Origin: Methylococcales bacterium
Lineage (GTDB): Bacteria > Pseudomonadota > Gammaproteobacteria > Methylococcales > DRLZ01
Direction of reading: 5' to 3'
NCBI GenBank assembly: GCA_965224565.1
Contig: CBDCZN010000002.1
Span: 602,570 to 666,569 of the forward strand
Length of the DNA stretch: 64,000 nt
Made by a program: the position numbers and the translations under genes. Of the stretch, positions 1 to 64,000 are shown one piece after another (position 1 is the stretch's first letter; the number at the start of each line of letters is the position of its first letter). The notes under the pieces are model-generated. The model saw only the letters and a program-made list of their open reading frames with translations, ran no database searches and was not told the origin of the DNA.

Positions 1-2201
1 GTGCCAATAGGATTAGTATCCGTATCAGGGGTTAGTCCAATCTTGTCTGATCCACGCCATACTATTTCTATATTATTTGACAGGGCTGAACTGCCTTCAA
101 TAAGAGCAGAAGCTCGTACCATGTCTGTGCCTGGTCCATTCGCATCGGTATAGGTAAAAGAAGCTCTGCCTTGAGCATTTGTTGTTCTTGTTTCAACTTT
201 ATCTTTATTGGGTCCATCGGTGATAGAAAAAGACACTTCAAGATCTGGAATCGGATTGCTGTTGTCGTCTGATAGAATGGCATTCACCGTATGTGTTGTA
301 TTTGCCCGAATGGTGACTGTCTCAGGAAATAGAAAGACCCCGTTTGCAAACCATATTTTCTCTACGATTTTTGAATCGACAGGCTTTCCTGCTGCATTAA
401 GAAAAGAAGCTTGTAGCTGGTCTGTTCCTGGTCCTTCCGTGTCCCTGTAGGTATAGGTGAATTTGCCTTGTACATCAGTTGTCCCGGTTCCGGTTTGGCC
501 GTCATTGGGTCCTGCAATAACTCTAAACAAAACATTTCGTTCTGGAATCGGGCTGTTATTGCTATCAGTAACATTTGCTGTCACCGTATCAGTCGTACCT
601 GCCGGATTAATCGCCATTTCAGGGGATAGCACAATTTCCTCGTCACGCCATCTGTTTTCTGCTGGATTTGACAGAACAGGGTCTCCTGCTGAATTTATAG
701 TTGAAGCGAGAATTGTGTCCTTGCCTGGTCCCTTTATGTCGGTGTACGTGAAAACTGCTTCGCCTTGATCATCTGTTGTCCCTGTACCTGTCTTGCCGTT
801 ATTGGGTCCTGCGATGATATTAAATCCAAATCCACGGCCTGCCGTCTCAACAGTTGAACCTGTACTGTCAACTAACAAAGCTGTCACTGTATGTTCTGTC
901 TTTACCGGATTAATTGCCGTATCTGGAGATAGTACGATGCCACTGGAACCGCGCCATACTTGTTCTACGATATTTGACACCTCAGAATTACCGACTGAAT
1001 CTGGGGCTGGAATAGACGCTTGTATTTTATCGGTGCCGGGTCCCTGTGTATCGGTATACATAAAAACAGCATTACCTTGTGCATCAGTTGTCCCTGAGCC
1101 TGTTGTACCACGATTGGGTCCGGATAGAATGTTAAAATCAACAGCACGATTTATAACGCTGGAATTGGGCTCAGCCACCCTGGCAATGACTGTATGTTTT
1201 GTTTTTACTGGTCTCGTTGACGTCGCAGGGGATAACAATATTGACTTTTTAGCGCTCGCAACAGTTGATAACTTAAAATAGGCGAAAAACATCAGATCAT
1301 CGTCTGATGGGTTTTTCATGGATACTTTTAAACCAGTATCCCCCAATTCCAAAAACGGCAGCATTGTATACAACTCATCATCTAATCTGGTATTTCCTTT
1401 AGCTTGCTGTAGCAAGTCTGGATTCGTATTGCTGTCTCCGATTCCACCAACAGTGATTAGCCCTCCGTGAATACCACCATCATTGTTCCCTCCTGCTGAA
1501 GAGGTTAATTGTTTACCATTCACATCAATCACTTTGAACTGCTTGCCACCTTGTGAGCCGGCTTCTTGATGGCTAAACCCAATACCCAGTCCCATATCAG
1601 CCACTGTGCTCGAATCAGCCTGATCAATAGGCCCTGAAAAAGCAATCTCAAAACTATCTCCATTTGGCGATTGTGCACCGTGCATCAAGATGATCGTTTG
1701 TTCTTTTGTCTCGGTTGGGTCATCGAAAACCACCACAAGAACCTCACCATCAATATTAAACCTGATTGTTTCTGTTTCGGTGATAGTAAAGCTCATAACG
1801 CCGGCAGGAGAAGCGTCTAAAATTGGTTTGACCAGTGCTGTAACATCTGCACGACAGGAAATAAGGTTTTCCTGGGGGATGATTGGATCAGAACAAAAAT
1901 TCCATTTAACGGATTCACCGTTGAGCTGAATATCTCCGTCGTTGATGTTTATATTATTGGAAGATTCCATGAGGAAAGCTTTCCTCACAGTAGCTCCAGT
2001 ACTCGGTTTAGCTACATCGATTGTGTGGCCAGCAATGTTATCTGAGCCTGCTCCATCAACTGATGTAAAGATTTTTCCATTCGCTGAATAAAACTCTTCG
2101 AAAGCAGCGAATGAGAGTGAAGGCATTATCCAGACTGACATTAGTAGAATCATTATTGCCAGTTTGAATTTTAGTTTTATTATCTCAAAATTATATTTCA
2201 T
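1..2201 (-). CDS. Secreted repeat protein, 5' part only (continues past window start): signal peptide, unique N-terminal region, then tandem ~100-aa Ig-like (Big-type) repeats
   Basis: Absent from the ORF track because it runs off the edge. Manual minus-strand translation from the ATG at 2201 gives MKYNFEIIKLKFKLAIMILLMSVWIMPSLSFAAFEE (signal-peptide-like). The frame was spot-checked open at 1260-1340 (DLVLKVSMKNPSDDDLMFFAYFKLSTV) and 51-122 (MVRASALIEGSSALSNNIEIVWRG). A ~300-bp DNA periodicity (motifs at about 215, 505, 815, 1120) encodes strands such as AGPNDGQTGTGTTDVQGKFTYTYRD. The + strand ORFs at 208-1281 are its antisense shadow. The whole frame was not checked codon by codon. Confidence 0.6.
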   Translation of the reverse strand, partial: MKYNFEIIKLKFKLAIMILLMSVWIMPSLSFAAFEEFYSANGKIFTSVDGAGSDNIAGHTIDVAKPSTGATVRKAFLMESSNNININDGDIQLNGESVKWNFCSDPIIPQENLISCRADVTALVKPILDASPAGVMSFTITETETIRFNIDGEVLVVVFDDPTETKEQTIILMHGAQSPNGDSFEIAFSGPIDQADSSTVADMGLGIGFSHQEAGSQGGKQFKVIDVNGKQLTSSAGGNNDGGIHGGLITVGGIGDSNTNPDLLQQAKGNTRLDDELYTMLPFLELGDTGLKVSMKNPSDDDLMFFAYFKLSTVASAKKSILLSPATSTRPVKTKHTVIARVAEPNSSVINRAVDFNILSGPNRGTTGSGTTDAQGNAVFMYTDTQGPGTDKIQASIPAPDSVGNSEVSNIVEQVWRGSSGIVLSPDTAINPVKTEHTVTALLVDSTGSTVETAGRGFGFNIIAGPNNGKTGTGTTDDQGEAVFTYTDIKGPGKDTILASTINSAGDPVLSNPAENRWRDEEIVLSPEMAINPAGTTDTVTANVTDSNNSPIPERNVLFRVIAGPNDGQTGTGTTDVQGKFTYTYRDTEGPGTDQLQASFLNAAGKPVDSKIVEKIWFANGVFLFPETVTIRANTTHTVNAILSDDNSNPIPDLEVSFSITDGPNKDKVETRTTNAQGRASFTYTDANGPGTDMVRASALIEGSSALSNNIEIVWRGSDKIGLTPDTDTNPIG

Positions 2202-3157
2202 AAGTGTATCCGGTAGTATTCGATATGGTTTTTATTGAAAATTATGTTCGTTATGTTGAATGTCAGCTGGTCAAGAAACGGAATTGAAGCCCCTTATATT
2301 AGATCTCTATATATTTAATCAATAGCATACACATCAGCCGTTATCTATAAGCGACATTTTTTAGCTGAAAAGCATGTTAAAACAGTAAGAATAGTGTTTG
2401 AAGAAGCCGCTACAAAATTGATTTTCATATCAGACTTTAATATTGTTAATATGATCAATCACTTAAAATGACAAAGATAGCGATTGAGTCTATACATTTC
2501 TGAACGCTTGTATTTTTTTACGATGCAATGAAATAATACAGTGAGCAGCAAAAGTCAAAAAAATCAGGCTAATCTTGTCGCTCACCCTAACATGCACAAT
2601 GTACGAATTCACGTGAATATTCACCATTGACATTTTACAACACAATTATGCAGCTATAAACAACACTATATGATTGTTGTTTATTGATTATTTCAATATT
2701 AGTGTAAGGCAGAGGAGGGTGTGACAAGTGTATTTTATGAGAGAATTATGATTAATAATGCTGATATTAATCATTTGGAGATCATTCACCAGGATTTGCA
2801 TACAGTCTCATTGAGAAGAGATTGCATGTAATACTATTCCCAGTCCATAGGGTATGTGAACATTTTTGAGCCCACTTTTTACGCAACAATGCTGTCTTCA
2901 GTGAGACATTGAATAACTTCTTAATATTCTGATAATACTCAATACATAGAAAAATTGAGCTGATGATAAATATCAGAGTTGTATGGGGGAGGATTAATAA
3001 AGCGGGGATGCTCAACGACATTGTGAATTATCGGCAATCTGAAGATATCGAGGCATTCTTCAGGGAAGATAGTCAGTAGTAAAGTAAGAACTACTGATTC
3101 GAGATTGCTCAACAAGACTGATGGTGACATATTACTTGAGTTGTGCGATGTTGACTT

Positions 3158-3299
3158 AGAACCTGTTCAAGATCTCGCTGAATGGCGCATCACTGCGTTA
3201 AAACTGGACTCAAAATGCTCACATACTCCAGTATGCTGTGCTTTCTCGTCCACTTTTGCCTTGTGCTGCATCCATTGATCAAGATCTTGAACAGGTTCT
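3158..3299. repeat. ~142-bp imperfect palindromic (MITE/ERIC-like) element
   Basis: Perfect 17-bp terminal inverted repeat: agaacctgttcaagatc (3158-3174) versus gatcttgaacaggttct (3283-3299). Inner arms also pair imperfectly (tgaatggcgcatcac versus the reverse complement of gtgctgcatccattga). Confidence 0.6.
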
Positions 3300-3354
3300 T
3301 ACAAAACAAGCAATACAGAATCAAATTGAAAAACAACTACCAAAACGACTAAAT

Positions 3355-3678
3355 TCAGGATACCAATTCCCCGCCACGCATCTTACATTTAACCGCTGAT
3401 GTTTGCACAGTGCGTCTCGGTGTTAAATAGGTGAAATTTGAGCCAATCTTTCTAAGCTGTCCGGGAAGTAAACATTTACTCATTCGCTCGCTAGAAACAG
3501 TATCTGCCTTTGCCAAGTGAACAGATGTATCCGGTTTGTGATTGCTAGAACCACATGCCGTTATACTCAGAAGTACAGCGCATAAAAAACAGGTTTTGAA
3601 GCGAATAGTGCTCGCGTTGAGCGAGCCGAGACTAACTACTTTTATCATTGCATACACCCACAAAAAACGTATAGACAT
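3355..3678 (-). CDS. Hypothetical small lipoprotein
   Basis: 107-aa ORF with a hydrophobic N-terminus and a lipobox-like LLSITAC-GSS. The true start is possibly the internal Met (MIKVV). No family recognised. Confidence 0.4.
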   Translation of the reverse strand: MSIRFLWVYAMIKVVSLGSLNASTIRFKTCFLCAVLLSITACGSSNHKPDTSVHLAKADTVSSERMSKCLLPGQLRKIGSNFTYLTPRRTVQTSAVKCKMRGGELVS

Positions 3679-4229
3679 TACAAGTGTAGTTAACTTTCAG
3701 CATATGATTAGAGAACGGGGTCAAAAATATAGAGATATTTATTGTAGTTCGTTGAAATATAATTAAATACTGTATTTTCGTTTGGCGAATATGTTTGTCT
3801 GGCAACTACAAATTATCGAACTGACACCTGATTTTAAACACGCATTTCCATGTGGAATGAAGGAAAAATGGATTGTTTGATTGGAATTACAATGCTGTGA
3901 AAGCCTATGGTAAAAACCCGTGTTGATTATATTCACGCATTCACATCGGTTGAAGTCTTGCAGTGTTCTAGAAATAGTTACTTGGTAACTGCTCACATCT
4001 AGTGATATACCGCTCGATGGTGAAACCCGAGCATTCCGAAAGTAACAATCGGATGGGTTTTAAGCAGCAAACAAGGTAAAATATTCCCTAAGTGCAAATT
4101 GACTTGCAGAAGTCTGAGTAGCTAGTAGAACAGTGTTCGCATGTTATTTGACACGATGCTTTGATATTTGAAACACACCTGAAAGTGTATCAATTATGAT
4201 AAAAAAGATTTTATTAGAAGGATCGCTAG

Positions 4230-5486
4230 ATGACTGAATTCACAGAAGTACCCAGTCCTTTTTGCGGCATAGGCACTGACGATCTGGCCATCAAGGTTGA
4301 TGGTGTGTCGGTGACAGTCAGCAACAATGGCTGTGCTGTTAATACACCCGCATTTGAACAAGCAATAACAGATACCAGCCCGAGAATTGATGGCAAAGAA
4401 GTTAGCTTGGGTAAAGCTGTTGCGAAAGCAGCTGATATATTAAGAGATACCAATCAACCAGTGATTGGTGGCTGCGCAACCGATGTTAATGGTATGCGAT
4501 CGCTGCTGGCTCTGGCTGATCGTAATGGCGCAGTGGTTGATAACATGAGTTTTAATGCTGCGCGCCGTAACATTCTGGCAATGCAGGATTCGGGCTGGAT
4601 GAATACCACGCTGGCTGAAATTAAGAATCGTTGTGATGTGTTGTTGGTTATTGGTGTTGATCTTGAAGCGTTTTCCCCGCGTTTTTTTGACTTGTTTATC
4701 TGGAACCAGGAATCCATGTTTGTGGATGATACCAGTCAGCGTGAGATTATCTTTTTGGGGAAAGCACCTGCCGGAAAAGCCGCTGTTTCTCCTGACAAGC
4801 GACAGCCAAAGCTGATCGAGTGTGCTGATGCCGTATTACCTGACGTGGTTGCCGTACTCAGGGCTTTGGTTAAAGACAAACCTGTATTGGTTTCTGAGGT
4901 GGGTGGAAATGCGATTGCTGATTTACAACAATTGGCGGATACATTAAAAAAAGCCAGTTATGGCGTGATTACCTGGGCGGCAGGGGCATTGGATTATGAT
5001 CATGCTGAATTGACAGTGCAAACTGTGTGTGAGCTGGTTAAAGATTTGAATGCAGAAACACGTTGCTCTGGTTTTCCATTGGGTGGTCGTGAAGGTGATC
5101 AAACTGCTAATCAGGTTTGCGGCTGGATCACCGGATATCCGGCACGTAGTCGTTTTTCCAGTGGCTTTCCTGAATATGATCCTTTCCTAAATGATATTAA
5201 TGTAATGCTGGCCAATGGCGAAGCAGATGCTCTGGTTTGGGTTCAGGCATTTAATGCGCAAGCACGTCCACCTGAGACGTCCATTCCAACCATCGTCGTT
5301 GGTCGTTCCGGGATGACCTTTGATAAAGAACCCGATGTATTTATTCCAATCGGCACACCGGGCATTGATCATGCCGGTCATGCTTATCGTCTGGATAATG
5401 TAGTGGCGATTCGCTTGAAAAAACTCAGAGATTCTGGTTTGCCTAGTACCGCAGATGTACTTACAGCCCTCGAACAAGCCTTGTAG
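4230..5486 (+). CDS. fhcB: Formyltransferase/hydrolase complex subunit B (formylmethanofuran dehydrogenase subunit B-like)
   Basis: 418-aa ORF, first gene of a four-gene cluster with FwdA-, Ftr- and FwdC-like genes. The N-terminus PFCGIGTDDLAIKVDG is FwdB-like. Confidence 0.85.
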   Translation: MTEFTEVPSPFCGIGTDDLAIKVDGVSVTVSNNGCAVNTPAFEQAITDTSPRIDGKEVSLGKAVAKAADILRDTNQPVIGGCATDVNGMRSLLALADRNGAVVDNMSFNAARRNILAMQDSGWMNTTLAEIKNRCDVLLVIGVDLEAFSPRFFDLFIWNQESMFVDDTSQREIIFLGKAPAGKAAVSPDKRQPKLIECADAVLPDVVAVLRALVKDKPVLVSEVGGNAIADLQQLADTLKKASYGVITWAAGALDYDHAELTVQTVCELVKDLNAETRCSGFPLGGREGDQTANQVCGWITGYPARSRFSSGFPEYDPFLNDINVMLANGEADALVWVQAFNAQARPPETSIPTIVVGRSGMTFDKEPDVFIPIGTPGIDHAGHAYRLDNVVAIRLKKLRDSGLPSTADVLTALEQAL

Positions 5487-5498
5487 GAAAATAAAACT

Positions 5499-7163
5499 AT
5501 GTTAACAAAATTAACAGGTGGAATTGTCTATGATCCTACAAACGGGGTTGATGGCAAGAAGCTGGATATATACATCAAAGACGGGCGCATTGTTAAGCAG
5601 CCCAAGAATGCCAAGGTTGATAAAGAATACAACATCAATGGCAAAGTGGTGATGGCTGGTGCCATTGATTTGCATACCCATATCGGTGGTGGCAAAGGCA
5701 ATATTGCCAGAATTCTGATGCCGGAAAATCACCGCGAAGACCCTGTTGCCAGAACCAGCATCACCCGCTCTGGCACTGGTCATGCCATGCCAAGCACTCA
5801 TGTCACTGGCTATCGTTATGCTGAAATGGGTTATACCGCAGGTTTTGAACCAGCTGTGTTGCCGGTTAATGCCAGGCAAGCGCATATGGAAATGGCAGAC
5901 ATCCCGATTCTTGATAAAGGCGGCTATGTCATGCTTGGCAGTGATGATTATTTGCTACGCATGATGACCGCCAAAAAAGATCAGCAAGCAATTAATGATT
6001 ATGTAGCATGGACATTGCGAGCGGCGCAAGGGGTCGGCATTAAAGTGGTGAATCCGGGCGGGATTAATGCGTTCAAATTTAACCAGCGCAAACTGGATCT
6101 TGATGAAGATAATGTTCACTATAAGGTGACGCCACGCGATATTCTGAGGACATTGGCAACAGCTGTAAAACAACTGGGAATTCCACATCCATTACATGTA
6201 CATGGCTGTAATCTGGGTGTGCCGGGAAATATGGAGACTACCTTAAATTCGATTCAAGCAGTCGATGGTCTGCCGATGCATTTAACCCACATCCAGTTCC
6301 ATAGTTACGGAGCTGAGGGTGATTTCAAATTTTCATCCGGTGCAGCGCAAATCGCAGAAGCCATCAATGGCAATAAAAACATCTCTCTGGATGTGGGACA
6401 AATCATGTTCGGGCAGACCATTACAGCGTCTGGCGATAATATGCGCCAATACGCCAATCACGGCTTTGCCAATCCCAATAAATGGGTGTGTATGGATATT
6501 GAGTGCGATGCTGGTTGTGGTTTGGTGCCATTTAAGTACAGAGATCAAAACTTTGTCAATGCGCTGCAATGGGCGATTGGTCTGGAGATTTTCCTGCTGG
6601 TTGACGATCCATGGCGGATTTTTCTCACCACAGATCACCCCAATGGCGCACCGTTTACCACCTATCCGCATTTGATCCGGTTGCTGATGGATAAGAGTTT
6701 CCGCAATGATATGTTGGCAACCATTCATCCTGAAGCGCAGAAAATGACCACCCTGGCTTCTATCGAACGCGAGTATTCATTGCAGGAAATTGCCATTTTA
6801 ACCCGTGCTGGCGCTGCCAAAATAACCGGTCTGGTGAATCGCGGTAGTTTGGGCGACGGCGACTGGGCAGATATTACTGTGTACACAGACAATGCTGATC
6901 GAGAGGCGATGTTTGAAACACCTGATTTTGTATTCAAAGATGGTGAATTGGTTGTTGAAGATGGCGAGGTTGTCAAAGTAACCTGGGGAACCACCCATGT
7001 TGTCAGGCCGGAATATGATGTATCCGTGGAAAAGCATTTAAAAGATTATTTCGAACGCTATATGACCATGAAGGTTGGTAATTTCAAAATTAGCGATGAT
7101 GAAATCACCGAAGATGGCAGAGGTAGCCTGACCGTGCATCCAACCGTTGGAGGTGCGCAATGA
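5499..7163 (+). CDS. fhcA: Formyltransferase/hydrolase complex subunit A (FwdA-like amidohydrolase)
   Basis: 554 aa with the amidohydrolase metal motif DLHTHIGGGK and HVHGCNLG. It lies 12 bp after fhcB. Confidence 0.9.
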   Translation: MLTKLTGGIVYDPTNGVDGKKLDIYIKDGRIVKQPKNAKVDKEYNINGKVVMAGAIDLHTHIGGGKGNIARILMPENHREDPVARTSITRSGTGHAMPSTHVTGYRYAEMGYTAGFEPAVLPVNARQAHMEMADIPILDKGGYVMLGSDDYLLRMMTAKKDQQAINDYVAWTLRAAQGVGIKVVNPGGINAFKFNQRKLDLDEDNVHYKVTPRDILRTLATAVKQLGIPHPLHVHGCNLGVPGNMETTLNSIQAVDGLPMHLTHIQFHSYGAEGDFKFSSGAAQIAEAINGNKNISLDVGQIMFGQTITASGDNMRQYANHGFANPNKWVCMDIECDAGCGLVPFKYRDQNFVNALQWAIGLEIFLLVDDPWRIFLTTDHPNGAPFTTYPHLIRLLMDKSFRNDMLATIHPEAQKMTTLASIEREYSLQEIAILTRAGAAKITGLVNRGSLGDGDWADITVYTDNADREAMFETPDFVFKDGELVVEDGEVVKVTWGTTHVVRPEYDVSVEKHLKDYFERYMTMKVGNFKISDDEITEDGRGSLTVHPTVGGAQ

Positions 7164-8056
7164 TTATCAACGGTGTCACCATTGATGAAACCTTCGCTGA
7201 AGCGTTTCCGATGAAAGCAACGCGGGTAATCATCACCGCGCACACAGAACAATGGGCGTGGAATTCTGCACTGTCAATGACCGGCTTTGCTACCTCGGTC
7301 ATTGGTTGTGGCTGTGAAGCTGATATTGAACGCAAACTTGATCCATCAGAAACACCGGATGGACGTCCAGGTGTCTCCGCCATGTTATTTGCCATGGGCA
7401 GCAAAGCCTTAATGAAGCAGGTAGAAACGCGTGCTGGACAGACTGTATTAACCTCGCCAGGATCAGCGTTATTTGCCGGAATTGATGGCGGCGATCGTAT
7501 TCCCTTGGGTAAAAACCTGCGTTATTTTGGTGATGGTTTTCAGACTTCAAAATTGATTAATGACAAACGTTATTGGCGTATTCCAGTGATGGATGGTGAG
7601 TTTCTTGTCGAAGAAACAACAGGTAAGGTCAATGCGATTGGTGGTGGTAACTTGCTGGTGATGGCCGAGTCACTGGAAGTGGCTTTGGATGCCAGTGAAA
7701 AAGCTGTAGAGGCGATGAGAAAGATTCCTAATATCATCCTGCCTTTTCCAGGCGGCGTGGTACGTTCAGGCTCGAAAGTTGGCTCCAAATACGCTGCGCT
7801 ACACGCTTCAACCAATGATGCTTTTTGTCCGACATTAAAAGGCGTGACCAAATCTGAACTCTCCGCTGATATTGAATCGGTGCTGGAAATCGTGATTGAT
7901 GGATTAACCGAAGAAGATATCAACAAAGCCATGCGTATTGGCATTGAGACGTTTTGTTCCATCGGCGCATACAACGGCATCAAACGCATTAGTGCGGGAA
8001 ATTATGGTGGTAAATTAGGTCCTCATCACTTTCATTTGCGGGAGATTATGGAATGA
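7160..8056 (+). CDS. fhcD: Formylmethanofuran--tetrahydromethanopterin N-formyltransferase
   Basis: 298 aa with the Ftr-type N-terminus MIINGVTIDETFAEAFPMKATRVIITA. Its start overlaps the fhcA stop by 4 nt. Confidence 0.9.
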   Translation: MIINGVTIDETFAEAFPMKATRVIITAHTEQWAWNSALSMTGFATSVIGCGCEADIERKLDPSETPDGRPGVSAMLFAMGSKALMKQVETRAGQTVLTSPGSALFAGIDGGDRIPLGKNLRYFGDGFQTSKLINDKRYWRIPVMDGEFLVEETTGKVNAIGGGNLLVMAESLEVALDASEKAVEAMRKIPNIILPFPGGVVRSGSKVGSKYAALHASTNDAFCPTLKGVTKSELSADIESVLEIVIDGLTEEDINKAMRIGIETFCSIGAYNGIKRISAGNYGGKLGPHHFHLREIME

Positions 8057-8865
8057 AGCCATTAACGTTAAACGTAAAAAAAACACCTGCTCAGCGCGTG
8101 GATATGTCTCCGTTGGTTTGTCAACAACTGACTGGTAAAAAGACCGTTGATATTGGGAAAATCACTTTGCAATGCGGAAAAAGTCTGATTCGAGTTGATG
8201 AATTGTTTAATCTCAGCGGTGACGATACCTCACATATTGTGATTAAAAACAGTCACGACAAACTGGATTACATTGGTAAAGAACTGGATGGTGGTGAAAT
8301 CGTTGTTGAAGGTGATGTCGGCGCTTATCTGGGGATGAGCATGCAATCTGGAACAATCAATGTCTCAGGCAACACCGGAATTTATGCAGCCTGTGAAATG
8401 AGCAAGGGTTTGCTGCAAATTGATGGCAATGCGGGCGATTTTGTTGGCGGGGCATTACCAGGTAATAAAAAAGGCATGAAAGGTGGAACTGTTCTAATTA
8501 AAGGTAACGTCGGAGATCGTGCTGGTGACCGTATGCGCCGCGGAATCTTATTAGTCGAAGGTGATGCTGGAGATTATTGTGGTTCCAGAATGATTGCCGG
8601 AACGATTGCAGTGATGGGTAAAACAGGACAACACATCGGCTATAACATGCGTCGCGGCACATTATTGTTATGGCAACAACCTGAAATACCACCTACATTC
8701 AATGATTGCGGGTTGCATAGCCTGGCTTTTTTACCGATCTTGTTTGCATCATTTAGACATCTAAACTCAAAGTTTGCAGAGTCTGGTATTGCGTTTAATA
8801 GGGCACGACGCTATGGGGGTGATATTTCAGAAATTGCACGTGGAGAACTGTTGGTAAAAATCTAA
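8053..8865 (+). CDS. fhcC: Formyltransferase/hydrolase complex subunit C (FwdC-like)
   Basis: 270 aa with repeated G-rich beta-helix motifs (GDVGAYLGMSMQSGTINVSGNTG, DGNAGDFVGG, GNVGDRAGDRMRRG) typical of FwdC/GXGXG proteins. 4-nt overlap with fhcD. Confidence 0.85.
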   Translation: MKPLTLNVKKTPAQRVDMSPLVCQQLTGKKTVDIGKITLQCGKSLIRVDELFNLSGDDTSHIVIKNSHDKLDYIGKELDGGEIVVEGDVGAYLGMSMQSGTINVSGNTGIYAACEMSKGLLQIDGNAGDFVGGALPGNKKGMKGGTVLIKGNVGDRAGDRMRRGILLVEGDAGDYCGSRMIAGTIAVMGKTGQHIGYNMRRGTLLLWQQPEIPPTFNDCGLHSLAFLPILFASFRHLNSKFAESGIAFNRARRYGGDISEIARGELLVKI

Positions 8866-8971
8866 TTTGAAAGTTACTAAAGTTTGAGGCTCTTTGGTAC
8901 AAATAATCGTAACGAAACAGCTTTGTAAGTTATGTTGCTTTGCAGTCAAACAGACAGCTAGTCTATTTGAC

Positions 8972-9994
8972 TTAAGTTTTATCCTTTGTCGAACTACTGA
9001 TCGTTAATCTTGAATGGACATAAGTTCGAAAACCGTATAACCAGTTTTTCCAGTCCTTGCTATTACAAAGTTCCTGACCGACAACTGTTTGTTTGCAGTG
9101 AATGTCCAAAAATATTGTTGATTGATTAATCGTTTTCTTGATTAGAACAGCACTTACACCAATATCGTTTTGGTTTGCAGGAGCAGTTGTACTCATGACC
9201 AGGTTAGAGTCAGTAATTAACTTTTTGCCGCTTGGGTTGTTTATCAGATACTCTTTTGTGAGTTGCCATGCTTTTAGGCATTCTTGGTTAGATGTACAGG
9301 TAGCAATGCTTAATTCATCATCATTCTGGGAAGCATGTAATAGTTTTTGTGCATTGATTTTATTGTGCTGGTGGGCAACTATTTTTTTATAACGTTGTGC
9401 ATCTCTTGCATAGTTTTTTTGTAAATCTTCTCTTTTTTCGGAATGTTGTTTAACACTAGCTTCATATGAATTGATCTGGTTTTTTATTTCACTGATTTTG
9501 AAGACGACTGTTTGAGGTACTGAACGACCATTTTTTTCCCATTGTGCAGCAGATTTTTTTTGTTTCTTTAGCTGTTTATTTAGTTGTGAAATGCTGTTTT
9601 TGATGATTTTGAGTTTGGTATCAATAATAGCCAGTTTGTCGCCCAATGAGTTGGTGACATCCTCAAATGTAAACAACAGCAAACGATCACGAGCTGCTTG
9701 TTGCTCGATTAATTTTTTTTGTTGGAAGCGAAGCTTCTGGAGTCTACGTTCTTTCGCAAACTCTTGAGGTGTCTTGGGGCGCTCAATTGTTCTGACGGTA
9801 ACCCCTTGATCATTGATCTGATCTCGCCGATAGCCAGCATCTTCGGGAGGAACTTTATCCGAATAGTGGACGTTCCCTGCTTTATCTACCCAGCGATAGA
9901 GCAGACTATCCTGATTTGCTTGTGCCGAAGCACACACTAAAATAAATAGTATGGAAAGCAATTGAATAATGGTTTTTTTACAAAAAAGATTCAT
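8972..9994 (-). CDS. DUF4124 domain protein with signal peptide and long coiled-coil region
   Basis: 340 aa with a hydrophobic N-terminus and the motif YRWVDKAGNVHYSDKVP (DUF4124 signature), followed by a K/Q/E-rich helical region. Confidence 0.7.
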   Translation of the reverse strand: MNLFCKKTIIQLLSILFILVCASAQANQDSLLYRWVDKAGNVHYSDKVPPEDAGYRRDQINDQGVTVRTIERPKTPQEFAKERRLQKLRFQQKKLIEQQAARDRLLLFTFEDVTNSLGDKLAIIDTKLKIIKNSISQLNKQLKKQKKSAAQWEKNGRSVPQTVVFKISEIKNQINSYEASVKQHSEKREDLQKNYARDAQRYKKIVAHQHNKINAQKLLHASQNDDELSIATCTSNQECLKAWQLTKEYLINNPSGKKLITDSNLVMSTTAPANQNDIGVSAVLIKKTINQSTIFLDIHCKQTVVGQELCNSKDWKNWLYGFRTYVHSRLTISSSTKDKT

Positions 9995-10260
9995 TTAGGA
10001 TAAATTTTTTGTTAACTGGTTTGAATAGAAAAAGGATTAGAAAAACAATAAGTTTGTACTGGAGGATGCTTCTCTCACTCTAAAAGATTAGTTGATGAAC
10101 TGGTTACGTCAAGTTCTGCGGATAGATTAGATCAATGAATGGCTGAGTTTAAGAGTAGCGCAGTCATGTCGCAGTGTGGTGTCAGTATTATTAGAGGCCC
10201 CTTTAGGAATGCCGCATCGTTAATAAATGACAGCACATGGAAACAGCACCTTATTGACTG

Positions 10261-10905
10261 TCAGTTGATTCCAAACTGTTGACGATACTCGAGTATTTGC
10301 TGCTGGTAATCTGAGAATTCATTTAAATTGCTTACAAATTTGGCGATATGTGAGAAATTGATAATTGAGATCACTGGAATTTTATATGTGTCTTCAATCA
10401 TCTGGATGGCTGATTGACTGTTTTCCAATCGTTCCTGTCGATCCAGTGCTATCAATACGCCACAAGCCGTGGCTTGCGACTGTTTGAAAATCTGTATGGA
10501 TTCATTCACAGAAGTTCCAGCGGTAATCACATCATCAACGATTAAAGCGTTACCTTGAAGAGGAGCACCAACCAGCTGACCGCCTTCGCCATGATCCTTT
10601 ACTTCTTTGCGATTAAATGCGTAAGGTAAATCAATTTGATGATGTTTTGCAAGCGCAATTGATAAAGCACACACCAGCGGAATGCCTTTGTATGCAGGGC
10701 CAAATAAGATATCGACTGAAATGTTTGCTGCAATCAGCGCATGTGCATAAAAACCTCCGAGTCGAGCCAGTTTTTCTCCACTATTAAATTGTCCACCATT
10801 AAAAAAATAAGGGCTAATACGTCCAGATTTTAAGCTAAACTGACCAAATTGTAATGCTTCACAATCGAGAGCAAAGCGTATAAATTCTGATTGATAGTCT
10901 TGCAT
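10261..10905 (-). CDS. pyrE: Orotate phosphoribosyltransferase
   Basis: 214 aa with the PRPP-binding motif ALIVDDVITAGTS and the N-terminus FIRFALDCEALQFGQFSLKSGRISPYFFN. Confidence 0.9.
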   Translation of the reverse strand: MQDYQSEFIRFALDCEALQFGQFSLKSGRISPYFFNGGQFNSGEKLARLGGFYAHALIAANISVDILFGPAYKGIPLVCALSIALAKHHQIDLPYAFNRKEVKDHGEGGQLVGAPLQGNALIVDDVITAGTSVNESIQIFKQSQATACGVLIALDRQERLENSQSAIQMIEDTYKIPVISIINFSHIAKFVSNLNEFSDYQQQILEYRQQFGIN

Positions 10906-10918
10906 AGTGGTTTACTTG

Positions 10919-12091
10919 TTAGATAGGTAAGAATTGTTCGAGAATAGAATCCAGATATCGCCATCCCTGGTCAGTACAGCCTATCTGGTTTTTTGATCTA
11001 AATAAAAGATTGTTATTGATACAGTTCGATAATACAGGTTCCAACGTATCAATAGTCAGCCCGGTGTGTTGACTGAATTGGTCGATCTGAAAGCCATCCT
11101 TGAGCCGTAGCTGGTTCATCATGAATTCAAATGCACGGTCTTCCATTCCTATCGTTGATGTGCCTTCAATAGCTTGGGAATTCTGCACATCATTAATATA
11201 TCGGCGTGGATTTTTATGCTTCCAGCAACGGGTGATTTGTTGCGTGGTTATATTGGTTAATTTTCCATGTGCACCTGCACCAATGCCAATATAATCGCCG
11301 AATTTCCAGTAATTTTCATTGTGTTGGCAGCGATGATTGTCTTTTGCCCAGGCTGATACCTCATATTGACGATAGCCATTGTCCATTAATCGTTCGCTAC
11401 AAGCGAGTTGCATGGCCCAGATATCATCATCTTTTGGCAGAATTGGTTGTGAGTAATAAAACGGAGTATCCGGTTCCAGAGTGAGTTGATAATGCGAAAT
11501 GTGTGATGGATTCAAGGCAATCGCTTGTTGTACATCACTCACTGCTGACTGGATACTCTGTCCGGGTAAGCCAAACATTAAATCAGTGTTAAAGTTCTCA
11601 AAGCCTGCACGATGGGCGGCATCGATAGCTTTGATAGCAGATTGACTATCGTGAATACGTCCCAATTGCTTTAATCGGGAATCACAAAAGCTTTGTACGC
11701 CAATCGATAGTCGATTGATGCCCGCTTCAAAATAGCCTTTGAACTTAGCATATTCTACAGTGCCCGGATTTGCTTCAAGTGTAATTTCCATCGTGTTGCT
11801 ACAAGACACTGTTTGTTGGATATTTTGTAGCAATTGAGAAATTGATTCAACAGAAAACAGACTTGGTGTGCCACCGCCGATGAAAATACTGGTAATGTGA
11901 CGTGAGTCCAGCCTGGTTTTTTCATACTCCAAATCCAACACAAGCGCATCAATATAGGCTGATTCCGGCAAATCACCGCGTAAAGAATGAGAATTGAAAT
12001 CGCAATAAGGGCATTTTAGAACACACCAAGGCATATGCACATACAAGCCGACCGGAGGTGCAATTAGTTTCGGCTCAGGTTTTTGGTGCAT
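10919..12091 (-). CDS. hemW: Radical SAM heme chaperone HemW (HemN-like, oxygen-independent coproporphyrinogen oxidase family)
   Basis: 390 aa with the radical-SAM cluster motif CVLKCPYCDFNS near the N-terminus and a HemN-like C-terminal domain. Confidence 0.85.
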   Translation of the reverse strand: MHQKPEPKLIAPPVGLYVHMPWCVLKCPYCDFNSHSLRGDLPESAYIDALVLDLEYEKTRLDSRHITSIFIGGGTPSLFSVESISQLLQNIQQTVSCSNTMEITLEANPGTVEYAKFKGYFEAGINRLSIGVQSFCDSRLKQLGRIHDSQSAIKAIDAAHRAGFENFNTDLMFGLPGQSIQSAVSDVQQAIALNPSHISHYQLTLEPDTPFYYSQPILPKDDDIWAMQLACSERLMDNGYRQYEVSAWAKDNHRCQHNENYWKFGDYIGIGAGAHGKLTNITTQQITRCWKHKNPRRYINDVQNSQAIEGTSTIGMEDRAFEFMMNQLRLKDGFQIDQFSQHTGLTIDTLEPVLSNCINNNLLFRSKNQIGCTDQGWRYLDSILEQFLPI

Positions 12092-12129
12092 TCAGTCTTT
12101 TGATTGTGTCTGATTCAATATGAATGAGT

Positions 12130-12774
12130 CTATTGCGCTAGCTTGCGAAGCGATCGTTGCACATCTTTAAGCCGCCCTTGATGCGCAATTTCACGTCCAG
12201 AACGTAGTTTGGCCTGGTTGGCTTTTAGCAGATAGCGTTTTGCCTGTAGCGGTAAATCTTTGCGGCGTAAAAAATCACCATAGTAGAAGTTAGCATCGAT
12301 TCCAGCTGGATTGTATTTCAAGCCCTTTTTGTACGCTTTCTCTGCTTTGTCATCATCACCAATCGAAAGCGGCCAGCCTGGTGATTTATCGTAAAGCAAA
12401 CCCAGTAAAGTCCAAGCCAGTCCGTCCATTGAGGTGGGATTTTTATTGATCGCCTGTTTTAATGATTTTTTAATTGTATTAATTTTTTTCAGAGTGGAAA
12501 AGCTACTGCTGTTTAACTTTATCATGGAGCCTCTAATCATTGCTTCAATGATTAAGTATTCGGCTGTTGCAAGGCAATCTTTAGGCGCTTGTTTGAACGA
12601 TATCAACATGGATTCAAATGCTTTCATGCGTTGATCTTTAGGTGTTTGATAACGAACTTTTGCCCAGTTGGTTTCAAGCTCTCCGTATGCTGCGCAAACG
12701 GCAGGATTATCCTCAAGAGACCAGCACATTGTTGAGATAAGACTGAATAACGCAAATGTTAAAAATCGGGTCAT
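12130..12774 (-). CDS. Hypothetical secreted protein with TPR-like helical repeats
   Basis: 214 aa with a signal-peptide-like N-terminus. The helical repeat region (AEKAYKKGLKYNPAGIDANFYYGDFL) resembles TPR. Confidence 0.5.
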   Translation of the reverse strand: MTRFLTFALFSLISTMCWSLEDNPAVCAAYGELETNWAKVRYQTPKDQRMKAFESMLISFKQAPKDCLATAEYLIIEAMIRGSMIKLNSSSFSTLKKINTIKKSLKQAINKNPTSMDGLAWTLLGLLYDKSPGWPLSIGDDDKAEKAYKKGLKYNPAGIDANFYYGDFLRRKDLPLQAKRYLLKANQAKLRSGREIAHQGRLKDVQRSLRKLAQ

Positions 12775-13134
12775 GTTTCTAAAAGTTCTCAGATTAAAAT
12801 TGTATGATAAGCCTGTGCGCTTGATCGTGGAGTGTTGTAGAATATTGGTCAGCTGCTAAGGCAACAATAATATAGCACGATAGTGTTTATATTGGCTGAC
12901 CGTGACTTTATCTGATGGATGACATCAAATTCTAGAAGGTAGTTCAACAAAGATTGATCGATTGAGAACAATTTAGCTAATCAGTTGATTGTAAAGATAG
13001 ATTTTTCATACACAGATCAGCACTGGTTAGTATCGTAATTTTTTCACAAACTCTGATTGCCTGAACTTCTGTTGGGATTGTTTTCTCAAATGGCGGTCAC
13101 AGGCTTCTATTTATTTAAATTAAGGAGATTGAAC

Positions 13135-13740
13135 ATGAGTGTATTGGTAGGTAAACCTGCCCCGGATTTTACTGCTGCTGCAGTATTAGGCAATGGGGAT
13201 ATTGTTGACGATTATAATCTTGCAGACGCAAGCAAGGGAAAATATGCATTGGTAGTATTCTACCCGCTTGATTTTACTTTTGTTTGTCCAACTGAATTGG
13301 TTGCTTTGGACCATCGCCTGGATGAATTTACCAGTCGTGATGTAGAAGTTATTGCTGTTTCAGTTGATTCACAGTTTACGCATAGTGCATGGCGCAATAC
13401 AGCGGTCAATCAAGGTGGTATTGGTCCGGTACGTTATACAATGGTTGCTGACGTTTCCCATTCAATCGTAAAAAGTTACGATGTTGAAGTGGATGGCGCT
13501 GCAATTGCTTATCGAGGTACCTTCCTGATTGATAAAGACGGCATTGTTCGACATCAAGTGGTTAACGACTTGCCACTAGGACGCAATATGGATGAAGCGA
13601 TTCGCATGGTTGATGCATTGCAGTTTTTCGAGGAAAACGGCGAAGTGTGCCCAGCAGGTTGGCAGAAAGGCCAATCTGGAATGAATCCAGATGCTGCAGG
13701 TGTAGCCAGTTATCTGAGCAATAATGCTGATCAGTTATAA
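13135..13740 (+). CDS. Typical 2-Cys peroxiredoxin (AhpC/TSA family)
   Basis: Motifs FYPLDFTFVCPTE (peroxidatic Cys) and GEVCPAGW (resolving Cys). I place the start at the ATG at 13135, preceded by taaggagattgaac (Shine-Dalgarno sequence), rather than the TTG at 13057 in the track. Confidence 0.9.
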   Translation: MSVLVGKPAPDFTAAAVLGNGDIVDDYNLADASKGKYALVVFYPLDFTFVCPTELVALDHRLDEFTSRDVEVIAVSVDSQFTHSAWRNTAVNQGGIGPVRYTMVADVSHSIVKSYDVEVDGAAIAYRGTFLIDKDGIVRHQVVNDLPLGRNMDEAIRMVDALQFFEENGEVCPAGWQKGQSGMNPDAAGVASYLSNNADQL

Positions 13741-13762
13741 ATTCAGCTATATAAGGTTTGAT

Positions 13763-13790
13763 AAAAAGGCCTCTGATTCGGGGCCTTTTT
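13763..13790 (+). terminator. Rho-independent terminator after the peroxiredoxin gene
   Basis: aaaaaggcctctgattcggggccttttt: GC stem aggcctc/ggggcct (one G-U pair), a 6-nt loop, then a T-run. The A-run on the other side means it could also act for the convergent minus-strand gene. Confidence 0.7.
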
Positions 13791-13815
13791 AATACTTGCA
13801 TTACATGGTTGACGC

Positions 13816-14121
13816 TTATTCTTTGCTTTTTAACGGCAAGTATTTAGCGTGAACAAAAATAGAAAAAGCCAATCCAATCGCACACCCCAAGCCAATAATG
13901 AGAAACCTGGGCATGTCGGGCTCATTTCCTGTAATTACAGTAATAATAAATATTTGGGATGCCAGAAACATCGACAATTTAGCCGATGCGTAAAAGCCGA
14001 GTCCACCCAAAAATGCCCATAGTACGGGCCAGTTTTCTTTTAACTCTGCACGTTTTGCAGTGATGTAAAACCAGTAAGCCACAACAAATGATATGCACAA
14101 AGGGATTAATAATCCTGACAT
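13816..14121 (-). CDS. Small integral membrane protein (3 predicted TM helices)
   Basis: 101 aa, almost entirely hydrophobic segments. No family recognised. Confidence 0.5.
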   Translation of the reverse strand: MSGLLIPLCISFVVAYWFYITAKRAELKENWPVLWAFLGGLGFYASAKLSMFLASQIFIITVITGNEPDMPRFLIIGLGCAIGLAFSIFVHAKYLPLKSKE

Positions 14122-14666
14122 TTTCTTTCCTCCACGATGACTAGTTATTTGAGTTATTTTGCAGCAAACTGAGGCATGACAAGTGTTAATTCTAGATGTC
14201 TAGCATCTCCATTACCGTTTGTTTCCAGTCCGATCTTTTTCAAGAGTGGTGATAAACAACACTGCGTCATAATTCTGTTATGACTGATTGCTGTGCTCTT
14301 GATAAAGCACTAGATAAAATTTCATCGTCGTTGACGATGTGGAGACTATATAAGCCTACTGCGCTGTCAGCTCATTATAACTTGATAGCTTGTTGTCATG
14401 AAAATTATTGTTGTTATGACAATTCTTCGAAAGAATAATTGCCAACAATAGACTGTTTTCGCAAAGCATCGTTTTGCAGGCGAACACTGCGTGTCACGAT
14501 TCTTCCAGGAATTATTAATTTTTAACACTGTCGAATTGCAGTATGTAGTATGCTGTTATGTGCTGTACATATATGATATTTCGCAACTAAACAGAATACT
14601 AACTGTGCCAGTTATGGTTTAAATATTATATTTCTTTTTGGACACATTGAATAAGGTAGCAGGGTC

Positions 14667-17393
14667 ATGGGTAAACTAGTTCGCTATTTGTTGTACTTTT
14701 TTGGCTTCTTGGTTGTTCTAATTGTTGCCGCAGTAATTCTGGCTCCACGTTTTGTTGACCCTAACGATTTTAAACCAAAAATTGTTAGCCTTGTAAAAGA
14801 GAAGACGGGGCGAGATATTGTGATTGATGGGGATATCAAACTCTCAGTTTTTCCGTGGATAGGTGTCTCTCTTGGCAAGGTCGAACTAAAAGAGCTGCCG
14901 GTATTCGGTACGCAGGAGTTACTGGCGATCAATAGTGCCGATGTTAAAGTGAAACTACTGCCATTAATTTCTAAAAAGGTCGAAGTGGATCGTGTGGTAC
15001 TTGATGGATTGAAACTCAATCTGGTTAAACTTGAAGATGGAATTGCCAACTGGGAAACACTTGGTGGTAGCAATGACAATCAACAGTCCGAGCAAACGGA
15101 GAAATCGCCAACTGAGTCAGTATCCCCTGAAAAAGATGACACGGAGAGTTCAGAGCAAGGTGGGTTTGCAGTGTCTGCATTGTCTGTCGGCGGCATTACG
15201 CTGAAAGATGCGCATATTAGTTTTGACGATAGAACCGCGCCGCAAAAAGTTGTTATTGATCAGTTGAATTTAAATGTTGATGAAGTCAGTTTTGATCAAC
15301 CAATTCCCTTTGATGCTGATTTTATCGCTCATGTTAGTCATCCTCAGTTGAAAGATACGATGAAAGTGTCAGGTGAGTTAACGCTGAATGAGGCAATGAA
15401 TCAGTTTACTATCGATGAGCTGCAACTCAATACAGATATTGAGGGCAGTGTGGTGCAGCAAGGCAAGGTTAACATTGATTTAAGTAGTGCTGTAATACAA
15501 TTTGACAAAAAGACAATGTTTCTTCAATTACCATCTGGGTTACAGCTCAAAGTCAATGGCGCAGGTGGTGACTTGCCGGCGGCATTCAATGCCAACCTAC
15601 AATTACCCAAAGCATCGATTAGTAAAGAGTTCAGTCAGTTTGATCTGGGAGAAATCAAACTTGGCGCTCATCTTGAAGGTGAAGCTATTAAACAAGGTAA
15701 TGTAGATATTGCTCTCAATAGCTCAGAAATCCAGTTTAATAAAAATACCCTGTCAGTTAATTTACCAGCCGGGTTAACGCTTAATATCAATGGCGGCGGC
15801 GGAGAGTTGCCGGAAAAATTTAATGCCAGCCTCAAGTTGCCCAGTATTTCTATTGCTAACCAGGATAAGTTTGACTTAGGTCAGTTAAGTTTGAATGCTC
15901 ATGCTGAAGGCAAACAATTTCCAGGTGGAAAAGTGGATGCTCAACTGACTACAAAAGTGAGCGGAGATTTGGCGAGCCAGGTGTTGTCGCTGTCTGATAT
16001 TCAATTGAATGCGGCTGATCTGGCTGTGAAAGGCCAGCTAACAGGCAGCAAGATTATTGATGCCCCTGAATTTAAGGGAAACTTGATGCTTGCGCAAATG
16101 AATGCCCGAAAACTTGCTGGTGATCTTGGGATTACATTGCCGGAAATGCAAGACACCAATGCATTAACCAAGCTTGGTTTTAATAGTGATGTCTATGTGA
16201 GTAAGCTGGCGGCTCGTTTGACTAATCTGAACATTGTGCTGGATGACAGCAAACTAAACGGTCAGGTTGCCGTCAACGATTTTGAATCACAAGCCATCGC
16301 TTTCAAATTGAATCTGGATAAGATTAATGTTGATCGTTATCTGCCACCAAAATCCAAGCAGGAGAATGATCAGCAAAGCGCACCTGTGCCAGCGGAAACT
16401 GAAAAAGGCACAGACGCTGCCAGTAATACCGATCCAAAAGATACTGCTTCAGATGTTGCTGAATTAATACCGGTTGAAACTATTCGCAAACTGAACATTA
16501 ATGGTGTATTTAAGATTGGTGAAATGTTGGTCAATGGTTTAAAGGCTAAAGATGTTAAGTTTACAGTTAAAGGCAAAGATAGCTTGGTCGATGCGCGACC
16601 ATCCATCGGTAAATTTTATGCTGGAAACATCAGTGCTGGTTTGACTGTTGATGCCAGAAAACAACAACCAACACTGAAAATTAACAATAAGGTAGCAAAT
16701 ATAGCTATTGAACCATTGCTTAAGGAGTTGTTGGAAAAAACCTATATTTCTGGTACCGCCAACATGAATACAAATTTGACATCGCAAGGAGCGACAGAAA
16801 AGGCTATTCTAGCGACCTTGAATGGAGAGGTGACTGCGAATTTTCTGGATGGTGCAATTTACGGTGTCAATATTCCAAAAATGATCCGTGATGGAGTTTC
16901 AACCCTGAAAGGTCAGGCCGTAGATAAAGAAGCTGTCAACAAAACTGATTTTTCCGAACTCAATATGCTGTCTAAAGTTAAAAATGGGGTAGTGACGACA
17001 GAAAAACTAGAATTGAAATCGCCATTACTGCGCATCCTGGGTAGTGGCACGCTGGATCTTAATACCAAAAAGATCGAATATCGAACCCGTGTCAAACTGG
17101 TCGATACCCTGAAAGGGCAGGGTGGTAACGCACCGACTGATTTAACGGGAATCCCGATTCCATTGTTGATTACAGGCACACTGGATAAGATTCGTTATGA
17201 GCTGGATACCAAAGCAGCCATGCAAGAAGCACTCAAAACCAAGGTTGGCAAACAAGCCAAGGAAAAAGCCAAAGCTGCTTTTGATAAAAACAAGGGAAAA
17301 GTGATGGATAAACTCAATAAAAAACTTGGTGGTGAAGCTGGCAAAAATCTTGAGAAAGGTGCGGGTGAACTACTGAAAGGATTTGGTTTCTAG
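14667..17393 (+). CDS. asmA: AsmA family outer-membrane assembly protein
   Basis: 908 aa with an N-terminal TM anchor plus FVDPNDFKPKIVSLVKEKTGRDIVIDGDIKLSVFPWIGVSLGKVEL (AsmA N-terminal signature), a long beta-rich repetitive middle and an AsmA_2-like C-terminus. Confidence 0.85.
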   Translation: MGKLVRYLLYFFGFLVVLIVAAVILAPRFVDPNDFKPKIVSLVKEKTGRDIVIDGDIKLSVFPWIGVSLGKVELKELPVFGTQELLAINSADVKVKLLPLISKKVEVDRVVLDGLKLNLVKLEDGIANWETLGGSNDNQQSEQTEKSPTESVSPEKDDTESSEQGGFAVSALSVGGITLKDAHISFDDRTAPQKVVIDQLNLNVDEVSFDQPIPFDADFIAHVSHPQLKDTMKVSGELTLNEAMNQFTIDELQLNTDIEGSVVQQGKVNIDLSSAVIQFDKKTMFLQLPSGLQLKVNGAGGDLPAAFNANLQLPKASISKEFSQFDLGEIKLGAHLEGEAIKQGNVDIALNSSEIQFNKNTLSVNLPAGLTLNINGGGGELPEKFNASLKLPSISIANQDKFDLGQLSLNAHAEGKQFPGGKVDAQLTTKVSGDLASQVLSLSDIQLNAADLAVKGQLTGSKIIDAPEFKGNLMLAQMNARKLAGDLGITLPEMQDTNALTKLGFNSDVYVSKLAARLTNLNIVLDDSKLNGQVAVNDFESQAIAFKLNLDKINVDRYLPPKSKQENDQQSAPVPAETEKGTDAASNTDPKDTASDVAELIPVETIRKLNINGVFKIGEMLVNGLKAKDVKFTVKGKDSLVDARPSIGKFYAGNISAGLTVDARKQQPTLKINNKVANIAIEPLLKELLEKTYISGTANMNTNLTSQGATEKAILATLNGEVTANFLDGAIYGVNIPKMIRDGVSTLKGQAVDKEAVNKTDFSELNMLSKVKNGVVTTEKLELKSPLLRILGSGTLDLNTKKIEYRTRVKLVDTLKGQGGNAPTDLTGIPIPLLITGTLDKIRYELDTKAAMQEALKTKVGKQAKEKAKAAFDKNKGKVMDKLNKKLGGEAGKNLEKGAGELLKGFGF

Positions 17394-17556
17394 GAGGCTG
17401 TTCGAGAATAGAAGCCGTTGCGGGGGAAAGCGGTTTTGTGTCCTTTTTTTCGATTAAATGAGGCGAATACTTGCTGTATTTAACGAATTTAATCGGAAAA
17501 ATGGAGCAAAATCCGCTTTTCCGCAGTAGACTTTCTATTCTCGGACAGTCTCCTAG
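17390..17556. repeat. 167-bp near-complete imperfect palindrome (MITE/ERIC-like) overlapping the asmA stop codon
   Basis: 24-bp terminal arms: ctaggaggctgttcgagaatagaa (17390-17413) versus ttctattctcggacagtctcctag (17533-17556). The 2 mismatches are both G-U compatible on the + strand. Inner arms (gccgttgcgggggaaagcggttttg / caaaatccgcttttccgcag; ttcgattaaat / aatttaatcgg) also pair. Confidence 0.7.
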
Positions 17557-17613
17557 GGTAGGGCAAGTTCAAATGATTGTTGATTCAGTCAGCTGTGTTC
17601 ATAGTCCTTTATT

Positions 17614-18669
17614 TTGACACCGGAGATATTTCAGCGCCGCTTACTTGATTGGTTTGATTGTCATGGGAGAAAAGATTTTCCCTGGCAAGCAAAGCAGCCA
17701 GATGCCTATGCGATTTGGGTTTCTGAAATCATGCTACAGCAAACTCAGGTTAGCGTGGTTGTTCCTTATTTTCAACGTTTCATGGGACGTTTTCCAACTA
17801 TTGAAACGCTGGCTTCGGCTCCGCTGGACGGTGTTCTGGAGCACTGGGCTGGGCTAGGTTACTATGCCAGAGCGCGTAATTTGCATAAAACCGCGCAGAG
17901 AGTTGTCACCGCACATAATGCAAATTTTCCCACCGAGCTTGATACACTTTGCCAGCTGCCTGGCATTGGTCGCTCAACTGCTGCAGCGATTCTCAGCATG
18001 GCTTTTTCACAGCGACACGCTATCCTCGATGGTAATGTTAAACGAGTATTGGCACGATTTTATGGAGTACAAGGTTGGCCGGGAAAAACCTCCGTCAGTA
18101 AAATCTTGTGGCATTTCAGTGAAACGCTAACGCCCACCCATCGAGTTGCCGAATACACTCAGGCAATTATGGATTTAGGAGCAACACTCTGTACTCGCCA
18201 TAAACCACTATGTCACCAATGTCCTGTTGCAACTGATTGTATCGCTTTAAAAACAAACCGGGTCGCTGAATTACCGACACCACGTAGTCAACAGAAAATC
18301 CCCATCAAACACTGTTTAATGCCTGTTTTGATTCATCCACAATCAGGCGTCTATTTGCAAAAAAGACCGCCAACCGGTATCTGGGGAGGGCTCTGGAGTT
18401 TACCGGAAGATTCAGATCAAGATGGTATTATTCAATGGTTTAATGAAAGATTAGTTGATGAATCTGTCTTGCAGTGGCTACCTGTGCGAAAACATACATT
18501 CTCGCATTTTCATTTACACTTTCAGCCAGTACTGGCAATATCGGAGCAATGTTTGATGGTTAGCGAGGCGAATCGTACTGGGTGGTTTAAGATTGGTCAT
18601 TCACATCCGGCAATGCCTGCCCCGATTCAAAAGTTACTCAATGATATCGCGCCTAAAATAAACTGTTAA
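17614..18669 (+). CDS. mutY: A/G-specific adenine DNA glycosylase
   Basis: 351 aa. Motifs: FPWQ...YAIWVSEIMLQQTQV, HhH-GPD (LPGIGRSTAAAI), a 4Fe-4S Cys cluster (CTRHKPLCHQCPVATDC) and a NUDIX-like C-terminus. The start is a non-ATG codon in the track. Confidence 0.9.
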   Translation: MTPEIFQRRLLDWFDCHGRKDFPWQAKQPDAYAIWVSEIMLQQTQVSVVVPYFQRFMGRFPTIETLASAPLDGVLEHWAGLGYYARARNLHKTAQRVVTAHNANFPTELDTLCQLPGIGRSTAAAILSMAFSQRHAILDGNVKRVLARFYGVQGWPGKTSVSKILWHFSETLTPTHRVAEYTQAIMDLGATLCTRHKPLCHQCPVATDCIALKTNRVAELPTPRSQQKIPIKHCLMPVLIHPQSGVYLQKRPPTGIWGGLWSLPEDSDQDGIIQWFNERLVDESVLQWLPVRKHTFSHFHLHFQPVLAISEQCLMVSEANRTGWFKIGHSHPAMPAPIQKLLNDIAPKINC

Positions 18670-18707
18670 AGCCTATTTCAACAAACCCGGAACCCAGGAA
18701 AGGCAAA

Positions 18708-19322
18708 GTGCGATCAACCCTATATTATATCCATGATCCAATGTGCAGCTGGTGCTGGGCATTTCGACCAGTGTGGCAAGTTGTACGCAAGCAACTCCCG
18801 CAACACATTGAGATAAAATACTTGCTCGGCGGTTTGGCTGCTGATACAAATAAAGCTATGCCAGAGGATTTACAAAAGACCATTCGACAAACCTGGCTGC
18901 GTATTCAGAAGGTTGTCCCCGGTACTGAATTTAATTTCGATTTCTGGGAAATGTGCCTGCCAAGACGATCGACTTATCCCGCGTGCAGAGCTGTAATCGC
19001 TGCTCGTAATCAAGGTCATCAATATGAAGAAGTCATGATCTATGCCATTCAACAAGCCTATTATCTGAATGCGGAAAATCCATCTGACGATGAAGTTTTA
19101 TCCAGTCTGGCAGAAAATCTGGAATTAGATCTCAAGCAATTCCAAATCGACCTGAATTCTCAGCAAACTCAACAACAACTAGAACAGGAAATCGTTAATT
19201 CCAGAACAATTGGCGCACAAGGTTTCCCAAGTCTTATCTGGCTAGGCTATGGAAACTATTGTTCGATAGCGATTGATTACAATAATGCTGATATTGTGTT
19301 AGAAGCAATCACGTCGCAATGA
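18708..19322 (+). CDS. DsbA-family thioredoxin-fold protein
   Basis: 204 aa with a CxxC active site in YIHDPMCSWCWAF and a C-terminal GAQGFPSL motif typical of the DsbA/FrnE-like family. Confidence 0.75.
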   Translation: MRSTLYYIHDPMCSWCWAFRPVWQVVRKQLPQHIEIKYLLGGLAADTNKAMPEDLQKTIRQTWLRIQKVVPGTEFNFDFWEMCLPRRSTYPACRAVIAARNQGHQYEEVMIYAIQQAYYLNAENPSDDEVLSSLAENLELDLKQFQIDLNSQQTQQQLEQEIVNSRTIGAQGFPSLIWLGYGNYCSIAIDYNNADIVLEAITSQ

Positions 19323-19553
19323 GTATTGAATTGTCCACAAATGTTTGGCCTCAGAGCTGCGATAGAAAATTAAAAGTCGATTACTGTCAGTAAGGTATAA
19401 ATTATTATGCTGATGGGTTTGATGGCCAGTAAGACAAACTAATGTGGAGACGGAAAACCACGTTGATGATGGTTTATTTATCATCAATCACTATAATTTC
19501 AGCAAGCCCACCACTGGAGTATGACTATGATTGGTAACAGATGCTAACGATTA

Positions 19554-21044
19554 TTAGCTATACCTAAAATTTATTGAACCCTCAAACTTGTCTTCAAGCT
19601 TTTCACCATGCAAGGCACTAAACGGCCCAAGAGCTGGTAATAACACGAATAACACATTATTTTCTTCGCACCATTTTTTGACTCTAGATAACTTAACAGG
19701 ATCTGGTATTTGAACAAACCAGAGTTGATCAAAATGATAGCGTTGCTGAATAGTGGAAAGATCTCTTTCACTTCCAAGAATTTTAACGCCCAACAACGGT
19801 TTGCCTTGTTGAGTAATTTCATCTTCAATGAATCCAACTAATTCTGCGTCAGGGAAACCCACTTGAATAAGCGAACCTAGTTTTACAGCACGATCATCTA
19901 CGCCATAAATGAGGACGTGCTTACATGTATCTGTATTCTTCCTTGATTGTTTTAATGCACTGAATCGAATGAACTCTTTATAGATAACTCTGGGTGTTAT
20001 CATAAAAGTAGATGATAACAAAAAGCCCAAGGGGGCTAACATAAAAGATATGTCACGCCCTAAGAAATACAATAAAGTTAAAAATGCCGTTCCCCATCCC
20101 AAGGCAAGTAAGAGTACTGTGCGTATAACATCGGATGGTGAAATATGCCGTAGAGTCCGACGATAAACACCACCTATAATCAATAGGGGCATTAAAATAA
20201 ACGGAAACATCCACATTCCAGCGATTAAATAATCGTACTGAAGAATAAAATCTTCCTTCCCGTAACGCATCAAAATGGCAAGTGTCCAGGAAAGGCTGAT
20301 AAAAAAGCCATCAATAACAATGAGAGGTAAATGTTCTTTGCAAATCTGTTTCCAGTTAATCGCCCCAACGAAGCTTACATATAAGCCCCTAACAATCCAT
20401 CCTAATTCACTAAAAAAATTTGAGTTGGAGAAAAAAGCGTAGTCTCGTTTAGCTTTTCTTGGAAACAAGTTCTCAGTGTAAAACACTTCAGGATCAATAT
20501 CTAAGGGGTACATAGCAGACTCGTTTCTAAATTCAACCTGGTTAGGGCCAAAAATTCCTGGAACAAACCTAAGTACACCAGAATACTCACCATCAAATAA
20601 ATGCTTATATCTCAATGACTCCGGACGAGGTCCAACAAATGACATCTCCCCAATAAAAATATTCCATAACTGGGGTAACTCATCCAGCTTGGTGCGTTCT
20701 AAAATATTCCCCACTCGAGTCATTCTGACGTCACCAGCTACAGTTACACCTGGCCCTTTGTTTCCCCAATTAGACGGAAACTTTCTAAATTTCAGGATAT
20801 TGAAAGGTTTTCCACCTTTACCTAAACGCGGTTGAGAAAAAATTATTTCACCAGGGCTTTCAAGTTTTACCGCCAATGTTATCAGCAGCATAATTGGCGC
20901 GCTTAAAACTAAGCCTACGGTAGCCAAAGTCATATCAAAAAAACGCTTACCAAAACTAACATTTCTGATTTGGAGCGAGTTATTTTTATTATGAAAACTC
21001 GGTTTAAGCCCTAATACTATTTCCTGATTTCTCATGAAACTCAA
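19554..21044 (-). CDS. Initiating phosphoglycosyltransferase (bacterial sugar transferase domain) fused to a C-terminal 4-TM + Rossmann-like module
   Basis: 496 aa. N-terminal half: KRFFDMTLATVGLVLSAPIMLLITLAVKLESPGEIIFSQPRLGKGGKPFNILKFRKF...DELPQLWNIFIGEMSFVGPRPE (PglC/WbaP catalytic domain). C-terminal half: hydrophobic helices, then HVLIYGVDDRAVKLGSLI...ELVGFIEDEITQQGKPLLGVKILG (CapD/WbaP-type nucleotide-binding-like module). Confidence 0.85.
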   Translation of the reverse strand: MSFMRNQEIVLGLKPSFHNKNNSLQIRNVSFGKRFFDMTLATVGLVLSAPIMLLITLAVKLESPGEIIFSQPRLGKGGKPFNILKFRKFPSNWGNKGPGVTVAGDVRMTRVGNILERTKLDELPQLWNIFIGEMSFVGPRPESLRYKHLFDGEYSGVLRFVPGIFGPNQVEFRNESAMYPLDIDPEVFYTENLFPRKAKRDYAFFSNSNFFSELGWIVRGLYVSFVGAINWKQICKEHLPLIVIDGFFISLSWTLAILMRYGKEDFILQYDYLIAGMWMFPFILMPLLIIGGVYRRTLRHISPSDVIRTVLLLALGWGTAFLTLLYFLGRDISFMLAPLGFLLSSTFMITPRVIYKEFIRFSALKQSRKNTDTCKHVLIYGVDDRAVKLGSLIQVGFPDAELVGFIEDEITQQGKPLLGVKILGSERDLSTIQQRYHFDQLWFVQIPDPVKLSRVKKWCEENNVLFVLLPALGPFSALHGEKLEDKFEGSINFRYS

Positions 21045-21956
21045 TTGCTCCCTACTTCATACATTTGACCGGGCTCAACCATGCGATTATTCCGATATAG
21101 GTATGTATGAAAAAATGAAATCATAATGATGTGCCTATAAAATGAAACGGTTGCAAATCTACTCGTCCTATCTCTTTGATATTAAACCCATCTAAATTTT
21201 TGTGAGAATAATAACTCAGTTGTTAGATGATTTGTCTTTGCAGGCAGTTTTCTGATTTTTTACGTATTCTATAGGTTGTGTAAAAAAATTATCGAAAAAA
21301 GGAGGATGTAAATTTACAATAAAAAATGATAAAATACAAGTGGTTTTGGTATCTGTATAATATTTATTTATATTTTTTTGTATAATAACTACTATCACTA
21401 TCGCTATACATTTAATAATTGAAGTTATAAATATTAAGTGGCTTTATTTAATAAAATTAATTACTTAGAGTTTGTATGTAATTTTGTTTATATATGACCT
21501 GTCCCCTATAAATCAAATAAAATGGGTGCGGATTTCAGAGCTGTTTAGTCCATCTGAAAAAATTTTTGATTTCACAAGGGAAGAAGTGATCAAATCTGCC
21601 CGCATGAGATAGTAGAGTTATTAATAAAATTTGAAGTCAATTGCCAGCTGAACCACCAAACCTCCAGTCGCGAATAACGACTGACAAGATAAGAAGTGAT
21701 TTTTAACAAAATAGAGCAAGCGTACTCTGGATGAATCCAGTTGGTTGACTTGATATAGGGATTAAGCCTACCTGTTTGATTTCAAAGACATGTGACCAGG
21801 AACCCAAGCCAGTTTTTTGTCAAGCAGGATGTGCATTCACTGTACACGTACACAAAATGATTAGGTTTTTCAGATATCCAAAGAAGATACCATCTATGAA
21901 ATAGTGAGTATTCGTTGTTTTGTAAGGTGGAATAGTAGTGAAAATATACACATGTT

Positions 21957-22049
21957 ATACCAATCCCAATATATTCTTAGTTAAATAATCATCGTTAATA
22001 CATTTTCCTGTATGGAAAGGTATATATGAGAACTTATTGGGATTGGTAT
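21957..22049. repeat. 93-bp hairpin-forming element with perfect 15-bp inverted repeats
   Basis: ataccaatcccaata (21957-21971) versus tattgggattggtat (22035-22049), located just downstream of the minus-strand nucleotidyltransferase gene. Confidence 0.55.
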
Positions 22050-22140
22050 TAGATGGCAGTTGATAGCTGCCTGAGGGAAGATTCAGTCAGTTGTTTTGCG
22101 AAAAGGCAGATGAAGAAAAAACCAGAGAAACGACCGAAGA

Positions 22141-22875
22141 TTATGTTGCCTTATCAATTGCATTATTACTGATATAAAAGCCGTCTTCATTAGAATCAAC
22201 CAATTCCTGAGCTTTTTGAAAATCTTCAGGACGACCAATATCCATCCATAGCCCATCATGCTGGAAAACATGAATAGGGACATTCTTCTCCAATAAGATA
22301 TGAACCAGATCATCAAAACCAAAAGCCACACCCTTCGGTATATGTTTAAGAATTTTAGGCTCCATACAATACATACCCATGCTTACCTGATATTGCATGG
22401 ATGGTTTTTCTCTAAAGCGTGTTACTCTTGATAAATTATCAGTATCCAATACACCCAAATCAACTTTAACTGTTTTAGAAGTGACTGCAATGCTCAATAA
22501 CCCACCATGTGAACGATGAAAATCTCTGAATGCATTTAAATCAAGATCAGTCACCAAATCTCCATTAAGTACCAAAAAAGTCTCATCAAGTTGATCTTCC
22601 ACCAGTCTTAAAGCACCCACTGTACCCATTGGTTCCTTCTCTTCAGAATAAGCAATACTCATATCCCACTGGCTGCCATCACCAATTAACGATCTTAATA
22701 AATGTCCTAAATACCCCGTAGTCACATAAGCTTCTTCAATGCCATTGCGACGTAGCCATTTCAGTAAGCTCTCAATGACTGGTACTCCTCCCACAGGCAT
22801 CATGGGTTTAGGCAAAATTAACGTATAAGGTCTTAGCCGAGTCCCTTGACCACCGGCTTGAATGACAGCTTTCAT
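22141..22875 (-). CDS. Sugar-phosphate nucleotidyltransferase (NTP_transferase family)
   Basis: 244 aa with the N-terminal signature MKAVIQAGGQGTRLRPYTLILPKPMMPVGG. The sugar and nucleotide specificity cannot be read from sequence. Confidence 0.8.
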   Translation of the reverse strand: MKAVIQAGGQGTRLRPYTLILPKPMMPVGGVPVIESLLKWLRRNGIEEAYVTTGYLGHLLRSLIGDGSQWDMSIAYSEEKEPMGTVGALRLVEDQLDETFLVLNGDLVTDLDLNAFRDFHRSHGGLLSIAVTSKTVKVDLGVLDTDNLSRVTRFREKPSMQYQVSMGMYCMEPKILKHIPKGVAFGFDDLVHILLEKNVPIHVFQHDGLWMDIGRPEDFQKAQELVDSNEDGFYISNNAIDKAT

Positions 22876-22931
22876 GATTTTATCCTTTGAAGTAAAATAT
22901 ATTCGGTCACGCTATTACATAGCACCACTCT

Positions 22932-24122
22932 TTACATCTTGTTATCAAGATGCTCACCCGTCTCCAGATGTCCAAACTCTGGTACCATCATTTGGAAAAA
23001 TGCCAACATATCCGCTTTATTCCACTTTCCGGATTTTTTCAGCTGACCAATTTCAGCAGTAAACTGTTCCAGTTTCTCAGCATTAAATTCCGGATCATTT
23101 TTAATAACGCCCAGGTTAATAAAGCGCTGCATGTCCAACGTTTCATTGCCCGTATAAAATTCCTCGAAATCCTTTTCACCGGTCGTATTGCTGGGTGAAA
23201 AATAACAAGGCCATTTCCCCTCACGAGATAAGCTATCTACAGAATTTCGTGCCTCATCTTCAGACTCGCATTCCACAGCTTCATAGCCCATTTGCTGCAA
23301 ATAACGTCGAGCAATTTCATCAAAAGTAATCAAATGTAATTGATCGCTTAACTTAGGGAAAAAAATCTCACGGTTATTACCCAGCAAGCAAGACATCAAA
23401 CAGAGTTCCCCCGACTCTTTAGGCGACACAAAATAGCGCCGAACATCATTTGGAGCGGCGATTGGTTGCTTTTTCTGAAGGCGATTATTAAAACCGTGCA
23501 ATAAACTCCCATCAGAAAAAGCCACATTCGCAAAGCGAGCAGTCGAAACCGGGATGTCAAGACTGCGGCGCATCAAATAATGTTCCATAATCCGTTTTGA
23601 ACAGCCCATCATGTTAACTGGGTTAGCAGCCTTATCGGTTGATACACAAAAATACTTCTGAGCACCCATTTGAGCTGCTTGTCTTAGTGTTTTCTCCGTA
23701 TTAAATACATTCACATTAACCATGCGCATCAATGTAAACGGATCTTTTTCGCTACGCACATGCTTTAAAGCGGATAGATTCAAAATATAATCATATGACC
23801 CTTCATGCGCCAGCATTGCATCAAATTCTGGTGAGCCAATATCCAGAGAAAACGATTTAAAATCGCCTTCAAGATAACCAAATGAACTGCGAATATCACG
23901 AACCAGCTCAACAAGGTTGTTTTCACTAATATCAACAACATGCAAAGACTTTGGATTACGTCGGAAAATCTCTTTGGTAACCGCTTGACCAATTGACCCT
24001 GCGCCGCCAATGACCAGAAATGAACTGCGTGACACAATATTCCGCATTTCAGCATCATGGATTGCAATATCATCCGTAAACAACTCAGCTTCACGACCGA
24101 TTAAATCCAGTACAAAATCCAT
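22932..24122 (-). CDS. CapD/PglF/WbpM-type NDP-sugar 4,6-dehydratase catalytic domain, lacking the usual N-terminal membrane module
   Basis: 396 aa. It begins at the linker (DLIGREAELF...), followed by the SDR glycine motif FLVIGGAGSIGQAV and CVSTDKAANPVNMMGCSKR (Polysacc_synt_2-type). Confidence 0.8.
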   Translation of the reverse strand: MDFVLDLIGREAELFTDDIAIHDAEMRNIVSRSSFLVIGGAGSIGQAVTKEIFRRNPKSLHVVDISENNLVELVRDIRSSFGYLEGDFKSFSLDIGSPEFDAMLAHEGSYDYILNLSALKHVRSEKDPFTLMRMVNVNVFNTEKTLRQAAQMGAQKYFCVSTDKAANPVNMMGCSKRIMEHYLMRRSLDIPVSTARFANVAFSDGSLLHGFNNRLQKKQPIAAPNDVRRYFVSPKESGELCLMSCLLGNNREIFFPKLSDQLHLITFDEIARRYLQQMGYEAVECESEDEARNSVDSLSREGKWPCYFSPSNTTGEKDFEEFYTGNETLDMQRFINLGVIKNDPEFNAEKLEQFTAEIGQLKKSGKWNKADMLAFFQMMVPEFGHLETGEHLDNKM

Positions 24123-24480
24123 TAAAACATCCTAAAAAAATAGAAATGACAAGCTGATATAGCCAAGAATACAAGGCTGCTTAAAATGGGGCCTGCAGGA
24201 GTTTTTACGATTAATAATGTCATGGTTTAAATTGCCAATAGCTGCCATTTCAGCGTTCGAGATAGCAAATAACTCTTCGAGGTAACTTGCTCCCAGCACC
24301 TTATCCTTCACCACAATTATCATTACTGGCCTCTTGTTCTTACCCTCTGCGCCATTGACCAATGTAAAGCATTGCACAAGATCTTGTAAATCGAACTTTA
24401 AATAAATAGTTTATTTGATGTAAAATATACTTTAGACTAATGTTGTATTCGTATAAAACGTTCTTTATATCTACAATCTT

Positions 24481-25671
24481 ATGATACCAATCATTCTTCA
24501 GCAAGCATCGATGTTTATTCTGGCCAAGGGTCAACCAGCATATCATCGGTTTCTTTATAAAGAAATAGACTTTAGCGAACGCCTGATCGGGATAAAAGGC
24601 GCACGCGGTTCTGGAAAAACCACACTAATATTGCAATTTGCAAAAAATAGTGGTCTAAAGTCTTCTCAAATTTTGTATCTCTCTTGCGATCACCCAGCCA
24701 TGGCAGAAGGAGATCTATATAATCTTGCCCAGACCTTTTATCAGGAAGGTGGGAAACTTCTTCTACTAGACGAAATCCATAAATTCAGAAACTTCGCAAC
24801 ACATCTGAAAGCTATTTATGACACCTTTGAATTAAAGGTGATTTTTTCTGGTTCTTCCGCGTTAAGAATAGAACACGAACTCGTTGACCTGTCACGAAGA
24901 GCCATTGTATTTGAGCTGCCTGTTCTGTCTTTTCGGGAATTCCTGGAAATTGAAACTCAAGAAACTTATATAAGTTCTACATTGGAAGATATACTGAACG
25001 ATCATGTCAATATTGCCACAACCATTACACAACGCATTCGTCCTATCGAATACTACAAAAGATACCTTTCTTACGGAGCATACCCATTTTACAAGGAATC
25101 TATTAAAAGTTACACACAAAAACTTACAGAAATCATTAATATAACCATTGATTCCGACCTTTGTGGTATCTACAACATTGAGCCGCTCAAGTTAGATAAG
25201 TTAAAGAAGATTCTCTACATGTTGTGTATAACCAATCCTGTGGAACTAAACATTTCAAAACTAAGCAGTGCAGTAGGAACGTCATGGCCCACGCTATCCA
25301 AATACCTGGAACGCATGGATGCCGGCAGCTTAATTCACATCATACGAGGTGGAACAGGAATGCGATCCGTAAACAAGCCAGACAAACTGTTACTTGATAA
25401 CCCGAATCTATTCTACACACTATGTGCCACGCCGAATATAGGGTCAATTCGAGAAAGCTTCTTTATCTCACAAGTATCCTACTCTCACCCAGTTCACTAC
25501 CATGACAAAGGCGATTTTATCATTGATGACGATATAATATTTGAAATTGGCGGAGCTAGCAAACCCTTCAAACAAATTGCCAACACTAAAAAAGCATTTC
25601 TTGCCGTTGATGATATAGAAACAGGCAATACCACACGTATTCCTCTTTGGTTACTGGGAATGCTCTATTAA
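24481..25671 (+). CDS. AAA_14/DUF4143-type ATPase
   Basis: 396 aa with Walker A GIKGARGSGKTTL and Walker B LLLLDEIHKF, plus a C-terminal region resembling DUF4143. It is one of the few genes on the + strand in this part of the locus. Confidence 0.7.
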   Translation: MIPIILQQASMFILAKGQPAYHRFLYKEIDFSERLIGIKGARGSGKTTLILQFAKNSGLKSSQILYLSCDHPAMAEGDLYNLAQTFYQEGGKLLLLDEIHKFRNFATHLKAIYDTFELKVIFSGSSALRIEHELVDLSRRAIVFELPVLSFREFLEIETQETYISSTLEDILNDHVNIATTITQRIRPIEYYKRYLSYGAYPFYKESIKSYTQKLTEIINITIDSDLCGIYNIEPLKLDKLKKILYMLCITNPVELNISKLSSAVGTSWPTLSKYLERMDAGSLIHIIRGGTGMRSVNKPDKLLLDNPNLFYTLCATPNIGSIRESFFISQVSYSHPVHYHDKGDFIIDDDIIFEIGGASKPFKQIANTKKAFLAVDDIETGNTTRIPLWLLGMLY

Positions 25672-25732
25672 TTTTCAGTCACGAAATCCATCGACAAATT
25701 GCTAAAAGAAGATAGGTTTCAGGGGTAAAAAA

Positions 25733-26863
25733 TCACCCTAGAGCTTCCAATAAACTCTCAATCACCCAATCCATTTGCCCAAAAGACATGCTAGGAAACA
25801 AAGGCAAAGTCAATACACGTTCAGCGATATCATCAGCAATCGGTGTAGCCTGGAAATGTCTATCTTTATAGGCGCTAAATTGTCGGAAAGAGGGATAATG
25901 AATACTAGTTTGAACTCCCTTGTTTTTCATCGCGTTAATCACTGAAATGCGGTCCACATCCTTATCCAGCAAAACCGGAAGAATATGATAAGCACTAACA
26001 CAATCCTGCAATCCAATAAATGGAACAGTGACTTTTTCACACTCGTTTAACGCAGCAACACAACGCTCCACCAATACTCCACGTTGTAGATTACCCGCTT
26101 GTAACTTTGATAGTTGAACCAGTCCGATAGCCGCACGAATTTCATCCATTCGATAATTTAACCCCGGGCGAACCACATCGTAAGAAATAGCACGACCCTT
26201 ATGTCGATCAAGTGTCAATGTGGTCATTCCATGAGAACGTAAAAATTGTGCCTGTTGACTTAACTCAGCCGACTTAGCCGAAAGCATTCCACCCTCACCA
26301 ATCGATAAATTTTTATTGGTAAAAAAAGAAAAACAGCCAAAATCACCAAACGTGCCGCACGTTTGTCCCTTATAAGAAGCACCAGGAGCATGCGCAACAT
26401 CTTCTATTAATCGAATGCCTCGCTCCTTACACAAGGCAGTAATTGCATCCATCTCGCAAGGATATCCAGCAAAATGCACCACAATAACAGCCTTTGTTTT
26501 CTCAGTAAGACAAGCTTTAATAGAATCTGCAGTTACATTCCAGTTAGCATAAGATCCGCAATCAGCCAAAACCGGGGTCGCACCAACCATCTCTACTGCA
26601 TTAATATCGGCTACAAACGTTAAGGCAGGAATGACCACTTCATCGCTATTTCCAACATCCAAAGCCAACAAAGCCAAATGCAACGCAGCCGTACAGCTAG
26701 ACAAAGCAGTGCAAAATACCTCGCCGCCTAAATTTTCAGCAAACGTTGATTCGAAGGATTGAATACGCTCACCCATCGTCAGCCAGCGACTTTCAATAAC
26801 CGCAGACACAGCATCAGACTCTTGATGATCAAAATTCAATTTAAATAATGGGACTTTCCACAT
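25733..26863 (-). CDS. DegT/DnrJ/EryC1/StrS family sugar aminotransferase
   Basis: 376 aa. It is PLP aminotransferase fold type I-like, with NFDHQESDAVSAVIESRWLTMG at the N-terminus and a FSFFTNKNLSIGEGG motif (PLP Lys). Confidence 0.85.
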   Translation of the reverse strand: MWKVPLFKLNFDHQESDAVSAVIESRWLTMGERIQSFESTFAENLGGEVFCTALSSCTAALHLALLALDVGNSDEVVIPALTFVADINAVEMVGATPVLADCGSYANWNVTADSIKACLTEKTKAVIVVHFAGYPCEMDAITALCKERGIRLIEDVAHAPGASYKGQTCGTFGDFGCFSFFTNKNLSIGEGGMLSAKSAELSQQAQFLRSHGMTTLTLDRHKGRAISYDVVRPGLNYRMDEIRAAIGLVQLSKLQAGNLQRGVLVERCVAALNECEKVTVPFIGLQDCVSAYHILPVLLDKDVDRISVINAMKNKGVQTSIHYPSFRQFSAYKDRHFQATPIADDIAERVLTLPLFPSMSFGQMDWVIESLLEALG

Positions 26864-26985
26864 AAAAATATTCCAGCTATAACGACAGAGGCAAACTACA
26901 GGGTACTATCCATTTTGTCATTGATGAGAAAACAATGTCACTTGATTTCTAAGAGTTTCCGCTGCAAAAAACAACATCTATGAAC

Positions 26986-27204
26986 TTATTCAACAATAAA
27001 ATTAGAATGCTGTTCTAAAAACGAAAGAATTTTATCAACATTGCTGGATGTCGTGGGTAAGTTCACGACATGAGAAGACAAATATTGAGCAACAGGAAAG
27101 TGATCACGCTGCAATCCCCATACTGACAAATCACCCTCAACAGGATGTAACGGAGAAGTAAACCATTCACCCAGGTTAATTCGGTGCTTCTCTGCTAAAG
27201 CCAT
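26986..27204 (-). pseudogene. 3'-terminal remnant (last 72 codons) of a second DegT-type aminotransferase
   Basis: MALAEKHRINLGEWFTSPLHPVEGDLSVWGLQRDHFPVAQYLSSHVVNLPTT... aligns almost residue for residue with the C-terminus of the intact gene at 31840-32994. There is no upstream coding continuation; the remnant abuts the palindromic element at 27211. Confidence 0.8.
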
Positions 27205-27210
27205 AAATTT

Positions 27211-27353
27211 AGGGTGCCTCTAATAATTAGGATTTTTGTTCGAGTTCAAGGCGGATGATTTTCGAGAACCGCAGTGTATATGGAATACATGAGGATCGCA
27301 GAAAACCATCCAACGCTGAAATCGGGCAAAAAGGCAATTATTAGAGGTGCCCT
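27211..27353. repeat. 143-bp imperfect palindromic (MITE/ERIC-like) element
   Basis: 18-bp arms agggtgcctctaataatt (27211-27228) versus aattattagaggtgccct (27336-27353). The 2 mismatches are both G-U compatible on the + strand. The inner arms ggatgattttcg / gcagaaaaccatcc pair. A solo arm-like copy (tattattagaggcccctttagg) occurs near 10187-10210. Confidence 0.65.
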
Positions 27354-27543
27354 TTACTACGTTGATTAACGGCTTTGTATAGATTAAGAGAGAAATTGAA
27401 TGCCTAATTTTGATAAAAACCCCTGGCCAATATTATTTTTGTGTAGAGATGCAATCTGAATTATTTCATTATCCGTAATATTGGTGTGCTTGATGATCAT
27501 TTTGTGAATTTTTTTGGTTTAAGCAAGAATATCAGTTATTACT

Positions 27544-28896
27544 CTATATTGCATGATAGCCACCTGTTTTGGGTGATCCTCTATACTCAATTTTGTGTTC
27601 ATCTTTTAATTGTTTTAGCCAGCGCTCCAGAGTTCTTTGAGGTAGAGAGAGTACCACTTTTAGCTCATTGGTTCTTTTCCCCGGATGGGCATCAATATAT
27701 GCCAAGAGGTCATTTACTCCGCCATTTACTCCGCCATTTACTCCGCCATGCCTCTCTTCATCTTGCTGAAATGTGACCAATACACCATCGCCCATTTCCT
27801 CAATTTTGAAGGTTACGTGTGGATAATCCTGAAGTGCTTTGCGAATACGGATGAAGCCACTGCCGTATTTTTCAATATTTTTTGTCAGGTAAAATGCTTC
27901 TGCAACTAACTTGTTACGCAGGTGTGATTGATAGTGATCCGTTTTGATGTCTTCTATCGTTAAGCCACCAAAAAATCGACCAGGGCTAAAAATCGTGATG
28001 CTGTGATCAAAAATCTTGATTTGAATATCAGATGGGCTAGTGTAATCACGGTGAACCAATGCATTTAAAAGTGCTTCGCGCAGAGCAGGCAGTGGATAAG
28101 CAAAGCGCTCTTGTCGTTGCAATTGTCCAGCGAATTCGAAACTAACACTGATATGCGACAAAATAAATTTCATCGCTTGTTCAACTGCTTCAAACAGAGT
28201 GTCTGTGATTTGACGGTCGTCCAGGATCAAGGTGGGTGTTTTGAAACGCCCAATATGGATGTGGTGTCGCAAAGGGTCTTGTGCGAACAGGAGTAATGCA
28301 GCCCAGCTAGGTTGTTGTTCAGTGATATATTTAAGCTTTTCCAGTGCTAATAATGGTGATGGATCAAGGTTAAACCGTCCCCCGTCGTTCACCTGCGTGA
28401 TAAACGCTTCTATTTTTGTAACAGACAAATCATCGAGTTTCGCATTAATTGCTGGGTAGGTATCCCACGACAATTGCAATGATTGCATGTAAAGATCATT
28501 AATCTCACTCAGACTAAGCTGGTGATTAGAGCTAGCAACGCGTTTGAAATATCGTCCTCGTGTATTGACTGGCTTAACCGGATATTCACCTATGGAGATT
28601 AGCGCTAGAGTTTTTCCATTCAGGTCAACAGCTGAGATGTCAGGAATGATTGATGGACTGCTGGTGGATTTGATTTGACCAAGCCATTCATTCAGCGTCT
28701 CTTTCCCTAAAGTAACACCTTGAACAACACCTTTGTCAGTAACGCCAACCAATACGCAACCACCTTCAGCATTGGCAAAAGCAACCAAAGTTTCAATCGT
28801 GCTGCGATCGAACGAGGTTTTAAACTCAGTAGTTTGTGATTCGCCTTGTGTGATGAGTGTCGTAAGGTTTTGTTTTTTCATTCCATTCCATTTCAC
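27544..28896 (-). CDS. AlbA_2 (Schlafen-like) DNA-binding domain + HATPase_c_4 + C-terminal winged-helix protein (copy 1)
   Basis: 450 aa. N-terminus: LITQGESQTTEFKTSFDRSTIETLVAFANAEGGCVLVGVTDKG (AlbA_2 signature). Middle: ALREALLNALVHRDYTS (HATPase_c_4 signature). C-terminus: PQRTLERWLKQLKDEHKIEYRGSPKTGGY (wHTH-like). Confidence 0.8.
   Translation of the reverse strand: MKWNGMKKQNLTTLITQGESQTTEFKTSFDRSTIETLVAFANAEGGCVLVGVTDKGVVQGVTLGKETLNEWLGQIKSTSSPSIIPDISAVDLNGKTLALISIGEYPVKPVNTRGRYFKRVASSNHQLSLSEINDLYMQSLQLSWDTYPAINAKLDDLSVTKIEAFITQVNDGGRFNLDPSPLLALEKLKYITEQQPSWAALLLFAQDPLRHHIHIGRFKTPTLILDDRQITDTLFEAVEQAMKFILSHISVSFEFAGQLQRQERFAYPLPALREALLNALVHRDYTSPSDIQIKIFDHSITIFSPGRFFGGLTIEDIKTDHYQSHLRNKLVAEAFYLTKNIEKYGSGFIRIRKALQDYPHVTFKIEEMGDGVLVTFQQDEERHGGVNGGVNGGVNDLLAYIDAHPGKRTNELKVVLSLPQRTLERWLKQLKDEHKIEYRGSPKTGGYHAI
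27711..27746. repeat. In-frame 12-bp tandem repeat, 3 copies (catttactccgc), encoding (GGVN)3
   Basis: Read directly from the sequence. It lies in the linker before the C-terminal wHTH of the gene at 27544-28896. Confidence 0.9.
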
Positions 28897-29113
28897 TCAG
28901 CTTTGTTATACACAGCAACTTGACCTTATTATGGAATGGGGATGAAGTAAATTGCGCGTGAGGGCGCAGGATTTTTGTTTGTCTTTAAGGTACGAAAACG
29001 AGGCGCATATCAAACTGCGTGGCTGTATTTGTTCATTGCTCTCGGGAAAAAATTAATGCGCCATCAATACGGTAATGTAACCTCACGTAGTGAATCCAGT
29101 GTAAAAATAATAT

Positions 29114-29653
29114 TCATCTACGCCAGATTGCAGAAAAATCAAGGGGAATGGTACATCCTGATAATTCAAATTCAAGCGTACCCTTTGAAAAATCCCCTTT
29201 TTTTTGATAGGAGCCATTGATCCATATGTAAACTTTAGCGACATTGGTTTCTGGATAAACAAGAATATAATAGGCAACACCTTCTTTTTCGTATAACTGG
29301 AATTTTAATAACTCATCTCGTTTTGCAGTTGATGGCGAAGATACCTCAAATATAACACTCGGAACCATTACGACTTTTTCATCAACCTCATCACAAAGAA
29401 TTAAAACATCCGGCTTAACAATGGTATCGTTAGAAACTAGCCAATCAATCTCCATCAGCGCATAGCAACCAGAACAATGATCATGCTTATCTCTAATAAC
29501 GTTATTTAACTCGGTGAGGATATTGCCTGCAACAATTTGATGGGAAACTGATGGGGCTGGTGACATTGCATAAGGTGTACCTGCAACCAATTCCCAGTCA
29601 CCTTCCCAAATTTTGTAGTCTTCAAGAGTGTAATGCTCATGATAAGCTAACAT
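29114..29653 (-). CDS. Uma2 (DUF820) family PD-(D/E)xK putative endonuclease, long type (copy 1)
   Basis: YTLEDYKIWEGDWELVAGTPYAMSP...KPDVLILC...VIFEVSSPSTAKRDELLKFQLYEKEGVAYY is the Uma2 signature. The start is placed at MLAYHE (aggtg Shine-Dalgarno sequence 5 nt upstream); the track ORF extends to 29674. Confidence 0.8.
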   Translation of the reverse strand: MLAYHEHYTLEDYKIWEGDWELVAGTPYAMSPAPSVSHQIVAGNILTELNNVIRDKHDHCSGCYALMEIDWLVSNDTIVKPDVLILCDEVDEKVVMVPSVIFEVSSPSTAKRDELLKFQLYEKEGVAYYILVYPETNVAKVYIWINGSYQKKGDFSKGTLEFELSGCTIPLDFSAIWRR

Positions 29654-29774
29654 ATGAACACCTAAATACAGCAACTAATAAATGGATTGACAGCATAGCA
29701 TAAGAATGAACAACACTAAACGTTAAGCTATCTTCAACATGAAATGAACCTGAGCTCATCTTTTCAGCAAATCC

Positions 29775-29923
29775 TCGCGTAGAGCAGGCAGTGGATAAGC
29801 AAAGCGTTCTTGTCGTTGCAATTGCCCAGCGAATGCGAAACTGACATTAATATGCGACAAAATAAATTTCATTGCTTGTTCAAGCGCTTCAAACAGGGTG
29901 TCTGTGATTTGACGATCATCCAG
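29775..29923 (-). pseudogene. Internal ~150-bp remnant of a third AlbA_2/HATPase_c_4 gene copy
   Basis: The nucleotide stretch aligns by eye with 28075-28228 and 35400-35555. It encodes LDDRQITDTLFEALEQAMKFILSHINVSFAFAGQLQRQERFAYPLPAL and has no flanking coding continuation. Confidence 0.75.
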
Positions 29924-30028
29924 ACTTCATGCTGCTTATAGAGGCTGTGTACACAAGCTGGGAAAGGATACTTTGGTTTACGCGAGTCGATTTGCGTTAA
30001 TGTGCAGGCTGGTTTAATTGACAAGTTT

Positions 30029-30719
30029 TCAAGTGATAGATTTCAACTTTTTTTCAAAACAAGACCTAATCTCTTCTTTACTAATATTAACTTTAGGCTC
30101 AAGATGTAAAATATTATCATCATCTATATCATCTATATAGATCAAGGCAATGGCGAAAAGCTTGAAATTAACTCCTTCAACAATAGACATAGAATAGTCA
30201 AATATTTCTTTTAGAGAAAATACTTCATTTGCTAAAAAATATAAATCATAATAATCTCTATATTTAGCCCTCAAGAAGAGAGTGTTTACTTTCATAGCAG
30301 CGATTGATTCAATCGATGATAAATTAAAATCCTCTGTTTTTTTTTGGTTTTAAAAAATCCCATTTAGCATTAAAAAAAGTCACTTTAACAGTATTAATCA
30401 ATATATCGATTTGATCATCCGTTTGATTGATTATTTCTTTATTATCAAATCTTTTTAGGTAAGAAATAATTTCTCCTTTGTCAAAAGTGTCATTATAAGT
30501 AAAAAAATACAGATCTTCACTTTTTCTATGTCGTAAATGCAACGCCAAAGCAGAGCTACCCACTAATACATAATCACTTAAAAAAGGTGCCGTATTTATT
30601 AAGGTAAGCAGCAGTCGCTGTGTGTCAAACAACAAGTAATCTAAGTTTTTCACGTCTGGCACTTTTGATTTCCTTAAAGTAGCCGCTTTCAATATCCATA
30701 GAGAACAATACTCTTGCAA
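30029..30719 (-). pseudogene. AbiEii/AbiGii-type nucleotidyltransferase toxin, split into two ORFs (30324-30719 and 30029-30295)
   Basis: The N-terminal ORF has VLVGSSALALHLRHRKSEDLYFF (AbiEii G-x-x-AL...R.S.DLDF-like motif). The C-terminal ORF has LRAKYRDYYDLYFL (R..RDxYDL motif). The frames differ and the break lies next to an A9 run (T9 on the + strand at about 30336-30344). Confidence 0.6.
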
Positions 30720-31074
30720 TAAAAAGGTTTAAGCGAATAAATCTTCTATCATCAACTAATTTTTCTAACCAAACCTGCTTAACCATTTTTAGACCAAAAA
30801 TATCAAGAGCAGTCTTGAGATCACCAAAATCCCCATATTTCAAAATTGTCTCACACAAGGCTTCATCACCCAGCTGTTCACAGGAGAGTTCTTTTGAATA
30901 ACTCCAAAATAACCCCTTATTTTTTAGTACCTCAAACAAGGAAACTTTAATTCTGTGTTGTTTTAAAACTTTTGAAATTAAGACATTAGATACTTTTAAG
31001 TATTCAGCAATATCATTCTGTTTATAACCATCATAGACAGCCTTTACAATATTATAATTTCTCGTTGCAATCAA
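30625..31074 (-). CDS. HTH protein, probable cognate antitoxin/partner of the AbiEii-like gene
   Basis: 149 aa with an N-terminal HTH (QNDIAEYLKVSNVLISKVLK). LFWSYSKELSCEQLGDEALCETILKYGDFGDLKTALDIFG resembles the small domain often encoded just upstream of AbiEii genes. It sits immediately upstream of, and overlaps, the toxin ORF. Confidence 0.5.
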   Translation of the reverse strand: MIATRNYNIVKAVYDGYKQNDIAEYLKVSNVLISKVLKQHRIKVSLFEVLKNKGLFWSYSKELSCEQLGDEALCETILKYGDFGDLKTALDIFGLKMVKQVWLEKLVDDRRFIRLNLFIARVLFSMDIESGYFKEIKSARREKLRLLVV

Positions 31075-31735
31075 AAAGAGAATAATCGCTCAAATGTTTA
31101 CATTTAACTCTAGCAATACCATTGCTTTTTTTATTAAATTTAGCCTGATGTAACTCAGACAACTGGTTTTTATCATTTTCATTAACTATATTTTCAGATA
31201 ATCCTAATAAACCCGTTGTATTATCAAGTCTAATAATAATTCCAAGATTTAAACAGTGCATTTTAATCTTGGGCGCGATTGGTTTGGTTAAGAAAAAAGA
31301 GGACGCATATGCAAAATCACCAATTTTTCGAGTAATCCCAGCCTTAATCGGATTACACTCAATATATTTAACCAAGCTAAAGAGGTATGACTCATCATAA
31401 ATATACCAAGATTGAAACCTTCCCTGCCAAAGGTGGCCTACTCGATTATATTTTTTATTAAAATAGATAGCATATTTTGAGTTTATTTGTCTCATTATTA
31501 GAGACAGGTTAGTCTTTGTTATTTCAATAAGCAAATGATAATGATTGTCCATCAGGCAAAATGAATGCATGATGAATTTATAAAGGTCCGCAGTCTCATC
31601 AATAATATCTATGAATTTGTCCCGATCATCATCGCTGAGAAAAACGGTACGGTGCTCAACTCCTCTATTGATGATGTGATAAAACCCTATTTCCTCTATT
31701 CTAACTCGTCTTGCCATATGGATAGTAACAGTCAT
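31052..31735 (-). CDS. IS200-like Y1 (HUH) transposase / REP-associated tyrosine transposase-like protein
   Basis: 227 aa. Motifs: FYHIINRGVEHRTVF, HUH motif MDNHYHLLIE, GHLWQGRFQS and the catalytic-Tyr region VKYIECNPIKAG. No flanking IS ends were identified. Confidence 0.75.
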   Translation of the reverse strand: MTVTIHMARRVRIEEIGFYHIINRGVEHRTVFLSDDDRDKFIDIIDETADLYKFIMHSFCLMDNHYHLLIEITKTNLSLIMRQINSKYAIYFNKKYNRVGHLWQGRFQSWYIYDESYLFSLVKYIECNPIKAGITRKIGDFAYASSFFLTKPIAPKIKMHCLNLGIIIRLDNTTGLLGLSENIVNENDKNQLSELHQAKFNKKSNGIARVKCKHLSDYSLFDCNEKL

Positions 31736-31839
31736 GATGACTCAATAGAGTACTAGTTTATATCAAGAAAAGTTAAAAATAAATACCTGGCACCATTTGT
31801 TGAAAGTCTTTCATGACAGAGATAACAGCATTCATAAAC

Positions 31840-32994
31840 TCAGTCAACAATAAAATCAGAATACCGCTCTAAAAAGGAAAGAACCCGATCAATATTGTCT
31901 GGAGTCGTAGGTAAATTCACAACATGGGAAGATAAATATTGAGCAACAGGAAAGTTCTCACGCTGAAATTTCCATGCTGATAAATCACCTTCAACAGGAT
32001 GTAACGGAGAAGTAAACCATTCCCCCAGATTAATACGGTGCTTTTCCGCTAATGCCATGAATTCACTACGCTGATTAACTAACAAGGGATATTTCAAAAA
32101 TGAATGATTTACAAACCATTTCTCAGCAACATGATTTTTGCCAAGTTGGATAAGAAAATTGGTATATATTTCAGCGTTCTGTTTGCGCTTTACAAGATCT
32201 GAAGAAAGATTTGGTAGGGTCCTTAAACCTTCTTTCGCTTGTATATTACTAAATCCTTTAAAATAGTCATCAGGCATGTTAATAGAAATAATTTCCTCAC
32301 CAGAAGATGAACCTACAACGAGATTATTTCTACTTAACAAACGAAAAAATTTTACTAGTGGCCAATAAGTAATTTCATTAATTAAAAAACGCTTAATAAA
32401 ATACAACACCTTCAAATTCAATAAATCTTTAGTCGAAGGAGCGATTAGTTCAGAATTCAAGGACAATAAATGATCTGTTATTGTTTTATTATTAGCAATA
32501 GAAAAACCACCTAGCCCTGTTGAAAAAGGTTTATTCCACTGCGTCGAATAAATGGCGGCATCACAAGTCAATCCGTTAGCAATCCCATCATATGTTCCCC
32601 CGAAGCCTTGTGTGCAATCCTCAATGGTATAAAGATGATATTTCTTGGCTAATGCATTAAGCACTTGAAGATCAGTAGATAAACCATAAGTATTTTGACA
32701 AATAATAACCTTTGATTTATCTGTAATAGCATTCTCTACTTGAGCAACATCCATGTTATAGGTATCAGCAGCCACATCTACATAGACAGGTTTCGCGCCT
32801 AAATAAATAATCGCATTTGGGACAACCACACAAGTGTATGCAGGAAGAATAATCTCATCACCTTCTTGTACATCCATTGCCTTTAATAAGGCATAGAGGC
32901 CAACACGTGCTTTCCAATAAAACGTGATTGTCTTCTTATTGACTGATAATAGTTGAGCGATTGAAAATAGGAACGAATTTTTAGTGTTAGACAT
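31840..32994 (-). CDS. DegT/DnrJ/EryC1/StrS family aminotransferase (second, intact)
   Basis: 384 aa. PLP aminotransferase-like (ILPAYTCVVVPNAI, YSTQWNKPFSTGLGG). Its C-terminus matches the remnant at 26986-27204. Confidence 0.8.
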   Translation of the reverse strand: MSNTKNSFLFSIAQLLSVNKKTITFYWKARVGLYALLKAMDVQEGDEIILPAYTCVVVPNAIIYLGAKPVYVDVAADTYNMDVAQVENAITDKSKVIICQNTYGLSTDLQVLNALAKKYHLYTIEDCTQGFGGTYDGIANGLTCDAAIYSTQWNKPFSTGLGGFSIANNKTITDHLLSLNSELIAPSTKDLLNLKVLYFIKRFLINEITYWPLVKFFRLLSRNNLVVGSSSGEEIISINMPDDYFKGFSNIQAKEGLRTLPNLSSDLVKRKQNAEIYTNFLIQLGKNHVAEKWFVNHSFLKYPLLVNQRSEFMALAEKHRINLGEWFTSPLHPVEGDLSAWKFQRENFPVAQYLSSHVVNLPTTPDNIDRVLSFLERYSDFIVD

Positions 32995-33005
32995 ATTGTA
33001 GAGAC

Positions 33006-33587
33006 TTAAACCCAGTGTTGTTCATCAGCAAGCGACATGATATCAATATCAGATGCTTCATCTGCATAAGACACGATATAATAATTTTTTACATCAAGGA
33101 TTTTTTTGAGTTCGACAGACTTAACAGCGCCACGACAAACATTACCATGTATTTCACCTGTATATATATCATTATAACAAACCAAATTAGTGGCTATTAC
33201 CTCTACAGATTCACCTATATTATTCGACTGTAGCCAGGTTTTTATAACAACATCAAAGTTTGCTGAAACAATAATTACTCTGTCATTCTCACTTCTTGAG
33301 TTAAGAAAATCATGATACACACTTGAATTATGATCTACTTTTTCTTGGAGGAATTTGAGTAGGATCTTATTGATCTGATGAACACTCTTTCCCTTGAAAA
33401 AATATTTAGAAAATCTTCTTTTTAACTCTTCATTAGAAAAAAAAGTCAACTTGAAACCTAGGTAGTAATAAAAAAACTTCCCAAAAGAAATAAATCGCCC
33501 ATTTGTAGCAAAAAAAAGTGCCATGGGAAGCAAGGTATCCCTGTTGGTCAAGGTACCATCAAAATCAAATACAGTCGCTTTATTCAT
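33006..33587 (-). CDS. HAD-superfamily (IB-like) hydrolase/phosphatase
   Basis: 193 aa with HAD motif I VFDFDGTLT at the N-terminus and a C-terminal acidic motif YADEASDIDIM. Confidence 0.7.
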   Translation of the reverse strand: MNKATVFDFDGTLTNRDTLLPMALFFATNGRFISFGKFFYYYLGFKLTFFSNEELKRRFSKYFFKGKSVHQINKILLKFLQEKVDHNSSVYHDFLNSRSENDRVIIVSANFDVVIKTWLQSNNIGESVEVIATNLVCYNDIYTGEIHGNVCRGAVKSVELKKILDVKNYYIVSYADEASDIDIMSLADEQHWV

Positions 33588-34780
33588 ATAGCGTCTATAT
33601 CTAACAAAGCTTCATCGCTGGGATTTACACTTTGAGTACTTACAAATTTATTAAAGTAATATAAACCTTCAAATAAAAATGGAACTGGGTCATCAAGAAA
33701 GAAATCATCATATCCATCAACGCTGCCGCTTAAGAAACCTTTAATCGGAGTTATTAACTGCTTGGTATGTCCCATCTCACTCATCAATGACAAGACATCA
33801 CCTAATAACCATTTAACTTTTACGCCAAGCTTATAATCCATTACAGGATCTATATCACCATCAGTAGCCATTTGATATAGCAGATAGGGAAAATCTACAC
33901 CAGACTGTATTGCAAGTGACAACGATCCCCAAAAACGTGGATTAACATCTATAACCATTGCGGTATTAGATTTTTTATCATATTTAAATTCAACCATAGC
34001 AACACCATGAAACTTTACCCTCGAAAGGAGTTCTATCGCATATTCTTCAAGTAGAGGTTCTCTAACACTGACCCTTACAGTACTTGTTCCACCAGTGTAT
34101 GTTTTTTCACGTAAGCGTTTATGTGTAAAAACAGCTCTAACTTCACCATGATTCATCAATACAGATACACCATATCCATTTCCTTTCACATATTGTTGAA
34201 CAAAAGGATACTGATCTTTGGTTTCGCATAGTCTTGAATAAATCGCTTCAGCGCCATCCCTGTTATGTATATAGTGAACACCCTTGGCGCTATTAGTCTG
34301 GCTATCTTTGATTACAACAGGATATGCCATGCTGGAAAATATATCGGGCAAGTTATCTAACGAAGTAATTCTATAAATCTCTGGAGTTGGTATCCCGTAC
34401 TTTTGACACACATCAAATAAGCATTCTTTCTTGTGCAATTGTTCTAACACATCAAAATCAGCTATAGGAACTATAAATCCAGACTGTTCTAATTGTTCAC
34501 GGTATTTAGCAGCAATAAATATCTCTTCATGTACAGGAAGGTATACCCTGGAATGATCATCTTTAACCTGTTGTGTAAGCGAATTTACAAAAGAAGCTGG
34601 GTTTTTATAAAATGATGGATATTGAAAAAAATCATCGCCATAACGAGAAAATCGAGCCATTGCTAGCTTGTTAGCATCCCCAACGATTACACGTACTCCT
34701 TTCGCAGCTAATGATCTTAATACATTGTATCCGACCCGATTCCAACAATAAGTGACTAATGCATCAATATTTTTATTCAT
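33584..34780 (-). CDS. ATP-grasp domain protein (carboxylate-amine ligase-like)
   Basis: 398 aa with a pre-ATP-grasp Rossmann N-terminus (VRVIVGDAN). The central region (YPVVIKDSQTNSAKGVHYI...VQQYV...AMVEFKYD...VIDVNPRFWGS) is typical of ATP-grasp ligases. 4-nt overlap with the HAD gene. Confidence 0.75.
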   Translation of the reverse strand: MNKNIDALVTYCWNRVGYNVLRSLAAKGVRVIVGDANKLAMARFSRYGDDFFQYPSFYKNPASFVNSLTQQVKDDHSRVYLPVHEEIFIAAKYREQLEQSGFIVPIADFDVLEQLHKKECLFDVCQKYGIPTPEIYRITSLDNLPDIFSSMAYPVVIKDSQTNSAKGVHYIHNRDGAEAIYSRLCETKDQYPFVQQYVKGNGYGVSVLMNHGEVRAVFTHKRLREKTYTGGTSTVRVSVREPLLEEYAIELLSRVKFHGVAMVEFKYDKKSNTAMVIDVNPRFWGSLSLAIQSGVDFPYLLYQMATDGDIDPVMDYKLGVKVKWLLGDVLSLMSEMGHTKQLITPIKGFLSGSVDGYDDFFLDDPVPFLFEGLYYFNKFVSTQSVNPSDEALLDIDAI

Positions 34781-34827
34781 TATAATAAATTAGCTAAAAG
34801 GCATAATAGTCTTTAGGAAGCTAAACT

Positions 34828-36207
34828 TTATTCCTCTTCGCAGGTAAGATTCTTATTCAATATTGCATGATAACCACCTGTTTTGGGTGATCCTCTAAAC
34901 TCGATTTTGTTTTCATCTTTTAATTGTTTCAGCCTGCGCTCCAGAGTTCTCTGGGGTACAGCGAATACCATTTTTAGCTCACTGGTTCTTTTCCCAGGAT
35001 GAGTGCCAATATAAGCCAAGAGGGAATTTACTCCGTCATTTACTCCGTCATTTACTCCGTCATTTACTCCGCCATGCCTCTCTTCATCTTGCTGAAATGT
35101 GACCAATACACCATCGCCCATTTCCTCAATTTTGAAGGTTACGTGTGGATAATCCTGAAGTACTTTGCGAATACGGATGAAGCCACTGCCGTATTTTTCA
35201 ATATTTTTTGTCAGGTAAAATGCTTCTGCAACTAACTTGTTACGCAGGTGTGATTGATAGTGATCCGTTTTGATGTCTTCTATCGTTAAGCCACCATAAA
35301 ATCGACCAGGGCTAAAAATCGTGATGCTGTGATCAAAAATTTTTATTTGAATATCAGATGGGCTAGTGTAATCACGGTGAACCAATGCATTTAAAAGTGC
35401 TTCGCGCAGAGCAGGCAGTGGATAAGCAAAGCGTTCTTGGCGTTGCAATTGTCCAGCGAATTCGAAACTAACACTGATATGCGACAAAATAAATTTCATC
35501 GTTTGTTCAACTGCTTCAAACAGAGTGTCTGTGATTTGACGGTCATCCAGAATCAAGGTGGGTGTTTTGAAACGCCCAATATGGATGTGGTGTCGCAAAG
35601 GTTCTTGTGCGAACAGGAGTAATGCAGCCCAGCTAGGTTGTTGTTCAGTGATATATTTAAGCTTTTCCAGTGCTAATAATGGTGATGGATCGAGGTTAAA
35701 CCGTCCCCCGTCGTTCACCTGCGTGATAAATACTTCTATTTTTGTAACAGACAAATCATCGAGTTTCGCATTAATTGCTGGGTAGGTATCCCACGACAAT
35801 TGCAATGATTGCATGTAAAGATCATTAATCTCACCTAAGCTAAGCTGGTGATTGGAGCTGGCAATGCGTTTGAAATATCGTCCTCGAGTATTGACTGGCT
35901 TAACCGGATATTCACCTATGGAGAATAGTGCTAGAGTTTTTCCATTTATATCAACAGCTGAAATGTCAGGAATGATTGATGGACTGGTAGTGGATTTAAC
36001 TTGACCAAGCCATTCATTCAGTGTCTCTTTCCCTAATGTGATGCCTTGAACAACACCTTTGTCAGTAACGCCAACCAATACGCGACCGCCTTCAGCATTG
36101 GCAAAAGCAACCAAAGTTTCAATCGTGTTGCGATCGAACGAGGTTTTAAACTCAGTACTTTGTGATTCGCCTTGTGTGATTAGTGTCGCAAGGTTTTGTT
36201 CTTTCAT
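34828..36207 (-). CDS. AlbA_2 (Schlafen-like) + HATPase_c_4 + wHTH protein (copy 2)
   Basis: Paralog of 27544-28896 with very high amino-acid identity across the whole length. The track ORF extends to 36279; I prefer the Met of MKEQNLATLITQGES by alignment with copy 1. Confidence 0.8.
   Translation of the reverse strand: MKEQNLATLITQGESQSTEFKTSFDRNTIETLVAFANAEGGRVLVGVTDKGVVQGITLGKETLNEWLGQVKSTTSPSIIPDISAVDINGKTLALFSIGEYPVKPVNTRGRYFKRIASSNHQLSLGEINDLYMQSLQLSWDTYPAINAKLDDLSVTKIEVFITQVNDGGRFNLDPSPLLALEKLKYITEQQPSWAALLLFAQEPLRHHIHIGRFKTPTLILDDRQITDTLFEAVEQTMKFILSHISVSFEFAGQLQRQERFAYPLPALREALLNALVHRDYTSPSDIQIKIFDHSITIFSPGRFYGGLTIEDIKTDHYQSHLRNKLVAEAFYLTKNIEKYGSGFIRIRKVLQDYPHVTFKIEEMGDGVLVTFQQDEERHGGVNDGVNDGVNDGVNSLLAYIGTHPGKRTSELKMVFAVPQRTLERRLKQLKDENKIEFRGSPKTGGYHAILNKNLTCEEE
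35025..35072. repeat. In-frame 12-bp tandem repeat, 4 copies (a/catttactccgt/c), encoding GGVN(DGVN)3
   Basis: Read directly from the sequence. It sits at the same position as the 3-copy array in copy 1. Confidence 0.9.
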
Positions 36208-36428
36208 CCCACCTTGCTCAACTTTGTTATATGCAGCAACTTGACCATTATTAATGGAATGGGGATAGCTGTTTGTCATGATTGCGCAGAACTATTGTTT
36301 ATCTTTAAGGCGCTAAAACAGGCGCATAGCTATCTACGTGACTGTTTTAGTGTATTGCTCTCGGCAAAAAATCAACACGCTATCAATTCCGCAGCCGCGC
36401 GAAGTATAAGCCTGCCTCAAAATAATCA

Positions 36429-36968
36429 TCAGCTACGCCAGATAGCAGAAAAATCAAGGGGAATGGTCCATCCTGATAATTCAAACTCAAGCTTACCCTT
36501 AGAAAAATCCCCTTTTTTTTGGTAGGATCCATTGACCCATATGTAAACTTTAGCAACATTTGTTTCTGGATAAACAAGGATATAATAGGCAACACTTTCT
36601 TTTTCGTATAACTGGAATTTTAATAACTCATCTCGTTTTGCAGTTGATGGAGAAGACACCTCAAATATAACACTCGGAACCATTACGACTTTTTCATCAA
36701 CCTCATCACAAAGAATTAAAACATCCGGCTTAACAATGGTATCGTTAGAAACCACCCAATCAATCTCCATCAGCGCATGGCAACCAGCACAATGATCATG
36801 CTTATCTCTAATAATATTATTTAACTGGGTGAGGATATTGCCTGCAACAATTTGATGGGAGACCGATGGAGTTGGAGACATTGCATAAGGCGTACCTGCA
36901 ACCAACTCCCAATCTCCTTCCCAAATCTTGTAGTCTGCAAGAGTGTAATGCTCATGATAAGCTAGCAT
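36429..36968 (-). CDS. Uma2 (DUF820) family putative endonuclease, long type (copy 2)
   Basis: Near-identical paralog of 29114-29653 (MLAYHEHYTLADYKIWEGDWELVAGTPYAMSP...). The track ORF extends to 37034. Confidence 0.8.
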   Translation of the reverse strand: MLAYHEHYTLADYKIWEGDWELVAGTPYAMSPTPSVSHQIVAGNILTQLNNIIRDKHDHCAGCHALMEIDWVVSNDTIVKPDVLILCDEVDEKVVMVPSVIFEVSSPSTAKRDELLKFQLYEKESVAYYILVYPETNVAKVYIWVNGSYQKKGDFSKGKLEFELSGWTIPLDFSAIWRS

Positions 36969-37244
36969 ATGAACACCTAAATATGGCAACAAAGAAATAA
37001 CGGGTTGACAGCATAGCATAAGAATGATCAACACAAAACGTCAGAGACCTAAATCCGCAAATGATTGTGAAATCGGGTGCTGATTCAGCACAATGTCTAT
37101 TATGTGGACCGTTTGTGACCTGATTGATAACCGTGAAGAACATAAAGATAATGAAGGAAAGAGAATTTAGTGATTTGTCGAATAAAGAGTGAGGAATTAA
37201 TAATTAAGTGACTATTTTTGATTAAAACATGTATTCGCTTCTAT

Positions 37245-37946
37245 TTAATATTGTTCTTCTTTTTTTCTAATTAAGTATATACGATTAAGACGAACAATGA
37301 CAAAAGCAATAACTGAAAAGATTGTCGGCCATATTCCTCTTATTGAAATATTCTTTTTTAGAAGAGATAATCTTGCGATCATCGCCAGATATTTAAGATC
37401 AAATTCTTCATGTTCGATGCTTGAGATAAATTGATCAACTAAGGCAGGTGGGAAATATTGTTCGAAGGGTGTACGGTAAGGACTGCTTAATTTTTGTTTC
37501 AACCCTAAAACCTTGTCCTGTCTTAATCTACCCATATGAAGTAGTTCCTTTAAATAGGATAAGGCTAATTCATTTTCCGGCTTTAAAACTTTAATGCTAT
37601 TGTGGTACTTATAGTCATGAATTATAACATAATGATTCATATAGACTAAACCAGCATAATTAAACGTCGACCATATGTCGATATCTATAGAATCTGCTTT
37701 TGAAATTAAGCGTAGTTTTAAAACATCAAGTCTTATGTCTTTTATGTTTAAAGTATATGAATATTCTTCACCTATACTTATAATAATAGCGATAAAATCA
37801 TCTAAGTCATTTTTTAAAACGCCAAAGTCAATGTCGTTAGAATAGGCGTTAGGGAGGTTTTCGAACCCTCTTAACACAACATAGCAAATTTTACTTAGCT
37901 CAAGTTTTAGAAACAAATAAGGTAATATCGACTCTGAATGACTCAT
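37245..37946 (-). CDS. Hypothetical protein, possibly an uncharacterised nucleotidyltransferase-fold protein with a C-terminal TM helix
   Basis: 233 aa. VVLRGFENLPNAYSNDIDFGVL resembles the KG...R..DIDLL motif of uncharacterised NTases found in glycan loci. The C-terminus (WPTIFSVIAFVIV) is hydrophobic. Confidence 0.4.
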   Translation of the reverse strand: MSHSESILPYLFLKLELSKICYVVLRGFENLPNAYSNDIDFGVLKNDLDDFIAIIISIGEEYSYTLNIKDIRLDVLKLRLISKADSIDIDIWSTFNYAGLVYMNHYVIIHDYKYHNSIKVLKPENELALSYLKELLHMGRLRQDKVLGLKQKLSSPYRTPFEQYFPPALVDQFISSIEHEEFDLKYLAMIARLSLLKKNISIRGIWPTIFSVIAFVIVRLNRIYLIRKKEEQY

Positions 37947-38430
37947 ATAGGTTAGTCCAGAATAAAATCAGGTTTAGTGCCGCCATTTAATATCCAGTCA
38001 TAAAGTGCTTTTGTATGATTTTCTGTTGCTTTCCAGCATATCTTTATGATATTAGTGCTTCCATTTTCTCCTATCCTAACTTCTCATAGGGTGTTAATCT
38101 ATATCTTAAGACTTATTTTTCACAATATCATTGTTTATACTATTTGCATCTATTGGATAAAATGCATTTGAATTCTTCGGGATAGGCACAAAACAATGGT
38201 TTTACCATGGCTACCTACATATTTTCTATCTAGTAAAGTCCAGTATTACGCCCATATCTATAAAATCTCCACCTTAATTTATTTTTTTTAATCCATGTGG
38301 CTGTTTCTATTTCATATAATCCGAGAGGCATCCAATACTGATGATCTTTATTACAAAGCCACTTATATCCTTTTAAAGGTCCATTTACAATTGTAATAAT
38401 TCGACCATCTCTAAAATAAATATTTCACTA
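37947..38430 (-). pseudogene. Decayed FkbM-type methyltransferase remnant
   Basis: No ORF of 60 aa or more. Minus-strand translation of 38215-38420 gives IVNGPLKGYKWLCNKDHQYWMPLGLYEIETATWIKKNKLRWRFYRYGRNTGLY-stop. This resembles the FkbM N-terminus plus a degraded YDIGAN.G SAM motif. Further FkbM-like pieces (IIKICWKATE in place of KIDVEGAE) lie in other frames. Confidence 0.4.
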
Positions 38431-38491
38431 TTTTTCTAACCAATATTTTTTTTCCTGATGAGCGCATATTCCATAAATTCATAAGTAGTTC

Positions 38492-39706
38492 TTATAGATT
38501 GTTATTTAAATTGATAATACCTGATGTGTTCAAAGAGAATAGCAATTCTCTCATACAGATTGATCGAGAGTATTTTTTTTCAGCAGCACGTCTTGCGTTT
38601 TGTCTAAGAATGTTCAATTGCTTTTTGTTATCAACTAGATCAGTGATTGCCTTGCTAATTGCTTCGGGTTTTCCAGGGTCAACAATTACACCACAAGACT
38701 CGGTTTGTAAAGTCAAGGCAAGGTCATTCCTCCCTTGACAGATGCCTATGATGGCTGAACCCGCTGCCATGTAGTAATACATCTTGCTGGGTATCATCAG
38801 CCCTTCAGCGCCTTTGTCTAAGGTTACTAATGAAATATCACCAAGAGTCATTGTAAAAGGAAGCTGATCTTCTGGTTGAAAGGGAAGAACTCGTACATTT
38901 TTCAAACTATGTTGTTTTACAAAGTCAACTGCGGTTTGCCATTTCGCACCTTCACCAATAAACAAGAAATTAATATCATTACGGTGGGAAAGAGACTTAG
39001 AGGCTTGAAGCATGCATTCAATATCATGGCTAATACCCATATTCCCCGAATAAAGAACCGTAATCTTATCTTCCTGATTGAGTTGTTGTGCCAATGGGTT
39101 TTTACTTTTAAGCAGTGGCTTAATATTATTAGTATCAGCCCAAGGAGGAATGACCCCGACTTCACCTAATGTAGTTTTTTCGGCAGAGAATTGAACGGTT
39201 AACTTTTCAGCCATTACCTTTCCAATCGTATAAACAGCCACAGCATTGCTCCAGACTTGTTTATTTATCTTTCGCCAAATTTTTGTTAACCAAGATTGTT
39301 CGTCGAGAACACCAAAACTTACTAATGTTTCAGGATGTATATCATAGACCAACACAACATAAGGTGTTTTTTTAACAGACTTAACAAACCATGCCAAAAA
39401 TCCTAAAAAGGGTGGGTTCGAAACAATAAACAAACATGTCTGCTTATCTGCTTTTAGCATATACCAAAAAGCAATAACAGAGTAATGAAGCCAAGATAGT
39501 ACCCTATTAAGTTTGGAAGATCTGTTATAAACAGGAGCCTTGGCGATCATTAGGTGTTGTAGTGAATCTGCTAATGTCAAAGTATCAGGGTGTCCTGTTA
39601 AAAGTACGCATTTACTTGGCATTTGCTTTGCTAAATCTTCAGCTAACTCACGAAACAAGGGACCTGCCATTTGATTTAAAAATAAAAATTTGTTTATTTT
39701 AGCCAT
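38492..39706 (-). CDS. Glycosyltransferase family 4 (WbuB-like)
   Basis: C-terminal GT4 motifs (LYSGNMGISHDI, EGLMIPSKMYYYMAAGSAII). The start is placed at MAKINKFLFLNQMAGP, which overlaps the upstream stop by 8 nt; the track ORF extends to 39742. Confidence 0.8.
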   Translation of the reverse strand: MAKINKFLFLNQMAGPLFRELAEDLAKQMPSKCVLLTGHPDTLTLADSLQHLMIAKAPVYNRSSKLNRVLSWLHYSVIAFWYMLKADKQTCLFIVSNPPFLGFLAWFVKSVKKTPYVVLVYDIHPETLVSFGVLDEQSWLTKIWRKINKQVWSNAVAVYTIGKVMAEKLTVQFSAEKTTLGEVGVIPPWADTNNIKPLLKSKNPLAQQLNQEDKITVLYSGNMGISHDIECMLQASKSLSHRNDINFLFIGEGAKWQTAVDFVKQHSLKNVRVLPFQPEDQLPFTMTLGDISLVTLDKGAEGLMIPSKMYYYMAAGSAIIGICQGRNDLALTLQTESCGVIVDPGKPEAISKAITDLVDNKKQLNILRQNARRAAEKKYSRSICMRELLFSLNTSGIINLNNNL

Positions 39707-40898
39707 GATCGTTAGAAAAAAATTGTAATAAAGGGGCTTCAATTTTTAAAAGTTCAGATAAGTAATCAGCCAATAAGTCTGACTTGGTGTGGATGGGTTC
39801 TACAGCCACTTCTTGAAGCCTAACCAATAAATCTTCGAGTAGAAAAACAGGTAGGTAATATTTGTTTTCCCAGCTAAGAGGGTGCCCTGTCCAATCATAA
39901 AAGCTTTCTCCTTTCATTAATTTTTTAAATAAAGAAAGAAAACGAGTAGATAAGTCGTTGACAAATCGGCTTTCTAGATTAAAAACAATAGCATCATAAA
40001 AAATAGAGCGATTAGATGAATATTCCCAATCAATGATCCAAAAATCATCATCTGCACAGAGTAAGTTGCCTGGTTGAAAATCGCCATGAGTCATAGCCAT
40101 TAGAACGATTTCACCCTCATACACATGCAAGGCTTCTTGCATGTTTTTCACAAAATGGCGTACGTTAGATTGATCGTGAGTAGGTAGTTCGTGCAAAGTA
40201 GAATCAAGAAAGCCCAAGATATGATTTACAATTTTTTGGCTATAATGTTGCACAGACAATGAGTGTCTGGAATGATCATACAATTTAGCAAGTGCTTCGT
40301 TTGTCTTTTTAAGGATAGTTGTTCGCTGTGCTAAAGATGAGAGGCGATTCCATGGCAGGCCAATCACACGTTGCTCTTCATACCAACCACTACCTTGTTT
40401 TAATACAGAGGGAGAAGGTAGCCATTCATACTGTGATCTTATCGTTGAATCTGCTTTCAAAAACTCAAGGTTGAAGCCTGTCTTAACAAAAACAAAACAA
40501 CGATTTTGAATAACATCAATTACACGAATACTATGATTCCCTGGAATAAAAACCCAGTTATTACAGTCTTCTGGAAGGCCGTTAATAGTAATTGATGGAG
40601 TTGATAAAAAAAACTCAAAAGGTTTTCTTACCGCTAAAAACGTATATAACGTCTGAGCCATTCTGCGTAAGAATTTCGGGTGATATAAGAACTCACTCGT
40701 TAATGCGGATAGCTGGCTTCTTTTGATGCCAGTAGGGTAAATAACGTTTAAGAAGCTATTAGAAAGAAACCGTGTACCTTTGGATGATTCCCACTTTATC
40801 TTCCCTTGCCATTCAAACTGCTCTTGTAAAAAACAGGTTACAGAGGAAACGAAAATATCATTAAAGTTTTCCCTTTTTTTTAATAACGCTATTCTCAT
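39699..40898 (-). CDS. Aminoglycoside/choline-kinase-like phosphotransferase (APH fold)
   Basis: 399 aa with the catalytic-loop and DxD-type motifs THGDFQPGNLLCADDDFWIIDWEYS. The substrate is unknown. Confidence 0.7.
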   Translation of the reverse strand: MRIALLKKRENFNDIFVSSVTCFLQEQFEWQGKIKWESSKGTRFLSNSFLNVIYPTGIKRSQLSALTSEFLYHPKFLRRMAQTLYTFLAVRKPFEFFLSTPSITINGLPEDCNNWVFIPGNHSIRVIDVIQNRCFVFVKTGFNLEFLKADSTIRSQYEWLPSPSVLKQGSGWYEEQRVIGLPWNRLSSLAQRTTILKKTNEALAKLYDHSRHSLSVQHYSQKIVNHILGFLDSTLHELPTHDQSNVRHFVKNMQEALHVYEGEIVLMAMTHGDFQPGNLLCADDDFWIIDWEYSSNRSIFYDAIVFNLESRFVNDLSTRFLSLFKKLMKGESFYDWTGHPLSWENKYYLPVFLLEDLLVRLQEVAVEPIHTKSDLLADYLSELLKIEAPLLQFFSNDHG

Positions 40899-41554
40899 TA
40901 GGGTGTGTTAAAAATGACTTTTTGTATTTCTTCTTGGATTGCTTCTACAGACTGTTGACAATCAATTTTGTGATATTTGTTAGAAGGAAAGAGGGATTCA
41001 TCCATATAGGATTCTAGTCTAAAATACAGTGTTTCAGGAGAATCGGGGAAGGGTTCATTTTTCATTTTTGAGCGTACTAAACTTACATTAACCGGAACGT
41101 AAAGTAAAAATCTATAATCAGGTTCAGGGACTAACCTAACAAGCATGCGCCATAAAAAACCATCCTCATTAAATTGACTTGAAAAGTTACGTTTAAAATC
41201 AATTTGAGTGTCCTTGATATAGCGGTCGCATATAACTATTTTTCCAGTTAAATTTAGGTAGCGAGCATAAATACCAAGATAGAGAAAAAGATCAATTGTT
41301 GAAATTGTTAACCATAAGCTTGATACTGAATTCTTACGAATTAAATCTTCTCTTTTTTTGCTGTCTCCTGATGTGGGTAACTTTTCCCTAAAAACAATGC
41401 GTACAATATTTTTTAAAGATACAAAGAATGGTGTGTAACCACCTCTAGCCCATAAACATCTAGTTTGCTTATTTTGTGATTGGATTTTTTTTGCTAACAA
41501 GTCAATTTGTGTGGACTTGCCAGAACCATCAGTACCACTATATGTAATAATCAT
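40898..41554 (-). CDS. P-loop kinase of the thymidylate-kinase-like family
   Basis: 218 aa with the N-terminal P-loop MIITYSGTDGSGKSTQIDLL (dTMP-kinase-like) and DRY in VICDRYIKD. 1-nt stop/start overlap (TAATG) with the APH-like gene. Confidence 0.65.
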   Translation of the reverse strand: MIITYSGTDGSGKSTQIDLLAKKIQSQNKQTRCLWARGGYTPFFVSLKNIVRIVFREKLPTSGDSKKREDLIRKNSVSSLWLTISTIDLFLYLGIYARYLNLTGKIVICDRYIKDTQIDFKRNFSSQFNEDGFLWRMLVRLVPEPDYRFLLYVPVNVSLVRSKMKNEPFPDSPETLYFRLESYMDESLFPSNKYHKIDCQQSVEAIQEEIQKVIFNTP

Positions 41555-42711
41555 AGTACACTCTTATACAATGAGAGTAGTGTAGATTGACCAAATGACT
41601 TTGATTCTAAATCTTTAGAAAAGTGAAGTGCATTTTGATGTAAAATATCCCAATTTTCAGGTGAGTCTAGTAGCTTCTTTATTTTATGCAAATAGTCGTT
41701 ATAGGAATTACCAGAAACAACATGTCCTGCTTTTGATTCTGAAATAATATCAGGAAGAGCCCCTTTATCAGATACTAATATAGGTGTTCCATGTACGACA
41801 GCTTCTGCAGCAGCAAGTCCAAAACTTTCGGAACATATTGATGGCATAATCAATAGTTTAGACCTTGAAAGGTATTTTAAAATATCAGTGTGGGATAGCT
41901 TACCAAGGATACGAACGTTATCTAAGTCTTTAATACGATGTAGTTTTTTCATATCAGGACCATCACCACAAATGTATATACTATAGGATGAGTTTTCTGC
42001 AAGATCTATTAGTATATCAATACCTTTTGCTACACTAACTCTTCCAGTAAAAATAATGTCAATATCCCTCTCCTCGAAAGTAGAATGGCTGTTTCCTTCA
42101 TTATAATTTTTCCAGTGCCCCAATACTGATAATTTGTTATCAGGAAAACCTAAGTTTGTATGAATAGTTTTTGTAAATGAAGAAACAGAAATATACTTAT
42201 CAACCCATTTATGCATGAAACCTGTTTTAATCCATATGAGGTTATTCATGGTCATTAATATACTTGCGAGCTTTGAGCCTTTAACACAACTTTTTCGAAT
42301 TCCAGAATAGGTATTTGTTAAACAATCAGTGCAGGGAGTGTCATTATTATAAAATGATCCTTCTATGCATGCCCAACGAGAGTGATGAAGTGTGTGAAAA
42401 ACCTTACATGATTTTAGCTTTGCGGCAATAAAAACAGAAGGCGAAAGGTAGGGCGTTATGTTGTGAATATGGACTATATCAGCATTGAATACGGCTATTT
42501 CATTTTTGAGACAAAAGAATGCACGAAGCGAAAAGAATAAATTTAAAAGTACAAACAAATTATTCTTGTTACTACCAATTAATTTCTGGGTGCTTATTAC
42601 CTTAACTGATACTCCTGATTTTTCTAACTCACATACATTATTTTTTGCAGCTATATATTCACCTGATACTTTTACATCCGAGAAATCATCGAATATTATT
42701 ATTACTCTCAT
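41551..42711 (-). CDS. Glycosyltransferase family 4
   Basis: 386 aa with the GT4 C-terminal motif PSICSESFGLAAAEAVVHGTPILVSDKGALPDII (E-x7-E). Confidence 0.8.
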   Translation of the reverse strand: MRVIIIFDDFSDVKVSGEYIAAKNNVCELEKSGVSVKVISTQKLIGSNKNNLFVLLNLFFSLRAFFCLKNEIAVFNADIVHIHNITPYLSPSVFIAAKLKSCKVFHTLHHSRWACIEGSFYNNDTPCTDCLTNTYSGIRKSCVKGSKLASILMTMNNLIWIKTGFMHKWVDKYISVSSFTKTIHTNLGFPDNKLSVLGHWKNYNEGNSHSTFEERDIDIIFTGRVSVAKGIDILIDLAENSSYSIYICGDGPDMKKLHRIKDLDNVRILGKLSHTDILKYLSRSKLLIMPSICSESFGLAAAEAVVHGTPILVSDKGALPDIISESKAGHVVSGNSYNDYLHKIKKLLDSPENWDILHQNALHFSKDLESKSFGQSTLLSLYKSVL

Positions 42712-42817
42712 TATTTTTGCTTACTAAGGGCTTTAGCGGCACTCTCAAACGCCAATGACTGACCATTAACTGGTGGTGATTTTGATCCTACAAGTAATAT
42801 TTTAATTTGGACACTAT

Positions 42818-44026
42818 CTAAAGCTTCTGATAATATTTATAATGACAACTATTCTTTATATTTCTTGATCTGATATAAGGTAAAATCAGTACAACACCCA
42901 TAAATATAACAAGTGGAGAGAAAAATGATGTTATAGTGGTTATAAATAATGATTGAGCTAGATATGCCACATATATACTATAATACATTCTTTTATTGTA
43001 ATGGTCACTATATTTAACAATTTTATACACATAGTAATATGGGATTAAGAATATTATAATCCCTAGAAGCCCTCCTTCCATGTATAATTCTAGATATGAG
43101 TTATCTGCATGAAGCTTTTGAATAGAGTTAACATTTGAGACTCTCGAATATCGATTAACCATATGGCTTGTGTCTATAATATCATTTGCACCAAATAATA
43201 GAGACATGGTGCTCTGACTTAACATCTCATTAATCTTATATTCCCATATAACAAGTCTGCCACTCGATAATGAGTTTGCTTGATCATAGCTTAGAGTGCT
43301 TAATGTGAAAATAACCAGAAGTGCACCCATAATCTGTAATATAATCTTTCCTCGTAGCTTATATATATAAAACAAATAAATAAAAACAAGCATCCATACT
43401 ATTACATTTCTAGAATTAGCCAGAAACACATGGTATATTGAAATAATCATTATAAGGATAGAAAAAATCCTGACCCATTTTGACATGCTTTTATATAAAA
43501 TTACTAATGAAATAAAAATAATCTGCCAATATTGCGCATAATAATTAGGGTTTTCATATCCCATGGTATACCTTTTTATAAAGATCGTCTCTGTGTAAAT
43601 ATTTGTATAGGTTGAATAGAGCCCCCATAATAAAACTAAGCTAGCTGCTGCAATTGTATATAAAAAGTACTCCCTTATTTTAATATCATCGTTTAGAAAT
43701 ATAAAGCTCAATATAAAAATATAGTACACCCAAACAAAATATAATATAGAAGTATAAATATTTAGGCTGTTCTTATAAAATAAACTTATAGCTAAGTAAT
43801 AAATTGGGTATATTAAAGCACTAATAAATATCTTTCTATTCAATACCCCATTCATGCATAGCCAATTAACAGTTAATGTTAGCAATAAAAAGCCAAGGAT
43901 AATCATTTTCGATGAGTCGATTCTACTTGCTAGTTCTTGTGGAATTGCTAGGCTTGTCCTCAATCCCATGACTAATAATAGCGCACTATATAGAATGATG
44001 GGTATTTTTCTGATAACTCGTTTCAT
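42818..44026 (-). CDS. O-antigen/oligosaccharide-repeat polymerase or ligase-like membrane protein (Wzy-like)
   Basis: 402 aa with about 10 or more hydrophobic helices. It has a periplasmic-loop region with HADNSYLELYMEGGLLG, resembling the Wzy_C/O-antigen ligase motif. Confidence 0.65.
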   Translation of the reverse strand: MKRVIRKIPIILYSALLLVMGLRTSLAIPQELASRIDSSKMIILGFLLLTLTVNWLCMNGVLNRKIFISALIYPIYYLAISLFYKNSLNIYTSILYFVWVYYIFILSFIFLNDDIKIREYFLYTIAAASLVLLWGLYSTYTNIYTETIFIKRYTMGYENPNYYAQYWQIIFISLVILYKSMSKWVRIFSILIMIISIYHVFLANSRNVIVWMLVFIYLFYIYKLRGKIILQIMGALLVIFTLSTLSYDQANSLSSGRLVIWEYKINEMLSQSTMSLLFGANDIIDTSHMVNRYSRVSNVNSIQKLHADNSYLELYMEGGLLGIIIFLIPYYYVYKIVKYSDHYNKRMYYSIYVAYLAQSLFITTITSFFSPLVIFMGVVLILPYIRSRNIKNSCHYKYYQKL

Positions 44027-44031
44027 TTTAC

Positions 44032-45528
44032 CTATCTTTTTATTATATTAAGTACTATGCTAGCTGCGATTATAAAAAGTTTTCTTGATTGAGGCATAGA
44101 AAACATCGTGAAGCTGTATAATACCATAAATATACTACCTGATATGATTATGCTAATAATGGAAATTGAGTTTTGGTCTGCAACAAATAGAGTAATTGTA
44201 CTCAGGCTTATCTTTCCTAATATATATGCAATTATTGCATTGCTGATAATAATAATCCATAGAGGGATTACATGGTTAGCTATTTTTGATAATTTAATTC
44301 CAAAATTACGCATAGAAAAACCGGCAAAAATTAATGAGAATCCTCCTAGATAAATCCCAATTACTAATGATATAACCCTTATATCATCACTTTTAGTCGA
44401 CATTAATAACGCAATCAGAATCAAACCAACACCCTGAATTATATTAATCATTGCAAGTCTTCGGAATAATCCTAATGTCATTAGGCTTGTGCTCGTGAAT
44501 ATAGTTAATATTCTTAATGGAAAAAATATAGAAAGTAACTGTACAATTTGTTCGATACCTGGATATTTTTCAGACCAACCAAGCAAATATGATATGGGTT
44601 CTATTGAGATAGCTATTAGCATACTTAAAAAAGGACCGATCATCATAACTGCTGTTAATGCTTGTAATAGTTGCGTTCGTTGTTCTTCTTTTTTTCCATC
44701 TAGCCCAGATAAAGATGGGAATAATACTTTTTGTACATTGTTCGCGAGCAGAGCACCAATTTGTGCTACAAGTTCAAATGAAAAATAATATATACCGACC
44801 ATACCTTTAGAAAAAAATACACCAAGTACTAAGTAGTCACCACATTGTAACAATGCCACAGCAAATTGTCCTATGATAATCCAAATAGTGGCGTCTAGTA
44901 TTAATCTACATTGCAAACAACTTAAACTATTCTTCCACAATGAAACTTTTGTGTGCTTATAAGTCCAAATGCTTTCTAAGATGGCAATAAGAGGAATTGG
45001 TATTACAAAACTGTAAGGACCAAAGTCAAGCCATGCAAGTAGGATCCAAGATCCAAACTTTATTAATGCTGTTACAGTTGTTATATGAGCAATTAAAATA
45101 AATTTCCCATCTATTGAAAGCTTGGTAATAAAAATACTGGCAGGAGTTCTTAGTGGAATAGAGACAGCTAATATGATAAGGAGTAATAGAATTCTGTCGT
45201 CAAAATAATAGTCAGCTAGAAAAGGTGCAACACAACTTATTAATATAGCAATAATAATATTGAAACTTAAAGCTAACCAGAAGGCTGATACAGATAAAGA
45301 ATCAAAACTATTTTTATTCCTGTGTGTTAAATAATTTGCAACCCCTGCATCACGTAACGAATTGAAAAGTAGATAAATTGAAATAACAATGGCGTAAACG
45401 CCAAAATCTTCCTTTACTAGTAGAGCTGCTAATGCAATCTGTGCAACTAAACTACCAAGCCTGGTTGCAATTGCTCCTGCTATCATCCAAGTTACATTAG
45501 TTATGAATGATACGCTACGTGTTTTCAC
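44032..45528 (-). CDS. wzx: Oligosaccharide flippase (MOP/Wzx family)
   Basis: 498 aa polytopic membrane protein. The N-terminus (NVTWMIAGAIATRLGSLVAQIALAALL) is typical of polysaccharide-biosynthesis flippases. It is adjacent to the Wzy-like gene. Confidence 0.7.
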   Translation of the reverse strand: MKTRSVSFITNVTWMIAGAIATRLGSLVAQIALAALLVKEDFGVYAIVISIYLLFNSLRDAGVANYLTHRNKNSFDSLSVSAFWLALSFNIIIAILISCVAPFLADYYFDDRILLLLIILAVSIPLRTPASIFITKLSIDGKFILIAHITTVTALIKFGSWILLAWLDFGPYSFVIPIPLIAILESIWTYKHTKVSLWKNSLSCLQCRLILDATIWIIIGQFAVALLQCGDYLVLGVFFSKGMVGIYYFSFELVAQIGALLANNVQKVLFPSLSGLDGKKEEQRTQLLQALTAVMMIGPFLSMLIAISIEPISYLLGWSEKYPGIEQIVQLLSIFFPLRILTIFTSTSLMTLGLFRRLAMINIIQGVGLILIALLMSTKSDDIRVISLVIGIYLGGFSLIFAGFSMRNFGIKLSKIANHVIPLWIIIISNAIIAYILGKISLSTITLFVADQNSISIISIIISGSIFMVLYSFTMFSMPQSRKLFIIAASIVLNIIKR

Positions 45529-45569
45529 TTAAAATATATGAAGCATTTATTCATATGCAATTAATATAA

Positions 45570-46706
45570 TCAGTTCACATATTTATTCAATGCTTTTTTA
45601 ACTATTTCTACCACACGAGAGATTGGCCATGTTTCAGCCGTTTCTCTGGCATTAATGCTAGCATCCTTCAATAAATTTATATCTTCAAATGCCTGCATAG
45701 CAGCAACCATTTCAGACACATTGCCAACTTCAACTGTAAAACCATTTACTCTTGATATGACTCTTTCCTCTATGCTGCCGCAGGTAGTCGAGCCAATGAC
45801 AGGAATCCCCCAGCTCATTGCCTCAATAACTACAAGTGGAAAAGGATCATAGTATGCGGGATGAAATAACACATCGATTGCCATATAGAAATCGATCATG
45901 CCAGCTGGCTCCAACCAACCCAAAAACTCCACTTTTTCATGAATACCCATCTCTCTCGCTAGGTTCATTAATTTTGGTAACTGATCACCTGCTCCGGCAA
46001 CAAGCAAGCCTACTTTTTTTGTTGATTTCTTTTGACATTCGAAAAAGGTCTTTAATCCAATATCTTGAGCTTTTTTTTGGAAATCAATAGTTCCGCTAAT
46101 GCCAAACACTAGACCGTCTTTCTCGCACCCGATTTTTTTACGTAACGCTTCAGCTCTTTCACGGTTGACTTGGTTTTTTTTAAATAACTCAGGCTTGTTT
46201 AAGTCAACGACAAATTGGAAGTCATGAATTATTTCTTCTTTTGCTCCCATTTTGAGCAGCGCACGTTTTGCTGGTTGACCGCTGCCAAAAATTAAATCCA
46301 CATTGTTTAATAACCAGTATAAAAAACGTTTTCGAAAATATTGCTTCACAGCTGGTCTCTGTAATTGTTCTTGCGGGGTATCAACCCATAATGCTACTGG
46401 GTAATTTCTTATTATTCTTGCAAATAATAGCACTATACAGGGAATATGCGCCCAATCTCCAATTAAAAAAAGACTATTACTATCTTTCCACGCTTTATTA
46501 AATGAGGTCCAGTCGACTCCAAAAATTGTATTCATGAAATGGTTTGAATAACCCGTTGCCAAGACAGTATTCCAGGGGCGGCGATTACTTCTTTTCCATA
46601 GATGATATACTTGTAGGTTTATATCATAGTCATCATGTAGTGCTCTGAATAGATCATCATGATATGGAGTAGGTAGTTTATGAACTATGTATAAGTTATT
46701 TTTCAT
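45570..46706 (-). CDS. Glycosyltransferase family 4
   Basis: 378 aa with the C-terminal motif HPAYYDPFPLVVIEAMSWGIPVIGSTTCGSIEE (E-x7-E). Confidence 0.8.
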   Translation of the reverse strand: MKNNLYIVHKLPTPYHDDLFRALHDDYDINLQVYHLWKRSNRRPWNTVLATGYSNHFMNTIFGVDWTSFNKAWKDSNSLFLIGDWAHIPCIVLLFARIIRNYPVALWVDTPQEQLQRPAVKQYFRKRFLYWLLNNVDLIFGSGQPAKRALLKMGAKEEIIHDFQFVVDLNKPELFKKNQVNRERAEALRKKIGCEKDGLVFGISGTIDFQKKAQDIGLKTFFECQKKSTKKVGLLVAGAGDQLPKLMNLAREMGIHEKVEFLGWLEPAGMIDFYMAIDVLFHPAYYDPFPLVVIEAMSWGIPVIGSTTCGSIEERVISRVNGFTVEVGNVSEMVAAMQAFEDINLLKDASINARETAETWPISRVVEIVKKALNKYVN

Positions 46707-48147
46707 TACGATAAACTATTTTTGTTAACTTTATTATTCTATGACTAACAATGAGATATATCATTTTAACAAAAAGCTTAAAATCTCTCAATTTAGATAA
46801 AATATATGTTTTTGTAAACACCTTGCGTGCTTTTATCTTTATAAGCAGCAATAAAGGTTCTTTTTTTCCTTCCAATAATGAATTAATTAATTGTATGTCA
46901 TAACGATCCTTTGTTTCATTTCTATTTTTTTTCATTTTTTTAATAATATTTAATGAAGCGTATTTTAATCCGTCATAATAAAAGTGGTTTTCTGGATTAA
47001 ATATGATTTCATCTTTTGATGTAGGATGAAAGTGAAGTTCAGAATTATGATTGTCAATTTCATGGTTGGTACAATCAATTTCATAGTCACCGAAATTTAT
47101 GTAATCAAGATCTCTTGAATCCCGAATACCATATGCGGCTATTACAGAGCTACCATCTATACACAAAAATTCTTCATTAATTGCCAGACTCTTTAACCAG
47201 ACTTTATAATGTGTTAGTAGCTCTGAGTATTTTGGAAAGTTTTTGATTTTGGCATTGTTCATAAAGTGTATGCTGTTTAAATTAAAAACTTGTTGGGCTA
47301 GACGTATGGACTCCTCATGTGTATCTGTTGTATGGATGGTGTGATTTCCCATGCCATATAGTTTTCGTATATCTAGTTTTGCCTTTGTCAGGGATTCAAG
47401 ATGGCTCCGAATGACAAATACCTGTAGTTTTTCTTTACCCTGGAAACACCATTTTGCTTTTCGTTTAGCGCCTGCATAATCATCCTTATCATTACCAAGC
47501 CATTTTTCATTTTTATATAGTTGTCGCATTAATATTATTTGCCCAGTTTTAGTCAATGATATATCTTTTTTGTAGAATACTTTTCCCGCATTTTTTATAA
47601 TTGATTTGGCTTCATTTGTAAGCTCATTTATTGAGGGAAAAATAAACACCAAAAATGAATTTTTATTCAATTTACAATATTCAATTGCCACTGAATCTAA
47701 ATATTTTTCTTGAATACCTCTGTTTTTAAAGTATTTGTAGTCGTAGACTGGGCTTGATATTTTTTCCTTTTTAAATAATGGATTTTTTCCATAAAATAAA
47801 CATGCTGCTAAGCGGTGAGCGCCATTTAGCGGAGTGTTATCGATGCCTAATGGAATGGATCCAAAGGAAGGATCAAATCCTTTATCATTAATTGAATTTA
47901 AAATTATTTCATAAGCTTTGATGAAATCATCTTTGCCTAATTTTTTGGTGTTGTTTTCCTCTATAAATCCATTGAATACTCTAATATGTTCAATATACAG
48001 TTCTTTAAACCAAGTAGATTCTGTGTTTATTTCGCAACTTTTAGCGTACATGTATTTTATGATTACATCAAAGCGGTTTTCTAAAAATAATGTAGTTTCT
48101 GATATCATTGTGTTTTCCACATGTTGAGCATTAATGCAATCAACCAT
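46696..48147 (-). CDS. Hypothetical two-domain protein; the C-terminal half has a pol-beta-type nucleotidyltransferase-like motif
   Basis: 483 aa. The C-terminal DGSSVIAAYGIRDSRDLDYI fits the hG[GS]-x9-13-DhD NTase motif. The N-terminal half (PLNGAHRLAACLFYG) is unrecognised. It is the first gene of the overlapping-gene run 48147-38492. Confidence 0.4.
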   Translation of the reverse strand: MVDCINAQHVENTMISETTLFLENRFDVIIKYMYAKSCEINTESTWFKELYIEHIRVFNGFIEENNTKKLGKDDFIKAYEIILNSINDKGFDPSFGSIPLGIDNTPLNGAHRLAACLFYGKNPLFKKEKISSPVYDYKYFKNRGIQEKYLDSVAIEYCKLNKNSFLVFIFPSINELTNEAKSIIKNAGKVFYKKDISLTKTGQIILMRQLYKNEKWLGNDKDDYAGAKRKAKWCFQGKEKLQVFVIRSHLESLTKAKLDIRKLYGMGNHTIHTTDTHEESIRLAQQVFNLNSIHFMNNAKIKNFPKYSELLTHYKVWLKSLAINEEFLCIDGSSVIAAYGIRDSRDLDYINFGDYEIDCTNHEIDNHNSELHFHPTSKDEIIFNPENHFYYDGLKYASLNIIKKMKKNRNETKDRYDIQLINSLLEGKKEPLLLLIKIKARKVFTKTYILSKLRDFKLFVKMIYLIVSHRIIKLTKIVYRNEK

Positions 48148-48714
48148 TTATACAGAAAATGCGTAGGTTATGATTCATTTCACATTTTTTATAGTCTCTG
48201 AATTCATGGTTTATAGTACAATGGGATAAAAAACAGATAAAATATATGAATTCAATGTCTGTGTAAGAATATGCTTATAATTTGGTTAGAAATCATGCAA
48301 CTAAATATATCATTGCTATTTTATACAATTCTATTTTAAGGGTTCTGATGAGTTTCAGCAATATTTTGTGGTATAACATTTGTGATATTTCCTGTTGGAA
48401 AGTACCTTGCCAGTAATATTTGGTCTTAAGGGAGTGTAGAAAAGGGGTCTGAGCCCAATGCCGCTTCCAGTCGCTTAAAACATCAATTAATCAGTAAGTT
48501 ATGTGCATTTCACGCTTGGTTACAAATTGACACCATAATAATAAACAATAGCTTACCAAGATCGTTTATTAAAAATTGCACTTTAAATTTAATATACAAT
48601 TGTTCAAGTCATTGTTTTTAAGGTGACACTAACATTATAAAACAGGGAAACATTAGTCTTAAATAATTATAATTCAATTATTTAACACGTTACTCGGTAT
48701 TGGGGTCTGAGCCT

Positions 48715-49263
48715 TTAAAATTTTCTAAATCGCTTAAACACATTATCAAAATCTATTTTTGCCTTGCACGTAGTATCTTCGAATTCGTATGTTTCCTTAA
48801 AAAAGTCTCCCTGTTTGGAGTATTTATTGTTTTCTAGTCGATATAGTTTTGCCTTGCAATCATTTGGATACACGATTATGTAGTATGGAACTTTCTCTTT
48901 TTCGTATATTTCAAATTTGAAAATTTCATCTCGCTTGGCTGAAGATTTACTGACAACTTCTACAATAATCTCAGGTGTTTTTGTGATGTATTGATCATTT
49001 GGTTCATCGCATATTAAAACTACGTCAGGTTTCAAAATAGTATCATTTCTTACTTTCCAATCTTCCTCACCTAACACCAAGCATCTTTCACAATCACCTA
49101 TTGAATTCATCAATTAATTTAATATTTTACCTGCTATCGCTTGATGCTTGATCACTGGAGATGGGGTCATTGACACAGGAATTCATCCTATTAATTCCCA
49201 TTTTCCTTCCCAGTGAAGATAATTATCGTAGGTATAATATTCTATTGCTTTTTCAGTTGTCAT
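48715..49263 (-). pseudogene. Uma2 family endonuclease pseudogene (paralog of 54827-55378) with two in-frame stops
   Basis: Translation from the ATG at 49263: MTTEKAIEYYTYDNYLHWEGKWELIG-TGA-IPVSMTPSPVIKHQAIAGKILN-TAA-LMNSIG. The intact paralog has EG and E at those positions. The track ORF covers only the last 132 codons. Confidence 0.8.
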
Positions 49264-49522
49264 TACTTACTTTTCTTCCCTGCCTCCAGCTTGTTAATCT
49301 CGCTGAATAGCCGTTCAGGCTCTTGGTATCGATGAATCACCATCGGTAATACTCTTCCCTGCGACCGATCAATATCGTGAATTCACTAGCTGAGCTCATC
49401 CTGATAATAGTTATTCTCAATAACTTATGCTCGAGAATTAGGGGGCATTTTTTACATTCAATAGAATTTTGATAAAAATTAACGAATCCGACCATTTTAA
49501 AGCAAAGAGTATACAATTGCTA

Positions 49523-50927
49523 GTAACAGTCTTTTCCAATATGAAATGATGCTGAAAGCAAGAAAGGTGATTCCAATATAAAATGAGCCTGAAATAGCGA
49601 TCAATGTCGCTCATGATCACAGGATGAAAACGATCATGAGGCTGGAACAACTGACGAGCATTCAAGCGATCTATCAATTTCTTGATGGAACCCAAGCGGT
49701 TGCCTTCACGATGGCAACGAACAAGCAAGACCGTTATCGCTGGGTGCAGAAAACACTGGTGAAGCACCGCTACATACAACTTGGCAAGGTCGACAAGGGA
49801 ATCGTGATCCGCTACCTGATGAAAGTAACGGGTTATTCTTTGGCTCAGACTAAACGCCTGATACAGCAATACATCAAAACGGGTCGAGTGATCGCTAAGC
49901 CTGCCCGTGGCAACGGTTTCAGACGAACCTATTCAGAGCAGGATATTCGTTTGCTAGCCAGTATGGATGAACGACACGGCCAACCCAGCGGACCAGTCCT
50001 TAAAAAGCTTTGTGAGCGTGCGTACCAGCGTTTTAACCAAACTCAGTATCAACAATTGGCAAGGATTTCGGTCTCACACCTGTATAACTTGCGCGGCTCC
50101 AAAACCTATCAGCGCCAACGTTGCACTCTGACAAAAACACGCCCGAAAGCCGTTTCAATTGGACAACGCCGTAAGCCTTGCCCAAATGACCAACCAGGCT
50201 ATATTCGTATTGATTCTGTCCATCAGGGGGATCAGGATAAGCGCAAAGGGATTTACCACGTCAATGCAGTCGATGAGGTGACGCAATTCCAGATCATTGT
50301 GACACTTGAGCGGATTAGTGAGGACTTTATGCTACCCGCGTTACAACACATACTGGCTGCTTTCCCGTTTAAAATAAAGGGATTTCACACCGATAATGGT
50401 GGTGAATATATCAACTACAGCGTGGCTCAGTTGCTAGAAAAGCTGCGGATTGAATTCACCAAATCACGACCACGACGCAGCAATGATAATGGTCTGGTTG
50501 AAAGTAAAAATGGATCCGTGATTCGTAAACTCTATGGCTATACGCACATCCCTCAGCAGTACGCCACAGACTTCACAGAACTGAATCGGCAGCAAGTCTA
50601 CCGCTACGTCAATTTCCACCGCCCCAGTTTTTTCCCGACCATTGTCACGGATAACAAGGGCAAGCAGCGCAGAATGTATCGTTATAAAGAGATCAGGACA
50701 CCGTATGAAAAGTTCCGATCCTTGCCTCGCCCTAGCCAATACTTAAAGCCAGGGATCACACTTAAAATACTGGATGCATTTGCTGGTGAAATGACAGACA
50801 ATGAGGCAGCTGAACAAATGAATTCAGCACGCGATTATTTATTTAAACAACTCCATGAGCGACTCCAAATAAGGGCTTAAGACTCTCTTACCTTCAGGCT
50901 CATTTCTGGATTGGAAAAGACTGTAAC
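49523..50927 (+). mobile_element. Insertion sequence (~1.4 kb) with an rve-type DDE transposase (ISNCY/IS481-like)
   Basis: Terminal inverted repeats gtaacagtcttttccaat (49523-49540) versus attggaaaagactgtaac (50910-50927), 1 mismatch. Subterminal tccaat..aaatga.cctgaa motifs occur on both ends. No clear target-site duplication was seen. Confidence 0.7.
49624..50880 (+). CDS. DDE transposase with integrase-core (rve) domain
   Basis: 418 aa. N-terminal HTH region, then GYIRIDSVHQGDQD...YHVNAVDEVTQF...HTDNGGEYIN...ESKNGSVIRK (DDE triad context). Confidence 0.8.
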   Translation: MKTIMRLEQLTSIQAIYQFLDGTQAVAFTMATNKQDRYRWVQKTLVKHRYIQLGKVDKGIVIRYLMKVTGYSLAQTKRLIQQYIKTGRVIAKPARGNGFRRTYSEQDIRLLASMDERHGQPSGPVLKKLCERAYQRFNQTQYQQLARISVSHLYNLRGSKTYQRQRCTLTKTRPKAVSIGQRRKPCPNDQPGYIRIDSVHQGDQDKRKGIYHVNAVDEVTQFQIIVTLERISEDFMLPALQHILAAFPFKIKGFHTDNGGEYINYSVAQLLEKLRIEFTKSRPRRSNDNGLVESKNGSVIRKLYGYTHIPQQYATDFTELNRQQVYRYVNFHRPSFFPTIVTDNKGKQRRMYRYKEIRTPYEKFRSLPRPSQYLKPGITLKILDAFAGEMTDNEAAEQMNSARDYLFKQLHERLQIRA

Positions 50928-50985
50928 ACCAAGATATAGATTGACAGTAATATGCTGATTTTGCTCTTGGTTCTGGTTTACTGGT

Positions 50986-51113
50986 ATTATTTGATTTTCT
51001 TTTTTGCCATATATTTTGATTTTGGATTGACTTCTATAGTTTGTAGCTTTGGTACTAACACGACATCCATATCTTCCATAGGGATTGCTCCCAATAATAC
51101 TTCAGACTCACCA
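50986..51113 (-). pseudogene. 3' fragment (~40 codons) of a retropepsin-like protease gene
   Basis: Aligns by eye almost base for base with 56429-56566 (the 3' end of the intact gene 56428-56850). It abuts the IS right end. Confidence 0.75.
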
Positions 51114-51215
51114 CAGTATTGTCCTATTGGGCGTCCCCGTTTTCGGCTTGACATAATTTAGCATGAGGCATATAGCGAGTTATTATGACTCACTTTTTGA
51201 TGCTAGATTAACACA

Positions 51216-51479
51216 ATGAAACAGTTAACCATTCGCGGGTTTGATGAAGAACTGGAGAAATATTTATGTCAACTGGCAAAAGACGAAAATATTTCCCTGA
51301 ATAAGGCAACAGTTAAACTTCTACGCCAAGCAGCCGGTCTTGACAGAAAAAAGCGAGCACCCGACGTCATTGGTAATGCGCTGGATGAGTTTATTGGCGT
51401 ATGGTCGAGCCAGGAAGAGCGTCAATTTAACGATGCCATTCAGGTGTTTGAGGTTGTTGACGATACTTTATGGCAATGA
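51216..51479 (+). CDS. vapB: Ribbon-helix-helix antitoxin (VapB/FitA-like)
   Basis: 87 aa. MKQLTIRGFDEELEKYLCQLAKDENISLNKATVKLLRQA is an RHH pattern. It overlaps the downstream PIN gene by 10 nt. Confidence 0.75.
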   Translation: MKQLTIRGFDEELEKYLCQLAKDENISLNKATVKLLRQAAGLDRKKRAPDVIGNALDEFIGVWSSQEERQFNDAIQVFEVVDDTLWQ

Positions 51480-51871
51480 AACTTTTATTGGACACCAACG
51501 CCTATTCAGTCTTCATGTCGGGGCGCGACGAAGTGGTCGATCGTATCCGCCGCGCGGAGCGGGTTTTCCTTTCCACTATCGTGATCGGCGAGTTGCTATT
51601 CGGCTTTCGCAATGGCAATCAGTTTGATAAGAATTATCGAATACTGGAAGCCTTTCTCGACAATCACTTTGTGGAGCTAGTGCCGGCTACACTCACGACG
51701 GCGGATCGTTTTGGCCGAATTGCTGCCGCATTACGCGCGAAGGGACGACCATTGTCTTCTAACGATATATGGATTGCCGCTCATACTCTGGAAACGGGCG
51801 CGGATTTGCTCTCATACGATAACCACTTTCGGGAGATTGATGGCTTGCCCTGGATCCACTTAACGATTTAA
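51470..51871 (+). CDS. vapC: PIN-domain toxin VapC
   Basis: 133 aa. LLLDTNAYS (first acidic residue), GELLFG and SSNDIWIAAH are typical PIN/VapC motifs. Confidence 0.85.
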   Translation: MAMKLLLDTNAYSVFMSGRDEVVDRIRRAERVFLSTIVIGELLFGFRNGNQFDKNYRILEAFLDNHFVELVPATLTTADRFGRIAAALRAKGRPLSSNDIWIAAHTLETGADLLSYDNHFREIDGLPWIHLTI

Positions 51872-51976
51872 CGCGTGATACGGATGTGCGCAGGATGAAA
51901 AATCTATAGGATACCCATATTTATCATGGACACTAATCCCTGCTAAACTGCCACCTCATTTGAGATACACAGGTTT

Positions 51977-52528
51977 TCATTTTCTAAAACGTTTAAAAAT
52001 GGTTGAGAAGTCAAAACTGAGCGGACAACTTAGTTTGGTGAAATCAAAGGCTTCAGTATCGCATTCGGCGACTTTTAATAGTTTTTTGCCATTATGCTGA
52101 TAGATTCTGGCAACAAGATCATCTGGATAAACCTGGCAGTAATATTTAACCCCTTGATTCTGGTAGATCTCAAATTTCAGACCTTCATCCCGTTTGGCTG
52201 TCGATGGGCTTAGTACCTCAAAAATAATTTCGGGTGTTTTGGCGATGTAATTGGGGTTTTCATCATTGCAAACGACTGCAACATCAGGTTTGAGGATAGT
52301 GGAGGTATCCAGCTTCCAGTCTTCATCAATCAGAATTTCACAGTTTGGACAATTATTTGTTTTGTTGTTTATCTCACTAAAAATATAGCCTACAAGCATC
52401 TGATGTGTTTTGACTGGCGCAGGCGACATCGCATAGGGAATACCTTCAATAAGTTCCCAGTCGCCTTGCCAGTGTTGGTAATCTTCATAAGTATAGGCTG
52501 GCAGGTCTTCTGTTTTTAGTATTCCCAT
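51977..52528 (-). CDS. Uma2 (DUF820) family putative endonuclease, long type
   Basis: 183 aa. YTYEDYQHWQGDWELIEGIPYAMSP...KPDVAVVC...IIFEVLSPSTAKRDEGLKFEIYQNQGVKYY. Confidence 0.8.
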   Translation of the reverse strand: MGILKTEDLPAYTYEDYQHWQGDWELIEGIPYAMSPAPVKTHQMLVGYIFSEINNKTNNCPNCEILIDEDWKLDTSTILKPDVAVVCNDENPNYIAKTPEIIFEVLSPSTAKRDEGLKFEIYQNQGVKYYCQVYPDDLVARIYQHNGKKLLKVAECDTEAFDFTKLSCPLSFDFSTIFKRFRK

Positions 52529-52866
52529 GGTTTGTCCTTACGCTTATCTGCATGAGTAATAATAACATGAGCCCTTTGTTCTAAAAATATAGTTTCTCAA
52601 CTCTTCGAGTTGACTCTGATTAAAAAACCAGACCCCATGTTAAAAAATAGGGGCAGGCAACGTTTTCTGCGATAAGTAGGCGATGAAAAAGTTATTTAAA
52701 TAAAAGGAACTGAGCCAGGCTGTCGAATATTAATAAAAAGCCCGTATTTCGTTGAACTGCATTCTAACTGGCTGATTTTTTATTGTGATTTTTTCACTTG
52801 GCAAGAAAGGATGCTCAAAAACATCATGAAAAAGGTGTTGATAAACTAGAGTTAGAAATCTGAAAT

Positions 52867-54525
52867 GGATTAATCGTAACTTCTCATTATCCACAGGCAG
52901 CAGCTTGAAGAATATCCGCCATTGGAGGAATCTGTTTCGCATTCGACGTACGATCAAGCAGGTAGCTCCAGAACGAAATCCCATGCTTGCGACAGGTTTT
53001 CTTTAAACTGGCAAAGGTGTCCCTGCATTGCCGACCCGCTTCACTGCGGGTGCTCCCACTGATCTTGCGTTTCTTGACGTAATCCCGAATATCCCGTTCA
53101 CTCAGGTTATTGTGCAAGGGAATCTCCGGTCTTTCCAATACACGGAATAATTCATGCTGATTGTTGCCCATGCGTTTCAGGATCTGATTCAGCGTTTCAT
53201 AATCGGTGCGCGTCGATACCAGTTGATGGAACTGCGCTTTCAAGCGCGTTGCGTGCGCTGGGTCAGGCGCTGTTTTATAGATTTTCAAACCCGCATAAAT
53301 CGACCAAACTTCATCCCGCGCCCAGCTGACTGCTTGCTTTTGCAGATCATTCACAGGAATGAGCCGCGTCATCAGTCGCTCTGTATGAATCCAGCACAGG
53401 ACATGATCAAAGACATTGAATTGCCCCGCATCGTCACTCACAATGCCAAGATTGATTGGAATGCCTTGATCGAGCAAGCGCCCAACCAGCATCCCTTCGG
53501 TGAGAATCCGCTGATGACGTTGATTGGTGATCCCTTGCTCTTCCAGCCAGTGCTCTAAAGCAGCGGGTGTCTCAAATTTAATTGGTTGGGTTTCAAGCGA
53601 TTCCAATAGAAATTTCGGAAGCTTTTGGCGTTGCATGTATTCCAGAGCACCCGCATTGATGACGTAGGCCTGGCAACCACTTCTGCTCAGCAGCTCAAGA
53701 AAGTTAACACGACTTTTAGACTCAGTACTTTCAAACCAGGCAAACAGCTCATTGCCAATATGAGTACAGTAACCGGTCTTGCCCTGATGGCGAGCCCCGG
53801 TGTCATCTGCGTGAATATAGCTGGACAGCGGCAGTCCATAACGCAGCAGATCGCTTTTTTCCTGGTGAAACACGTCAAGGTCTTTGGTCAGCATTTGACT
53901 TAATTGACCGCTGGAGATATCAATACCAAGATCATGCAGTTGTTCCAGCAACAGGGGCTGAGTGACGTGCTGATGATGATATTGATACAAGATAAAACTG
54001 TGTAAGTTTGATCCCCAATGGCCACTACGAACCGATTCAGGTAACTGGGCAATGACATAACCCTCACTGGTTTCATATTCGGCCAGACGATAACGAATGG
54101 TGTGAGGACAAATGATCAGATCTTGAACAATAATGTCTCGATAGCCTTTAAAGCGTGCGTCCTCCGAAAGATTGGCGGGCTGTATGATGCGCTCTTCATG
54201 AATCGTCAAATGCTGGGTTTTACTGCGTTTGGGGCCTTTCTTTTTTCCGGTACGAGCACTATCGTCTTCTGGTTCTGTCTGTTGATCCATCCCGCTGGAC
54301 TTGAATTTAGGTTTTCGAGTCTGTTTGTTCAACCTGTGAATGTCATCTTCTAATTGCTCAATGCGATCTGATTGCCATTGGAGAAGTTCAAGCAACGCAT
54401 CGACTAGTGGCGTGCGATCAGCATCTGAAATGGGTGGCAATAGCGGCTTTACAGAATTCATTGAATGTAGTTTATTACATTTAATTCGTAATTGCCTGTA
54501 AATAATGAGAAGTTACGATTAATCC
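52867..54525 (-). mobile_element. Insertion sequence (1659 bp), IS66-family-like
   Basis: Perfect 24-bp terminal inverted repeats ggattaatcgtaacttctcattat (52867-52890) versus ataatgagaagttacgattaatcc (54502-54525). A single transposase ORF lies inside. No obvious target duplication. Confidence 0.8.
52887..54461 (-). CDS. IS66-like DDE transposase
   Basis: 524 aa. N-terminal coiled coil, IHADDTGARHQG, and a C-terminal HNNLSERDIRDYVKKRKISGSTRSEAGRQCRDTFASLKKTCRKHGISFWSYLLDR that resembles the IS66 TnpC C-terminus. The family assignment is by resemblance only. Confidence 0.65.
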   Translation of the reverse strand: MNSVKPLLPPISDADRTPLVDALLELLQWQSDRIEQLEDDIHRLNKQTRKPKFKSSGMDQQTEPEDDSARTGKKKGPKRSKTQHLTIHEERIIQPANLSEDARFKGYRDIIVQDLIICPHTIRYRLAEYETSEGYVIAQLPESVRSGHWGSNLHSFILYQYHHQHVTQPLLLEQLHDLGIDISSGQLSQMLTKDLDVFHQEKSDLLRYGLPLSSYIHADDTGARHQGKTGYCTHIGNELFAWFESTESKSRVNFLELLSRSGCQAYVINAGALEYMQRQKLPKFLLESLETQPIKFETPAALEHWLEEQGITNQRHQRILTEGMLVGRLLDQGIPINLGIVSDDAGQFNVFDHVLCWIHTERLMTRLIPVNDLQKQAVSWARDEVWSIYAGLKIYKTAPDPAHATRLKAQFHQLVSTRTDYETLNQILKRMGNNQHELFRVLERPEIPLHNNLSERDIRDYVKKRKISGSTRSEAGRQCRDTFASLKKTCRKHGISFWSYLLDRTSNAKQIPPMADILQAAACG

Positions 54526-54826
54526 TCATAACATATTGTTTAATAACGAATACATAATTTAAGACTTAACTGAGTTTCATAGGTAATCAGGATTTTTTAA
54601 CTGTCGGACATCACTAGCTCCGATATTTTAATGTTTCGGAAAAACAAAGTTGTTGAAGAAAATTACATTAATTATCAATTGTTTGCCAAGAGGGTATCAT
54701 GTTCTCTGATTTGATGCCTGCTGTCGATCAATACCGCAAATTCGATGGCTCATTGTTAAGTGGTTTTATCAGTACCTGTATGTATATCCATAATTTCTTA
54801 TAATCCACCTAAGGTCTGAAGCGACT

Positions 54827-55378
54827 TCATGCCTGTTTTCTAAATTGCTTAAACACATTATCAAAATCTATTTTTGCCTTGCACGTAGTATCTTCGAATT
54901 CATAAATTTCCTTAAAAAAGTCGCCCTGTTTGGAGTATTTACTATTTTCTAGTCGATACAGTTTTGCCTTGCAGTCATCTGGATACACGATTATGTAGTA
55001 TGCAACTTTCTCTCTTTCGTATATTTCAAATTTGAAAACTTCATCTCGCTTGGCTGAAGATTGACTTACAACTTCTACTATAATTTCCGGGGTTTTTGTG
55101 ATGTATTGATCATTTGGTTCATCACATATCAAAACCACATCAGGTTTCAAAATAGTATCATTTCTTACCTTCCAATCTTCCTCACCTAACACCAAGCATC
55201 TTTCACAATTTCCTATTGAATTCATCAATTCATTTAATATTTTACCTGCTATCGCTTGATGATTGATCACTGGAGATGGGGTCTTTGACATAGGGATACC
55301 CTCTAGCAATTCCCATTTTCCTTCCCAGAGAAGATAATCATCGTAGGTGTAATACTCTATTGCTTTTTCAGTTGTCAT
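54827..55378 (-). CDS. Uma2 (DUF820) family putative endonuclease, long type
   Basis: 183 aa. YTYDDYLLWEGKWELLEGIP...KPDVVLIC...IIVEVVSQSSAKRDEVFKFEIYEREKVAYY. Confidence 0.8.
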   Translation of the reverse strand: MTTEKAIEYYTYDDYLLWEGKWELLEGIPMSKTPSPVINHQAIAGKILNELMNSIGNCERCLVLGEEDWKVRNDTILKPDVVLICDEPNDQYITKTPEIIVEVVSQSSAKRDEVFKFEIYEREKVAYYIIVYPDDCKAKLYRLENSKYSKQGDFFKEIYEFEDTTCKAKIDFDNVFKQFRKQA

Positions 55379-55551
55379 TGATTATTTCCTTCTTCTACCT
55401 TCAGTTTTCTAATTTCGCTGTATAGGTAGCTCAGGCGATCGTTAGGGTTTGCTATATACAGGGCAAACACCGCTTAAATTCAATCCCAGCGCACCGCTAT
55501 TGCGTACTCTTGATTTTAATAAGCAGGAAACTTCAGTAAATAAACAGCTAA

Positions 55552-56022
55552 TTACTCATTCTCGGCAGCCAATTTCAACACCGCCTCAATCAACGACTGA
55601 GATAGATATATCCTGCTTGCAGCGATATCTTCAACTTGGGTTTTTATTTTTGATACAAGCCCTGCTTGTTTTGCACTGAATAAAATACCAAGAGAGCCAA
55701 TTGTATTAATCCCATTAATTTTGGCAGTTCTTCTGCCTCTTCTGTCATCAATTAAAAGCATGTCTGCTGATTTTTGTTTGTATAGCAACATGGCTTCAGT
55801 TTCTCCTGCATCAGTATTTCCATCCAGGTAGATAAAATCATGCATATTTACTTCGCGTACTTTTTCTTGTAGATAGTTCTCAAGTATTTTTGCTTCTGGC
55901 TTATCACTTTTTACTACTTCCAGAAAGACAGCTTCCGGCACAAACACTTCTTTAAAAAGTTGATCTTATAGTATAAGACCATCGCATACTGAAAGTGCTG
56001 AACTATCAGCAACTAAAATCAT
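55552..56022 (-). pseudogene. DUF3368 (PIN-like) toxin gene with an in-frame TAA at codon 19
   Basis: The ATG at 56022 overlaps the upstream stop (ATGA). Translation: MILVADSSALSVCDGLIL-TAA-DQLFKEVFVPEAVF... in the same frame as the track ORF 55552-55947. The C-terminus GETEAMLLY...LLIDDRRGRRTAKINGINTIGSLGIL is DUF3368-like. Confidence 0.7.
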
Positions 56023-56270
56023 TGATTGACCATACTTTCAAGTTCTTTCTGTAACTCCTCTTTTGTAACATTGATTACTGGTATTTGTTCTTCTTTACAG
56101 CATCTCATAAATTCATAGATATCCAAATTAGCTAGCTCTGCTGCTTTTGAGAGGGTAAGGTTGGCTGTTTTGTATAATCTTAGTGCATACGATAAACGCG
56201 TTTCTTGTTTGACTTTTTGCTCAGACTGCATTGTCATAAAGTCATTGGGTAATTCTATCGCTATTTGCAT
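56019..56270 (-). CDS. UPF0175 family antitoxin
   Basis: 83 aa. ALRLYKTANLTLSKAAELANLDIYEFMRCCKEEQIPV matches the UPF0175 pattern. It sits upstream of, and overlaps, the DUF3368 gene. Confidence 0.7.
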   Translation of the reverse strand: MQIAIELPNDFMTMQSEQKVKQETRLSYALRLYKTANLTLSKAAELANLDIYEFMRCCKEEQIPVINVTKEELQKELESMVNQ

Positions 56271-56285
56271 ATTTGCTTCTGTTAC

Positions 56286-56427
56286 TGAACCAAAGCCAAT
56301 CTGGTCGGATTTGATTGATTTTCCATAAGTGGAACGCCGTTTTCGGCAACACAGACATGCATCGCCAGATTAGAACGACACAGTTCAATCAAGTCAGTTT
56401 TATCTAATTCAATGCCCTTTACTTTAG
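56286..56427 (-). pseudogene. C-terminal remnant of an MNT-type nucleotidyltransferase antitoxin gene
   Basis: Encodes KVKGIELDKTDLIELCRSNLAMHVCVAENGVPL, alignable with MGIESNKIDLIELRRSNLAMRASVAENGISL of the intact gene 57340-57723. It starts directly after the stop codon of the protease gene. Confidence 0.65.
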
Positions 56428-56850
56428 CTATTTTTTGATTTTCTTTTTTGCCATATATTTTGATTTTGGATTGACATCTATAGTTTGTAGCTTTGGTACT
56501 AATACGACATCCATATCTTCCATAGGGATTGCCCCCAATAAAACTTCAGACTCACCAGGAAGTACAGCAGCATTACAGCTAGTCGTTCTGTTTTTAAAAT
56601 TAATTATTAAAGGCCCAACAACTTTCATAGGTTGCAATGAACCATCAGCAAGTTCTGCTTCCATCGTATCCATAACAGGCAAATCTAGTTGAGCTTTTAT
56701 GTGTTCATTGATACACATCATATATGCACCACTATCAACTAATGCTGTTACATTTTCTTTTTTAATGTCTTCCTTGTCGATGTAACCTTTCCTCGCTAAT
56801 TCAAAATCCCCAGCACTTACTAGTTCTAAATCCGCATAAATTAATTCCAT
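56428..56850 (-). CDS. Retropepsin-like (clan AA) aspartic protease, small stand-alone form
   Basis: 140 aa with the catalytic motif in TALVDSGAYMMCI and a second-half GAIPMEDMDVVL typical of small bacterial/archaeal retropepsin-like proteins. Confidence 0.7.
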   Translation of the reverse strand: MELIYADLELVSAGDFELARKGYIDKEDIKKENVTALVDSGAYMMCINEHIKAQLDLPVMDTMEAELADGSLQPMKVVGPLIINFKNRTTSCNAAVLPGESEVLLGAIPMEDMDVVLVPKLQTIDVNPKSKYMAKKKIKK

Positions 56851-56915
56851 ATTTCAATCCTCGTTGCTTAAAGTGGCTTTAGTCCGAGATATCCTCGCCA
56901 GCACAGGGGTGGAGG

Positions 56916-57350
56916 TCATTCATGCTTAGCTTTTCCATTCTCTTCAATTGTCTTAAGTAAAAAGTTCATGACAAATTGTTCGCTATCAGACATCACCCAT
57001 TCTATTACTTTATTCATGTCAATATTCATATAATCGTGAACGATACGATTACGAAACCCGATGACTTCATTCCATGCTGGAAGAGTGGTTGCTTCTATTT
57101 CACCACAACGTGCTAACGCAGAAAATGCGTCATAAGCCGAAATTGGTACAGCTTCGTTATGTGCTTTAAGGAGTTGTTTTGCTTTTCCTATTGCATTTTC
57201 GATTAGTACCTGCAAAGCATGCAGCACACCACTTTGTTCTAACAAGCTCAAGGTGCCACGCTGAGCCATAATTTCTCTTGCCTGTATTAATAATGCTGCT
57301 TGCTCTGTGGCAATGCGCGCAGTTTCTGCTTGATATAAATCAAGCCGCAT
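56916..57350 (-). CDS. hepT: HepT (DUF86) toxin of a HepT/MNT type VII toxin-antitoxin pair
   Basis: 144 aa with the Rx4HxY motif in FRNRIVHDYMNID. It overlaps the upstream MNT gene by 11 nt. Confidence 0.8.
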   Translation of the reverse strand: MRLDLYQAETARIATEQAALLIQAREIMAQRGTLSLLEQSGVLHALQVLIENAIGKAKQLLKAHNEAVPISAYDAFSALARCGEIEATTLPAWNEVIGFRNRIVHDYMNIDMNKVIEWVMSDSEQFVMNFLLKTIEENGKAKHE

Positions 57351-57723
57351 GACTTTGATCCCAGTAGAAATCTTCCAGTTCGCGCCAGGTGCGGGTTAAA
57401 AAATATGCCCAGGCCAAGGTCTCTTCACCTGTAAGTGAAATACCATTTTCGGCAACAGATGCACGCATTGCGAGATTAGAGCGACGTAGTTCAATCAGGT
57501 CAATTTTATTTGATTCGATGCCCATTGCTTCCGCTATATTTCTACGCAATGTCTCGGTTTTGCCAAGTAGCTCTAGCCAGTCTAACTGCATATTCCATTG
57601 CAAGGCGATATCCCAATCGCTGTCGGGTTGGGCTGTACCATTTGCTCTGCTGCCGATCAATACTGCGAATTCTATAGCCGACTCATCGTGTAGTTGTTTC
57701 CTCAGTAGCTTATGTATATCCAT
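57340..57723 (-). CDS. mntA: MNT minimal nucleotidyltransferase antitoxin
   Basis: 127 aa with the NTase motif VLIGSRANGTAQPDSDWDIAL (GSx...DxD). Confidence 0.8.
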   Translation of the reverse strand: MDIHKLLRKQLHDESAIEFAVLIGSRANGTAQPDSDWDIALQWNMQLDWLELLGKTETLRRNIAEAMGIESNKIDLIELRRSNLAMRASVAENGISLTGEETLAWAYFLTRTWRELEDFYWDQSHAA

Positions 57724-57763
57724 GGGGGTGGGATTGTAGTATGGAAAATGATAATTGATAATA

Positions 57764-58231
57764 TTAGACCAAGCCTTTTAAATCTATATTGAAAATTGAT
57801 TGAGTTTGTTGACCCTGGTGATTATGATATGTTACCTGACCATCCTCCGTTACTAGCCAAACTTCTTTTGCGCCCGCTTCTAAAAACAATACAACCTTGT
57901 CGATCATTTCTTCTCGCGTATTTGAGGGAGAAATAATTTCCACACATAATTCTGGTGCTGATAATGCATAGACATCTTTTATATGCTTTTGCACATATTC
58001 TTTGGAGCCCCACGCCACATCAGGCACACGAATTCCTTGCGTTGTTTGCACTGCAAGCTCGGTAAATACTTCGCCATCTAATTGATTACCCAATAATTTA
58101 GTTAATCTTCCTTGCAACAAACTATGAATAAATGATGCCGGGGACATTTCTATTATACCTTTTTCATTCAGTTCTATTTTATAAGGTAGATCATGTAATG
58201 ATTTGTCTGCTAAAACATCTTGCCATTGCAT
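57764..58231 (-). CDS. Uma2 (DUF820) family putative endonuclease, short type (1 of a tandem triplet)
   Basis: MQWQDVLADKSLHDLPYKIELNEKGIIEMSP...VPDVAWGS...ELCVEIISPSNTREEMIDKVVLFLEAGAKEVW. The start is at the ATG at 58231, preceded by ggag (Shine-Dalgarno sequence); the track ORF extends to 58270. Confidence 0.75.
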   Translation of the reverse strand: MQWQDVLADKSLHDLPYKIELNEKGIIEMSPASFIHSLLQGRLTKLLGNQLDGEVFTELAVQTTQGIRVPDVAWGSKEYVQKHIKDVYALSAPELCVEIISPSNTREEMIDKVVLFLEAGAKEVWLVTEDGQVTYHNHQGQQTQSIFNIDLKGLV

Positions 58232-58351
58232 GTTTTCTCCTATTTTGTTGCTAATGCTAAAGATACTCATAATAAACGGAGTTGTGTCTCAGGCGGGGTC
58301 AGGATTTAAGGACTTTACCTCTATAGCTCCATTATATGATAGGGCTAAATA

Positions 58352-58828
58352 CTATTGTTTTTTTATTGTCTGCGCAGTCGGTGCAATGCTACTTTCTTTA
58401 ATTTCGCCCGTATGTGTATAGGTGTTTATTCTTCCATTCTCATAGACTATCCATACTTCATTTGCACCTTTTGCAAGATAGAGATTAACTTTAGTAGCTA
58501 TTTCTTCCTTTGAATTGGATGGAGAAACAATTTCAACACAAATCTCTGGTGCTTTTGGGTAAGGTGTTTTGTAGGAAAATTTGTTTATAAAATCATTTGA
58601 AGCCCAGGCTACGTCCGCTACTTTTACGCCGTCAGCTGTTTGGATAGAACATTCTGCTATGACTTCTCCTTTTGGTAGCTTACTATTTAAATTAATGCTA
58701 ATTTGTACTTGTATGCGACCATGTTGATTAGAAGCTGGACTCATTAGAATGTTGCCGAATTTGTTCAGCTCAATTTTAAAAGGAAGGTCTTGTAGTAAAG
58801 GGTTGTTGATGACTTCAGACCATTGCAT
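58352..58828 (-). CDS. Uma2 (DUF820) family putative endonuclease, short type (2 of 3)
   Basis: 158 aa. MQWSEVINNPLLQDLPFKIELNKFGNILMSP...VADVAWAS...EICVEIVSPSNSKEEIATKVNLYLAKGANEVW. Confidence 0.75.
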   Translation of the reverse strand: MQWSEVINNPLLQDLPFKIELNKFGNILMSPASNQHGRIQVQISINLNSKLPKGEVIAECSIQTADGVKVADVAWASNDFINKFSYKTPYPKAPEICVEIVSPSNSKEEIATKVNLYLAKGANEVWIVYENGRINTYTHTGEIKESSIAPTAQTIKKQ

Positions 58829-59071
58829 TTTACACCTCTACAATCATAATATTTTCTTAAGAAAATAAGCGTTAAGTAATTACCGGGATTGGATCAAACC
58901 TGTGGATTTAATAATTTTCTATAACTTCTAACTATATAATAAGCTGAAATATATTTTATTTTTGCATTGGTGAAATATCATTAGCCTCAAACTTGCCCCG
59001 TTACCTTTTCTCTACCTTTTGTGTTAATTGCACGAAAAAATCACTGTAATGCAAAAAAAAAAAACAGAAAA

Positions 59072-59542
59072 TTAAATACTTGATGGAAAACTAACAGCCA
59101 CATTTGAGCTTTCCAGCTCACCTTCTTTTACAAAAAAACTCATATTACCAAGACTGTCACATACCCAAAACTCTAAAGCCCCTTGCAGAAAATATAATTC
59201 TTTTTTCTCATTTAGTTCACCTTTTGTGTTGGAAAAAGAAATTACTTCAATACAAATCTCGGGGGCTATTGAGCATTCAACCTCATTTTTTATTTTTTCC
59301 AATAAGTCATTTGATGCCCAGGCAACATCGGCTACTTTTGTTCCCTGTTGTGTGCTGATGGCGCATTCAGCTAAAGCCTCGCCTCCCGTCAAGCATTGAT
59401 ACAAGTTGCCGATGATTTTTCCTTGAAGAATAGAATGATTAACTTTGACCGGAGTCATCAATACTTTCCCTTGGTTATCGAGTTCTATCTTGAACGGAAT
59501 ATTTTTAAGGTATTGATTTTCACATGCTTCTTGCCACTGCAT
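59072..59542 (-). CDS. Uma2 (DUF820) family putative endonuclease, short type (3 of 3)
   Basis: 156 aa. MQWQEACENQYLKNIPFKIELDNQGKVLMTP...VADVAWAS...EICIEVISFSNTKGELNEKKELYFLQGALEFW. Confidence 0.75.
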   Translation of the reverse strand: MQWQEACENQYLKNIPFKIELDNQGKVLMTPVKVNHSILQGKIIGNLYQCLTGGEALAECAISTQQGTKVADVAWASNDLLEKIKNEVECSIAPEICIEVISFSNTKGELNEKKELYFLQGALEFWVCDSLGNMSFFVKEGELESSNVAVSFPSSI

Positions 59543-59808
59543 ATAAAATTTCCTTTTACTATTATGTTAATCTGGCAACAGGTTGAGGCTGACGGCTAAA
59601 ATTAAGGGCACTGATTTCTTAAAACAAAAAACTTACCAAATAAGAGAGAGTTAGCTTCCTATTCTACACATCGCTATTTATCAAATGCATTCGCTAACTC
59701 TAACATAAAATCTTTGTAAGGATTTTTATAGATATTACCCACTTGAAACAGGAGCTAAATCAGTTGCTTTTATGCCTTTAGGTGTCAGGATTGATTGCTC
59801 TGGCATCA

Positions 59809-62058
59809 TTAGTTTTTCTGGTAATTATATTGATAAACATATTTACCATATCCATATCGTGATGAACTTAGTGGCAACTGATTGAAAACAATGCCTTTTA
59901 TATCAACATCGTTTTGCTTTAATCGTTTTACGCATTGTTGAAGCTCTCTTAATGGGTGTTCACCTGCTTTAACAACCATTAGCGTTGCACTGACCATACG
60001 ACCAATTATACAAGCATCGGTTACTGCCAATACTGGTGGGGAATCAATAATAATATGATCATAATGTCGATCTAAGACTTCAAGCAATTTTCCAAAACGC
60101 TCGTGTAATAATAATTCTGATGGGTTTGGGGGTATAGCTCCGGTAGGAATAAAATCGATATCGCCTGCCTCAATAGTCTGTATCCCTTCAGCCGGTATTG
60201 TGATTTCTTCCGAAATCAGATCCGATAATCCATTTTCTCGGGTTACGCCAAGTGATTTGTTCAATACACCTTTACGCAAATCAGCGTCAATTAATAATAC
60301 TTTCTTTCCTGAATTAGCCAATACAATGGCCAGATTGATTGAAATAAAAGTCTTTCCTACATTTGGGCTGGGGCCAGTAATCATAATAATGTTGTTTTTT
60401 GCTTCCAGGAATGCAAAATGCAATGTTGTACGCAGACTACGCAAACTTTCTATCGCCATATCTTCAATATCCTCTAATGCCAGAATGACAGGAGAATTAG
60501 CAGTCGATTTGTTTTTTTTCTGTTGATTGTTTAACTTTTGTTGAAAATCGCTATGGGGAACAGTTGCATAAACGGGTATGTTGAGATGTTTTTCTATAAT
60601 GTCTGGATCTTCTATACCATGGCTCATCATCTTACGTATAAAGACCAAAGCCGTACCTAGCATTACACCTAAAACAGATGCCAGCGCAATTATTAGTGCT
60701 TTTTGGGGTTTAACTGGCTTGGTTGGCAATACTGCATAATCAATTATCCTTACATTTCCAACGGTTCCAGCTTTGGCGACTTTGAGTGTTTGTAAATTGT
60801 TCAGCAGCGTCGTATATAACTCTGTATTAACCTTGACATCTCTGGATAGCCTGAGAATGACTTGCTGAGTTTCAGGTAATTCAGCAATTTTTTTGTTTTG
60901 AGCATTTAACTGGGTACGAAGTCTGTTAATTTGTTTATCAATTGTTACAACGGATGGATGTGAAGGTGTAAAGCTGCGGCGTAATTCTTCGCGGTTTTGT
61001 TGTAATAGTGTTATTTGGGTTCTATTTTCAACAACACCGCCTAAAATGCTCTGTGTTTCTAGATTTAAATCTATGGAGCCTTTGTTTAGTCTGTATTCGT
61101 TTAATGCGGCGGTTGCGGCTTCTAGTTGATCTTTGATTAGTGGTAGTTGTTTATCCAGAAACTCTAGTTTATTTTGTGCTTCTGCCGATTTTTGTTCTAC
61201 ATTTAATTGAACATAAATATTAGCGATTTTATTCAGTACTTCCATGGCCATAACAGGTGATGCTGATTCCATGGTAAAACTAAGAATACCTGTTCCCTTG
61301 CCTTTTTCTGAAACGGATAATTTCTTTTGTAATGAGCTAATTGTTTCTATATGTGATTGCCTGCTGATTTTAAAATGTGTGCCAGGTCTGGCTTTAAGCA
61401 AGGATACAAAGAGACGAAAGGAGACATCTTCGCCTGCAATCGGTCTGTTGATGAATTTTCCAACTTCGCCTTCGGCTAGAAATTGGTTGTTATTATCGAC
61501 TATTTTAAATAACTTATTTCTACCTGTGATTAGAGTTAATTCTTCCCCGATCCAACTTGTAGGCAGTACTAAAGTATCGACTTTAATTAACTCGCCTCCC
61601 CAGGCGTAATCAGAATAACCGAACAAGGGGGCGGCAACTTTATCTTTGTTGCCTAATTGAAAGTATCTGGCAATCGCTTTACCAATCAGTGGAAAAAATT
61701 TAGGTTGAGCGGTGATTTCCATATTTAGAGCTTTAACCGCCGCGCCCAATACCATTCTGGATTTAATGATTTCTATTTCCGCGTCTACCGGTACTTTGCT
61801 TTCTATTAATTCAGCCAGAGGATCCAGAGTTCCTAAAGGTTGCGATGATTCTTCAACCTGAAGCATGGCATTTGCTTGATAGATAGGGGTATCCAATATT
61901 GCCTTTGCTGTTCCTACGAGTAATGCGATTGTTGTTATTGCAATAATCAGCCATTTATTATCAAACAAAGTGACAATTATCTCTCCTAAATCTATTTCGT
62001 CATCATCTTGAGTTTGGTAACTATTTAAAGTCTGATTAATACTTGAATTGTCTGACAT
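59809..62058 (-). CDS. wzc: Polysaccharide co-polymerase / tyrosine autokinase (PCP-2a, Wzc)
   Basis: 749 aa. Wzz-like N-terminus with 2 TM helices and a periplasmic coiled coil, Walker A ITGPSPNVGKTFISINLA, and the C-terminal Tyr cluster RYGYGKYVYQYNYQ. Confidence 0.9.
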   Translation of the reverse strand: MSDNSSINQTLNSYQTQDDDEIDLGEIIVTLFDNKWLIIAITTIALLVGTAKAILDTPIYQANAMLQVEESSQPLGTLDPLAELIESKVPVDAEIEIIKSRMVLGAAVKALNMEITAQPKFFPLIGKAIARYFQLGNKDKVAAPLFGYSDYAWGGELIKVDTLVLPTSWIGEELTLITGRNKLFKIVDNNNQFLAEGEVGKFINRPIAGEDVSFRLFVSLLKARPGTHFKISRQSHIETISSLQKKLSVSEKGKGTGILSFTMESASPVMAMEVLNKIANIYVQLNVEQKSAEAQNKLEFLDKQLPLIKDQLEAATAALNEYRLNKGSIDLNLETQSILGGVVENRTQITLLQQNREELRRSFTPSHPSVVTIDKQINRLRTQLNAQNKKIAELPETQQVILRLSRDVKVNTELYTTLLNNLQTLKVAKAGTVGNVRIIDYAVLPTKPVKPQKALIIALASVLGVMLGTALVFIRKMMSHGIEDPDIIEKHLNIPVYATVPHSDFQQKLNNQQKKNKSTANSPVILALEDIEDMAIESLRSLRTTLHFAFLEAKNNIIMITGPSPNVGKTFISINLAIVLANSGKKVLLIDADLRKGVLNKSLGVTRENGLSDLISEEITIPAEGIQTIEAGDIDFIPTGAIPPNPSELLLHERFGKLLEVLDRHYDHIIIDSPPVLAVTDACIIGRMVSATLMVVKAGEHPLRELQQCVKRLKQNDVDIKGIVFNQLPLSSSRYGYGKYVYQYNYQKN

Positions 62059-62433
62059 CTGATTAAAAAACCTTCTGATTTGCTTTATCGTGGCGGGCGA
62101 TTATGACTTATTTTCAGGTTTGGAAACCCACGCTGATGCAATTTAGCGCATCTAGCCCAACATGCTGAATATGGATCATATCTTAACTGAATGGTGGTGA
62201 AGTTCATTGAGGGAATGCAGTGAATAGCACCACTGCAACACAGAACATAAGAATATCCAAGTCAAGATATCCACAGCGATGAGGAATCAGGTTCAATCGC
62301 TATGACAACAAAGAAGTGTGTCGATCAAACAACACTTAATAAGCACTGGTGTTGGATACGTTACACTTTGATAACCCCGCGAAAGATACTGCATCCCTAT
62401 GCACTATAACGAGAATATCAGGGATATTAAAAT

Positions 62434-63636
62434 TTATTGTCCGATGAATGGCTGTACTTTAATTGACCCATCAAATGCATTTAACAGAGAAATGGTTGGT
62501 TGAATCTGGGCAATAATTTGATTCCAGCGAATACCTTCGGCACGGTCGATATAAACCACGTCTCGCGGTTGAAGAGGAAAACGGTCTGCCAATAATAATG
62601 CATCGGGTGATTTCGCATCTAGATGAAAGATTTCAGGTTTTCCAAGCCCCCCTCTAAAAACAAAAACTCTGGCTGGATCTGATGTTGTTTGATCTGGGGC
62701 ACCCGCATCGCTGATAGCTTCAGTTAATGTCATTCTTGCTTTGTTCATGAATATGCTGCGTGATCTTGCTGAACCTGTCCCAGAAGAGCCTGTTTCCCCC
62801 AGCACAAACACTTTGTTGAAATTATTATCTGGCACATTTATTACATCACCATGCTTAAGCATGACATTTTGACTAATGTCCCCACCTTCGTACAGGGCTA
62901 ATAAATTAATGCTGTATGTTTTATCATCTCTGGTTAAGGTGATGTTGCGTTGATCTGAGTCCTTTGTAACGCCACCAGCACTGTTAATGGCTTCTAAAAC
63001 TGTTAGTGGAATATCCTTAACGAGTTGAATTCCTGGTTGTGCCACTTCTCCCACAACGTAAACCCGTTGGCTACGATAGGATGCTACGCGCACGTCCAGT
63101 TGTAGGCGTTCAATATAGTTAGATACTTTTCGAGTTAATTCTTCTCGAATTTCCTCTACAGTTCTGCCTGCTGCTTTTATAACGCCTGCATAAGGATAGT
63201 AAATATTTCCGTCTTCCCCGACTATATTACCTGCTGTTTCCGCAGATCGGAATTCACCAGCGGGTATGGTTAATTCTGGATGTTCCCACACTGTGATATT
63301 GAGAATATCGCGTGGGCCAACACGATACTGAGTATATGTTTCCTGGTCTGGAGTACCTTTTTTAGTTTTCGATCCAATTCGGTAATCAAAATAATGGTTT
63401 GCAACATTGGCAGGGCTTAAGCTACGACTATTGTTATCTTTTTCCAAGTCAATAATTAATTGGGCAGTAATGTTTTGTATGTTTAGTTTTTTTAAAATGG
63501 TTTCATTGTTTTTAGTAACTGGCATTTCTTCGCTGGATTCACTGGAAAAATGCCCCATATGCATACCAGGAATGATAGAGCAACCAGTAAGGTTGAGTGA
63601 GCTAAGCAGAGTTAAAATTAAGATTGTTTTGCGCAT
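62434..63636 (-). CDS. wza: Outer-membrane polysaccharide export lipoprotein (Wza/OPX family)
   Basis: The start is set at MRKTILILTLLSSLNLTGC (lipobox); the track ORF has a 60-codon upstream extension. YRVGPRDILNITVWEHPELT is the Poly_export motif, and SLBB-like repeats follow. Confidence 0.85.
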   Translation of the reverse strand: MRKTILILTLLSSLNLTGCSIIPGMHMGHFSSESSEEMPVTKNNETILKKLNIQNITAQLIIDLEKDNNSRSLSPANVANHYFDYRIGSKTKKGTPDQETYTQYRVGPRDILNITVWEHPELTIPAGEFRSAETAGNIVGEDGNIYYPYAGVIKAAGRTVEEIREELTRKVSNYIERLQLDVRVASYRSQRVYVVGEVAQPGIQLVKDIPLTVLEAINSAGGVTKDSDQRNITLTRDDKTYSINLLALYEGGDISQNVMLKHGDVINVPDNNFNKVFVLGETGSSGTGSARSRSIFMNKARMTLTEAISDAGAPDQTTSDPARVFVFRGGLGKPEIFHLDAKSPDALLLADRFPLQPRDVVYIDRAEGIRWNQIIAQIQPTISLLNAFDGSIKVQPFIGQ

Positions 63637-63822
63637 CGTCTGATTTTTATCTGTGTAGTCAGGGCCCCCTAAGTGGGAAGTCTGATGACGGTTGTATAAG
63701 CTCAAGGGAGCTTCCGATGTTAAACTTTTCTGGTTTTGTTGAAATTCCTTTTGCAGGTGTACACCTGCAAATTTAGATGGAATTTGTATCAACATGCGAA
63801 CATTGAGTATGATCACGCCCTT

Positions 63823-63983
63823 AGGAGCGAGGATTTAATAATATACGAATATTGACTTGTCTTTTTACCCGTCTTCCGCGTTGTAGAAACAGTTGCGTAG
63901 CTAGCTATGCGCCTATTTCTACGCCTTGAAGACGAACAAAAACCCTGCGTCAAACTTTCGTATATTATTAAATCCTCGCTCCT
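63823..63983. repeat. 161-bp palindromic (MITE/ERIC-like) element upstream of wza
   Basis: Perfect 27-bp arms aggagcgaggatttaataatatacgaa (63823-63849) versus ttcgtatattattaaatcctcgctcct (63957-63983). The inner arms cgtcttc/gaagacg and gcgtagcta/tagctatgcgc pair around a central tagcta. Confidence 0.7.
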
Positions 63984-64000
63984 TAGTGTTCTATGTCGCA

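Follow-up and report, generated by a model that had tools for sequence, protein, structure and literature searches.

Three diverged short Uma2 genes downstream of wzc in a Methylococcales bacterium, probably independent genes gathered in a recombination hotspot

The window analysed here, a 64-kb stretch of DNA from a Methylococcales bacterium, carries on its minus strand three consecutive genes for short-type Uma2 family PD-(D/E)XK nucleases, hereafter U1, U2 and U3. U1 (59072-59542) encodes 156 aa, U2 (58352-58828) 158 aa and U3 (57764-58231) 155 aa from its MQW ATG. The U1-U2 spacer (58829-59071) is A/T-rich and measures 243 bp, the U2-U3 spacer (58232-58351) 120 bp. The upstream neighbour is wzc (59809-62058, minus strand), encoding a tyrosine autokinase and co-polymerase (Pfam Wzz, WZC_N, GNVR and AAA_31), whose stop lies 266 bp from U1. 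Downstream, 40 bp separate U3 from an MNT gene (57340-57723; Pfam Polbeta/NTP_transf_2), which forms a toxin-antitoxin pair with a HepT gene (56916-57350; Pfam HepT-like); both lie on the minus strand and overlap by 11 bp according to their ORF coordinates. The ORF coordinates and Pfam matches confirmed the first-pass annotation of this DNA, which had described three co-oriented genes of 155-158 aa between wzc and a HepT/MNT pair, as well as their common MQW(Q/S)(E/D) start (MQWQE in U1, MQWSE in U2 and MQWQD in U3). A Shine-Dalgarno-like sequence (AAGGA, GAGGTG or AGGAG) was present 5' of each ATG. A longer U3 ORF, extending up to 58270, is possible in the window; since in-frame stops interrupt this extension in L010 and L017, two related loci, and its upstream ATG is not conserved as an ORF, the MQW start is, judging from these relatives, the true start of U3.

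An island of about 11 kb, lodged in a polysaccharide locus, contains the triplet along with toxin-antitoxin modules, insertion sequences and further Uma2 genes. Based on Pfam matches, the minus strand of the island also carries an Asp-protease-like gene (56428-56850), a UPF0175/DUF3368 pair (55552-56270), two long Uma2 genes (54827-55378 and 51977-52528), an IS66-family element (52867-54525) and an rve-type insertion sequence (49523-50927), together with a long-Uma2 pseudogene interrupted by two in-frame stops (48715-49263); a PIN gene (51470-51871) lies on the plus strand. With two further long-type copies at 29114-29674 and 36429-37034, the window contains eight Uma2 loci, one of them a pseudogene. 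The first-pass annotation had opposed the diverged triplet to near-identical long-type duplicates. This description fits a single pair, 54827-55378 and the pseudogene at 48715-49263 (about 90% protein identity, and 93% identity over 300 nt of repeat D1), whereas the copies at 51977-52528, 29114-29674 and 36429-37034 are only 42-49% identical to this pair and to each other. The only repeats of the island are the ends of insertion sequences (terminal inverted repeats I1 and I5) and duplicated gene fragments (D1-D4), including pieces of the MNT and Asp-protease genes. No repeat family, inverted repeat, attC-like site, MITE or terminal repeat borders U1-U3, as would be expected of integron-type or otherwise repeat-bounded cassettes.

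All three proteins scored above the gathering cut-off of the Pfam Uma2 profile (PF05685; bit scores of 70.6, 59.8 and 47.2 within the triplet, for a cut-off of 27), with E-values of 2.3e-12 for U1, 3.1e-16 for U2 and 1.5e-19 for U3, and, also by sequence, a profile of the short type retrieved the structures 9y1l, 6okh and 3ot2. The AlphaFold2 model of U2, the one protein that we folded, was of high confidence (pLDDT 90.5, pTM 0.84), and its top Foldseek matches in the PDB were the Uma2/DUF820 structures 1wdj, 6okh, 3ot2 and 9y1l (E=1e-9 to 1e-8, probability 1.0, TM about 0.6). The Uma2 family has a rearranged active site, H...(P)D...EXX...K (Feder and Bujnicki, 2005; PMC551604), and residues H43, D83, E111 and K127 of all3650 in that study correspond to H36, D72, E99 and K113 in U1-U3, with "AD" in place of "PD" in U1 and U2. 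These four residues are invariant in the triplet and its orthologues, at least 85% conserved in each subfamily (351 homologues), and included in the 37 positions conserved across these homologues. The subfamilies differ from one another mainly in helix 34-50, segment 78-92 and the C-terminal hairpins, the catalytic core being invariant. Each of U1-U3 is predicted to be a small Mg2+-dependent PD-(D/E)XK nuclease.

No NCBIfam model matched the triplet proteins. They were matched by the HMM PDLC04832 of the PADLOC defence candidate PDC-S03 (E=5e-12, 1.5e-12 and 2.8e-8), for which no paper was found in the literature searched. The same literature contained no experimental function, activity or phenotype for Uma2, DUF820 or COG4636, so that the biological role has to be inferred; it is most likely that of a single-gene defence or "solo toxin"-type nuclease, as proposed for the Uma2 family. 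The triplet does not look like a type II toxin-antitoxin system, in which a small antitoxin gene is adjacent: the homologues are solitary, their neighbours are unrelated, the spacers contain no conserved small ORF that could encode an antitoxin, and the adjoining MNT-HepT pair is a complete module by itself. Nor does it look like a restriction-modification system, no methyltransferase being found at 48.7-59.8 kb.

The pairwise amino-acid identity between U1, U2 and U3 is 35-43%, in line with their earlier description as clearly diverged. All 360 best database matches were closest to their own query paralogue, with 55-100% identity versus 35-51% to the other two. The 120 best homologues of U1 are 55-92% identical to U1 and 35-49% to U2 or U3; homologues of U2 at 70-92% identity occur in Electrothrix, Thiothrix, Leucothrix and others, the cable-bacteria proteins being 70-75% identical to U2; and the best homologues of U3, among them those of Methyloprofundus, are 60-94% identical. 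From these identities, U1-U3 fall into three anciently separated subfamilies, each of them widespread, and this separation, together with the saturation of synonymous sites between the paralogues (pS 0.71-0.79), agrees with the great age that had been attributed to them. Because of this saturation, dN/dS could not be estimated between paralogues, and we used orthologue pairs from related contigs instead. The ratio was 0.14 for U1 and its L007 orthologue, 0.08-0.11 for U2 and 0.06-0.11 for U3, hence 0.06-0.14 over six pairs (Fisher p<1e-12), compared with 0.11 for wzc and 0.09 for wza. The pairs differ by 28-57 substitutions each, at about 0.5 synonymous substitutions per site. Each gene of the triplet is under strong purifying selection. 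The earlier view that the genes are not decaying neutrally was thus borne out by ratios equal to those of wzc and wza and by intact catalytic residues.

The order and number of Uma2 genes vary among close relatives, and clusters of two to five such genes occur in relatives. Besides wzc-U1-U2-U3, we observed the arrangements wzc-epimerases-pseudoU3-U2, wzc-U3-...-Long-U1 and Long-U2-U3-Long-U1; order or copy number differed in L007, L009, L010/L100, L017, L098, L099 and L102, and only L097 and L105 matched the window. The difference between U2-U3-Long-U1 in relatives and U1-U2-U3-...-Long in the window might be explained by a block duplication followed by deletion. Among the relatives, wzc has Uma2 genes next to it only in the nearest ones, L009, L097 and L102. 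In L009, the MNT/HepT pair is kept beside the Uma2 genes and two epimerase genes stand between these and wzc; U1 is absent, U2 is intact and the U3 orthologue has an in-frame TAG at codon 18. Other broken copies are an extra, frameshifted U3 in L007, a truncated U2 in L017 and a U3 fragment in L098. The relatives are metagenomic, and misassembly could account for some of these disruptions, for instance the frameshift in L017; L010 and L017 are labelled as Bacteroidota MAGs, probably through mis-binning, and how closely the hosts are related is judged from wzc/wza only (83-84% nucleotide identity). Broken frames in close relatives, proposed earlier as a sign of neutral decay, are seen for single copies (in L009, L007, L017 and L098), but the intact copies stay constrained.

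The same three subfamilies and one long type co-occur in at least five related contigs. In more distant relatives, DNA homology does not reach beyond the genes themselves, breaking off 13-49 bp before the ATG. Outside the close relatives, U1-, U2- and U3-like genes are almost always solitary and found in varied contexts: 73 of the 80 loci with a U2-like gene in species genomes lack a second Uma2 gene within about 8 kb. A Wzc or Wza homologue was near none of these 80 loci, which rules out a general link between U2-like genes and wzc/wza. Short-type Uma2 genes were found in one of 2.9 million viral contigs and in no phage record, with six weak matches in plasmids; phages or plasmids do not account for Uma2 mobility.

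Only in the nearest relatives, L097 and L105, is the U1-U2 spacer found joined to the genes on either side (about 87-88% nucleotide identity); it is missing from more distant loci. The U2-U3 spacer can be aligned, if indels are allowed, with its counterparts in L010, L100 and L017, the whole U2-spacer-U3 block being about 85% identical over 1.1 kb. The presence of this block in three arrangements could be due to a functional link and not simply to physical linkage. No structured RNA was detected in the triplet spacers by Rfam, whose sole line was a chance match to MALAT1 (E=0.47) outside them, and promoter-like and terminator-like sites around the triplet were not more numerous than in shuffled sequence.

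We consider it probable that the triplet consists of independent, stand-alone short Uma2/COG4636 genes gathered in a recombination hotspot, and not of a co-evolved operon. In this Methylococcales lineage, the hotspot would lie directly downstream of wza-wzc, where Uma2 genes, toxin-antitoxin modules and insertion sequences accumulate, about 11 kb of which part wzc from the remainder of the polysaccharide operon. In the hotspot, Uma2 cassettes would be duplicated, reordered and lost, probably via unequal or illegitimate recombination and the activity of insertion sequences, and U1-U3 would be neighbours because the hotspot accumulates such genes. Since each intact copy is under strong purifying selection, each may be useful or addictive on its own, while being individually dispensable. 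The first-pass annotation had instead seen in the triplet an old tandem array maintained by selection for multiple specificities or hetero-oligomers. The genes are old, but a maintained array is not supported, given the variable order and content in close relatives and the nearly always solitary occurrence of the subfamilies elsewhere. Solitary homologues and shifting gene order also argue against obligate hetero-oligomers, and nothing supports an obligate complex. A co-selected unit, whether of hetero-oligomers or of nucleases with complementary target specificities, therefore seems to us quite unlikely, even though the three subfamilies recur together in L007, L010/L100, L098 and L102, the U2-spacer-U3 block is shared by the window, L010/L100 and L017, U1 and U2 adjoin each other in L097 and L105, purifying selection acts on all copies, and the subfamilies vary outside the invariant catalytic core. 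L009, with its intact U2 beside a stop-bearing U3 and no U1, speaks against it, and since all three active sites are complete, none of the proteins resembles a regulatory or antitoxin-like partner. A looser variant, in which U1-U3 and the co-travelling long type would form a linked repertoire of nucleases with differing target specificities, a reshuffled battery of innate immunity in which U2-spacer-U3 may be a two-gene unit, strikes us as a long shot.

The gathering of independent genes in a hotspot overlaps with the hypothesis of Feder and Bujnicki (PMC551604) that Uma2 genes are purely selfish nuclease genes, which by cutting or nicking the genome would stimulate recombination and thereby their own duplication and spread, the array being a by-product without benefit to the host; the two explanations differ only in who benefits. 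Eight Uma2 copies in 64 kb, the frequency of tandem and shuffled cassettes, the restriction of homology to gene bodies in distant relatives and the cross-phylum identities of about 70-75% would all be expected of selfish genes, but the cassettes lack flanking target-site duplications, terminal repeats and att-like sites, hardly any copies occur in phages or plasmids, and strong purifying selection, acting on chromosomal copies that are about 0.5 synonymous substitutions per site apart, implies that these have long been inherited vertically. We regard a purely selfish origin as unlikely. A role of the triplet in capsule or EPS production, as accessory genes co-transcribed with wza-wzc, is very improbable: U1 follows wzc on the same strand at 266 bp with no terminator-like site predicted between them, and Uma2 genes lie after wzc or within polysaccharide loci in L009, L097, L102 and L090, but none of the 80 U2-like loci in species genomes has a Wzc or Wza homologue nearby, epimerase genes intervene in L009, the nuclease fold of the U2 model has no link to sugar chemistry, and the neighbours are toxin-antitoxin modules and insertion sequences. 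Finally, broken copies (the U3 stop in L009, the pseudo-U3 of L007, the truncated U2 of L017 and the long-type pseudogene at 48715-49263) could suggest decaying, functionless remnants of duplication; this is effectively refuted by the dN/dS of 0.06-0.14 (p<1e-12), obtained on orthologue pairs with 28-57 substitutions each that are not recent transfers with too few changes, by the intact frames, by the 37 positions conserved in 351 homologues and by the confident model of U2.

The triplet shares with the Uma2/DUF820/COG4636 family and its structures (1WDJ, which is TT1808; 3OT2, which is Ava_3926; 6OKH; 9Y1L) the profile, the fold (as modelled for U2), the H-(P)D-EXX-K residues and the multi-copy habit. 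Its proteins are shorter than the usual form (about 155 versus about 185 aa), covering profile positions of about 5-150 out of 172 without the usual N-terminal lead and C-terminal tail, and are further set apart by an M-x-W N-terminus that is invariant and by the conserved residues Cys97, Trp75 and Trp126. The hosts also differ: methanotrophs, sulfur oxidisers and cable bacteria for the short form, cyanobacteria or Thermus for the usual one. The alpha/beta core and the carboxylate-carboxylate-lysine chemistry of Uma2 are common to the archaeal Holliday-junction resolvases Hjc/Hje and to type II restriction endonucleases, but the Uma2 lysine is shifted to the following helix and, unlike restriction systems, the triplet has no adjacent methyltransferase; the likeness is one of fold and predicted chemistry.

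Clusters of this kind have been described before. Makarova, Wolf and Koonin (2009; PMC2701414) called Uma2 a "likely solo toxin" found mostly as cassettes of paralogues, Feder and Bujnicki (2005; PMC551604) reported its proliferation, tandem duplicates and a run of four genes in Crocosphaera, and the context of gammaproteobacterial Uma2 genes is variable and rich in mobile elements (PMC3424549). As in the cassettes of the first two studies, co-oriented Uma2 paralogues stand here side by side without a dedicated antitoxin and close to toxin-antitoxin modules. In Crocosphaera, the genes of the run are closely related and arose by recent duplication, whereas the triplet unites members of different old subfamilies that are 35-43% identical; because its neighbours belong to such different subfamilies, the cluster looks as if cassettes that diverged long ago had been brought together or reshuffled, and not like the product of fresh duplication. 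In Synechocystis, the DUF820 gene sll1222 and a toxin-antitoxin pair lie within the hox hydrogenase operon (Kopfmann et al., 2016; PMC4963859). In both cases, a large operon of other function has taken up co-oriented Uma2 and toxin-antitoxin genes; here the host operon is another one, the insertion falls between wzc and glycosyltransferase/flippase genes, and it includes several Uma2 copies and IS elements. That such insertions stabilise the operons that harbour them, as has been proposed, is speculative for sll1222 and for the island described here alike.

The triplet is an ordinary example of a pattern described in 2005-2009, and taken alone it is of minor importance. It provides another well-documented instance of clustered Uma2 paralogues, from a lineage of methanotrophs, and shows that clustered copies can be, beyond fresh duplicates, long-diverged subfamilies under strong purifying selection. 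Uma2 is among the largest predicted nuclease families without known function. Being compact (about 155 aa), confidently modelled in the case of U2, present across phyla at 70-75% identity and located amid toxin-antitoxin genes, the short form would lend itself well to a first test of the Uma2 family, be it in biochemical assays or in phage defence.

The three short-type Uma2 genes downstream of wzc (U1, U2 and U3; the short type has about 155 aa) are open reading frames on the minus strand at 59072-59542 (156 aa), 58352-58828 (158 aa) and 57764-58231 (155 aa), respectively. U1 is separated by 266 bp from wzc (59809-62058, minus strand) and by 243 bp from U2, which lies 120 bp from U3; 40 bp further downstream follows the MNT gene (57340-57723, minus strand), paired with HepT (56916-57350, minus strand). 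A Shine-Dalgarno-like sequence is located 5-10 nt 5' of the ATG in each gene. U3 could be read in a longer frame from 58270, but stop codons interrupt this frame in the corresponding spacers of two related loci from other genomes (L010 and L017), so the MQW start proposed in the first-pass annotation is right. All three proteins scored above the Pfam Uma2 threshold and share 35-43% pairwise identity, confirming the initial observation of three diverged paralogues.

U1-U3 represent a short form of the family, spanning approximately positions 5-150 of the 172-position Pfam profile; none of them matched a model in an NCBIfam search. The short-type profile retrieved by sequence the Uma2 structures 9y1l, 6okh and 3ot2, and the confident AlphaFold2 model of U2 (103 homologues, pLDDT 90.5) had TT1808 (1wdj), 6okh, 3ot2 and 9y1l as top PDB matches, with a probability of 1.0. 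The COG4636 active site was described as 'PD-EXX-K', with H43, D83, E111 and K127 of all3650 (Feder and Bujnicki, PMC551604). At the corresponding positions, H36, D72, E99 and K113 do not vary among U1-U3 and their orthologues and, like 33 further positions, are conserved to 85% or more in every subfamily (351 homologues). In PADLOC, Uma2 is listed as PDC-S03, a putative defence candidate.

The best 120 database matches of each paralogue were all nearest to their own query (55-100% identity), sharing only 35-51% with the other two. U1, U2 and U3 belong to three separate large subfamilies, and their divergence is therefore older than, or unrelated to, the wzc locus. Synonymous sites are saturated between the paralogues (pS 0.71-0.79; pN 0.40-0.43). 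U2-like proteins of about 59-75% identity occur in Methylococcales, cable bacteria (Electrothrix, with the closest matches at 70-75%, and Electronema), Thiothrix and Leucothrix (loci L003, L014, L016, L018-L025, L043, L066 and L073), with relatives of about 61-67% identity in Crenothrix and in Blastocatellia of the Acidobacteriota (L027, L031). This distribution implies that the genes have been transferred across phyla. The hosts include many filamentous bacteria.

Most U2-like genes (73 of the 80 species-representative genomes) have no second Uma2 gene within about 8 kb, and genes resembling each of U1, U2 and U3 occur singly, in unrelated surroundings, in Electrothrix YB6, Methyloprofundus and other contigs. 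U1-like genes of up to 79% identity are likewise solitary. The link with wzc is local: across the 80 species genomes, no Wzc or Wza homologue was found near a U2-like gene. Short-type Uma2 was almost absent from the viral contigs, phages and plasmids searched. Tandem pairs of U2 type, 61-74% identical to U2, were observed in other Methylococcales (L013, 7328-8468; L050, 8001-8938); these are local duplications within one subfamily, whereas the triplet of the window mixes subfamilies.

Orthologues of U1-U3 in related contigs are 85-94% identical. Their dN/dS ratios (NG86, orthologue pairs) were 0.14 for U1, 0.08-0.11 for U2 and 0.06-0.11 for U3, with a highly significant synonymous excess (p<1e-12), bearing out the view that the array is not a decaying duplication; between the window and L009, the ratios were 0.11 for wzc and 0.09 for wza. 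In the same comparison, dS was lower in the island genes (HepT and MNT, 0.17-0.38; Uma2, 0.36-0.47) than in wzc and wza (0.75-0.86), possibly because lineages exchanged the island more recently, although these are noisy estimates from small genes.

The arrangement of the genes varies among close relatives. The order wzc-U1-U2(-U3) is contiguous in the window, L097 and L105 (87-88% nucleotide identity). Other loci exhibited wzb-wza-wzc-two epimerases-pseudoU3-U2-MNT-HepT-Long (L009, Long being the longer Uma2 form), wzc-U3-...-Long-U1 (L102), Long-U2-U3-Long-U1 (L010/L100), U3-Long-fragments-U1 (L098) and U2-pseudoU3-MazE-PIN-U3-IS-pseudoLong-U1 (L007). With the more distant of these loci, DNA homology stops 13-49 bp before each start codon and does not extend past the stop codon; the U2-spacer-U3 block is the one part with a wider occurrence, in L010, L100 and L017. 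Disrupted frames in close relatives, which the first-pass annotation would have taken as a sign of neutral decay, do occur in single copies: U3 carries a TAG at codon 18 in L009, the second U3 of L007 is frameshifted and U2 is truncated in L017. Its reading of a maintained old tandem array did not hold, given the separate subfamilies, the solitary homologues, the changed orders and the lost copies.

An island of about 11 kb (48.7-59.8 kb), with U1-U3 at its upstream end, splits wza-wzc from the other polysaccharide genes of the same strand (flippase, GT4 glycosyltransferases, aminotransferase). It also contains MNT-HepT, an Asp-protease-like gene, a UPF0175/DUF3368 pair, a PIN gene, two long Uma2 genes and one long pseudogene. 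The latter (48715-49263, minus strand) has two in-frame stop codons; its protein is about 90% identical to the copy at 54827-55378, and it is the near-identical duplicate noted at first. An IS66-family element (52867-54525) has 33-bp terminal inverted repeats, and the same end, 98% identical over 60 bp, adjoins the Uma2 array in L010 (4141-4200). A second, rve-type IS (49523-50927; transposase 49624-50880, plus strand) has 18-bp inverted repeats on either side. Short fragments of MNT and Asp-protease-like genes, dispersed over the island (D2-D4; 49359-49393, 54718-54752, 56326-56435 and 50985-51113), indicate repeated segmental duplication and deletion, and appear to be what is left of duplicated MNT-HepT...Long-Uma2 units.

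The window contains eight Uma2 loci in total, counting two long-type copies further along the operon. These lie directly upstream of genes encoding Schlafen AlbA_2 plus HATPase_c_4 proteins of 450 or 483 aa (29114-29674 with 27544-28896, and 36429-37034 with 34828-36279, all minus strand), in what looks like a duplicated two-gene module within the polysaccharide operon. An IS200-like Y1 transposase gene (31052-31735, minus strand) is also present in this gene cluster.

The idea first proposed, that U1-U3 form hetero-oligomers or a set of joint specificities, is less likely: the three types do travel together within the clade, and U2 and U3 make up a conserved block, but outside it each type stands alone, and related loci have lost members. 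U1-U3 are most likely three independent small predicted PD-(D/E)XK nucleases, each selected on its own. Each gene would act as a single-gene defence, toxin-like or selfish module, and the three would have been gathered and reshuffled in a recombination hotspot after wzc.

We found no experimental function in the literature for any Uma2 family member. COG4636 was described as a group of putative nucleases that proliferate and spread by horizontal transfer, sometimes forming tandem duplicates (four genes in a row in one case), and was proposed to consist of selfish, recombinogenic elements (Feder and Bujnicki, 2005, PMC551604). [quoted passage not shown] The wzc locus fits all these descriptions and agrees with that of Steczkiewicz et al., except that the neighbours are long-diverged subfamilies instead of recent duplicates. 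It is a further instance of the already described clustering of Uma2 paralogues.
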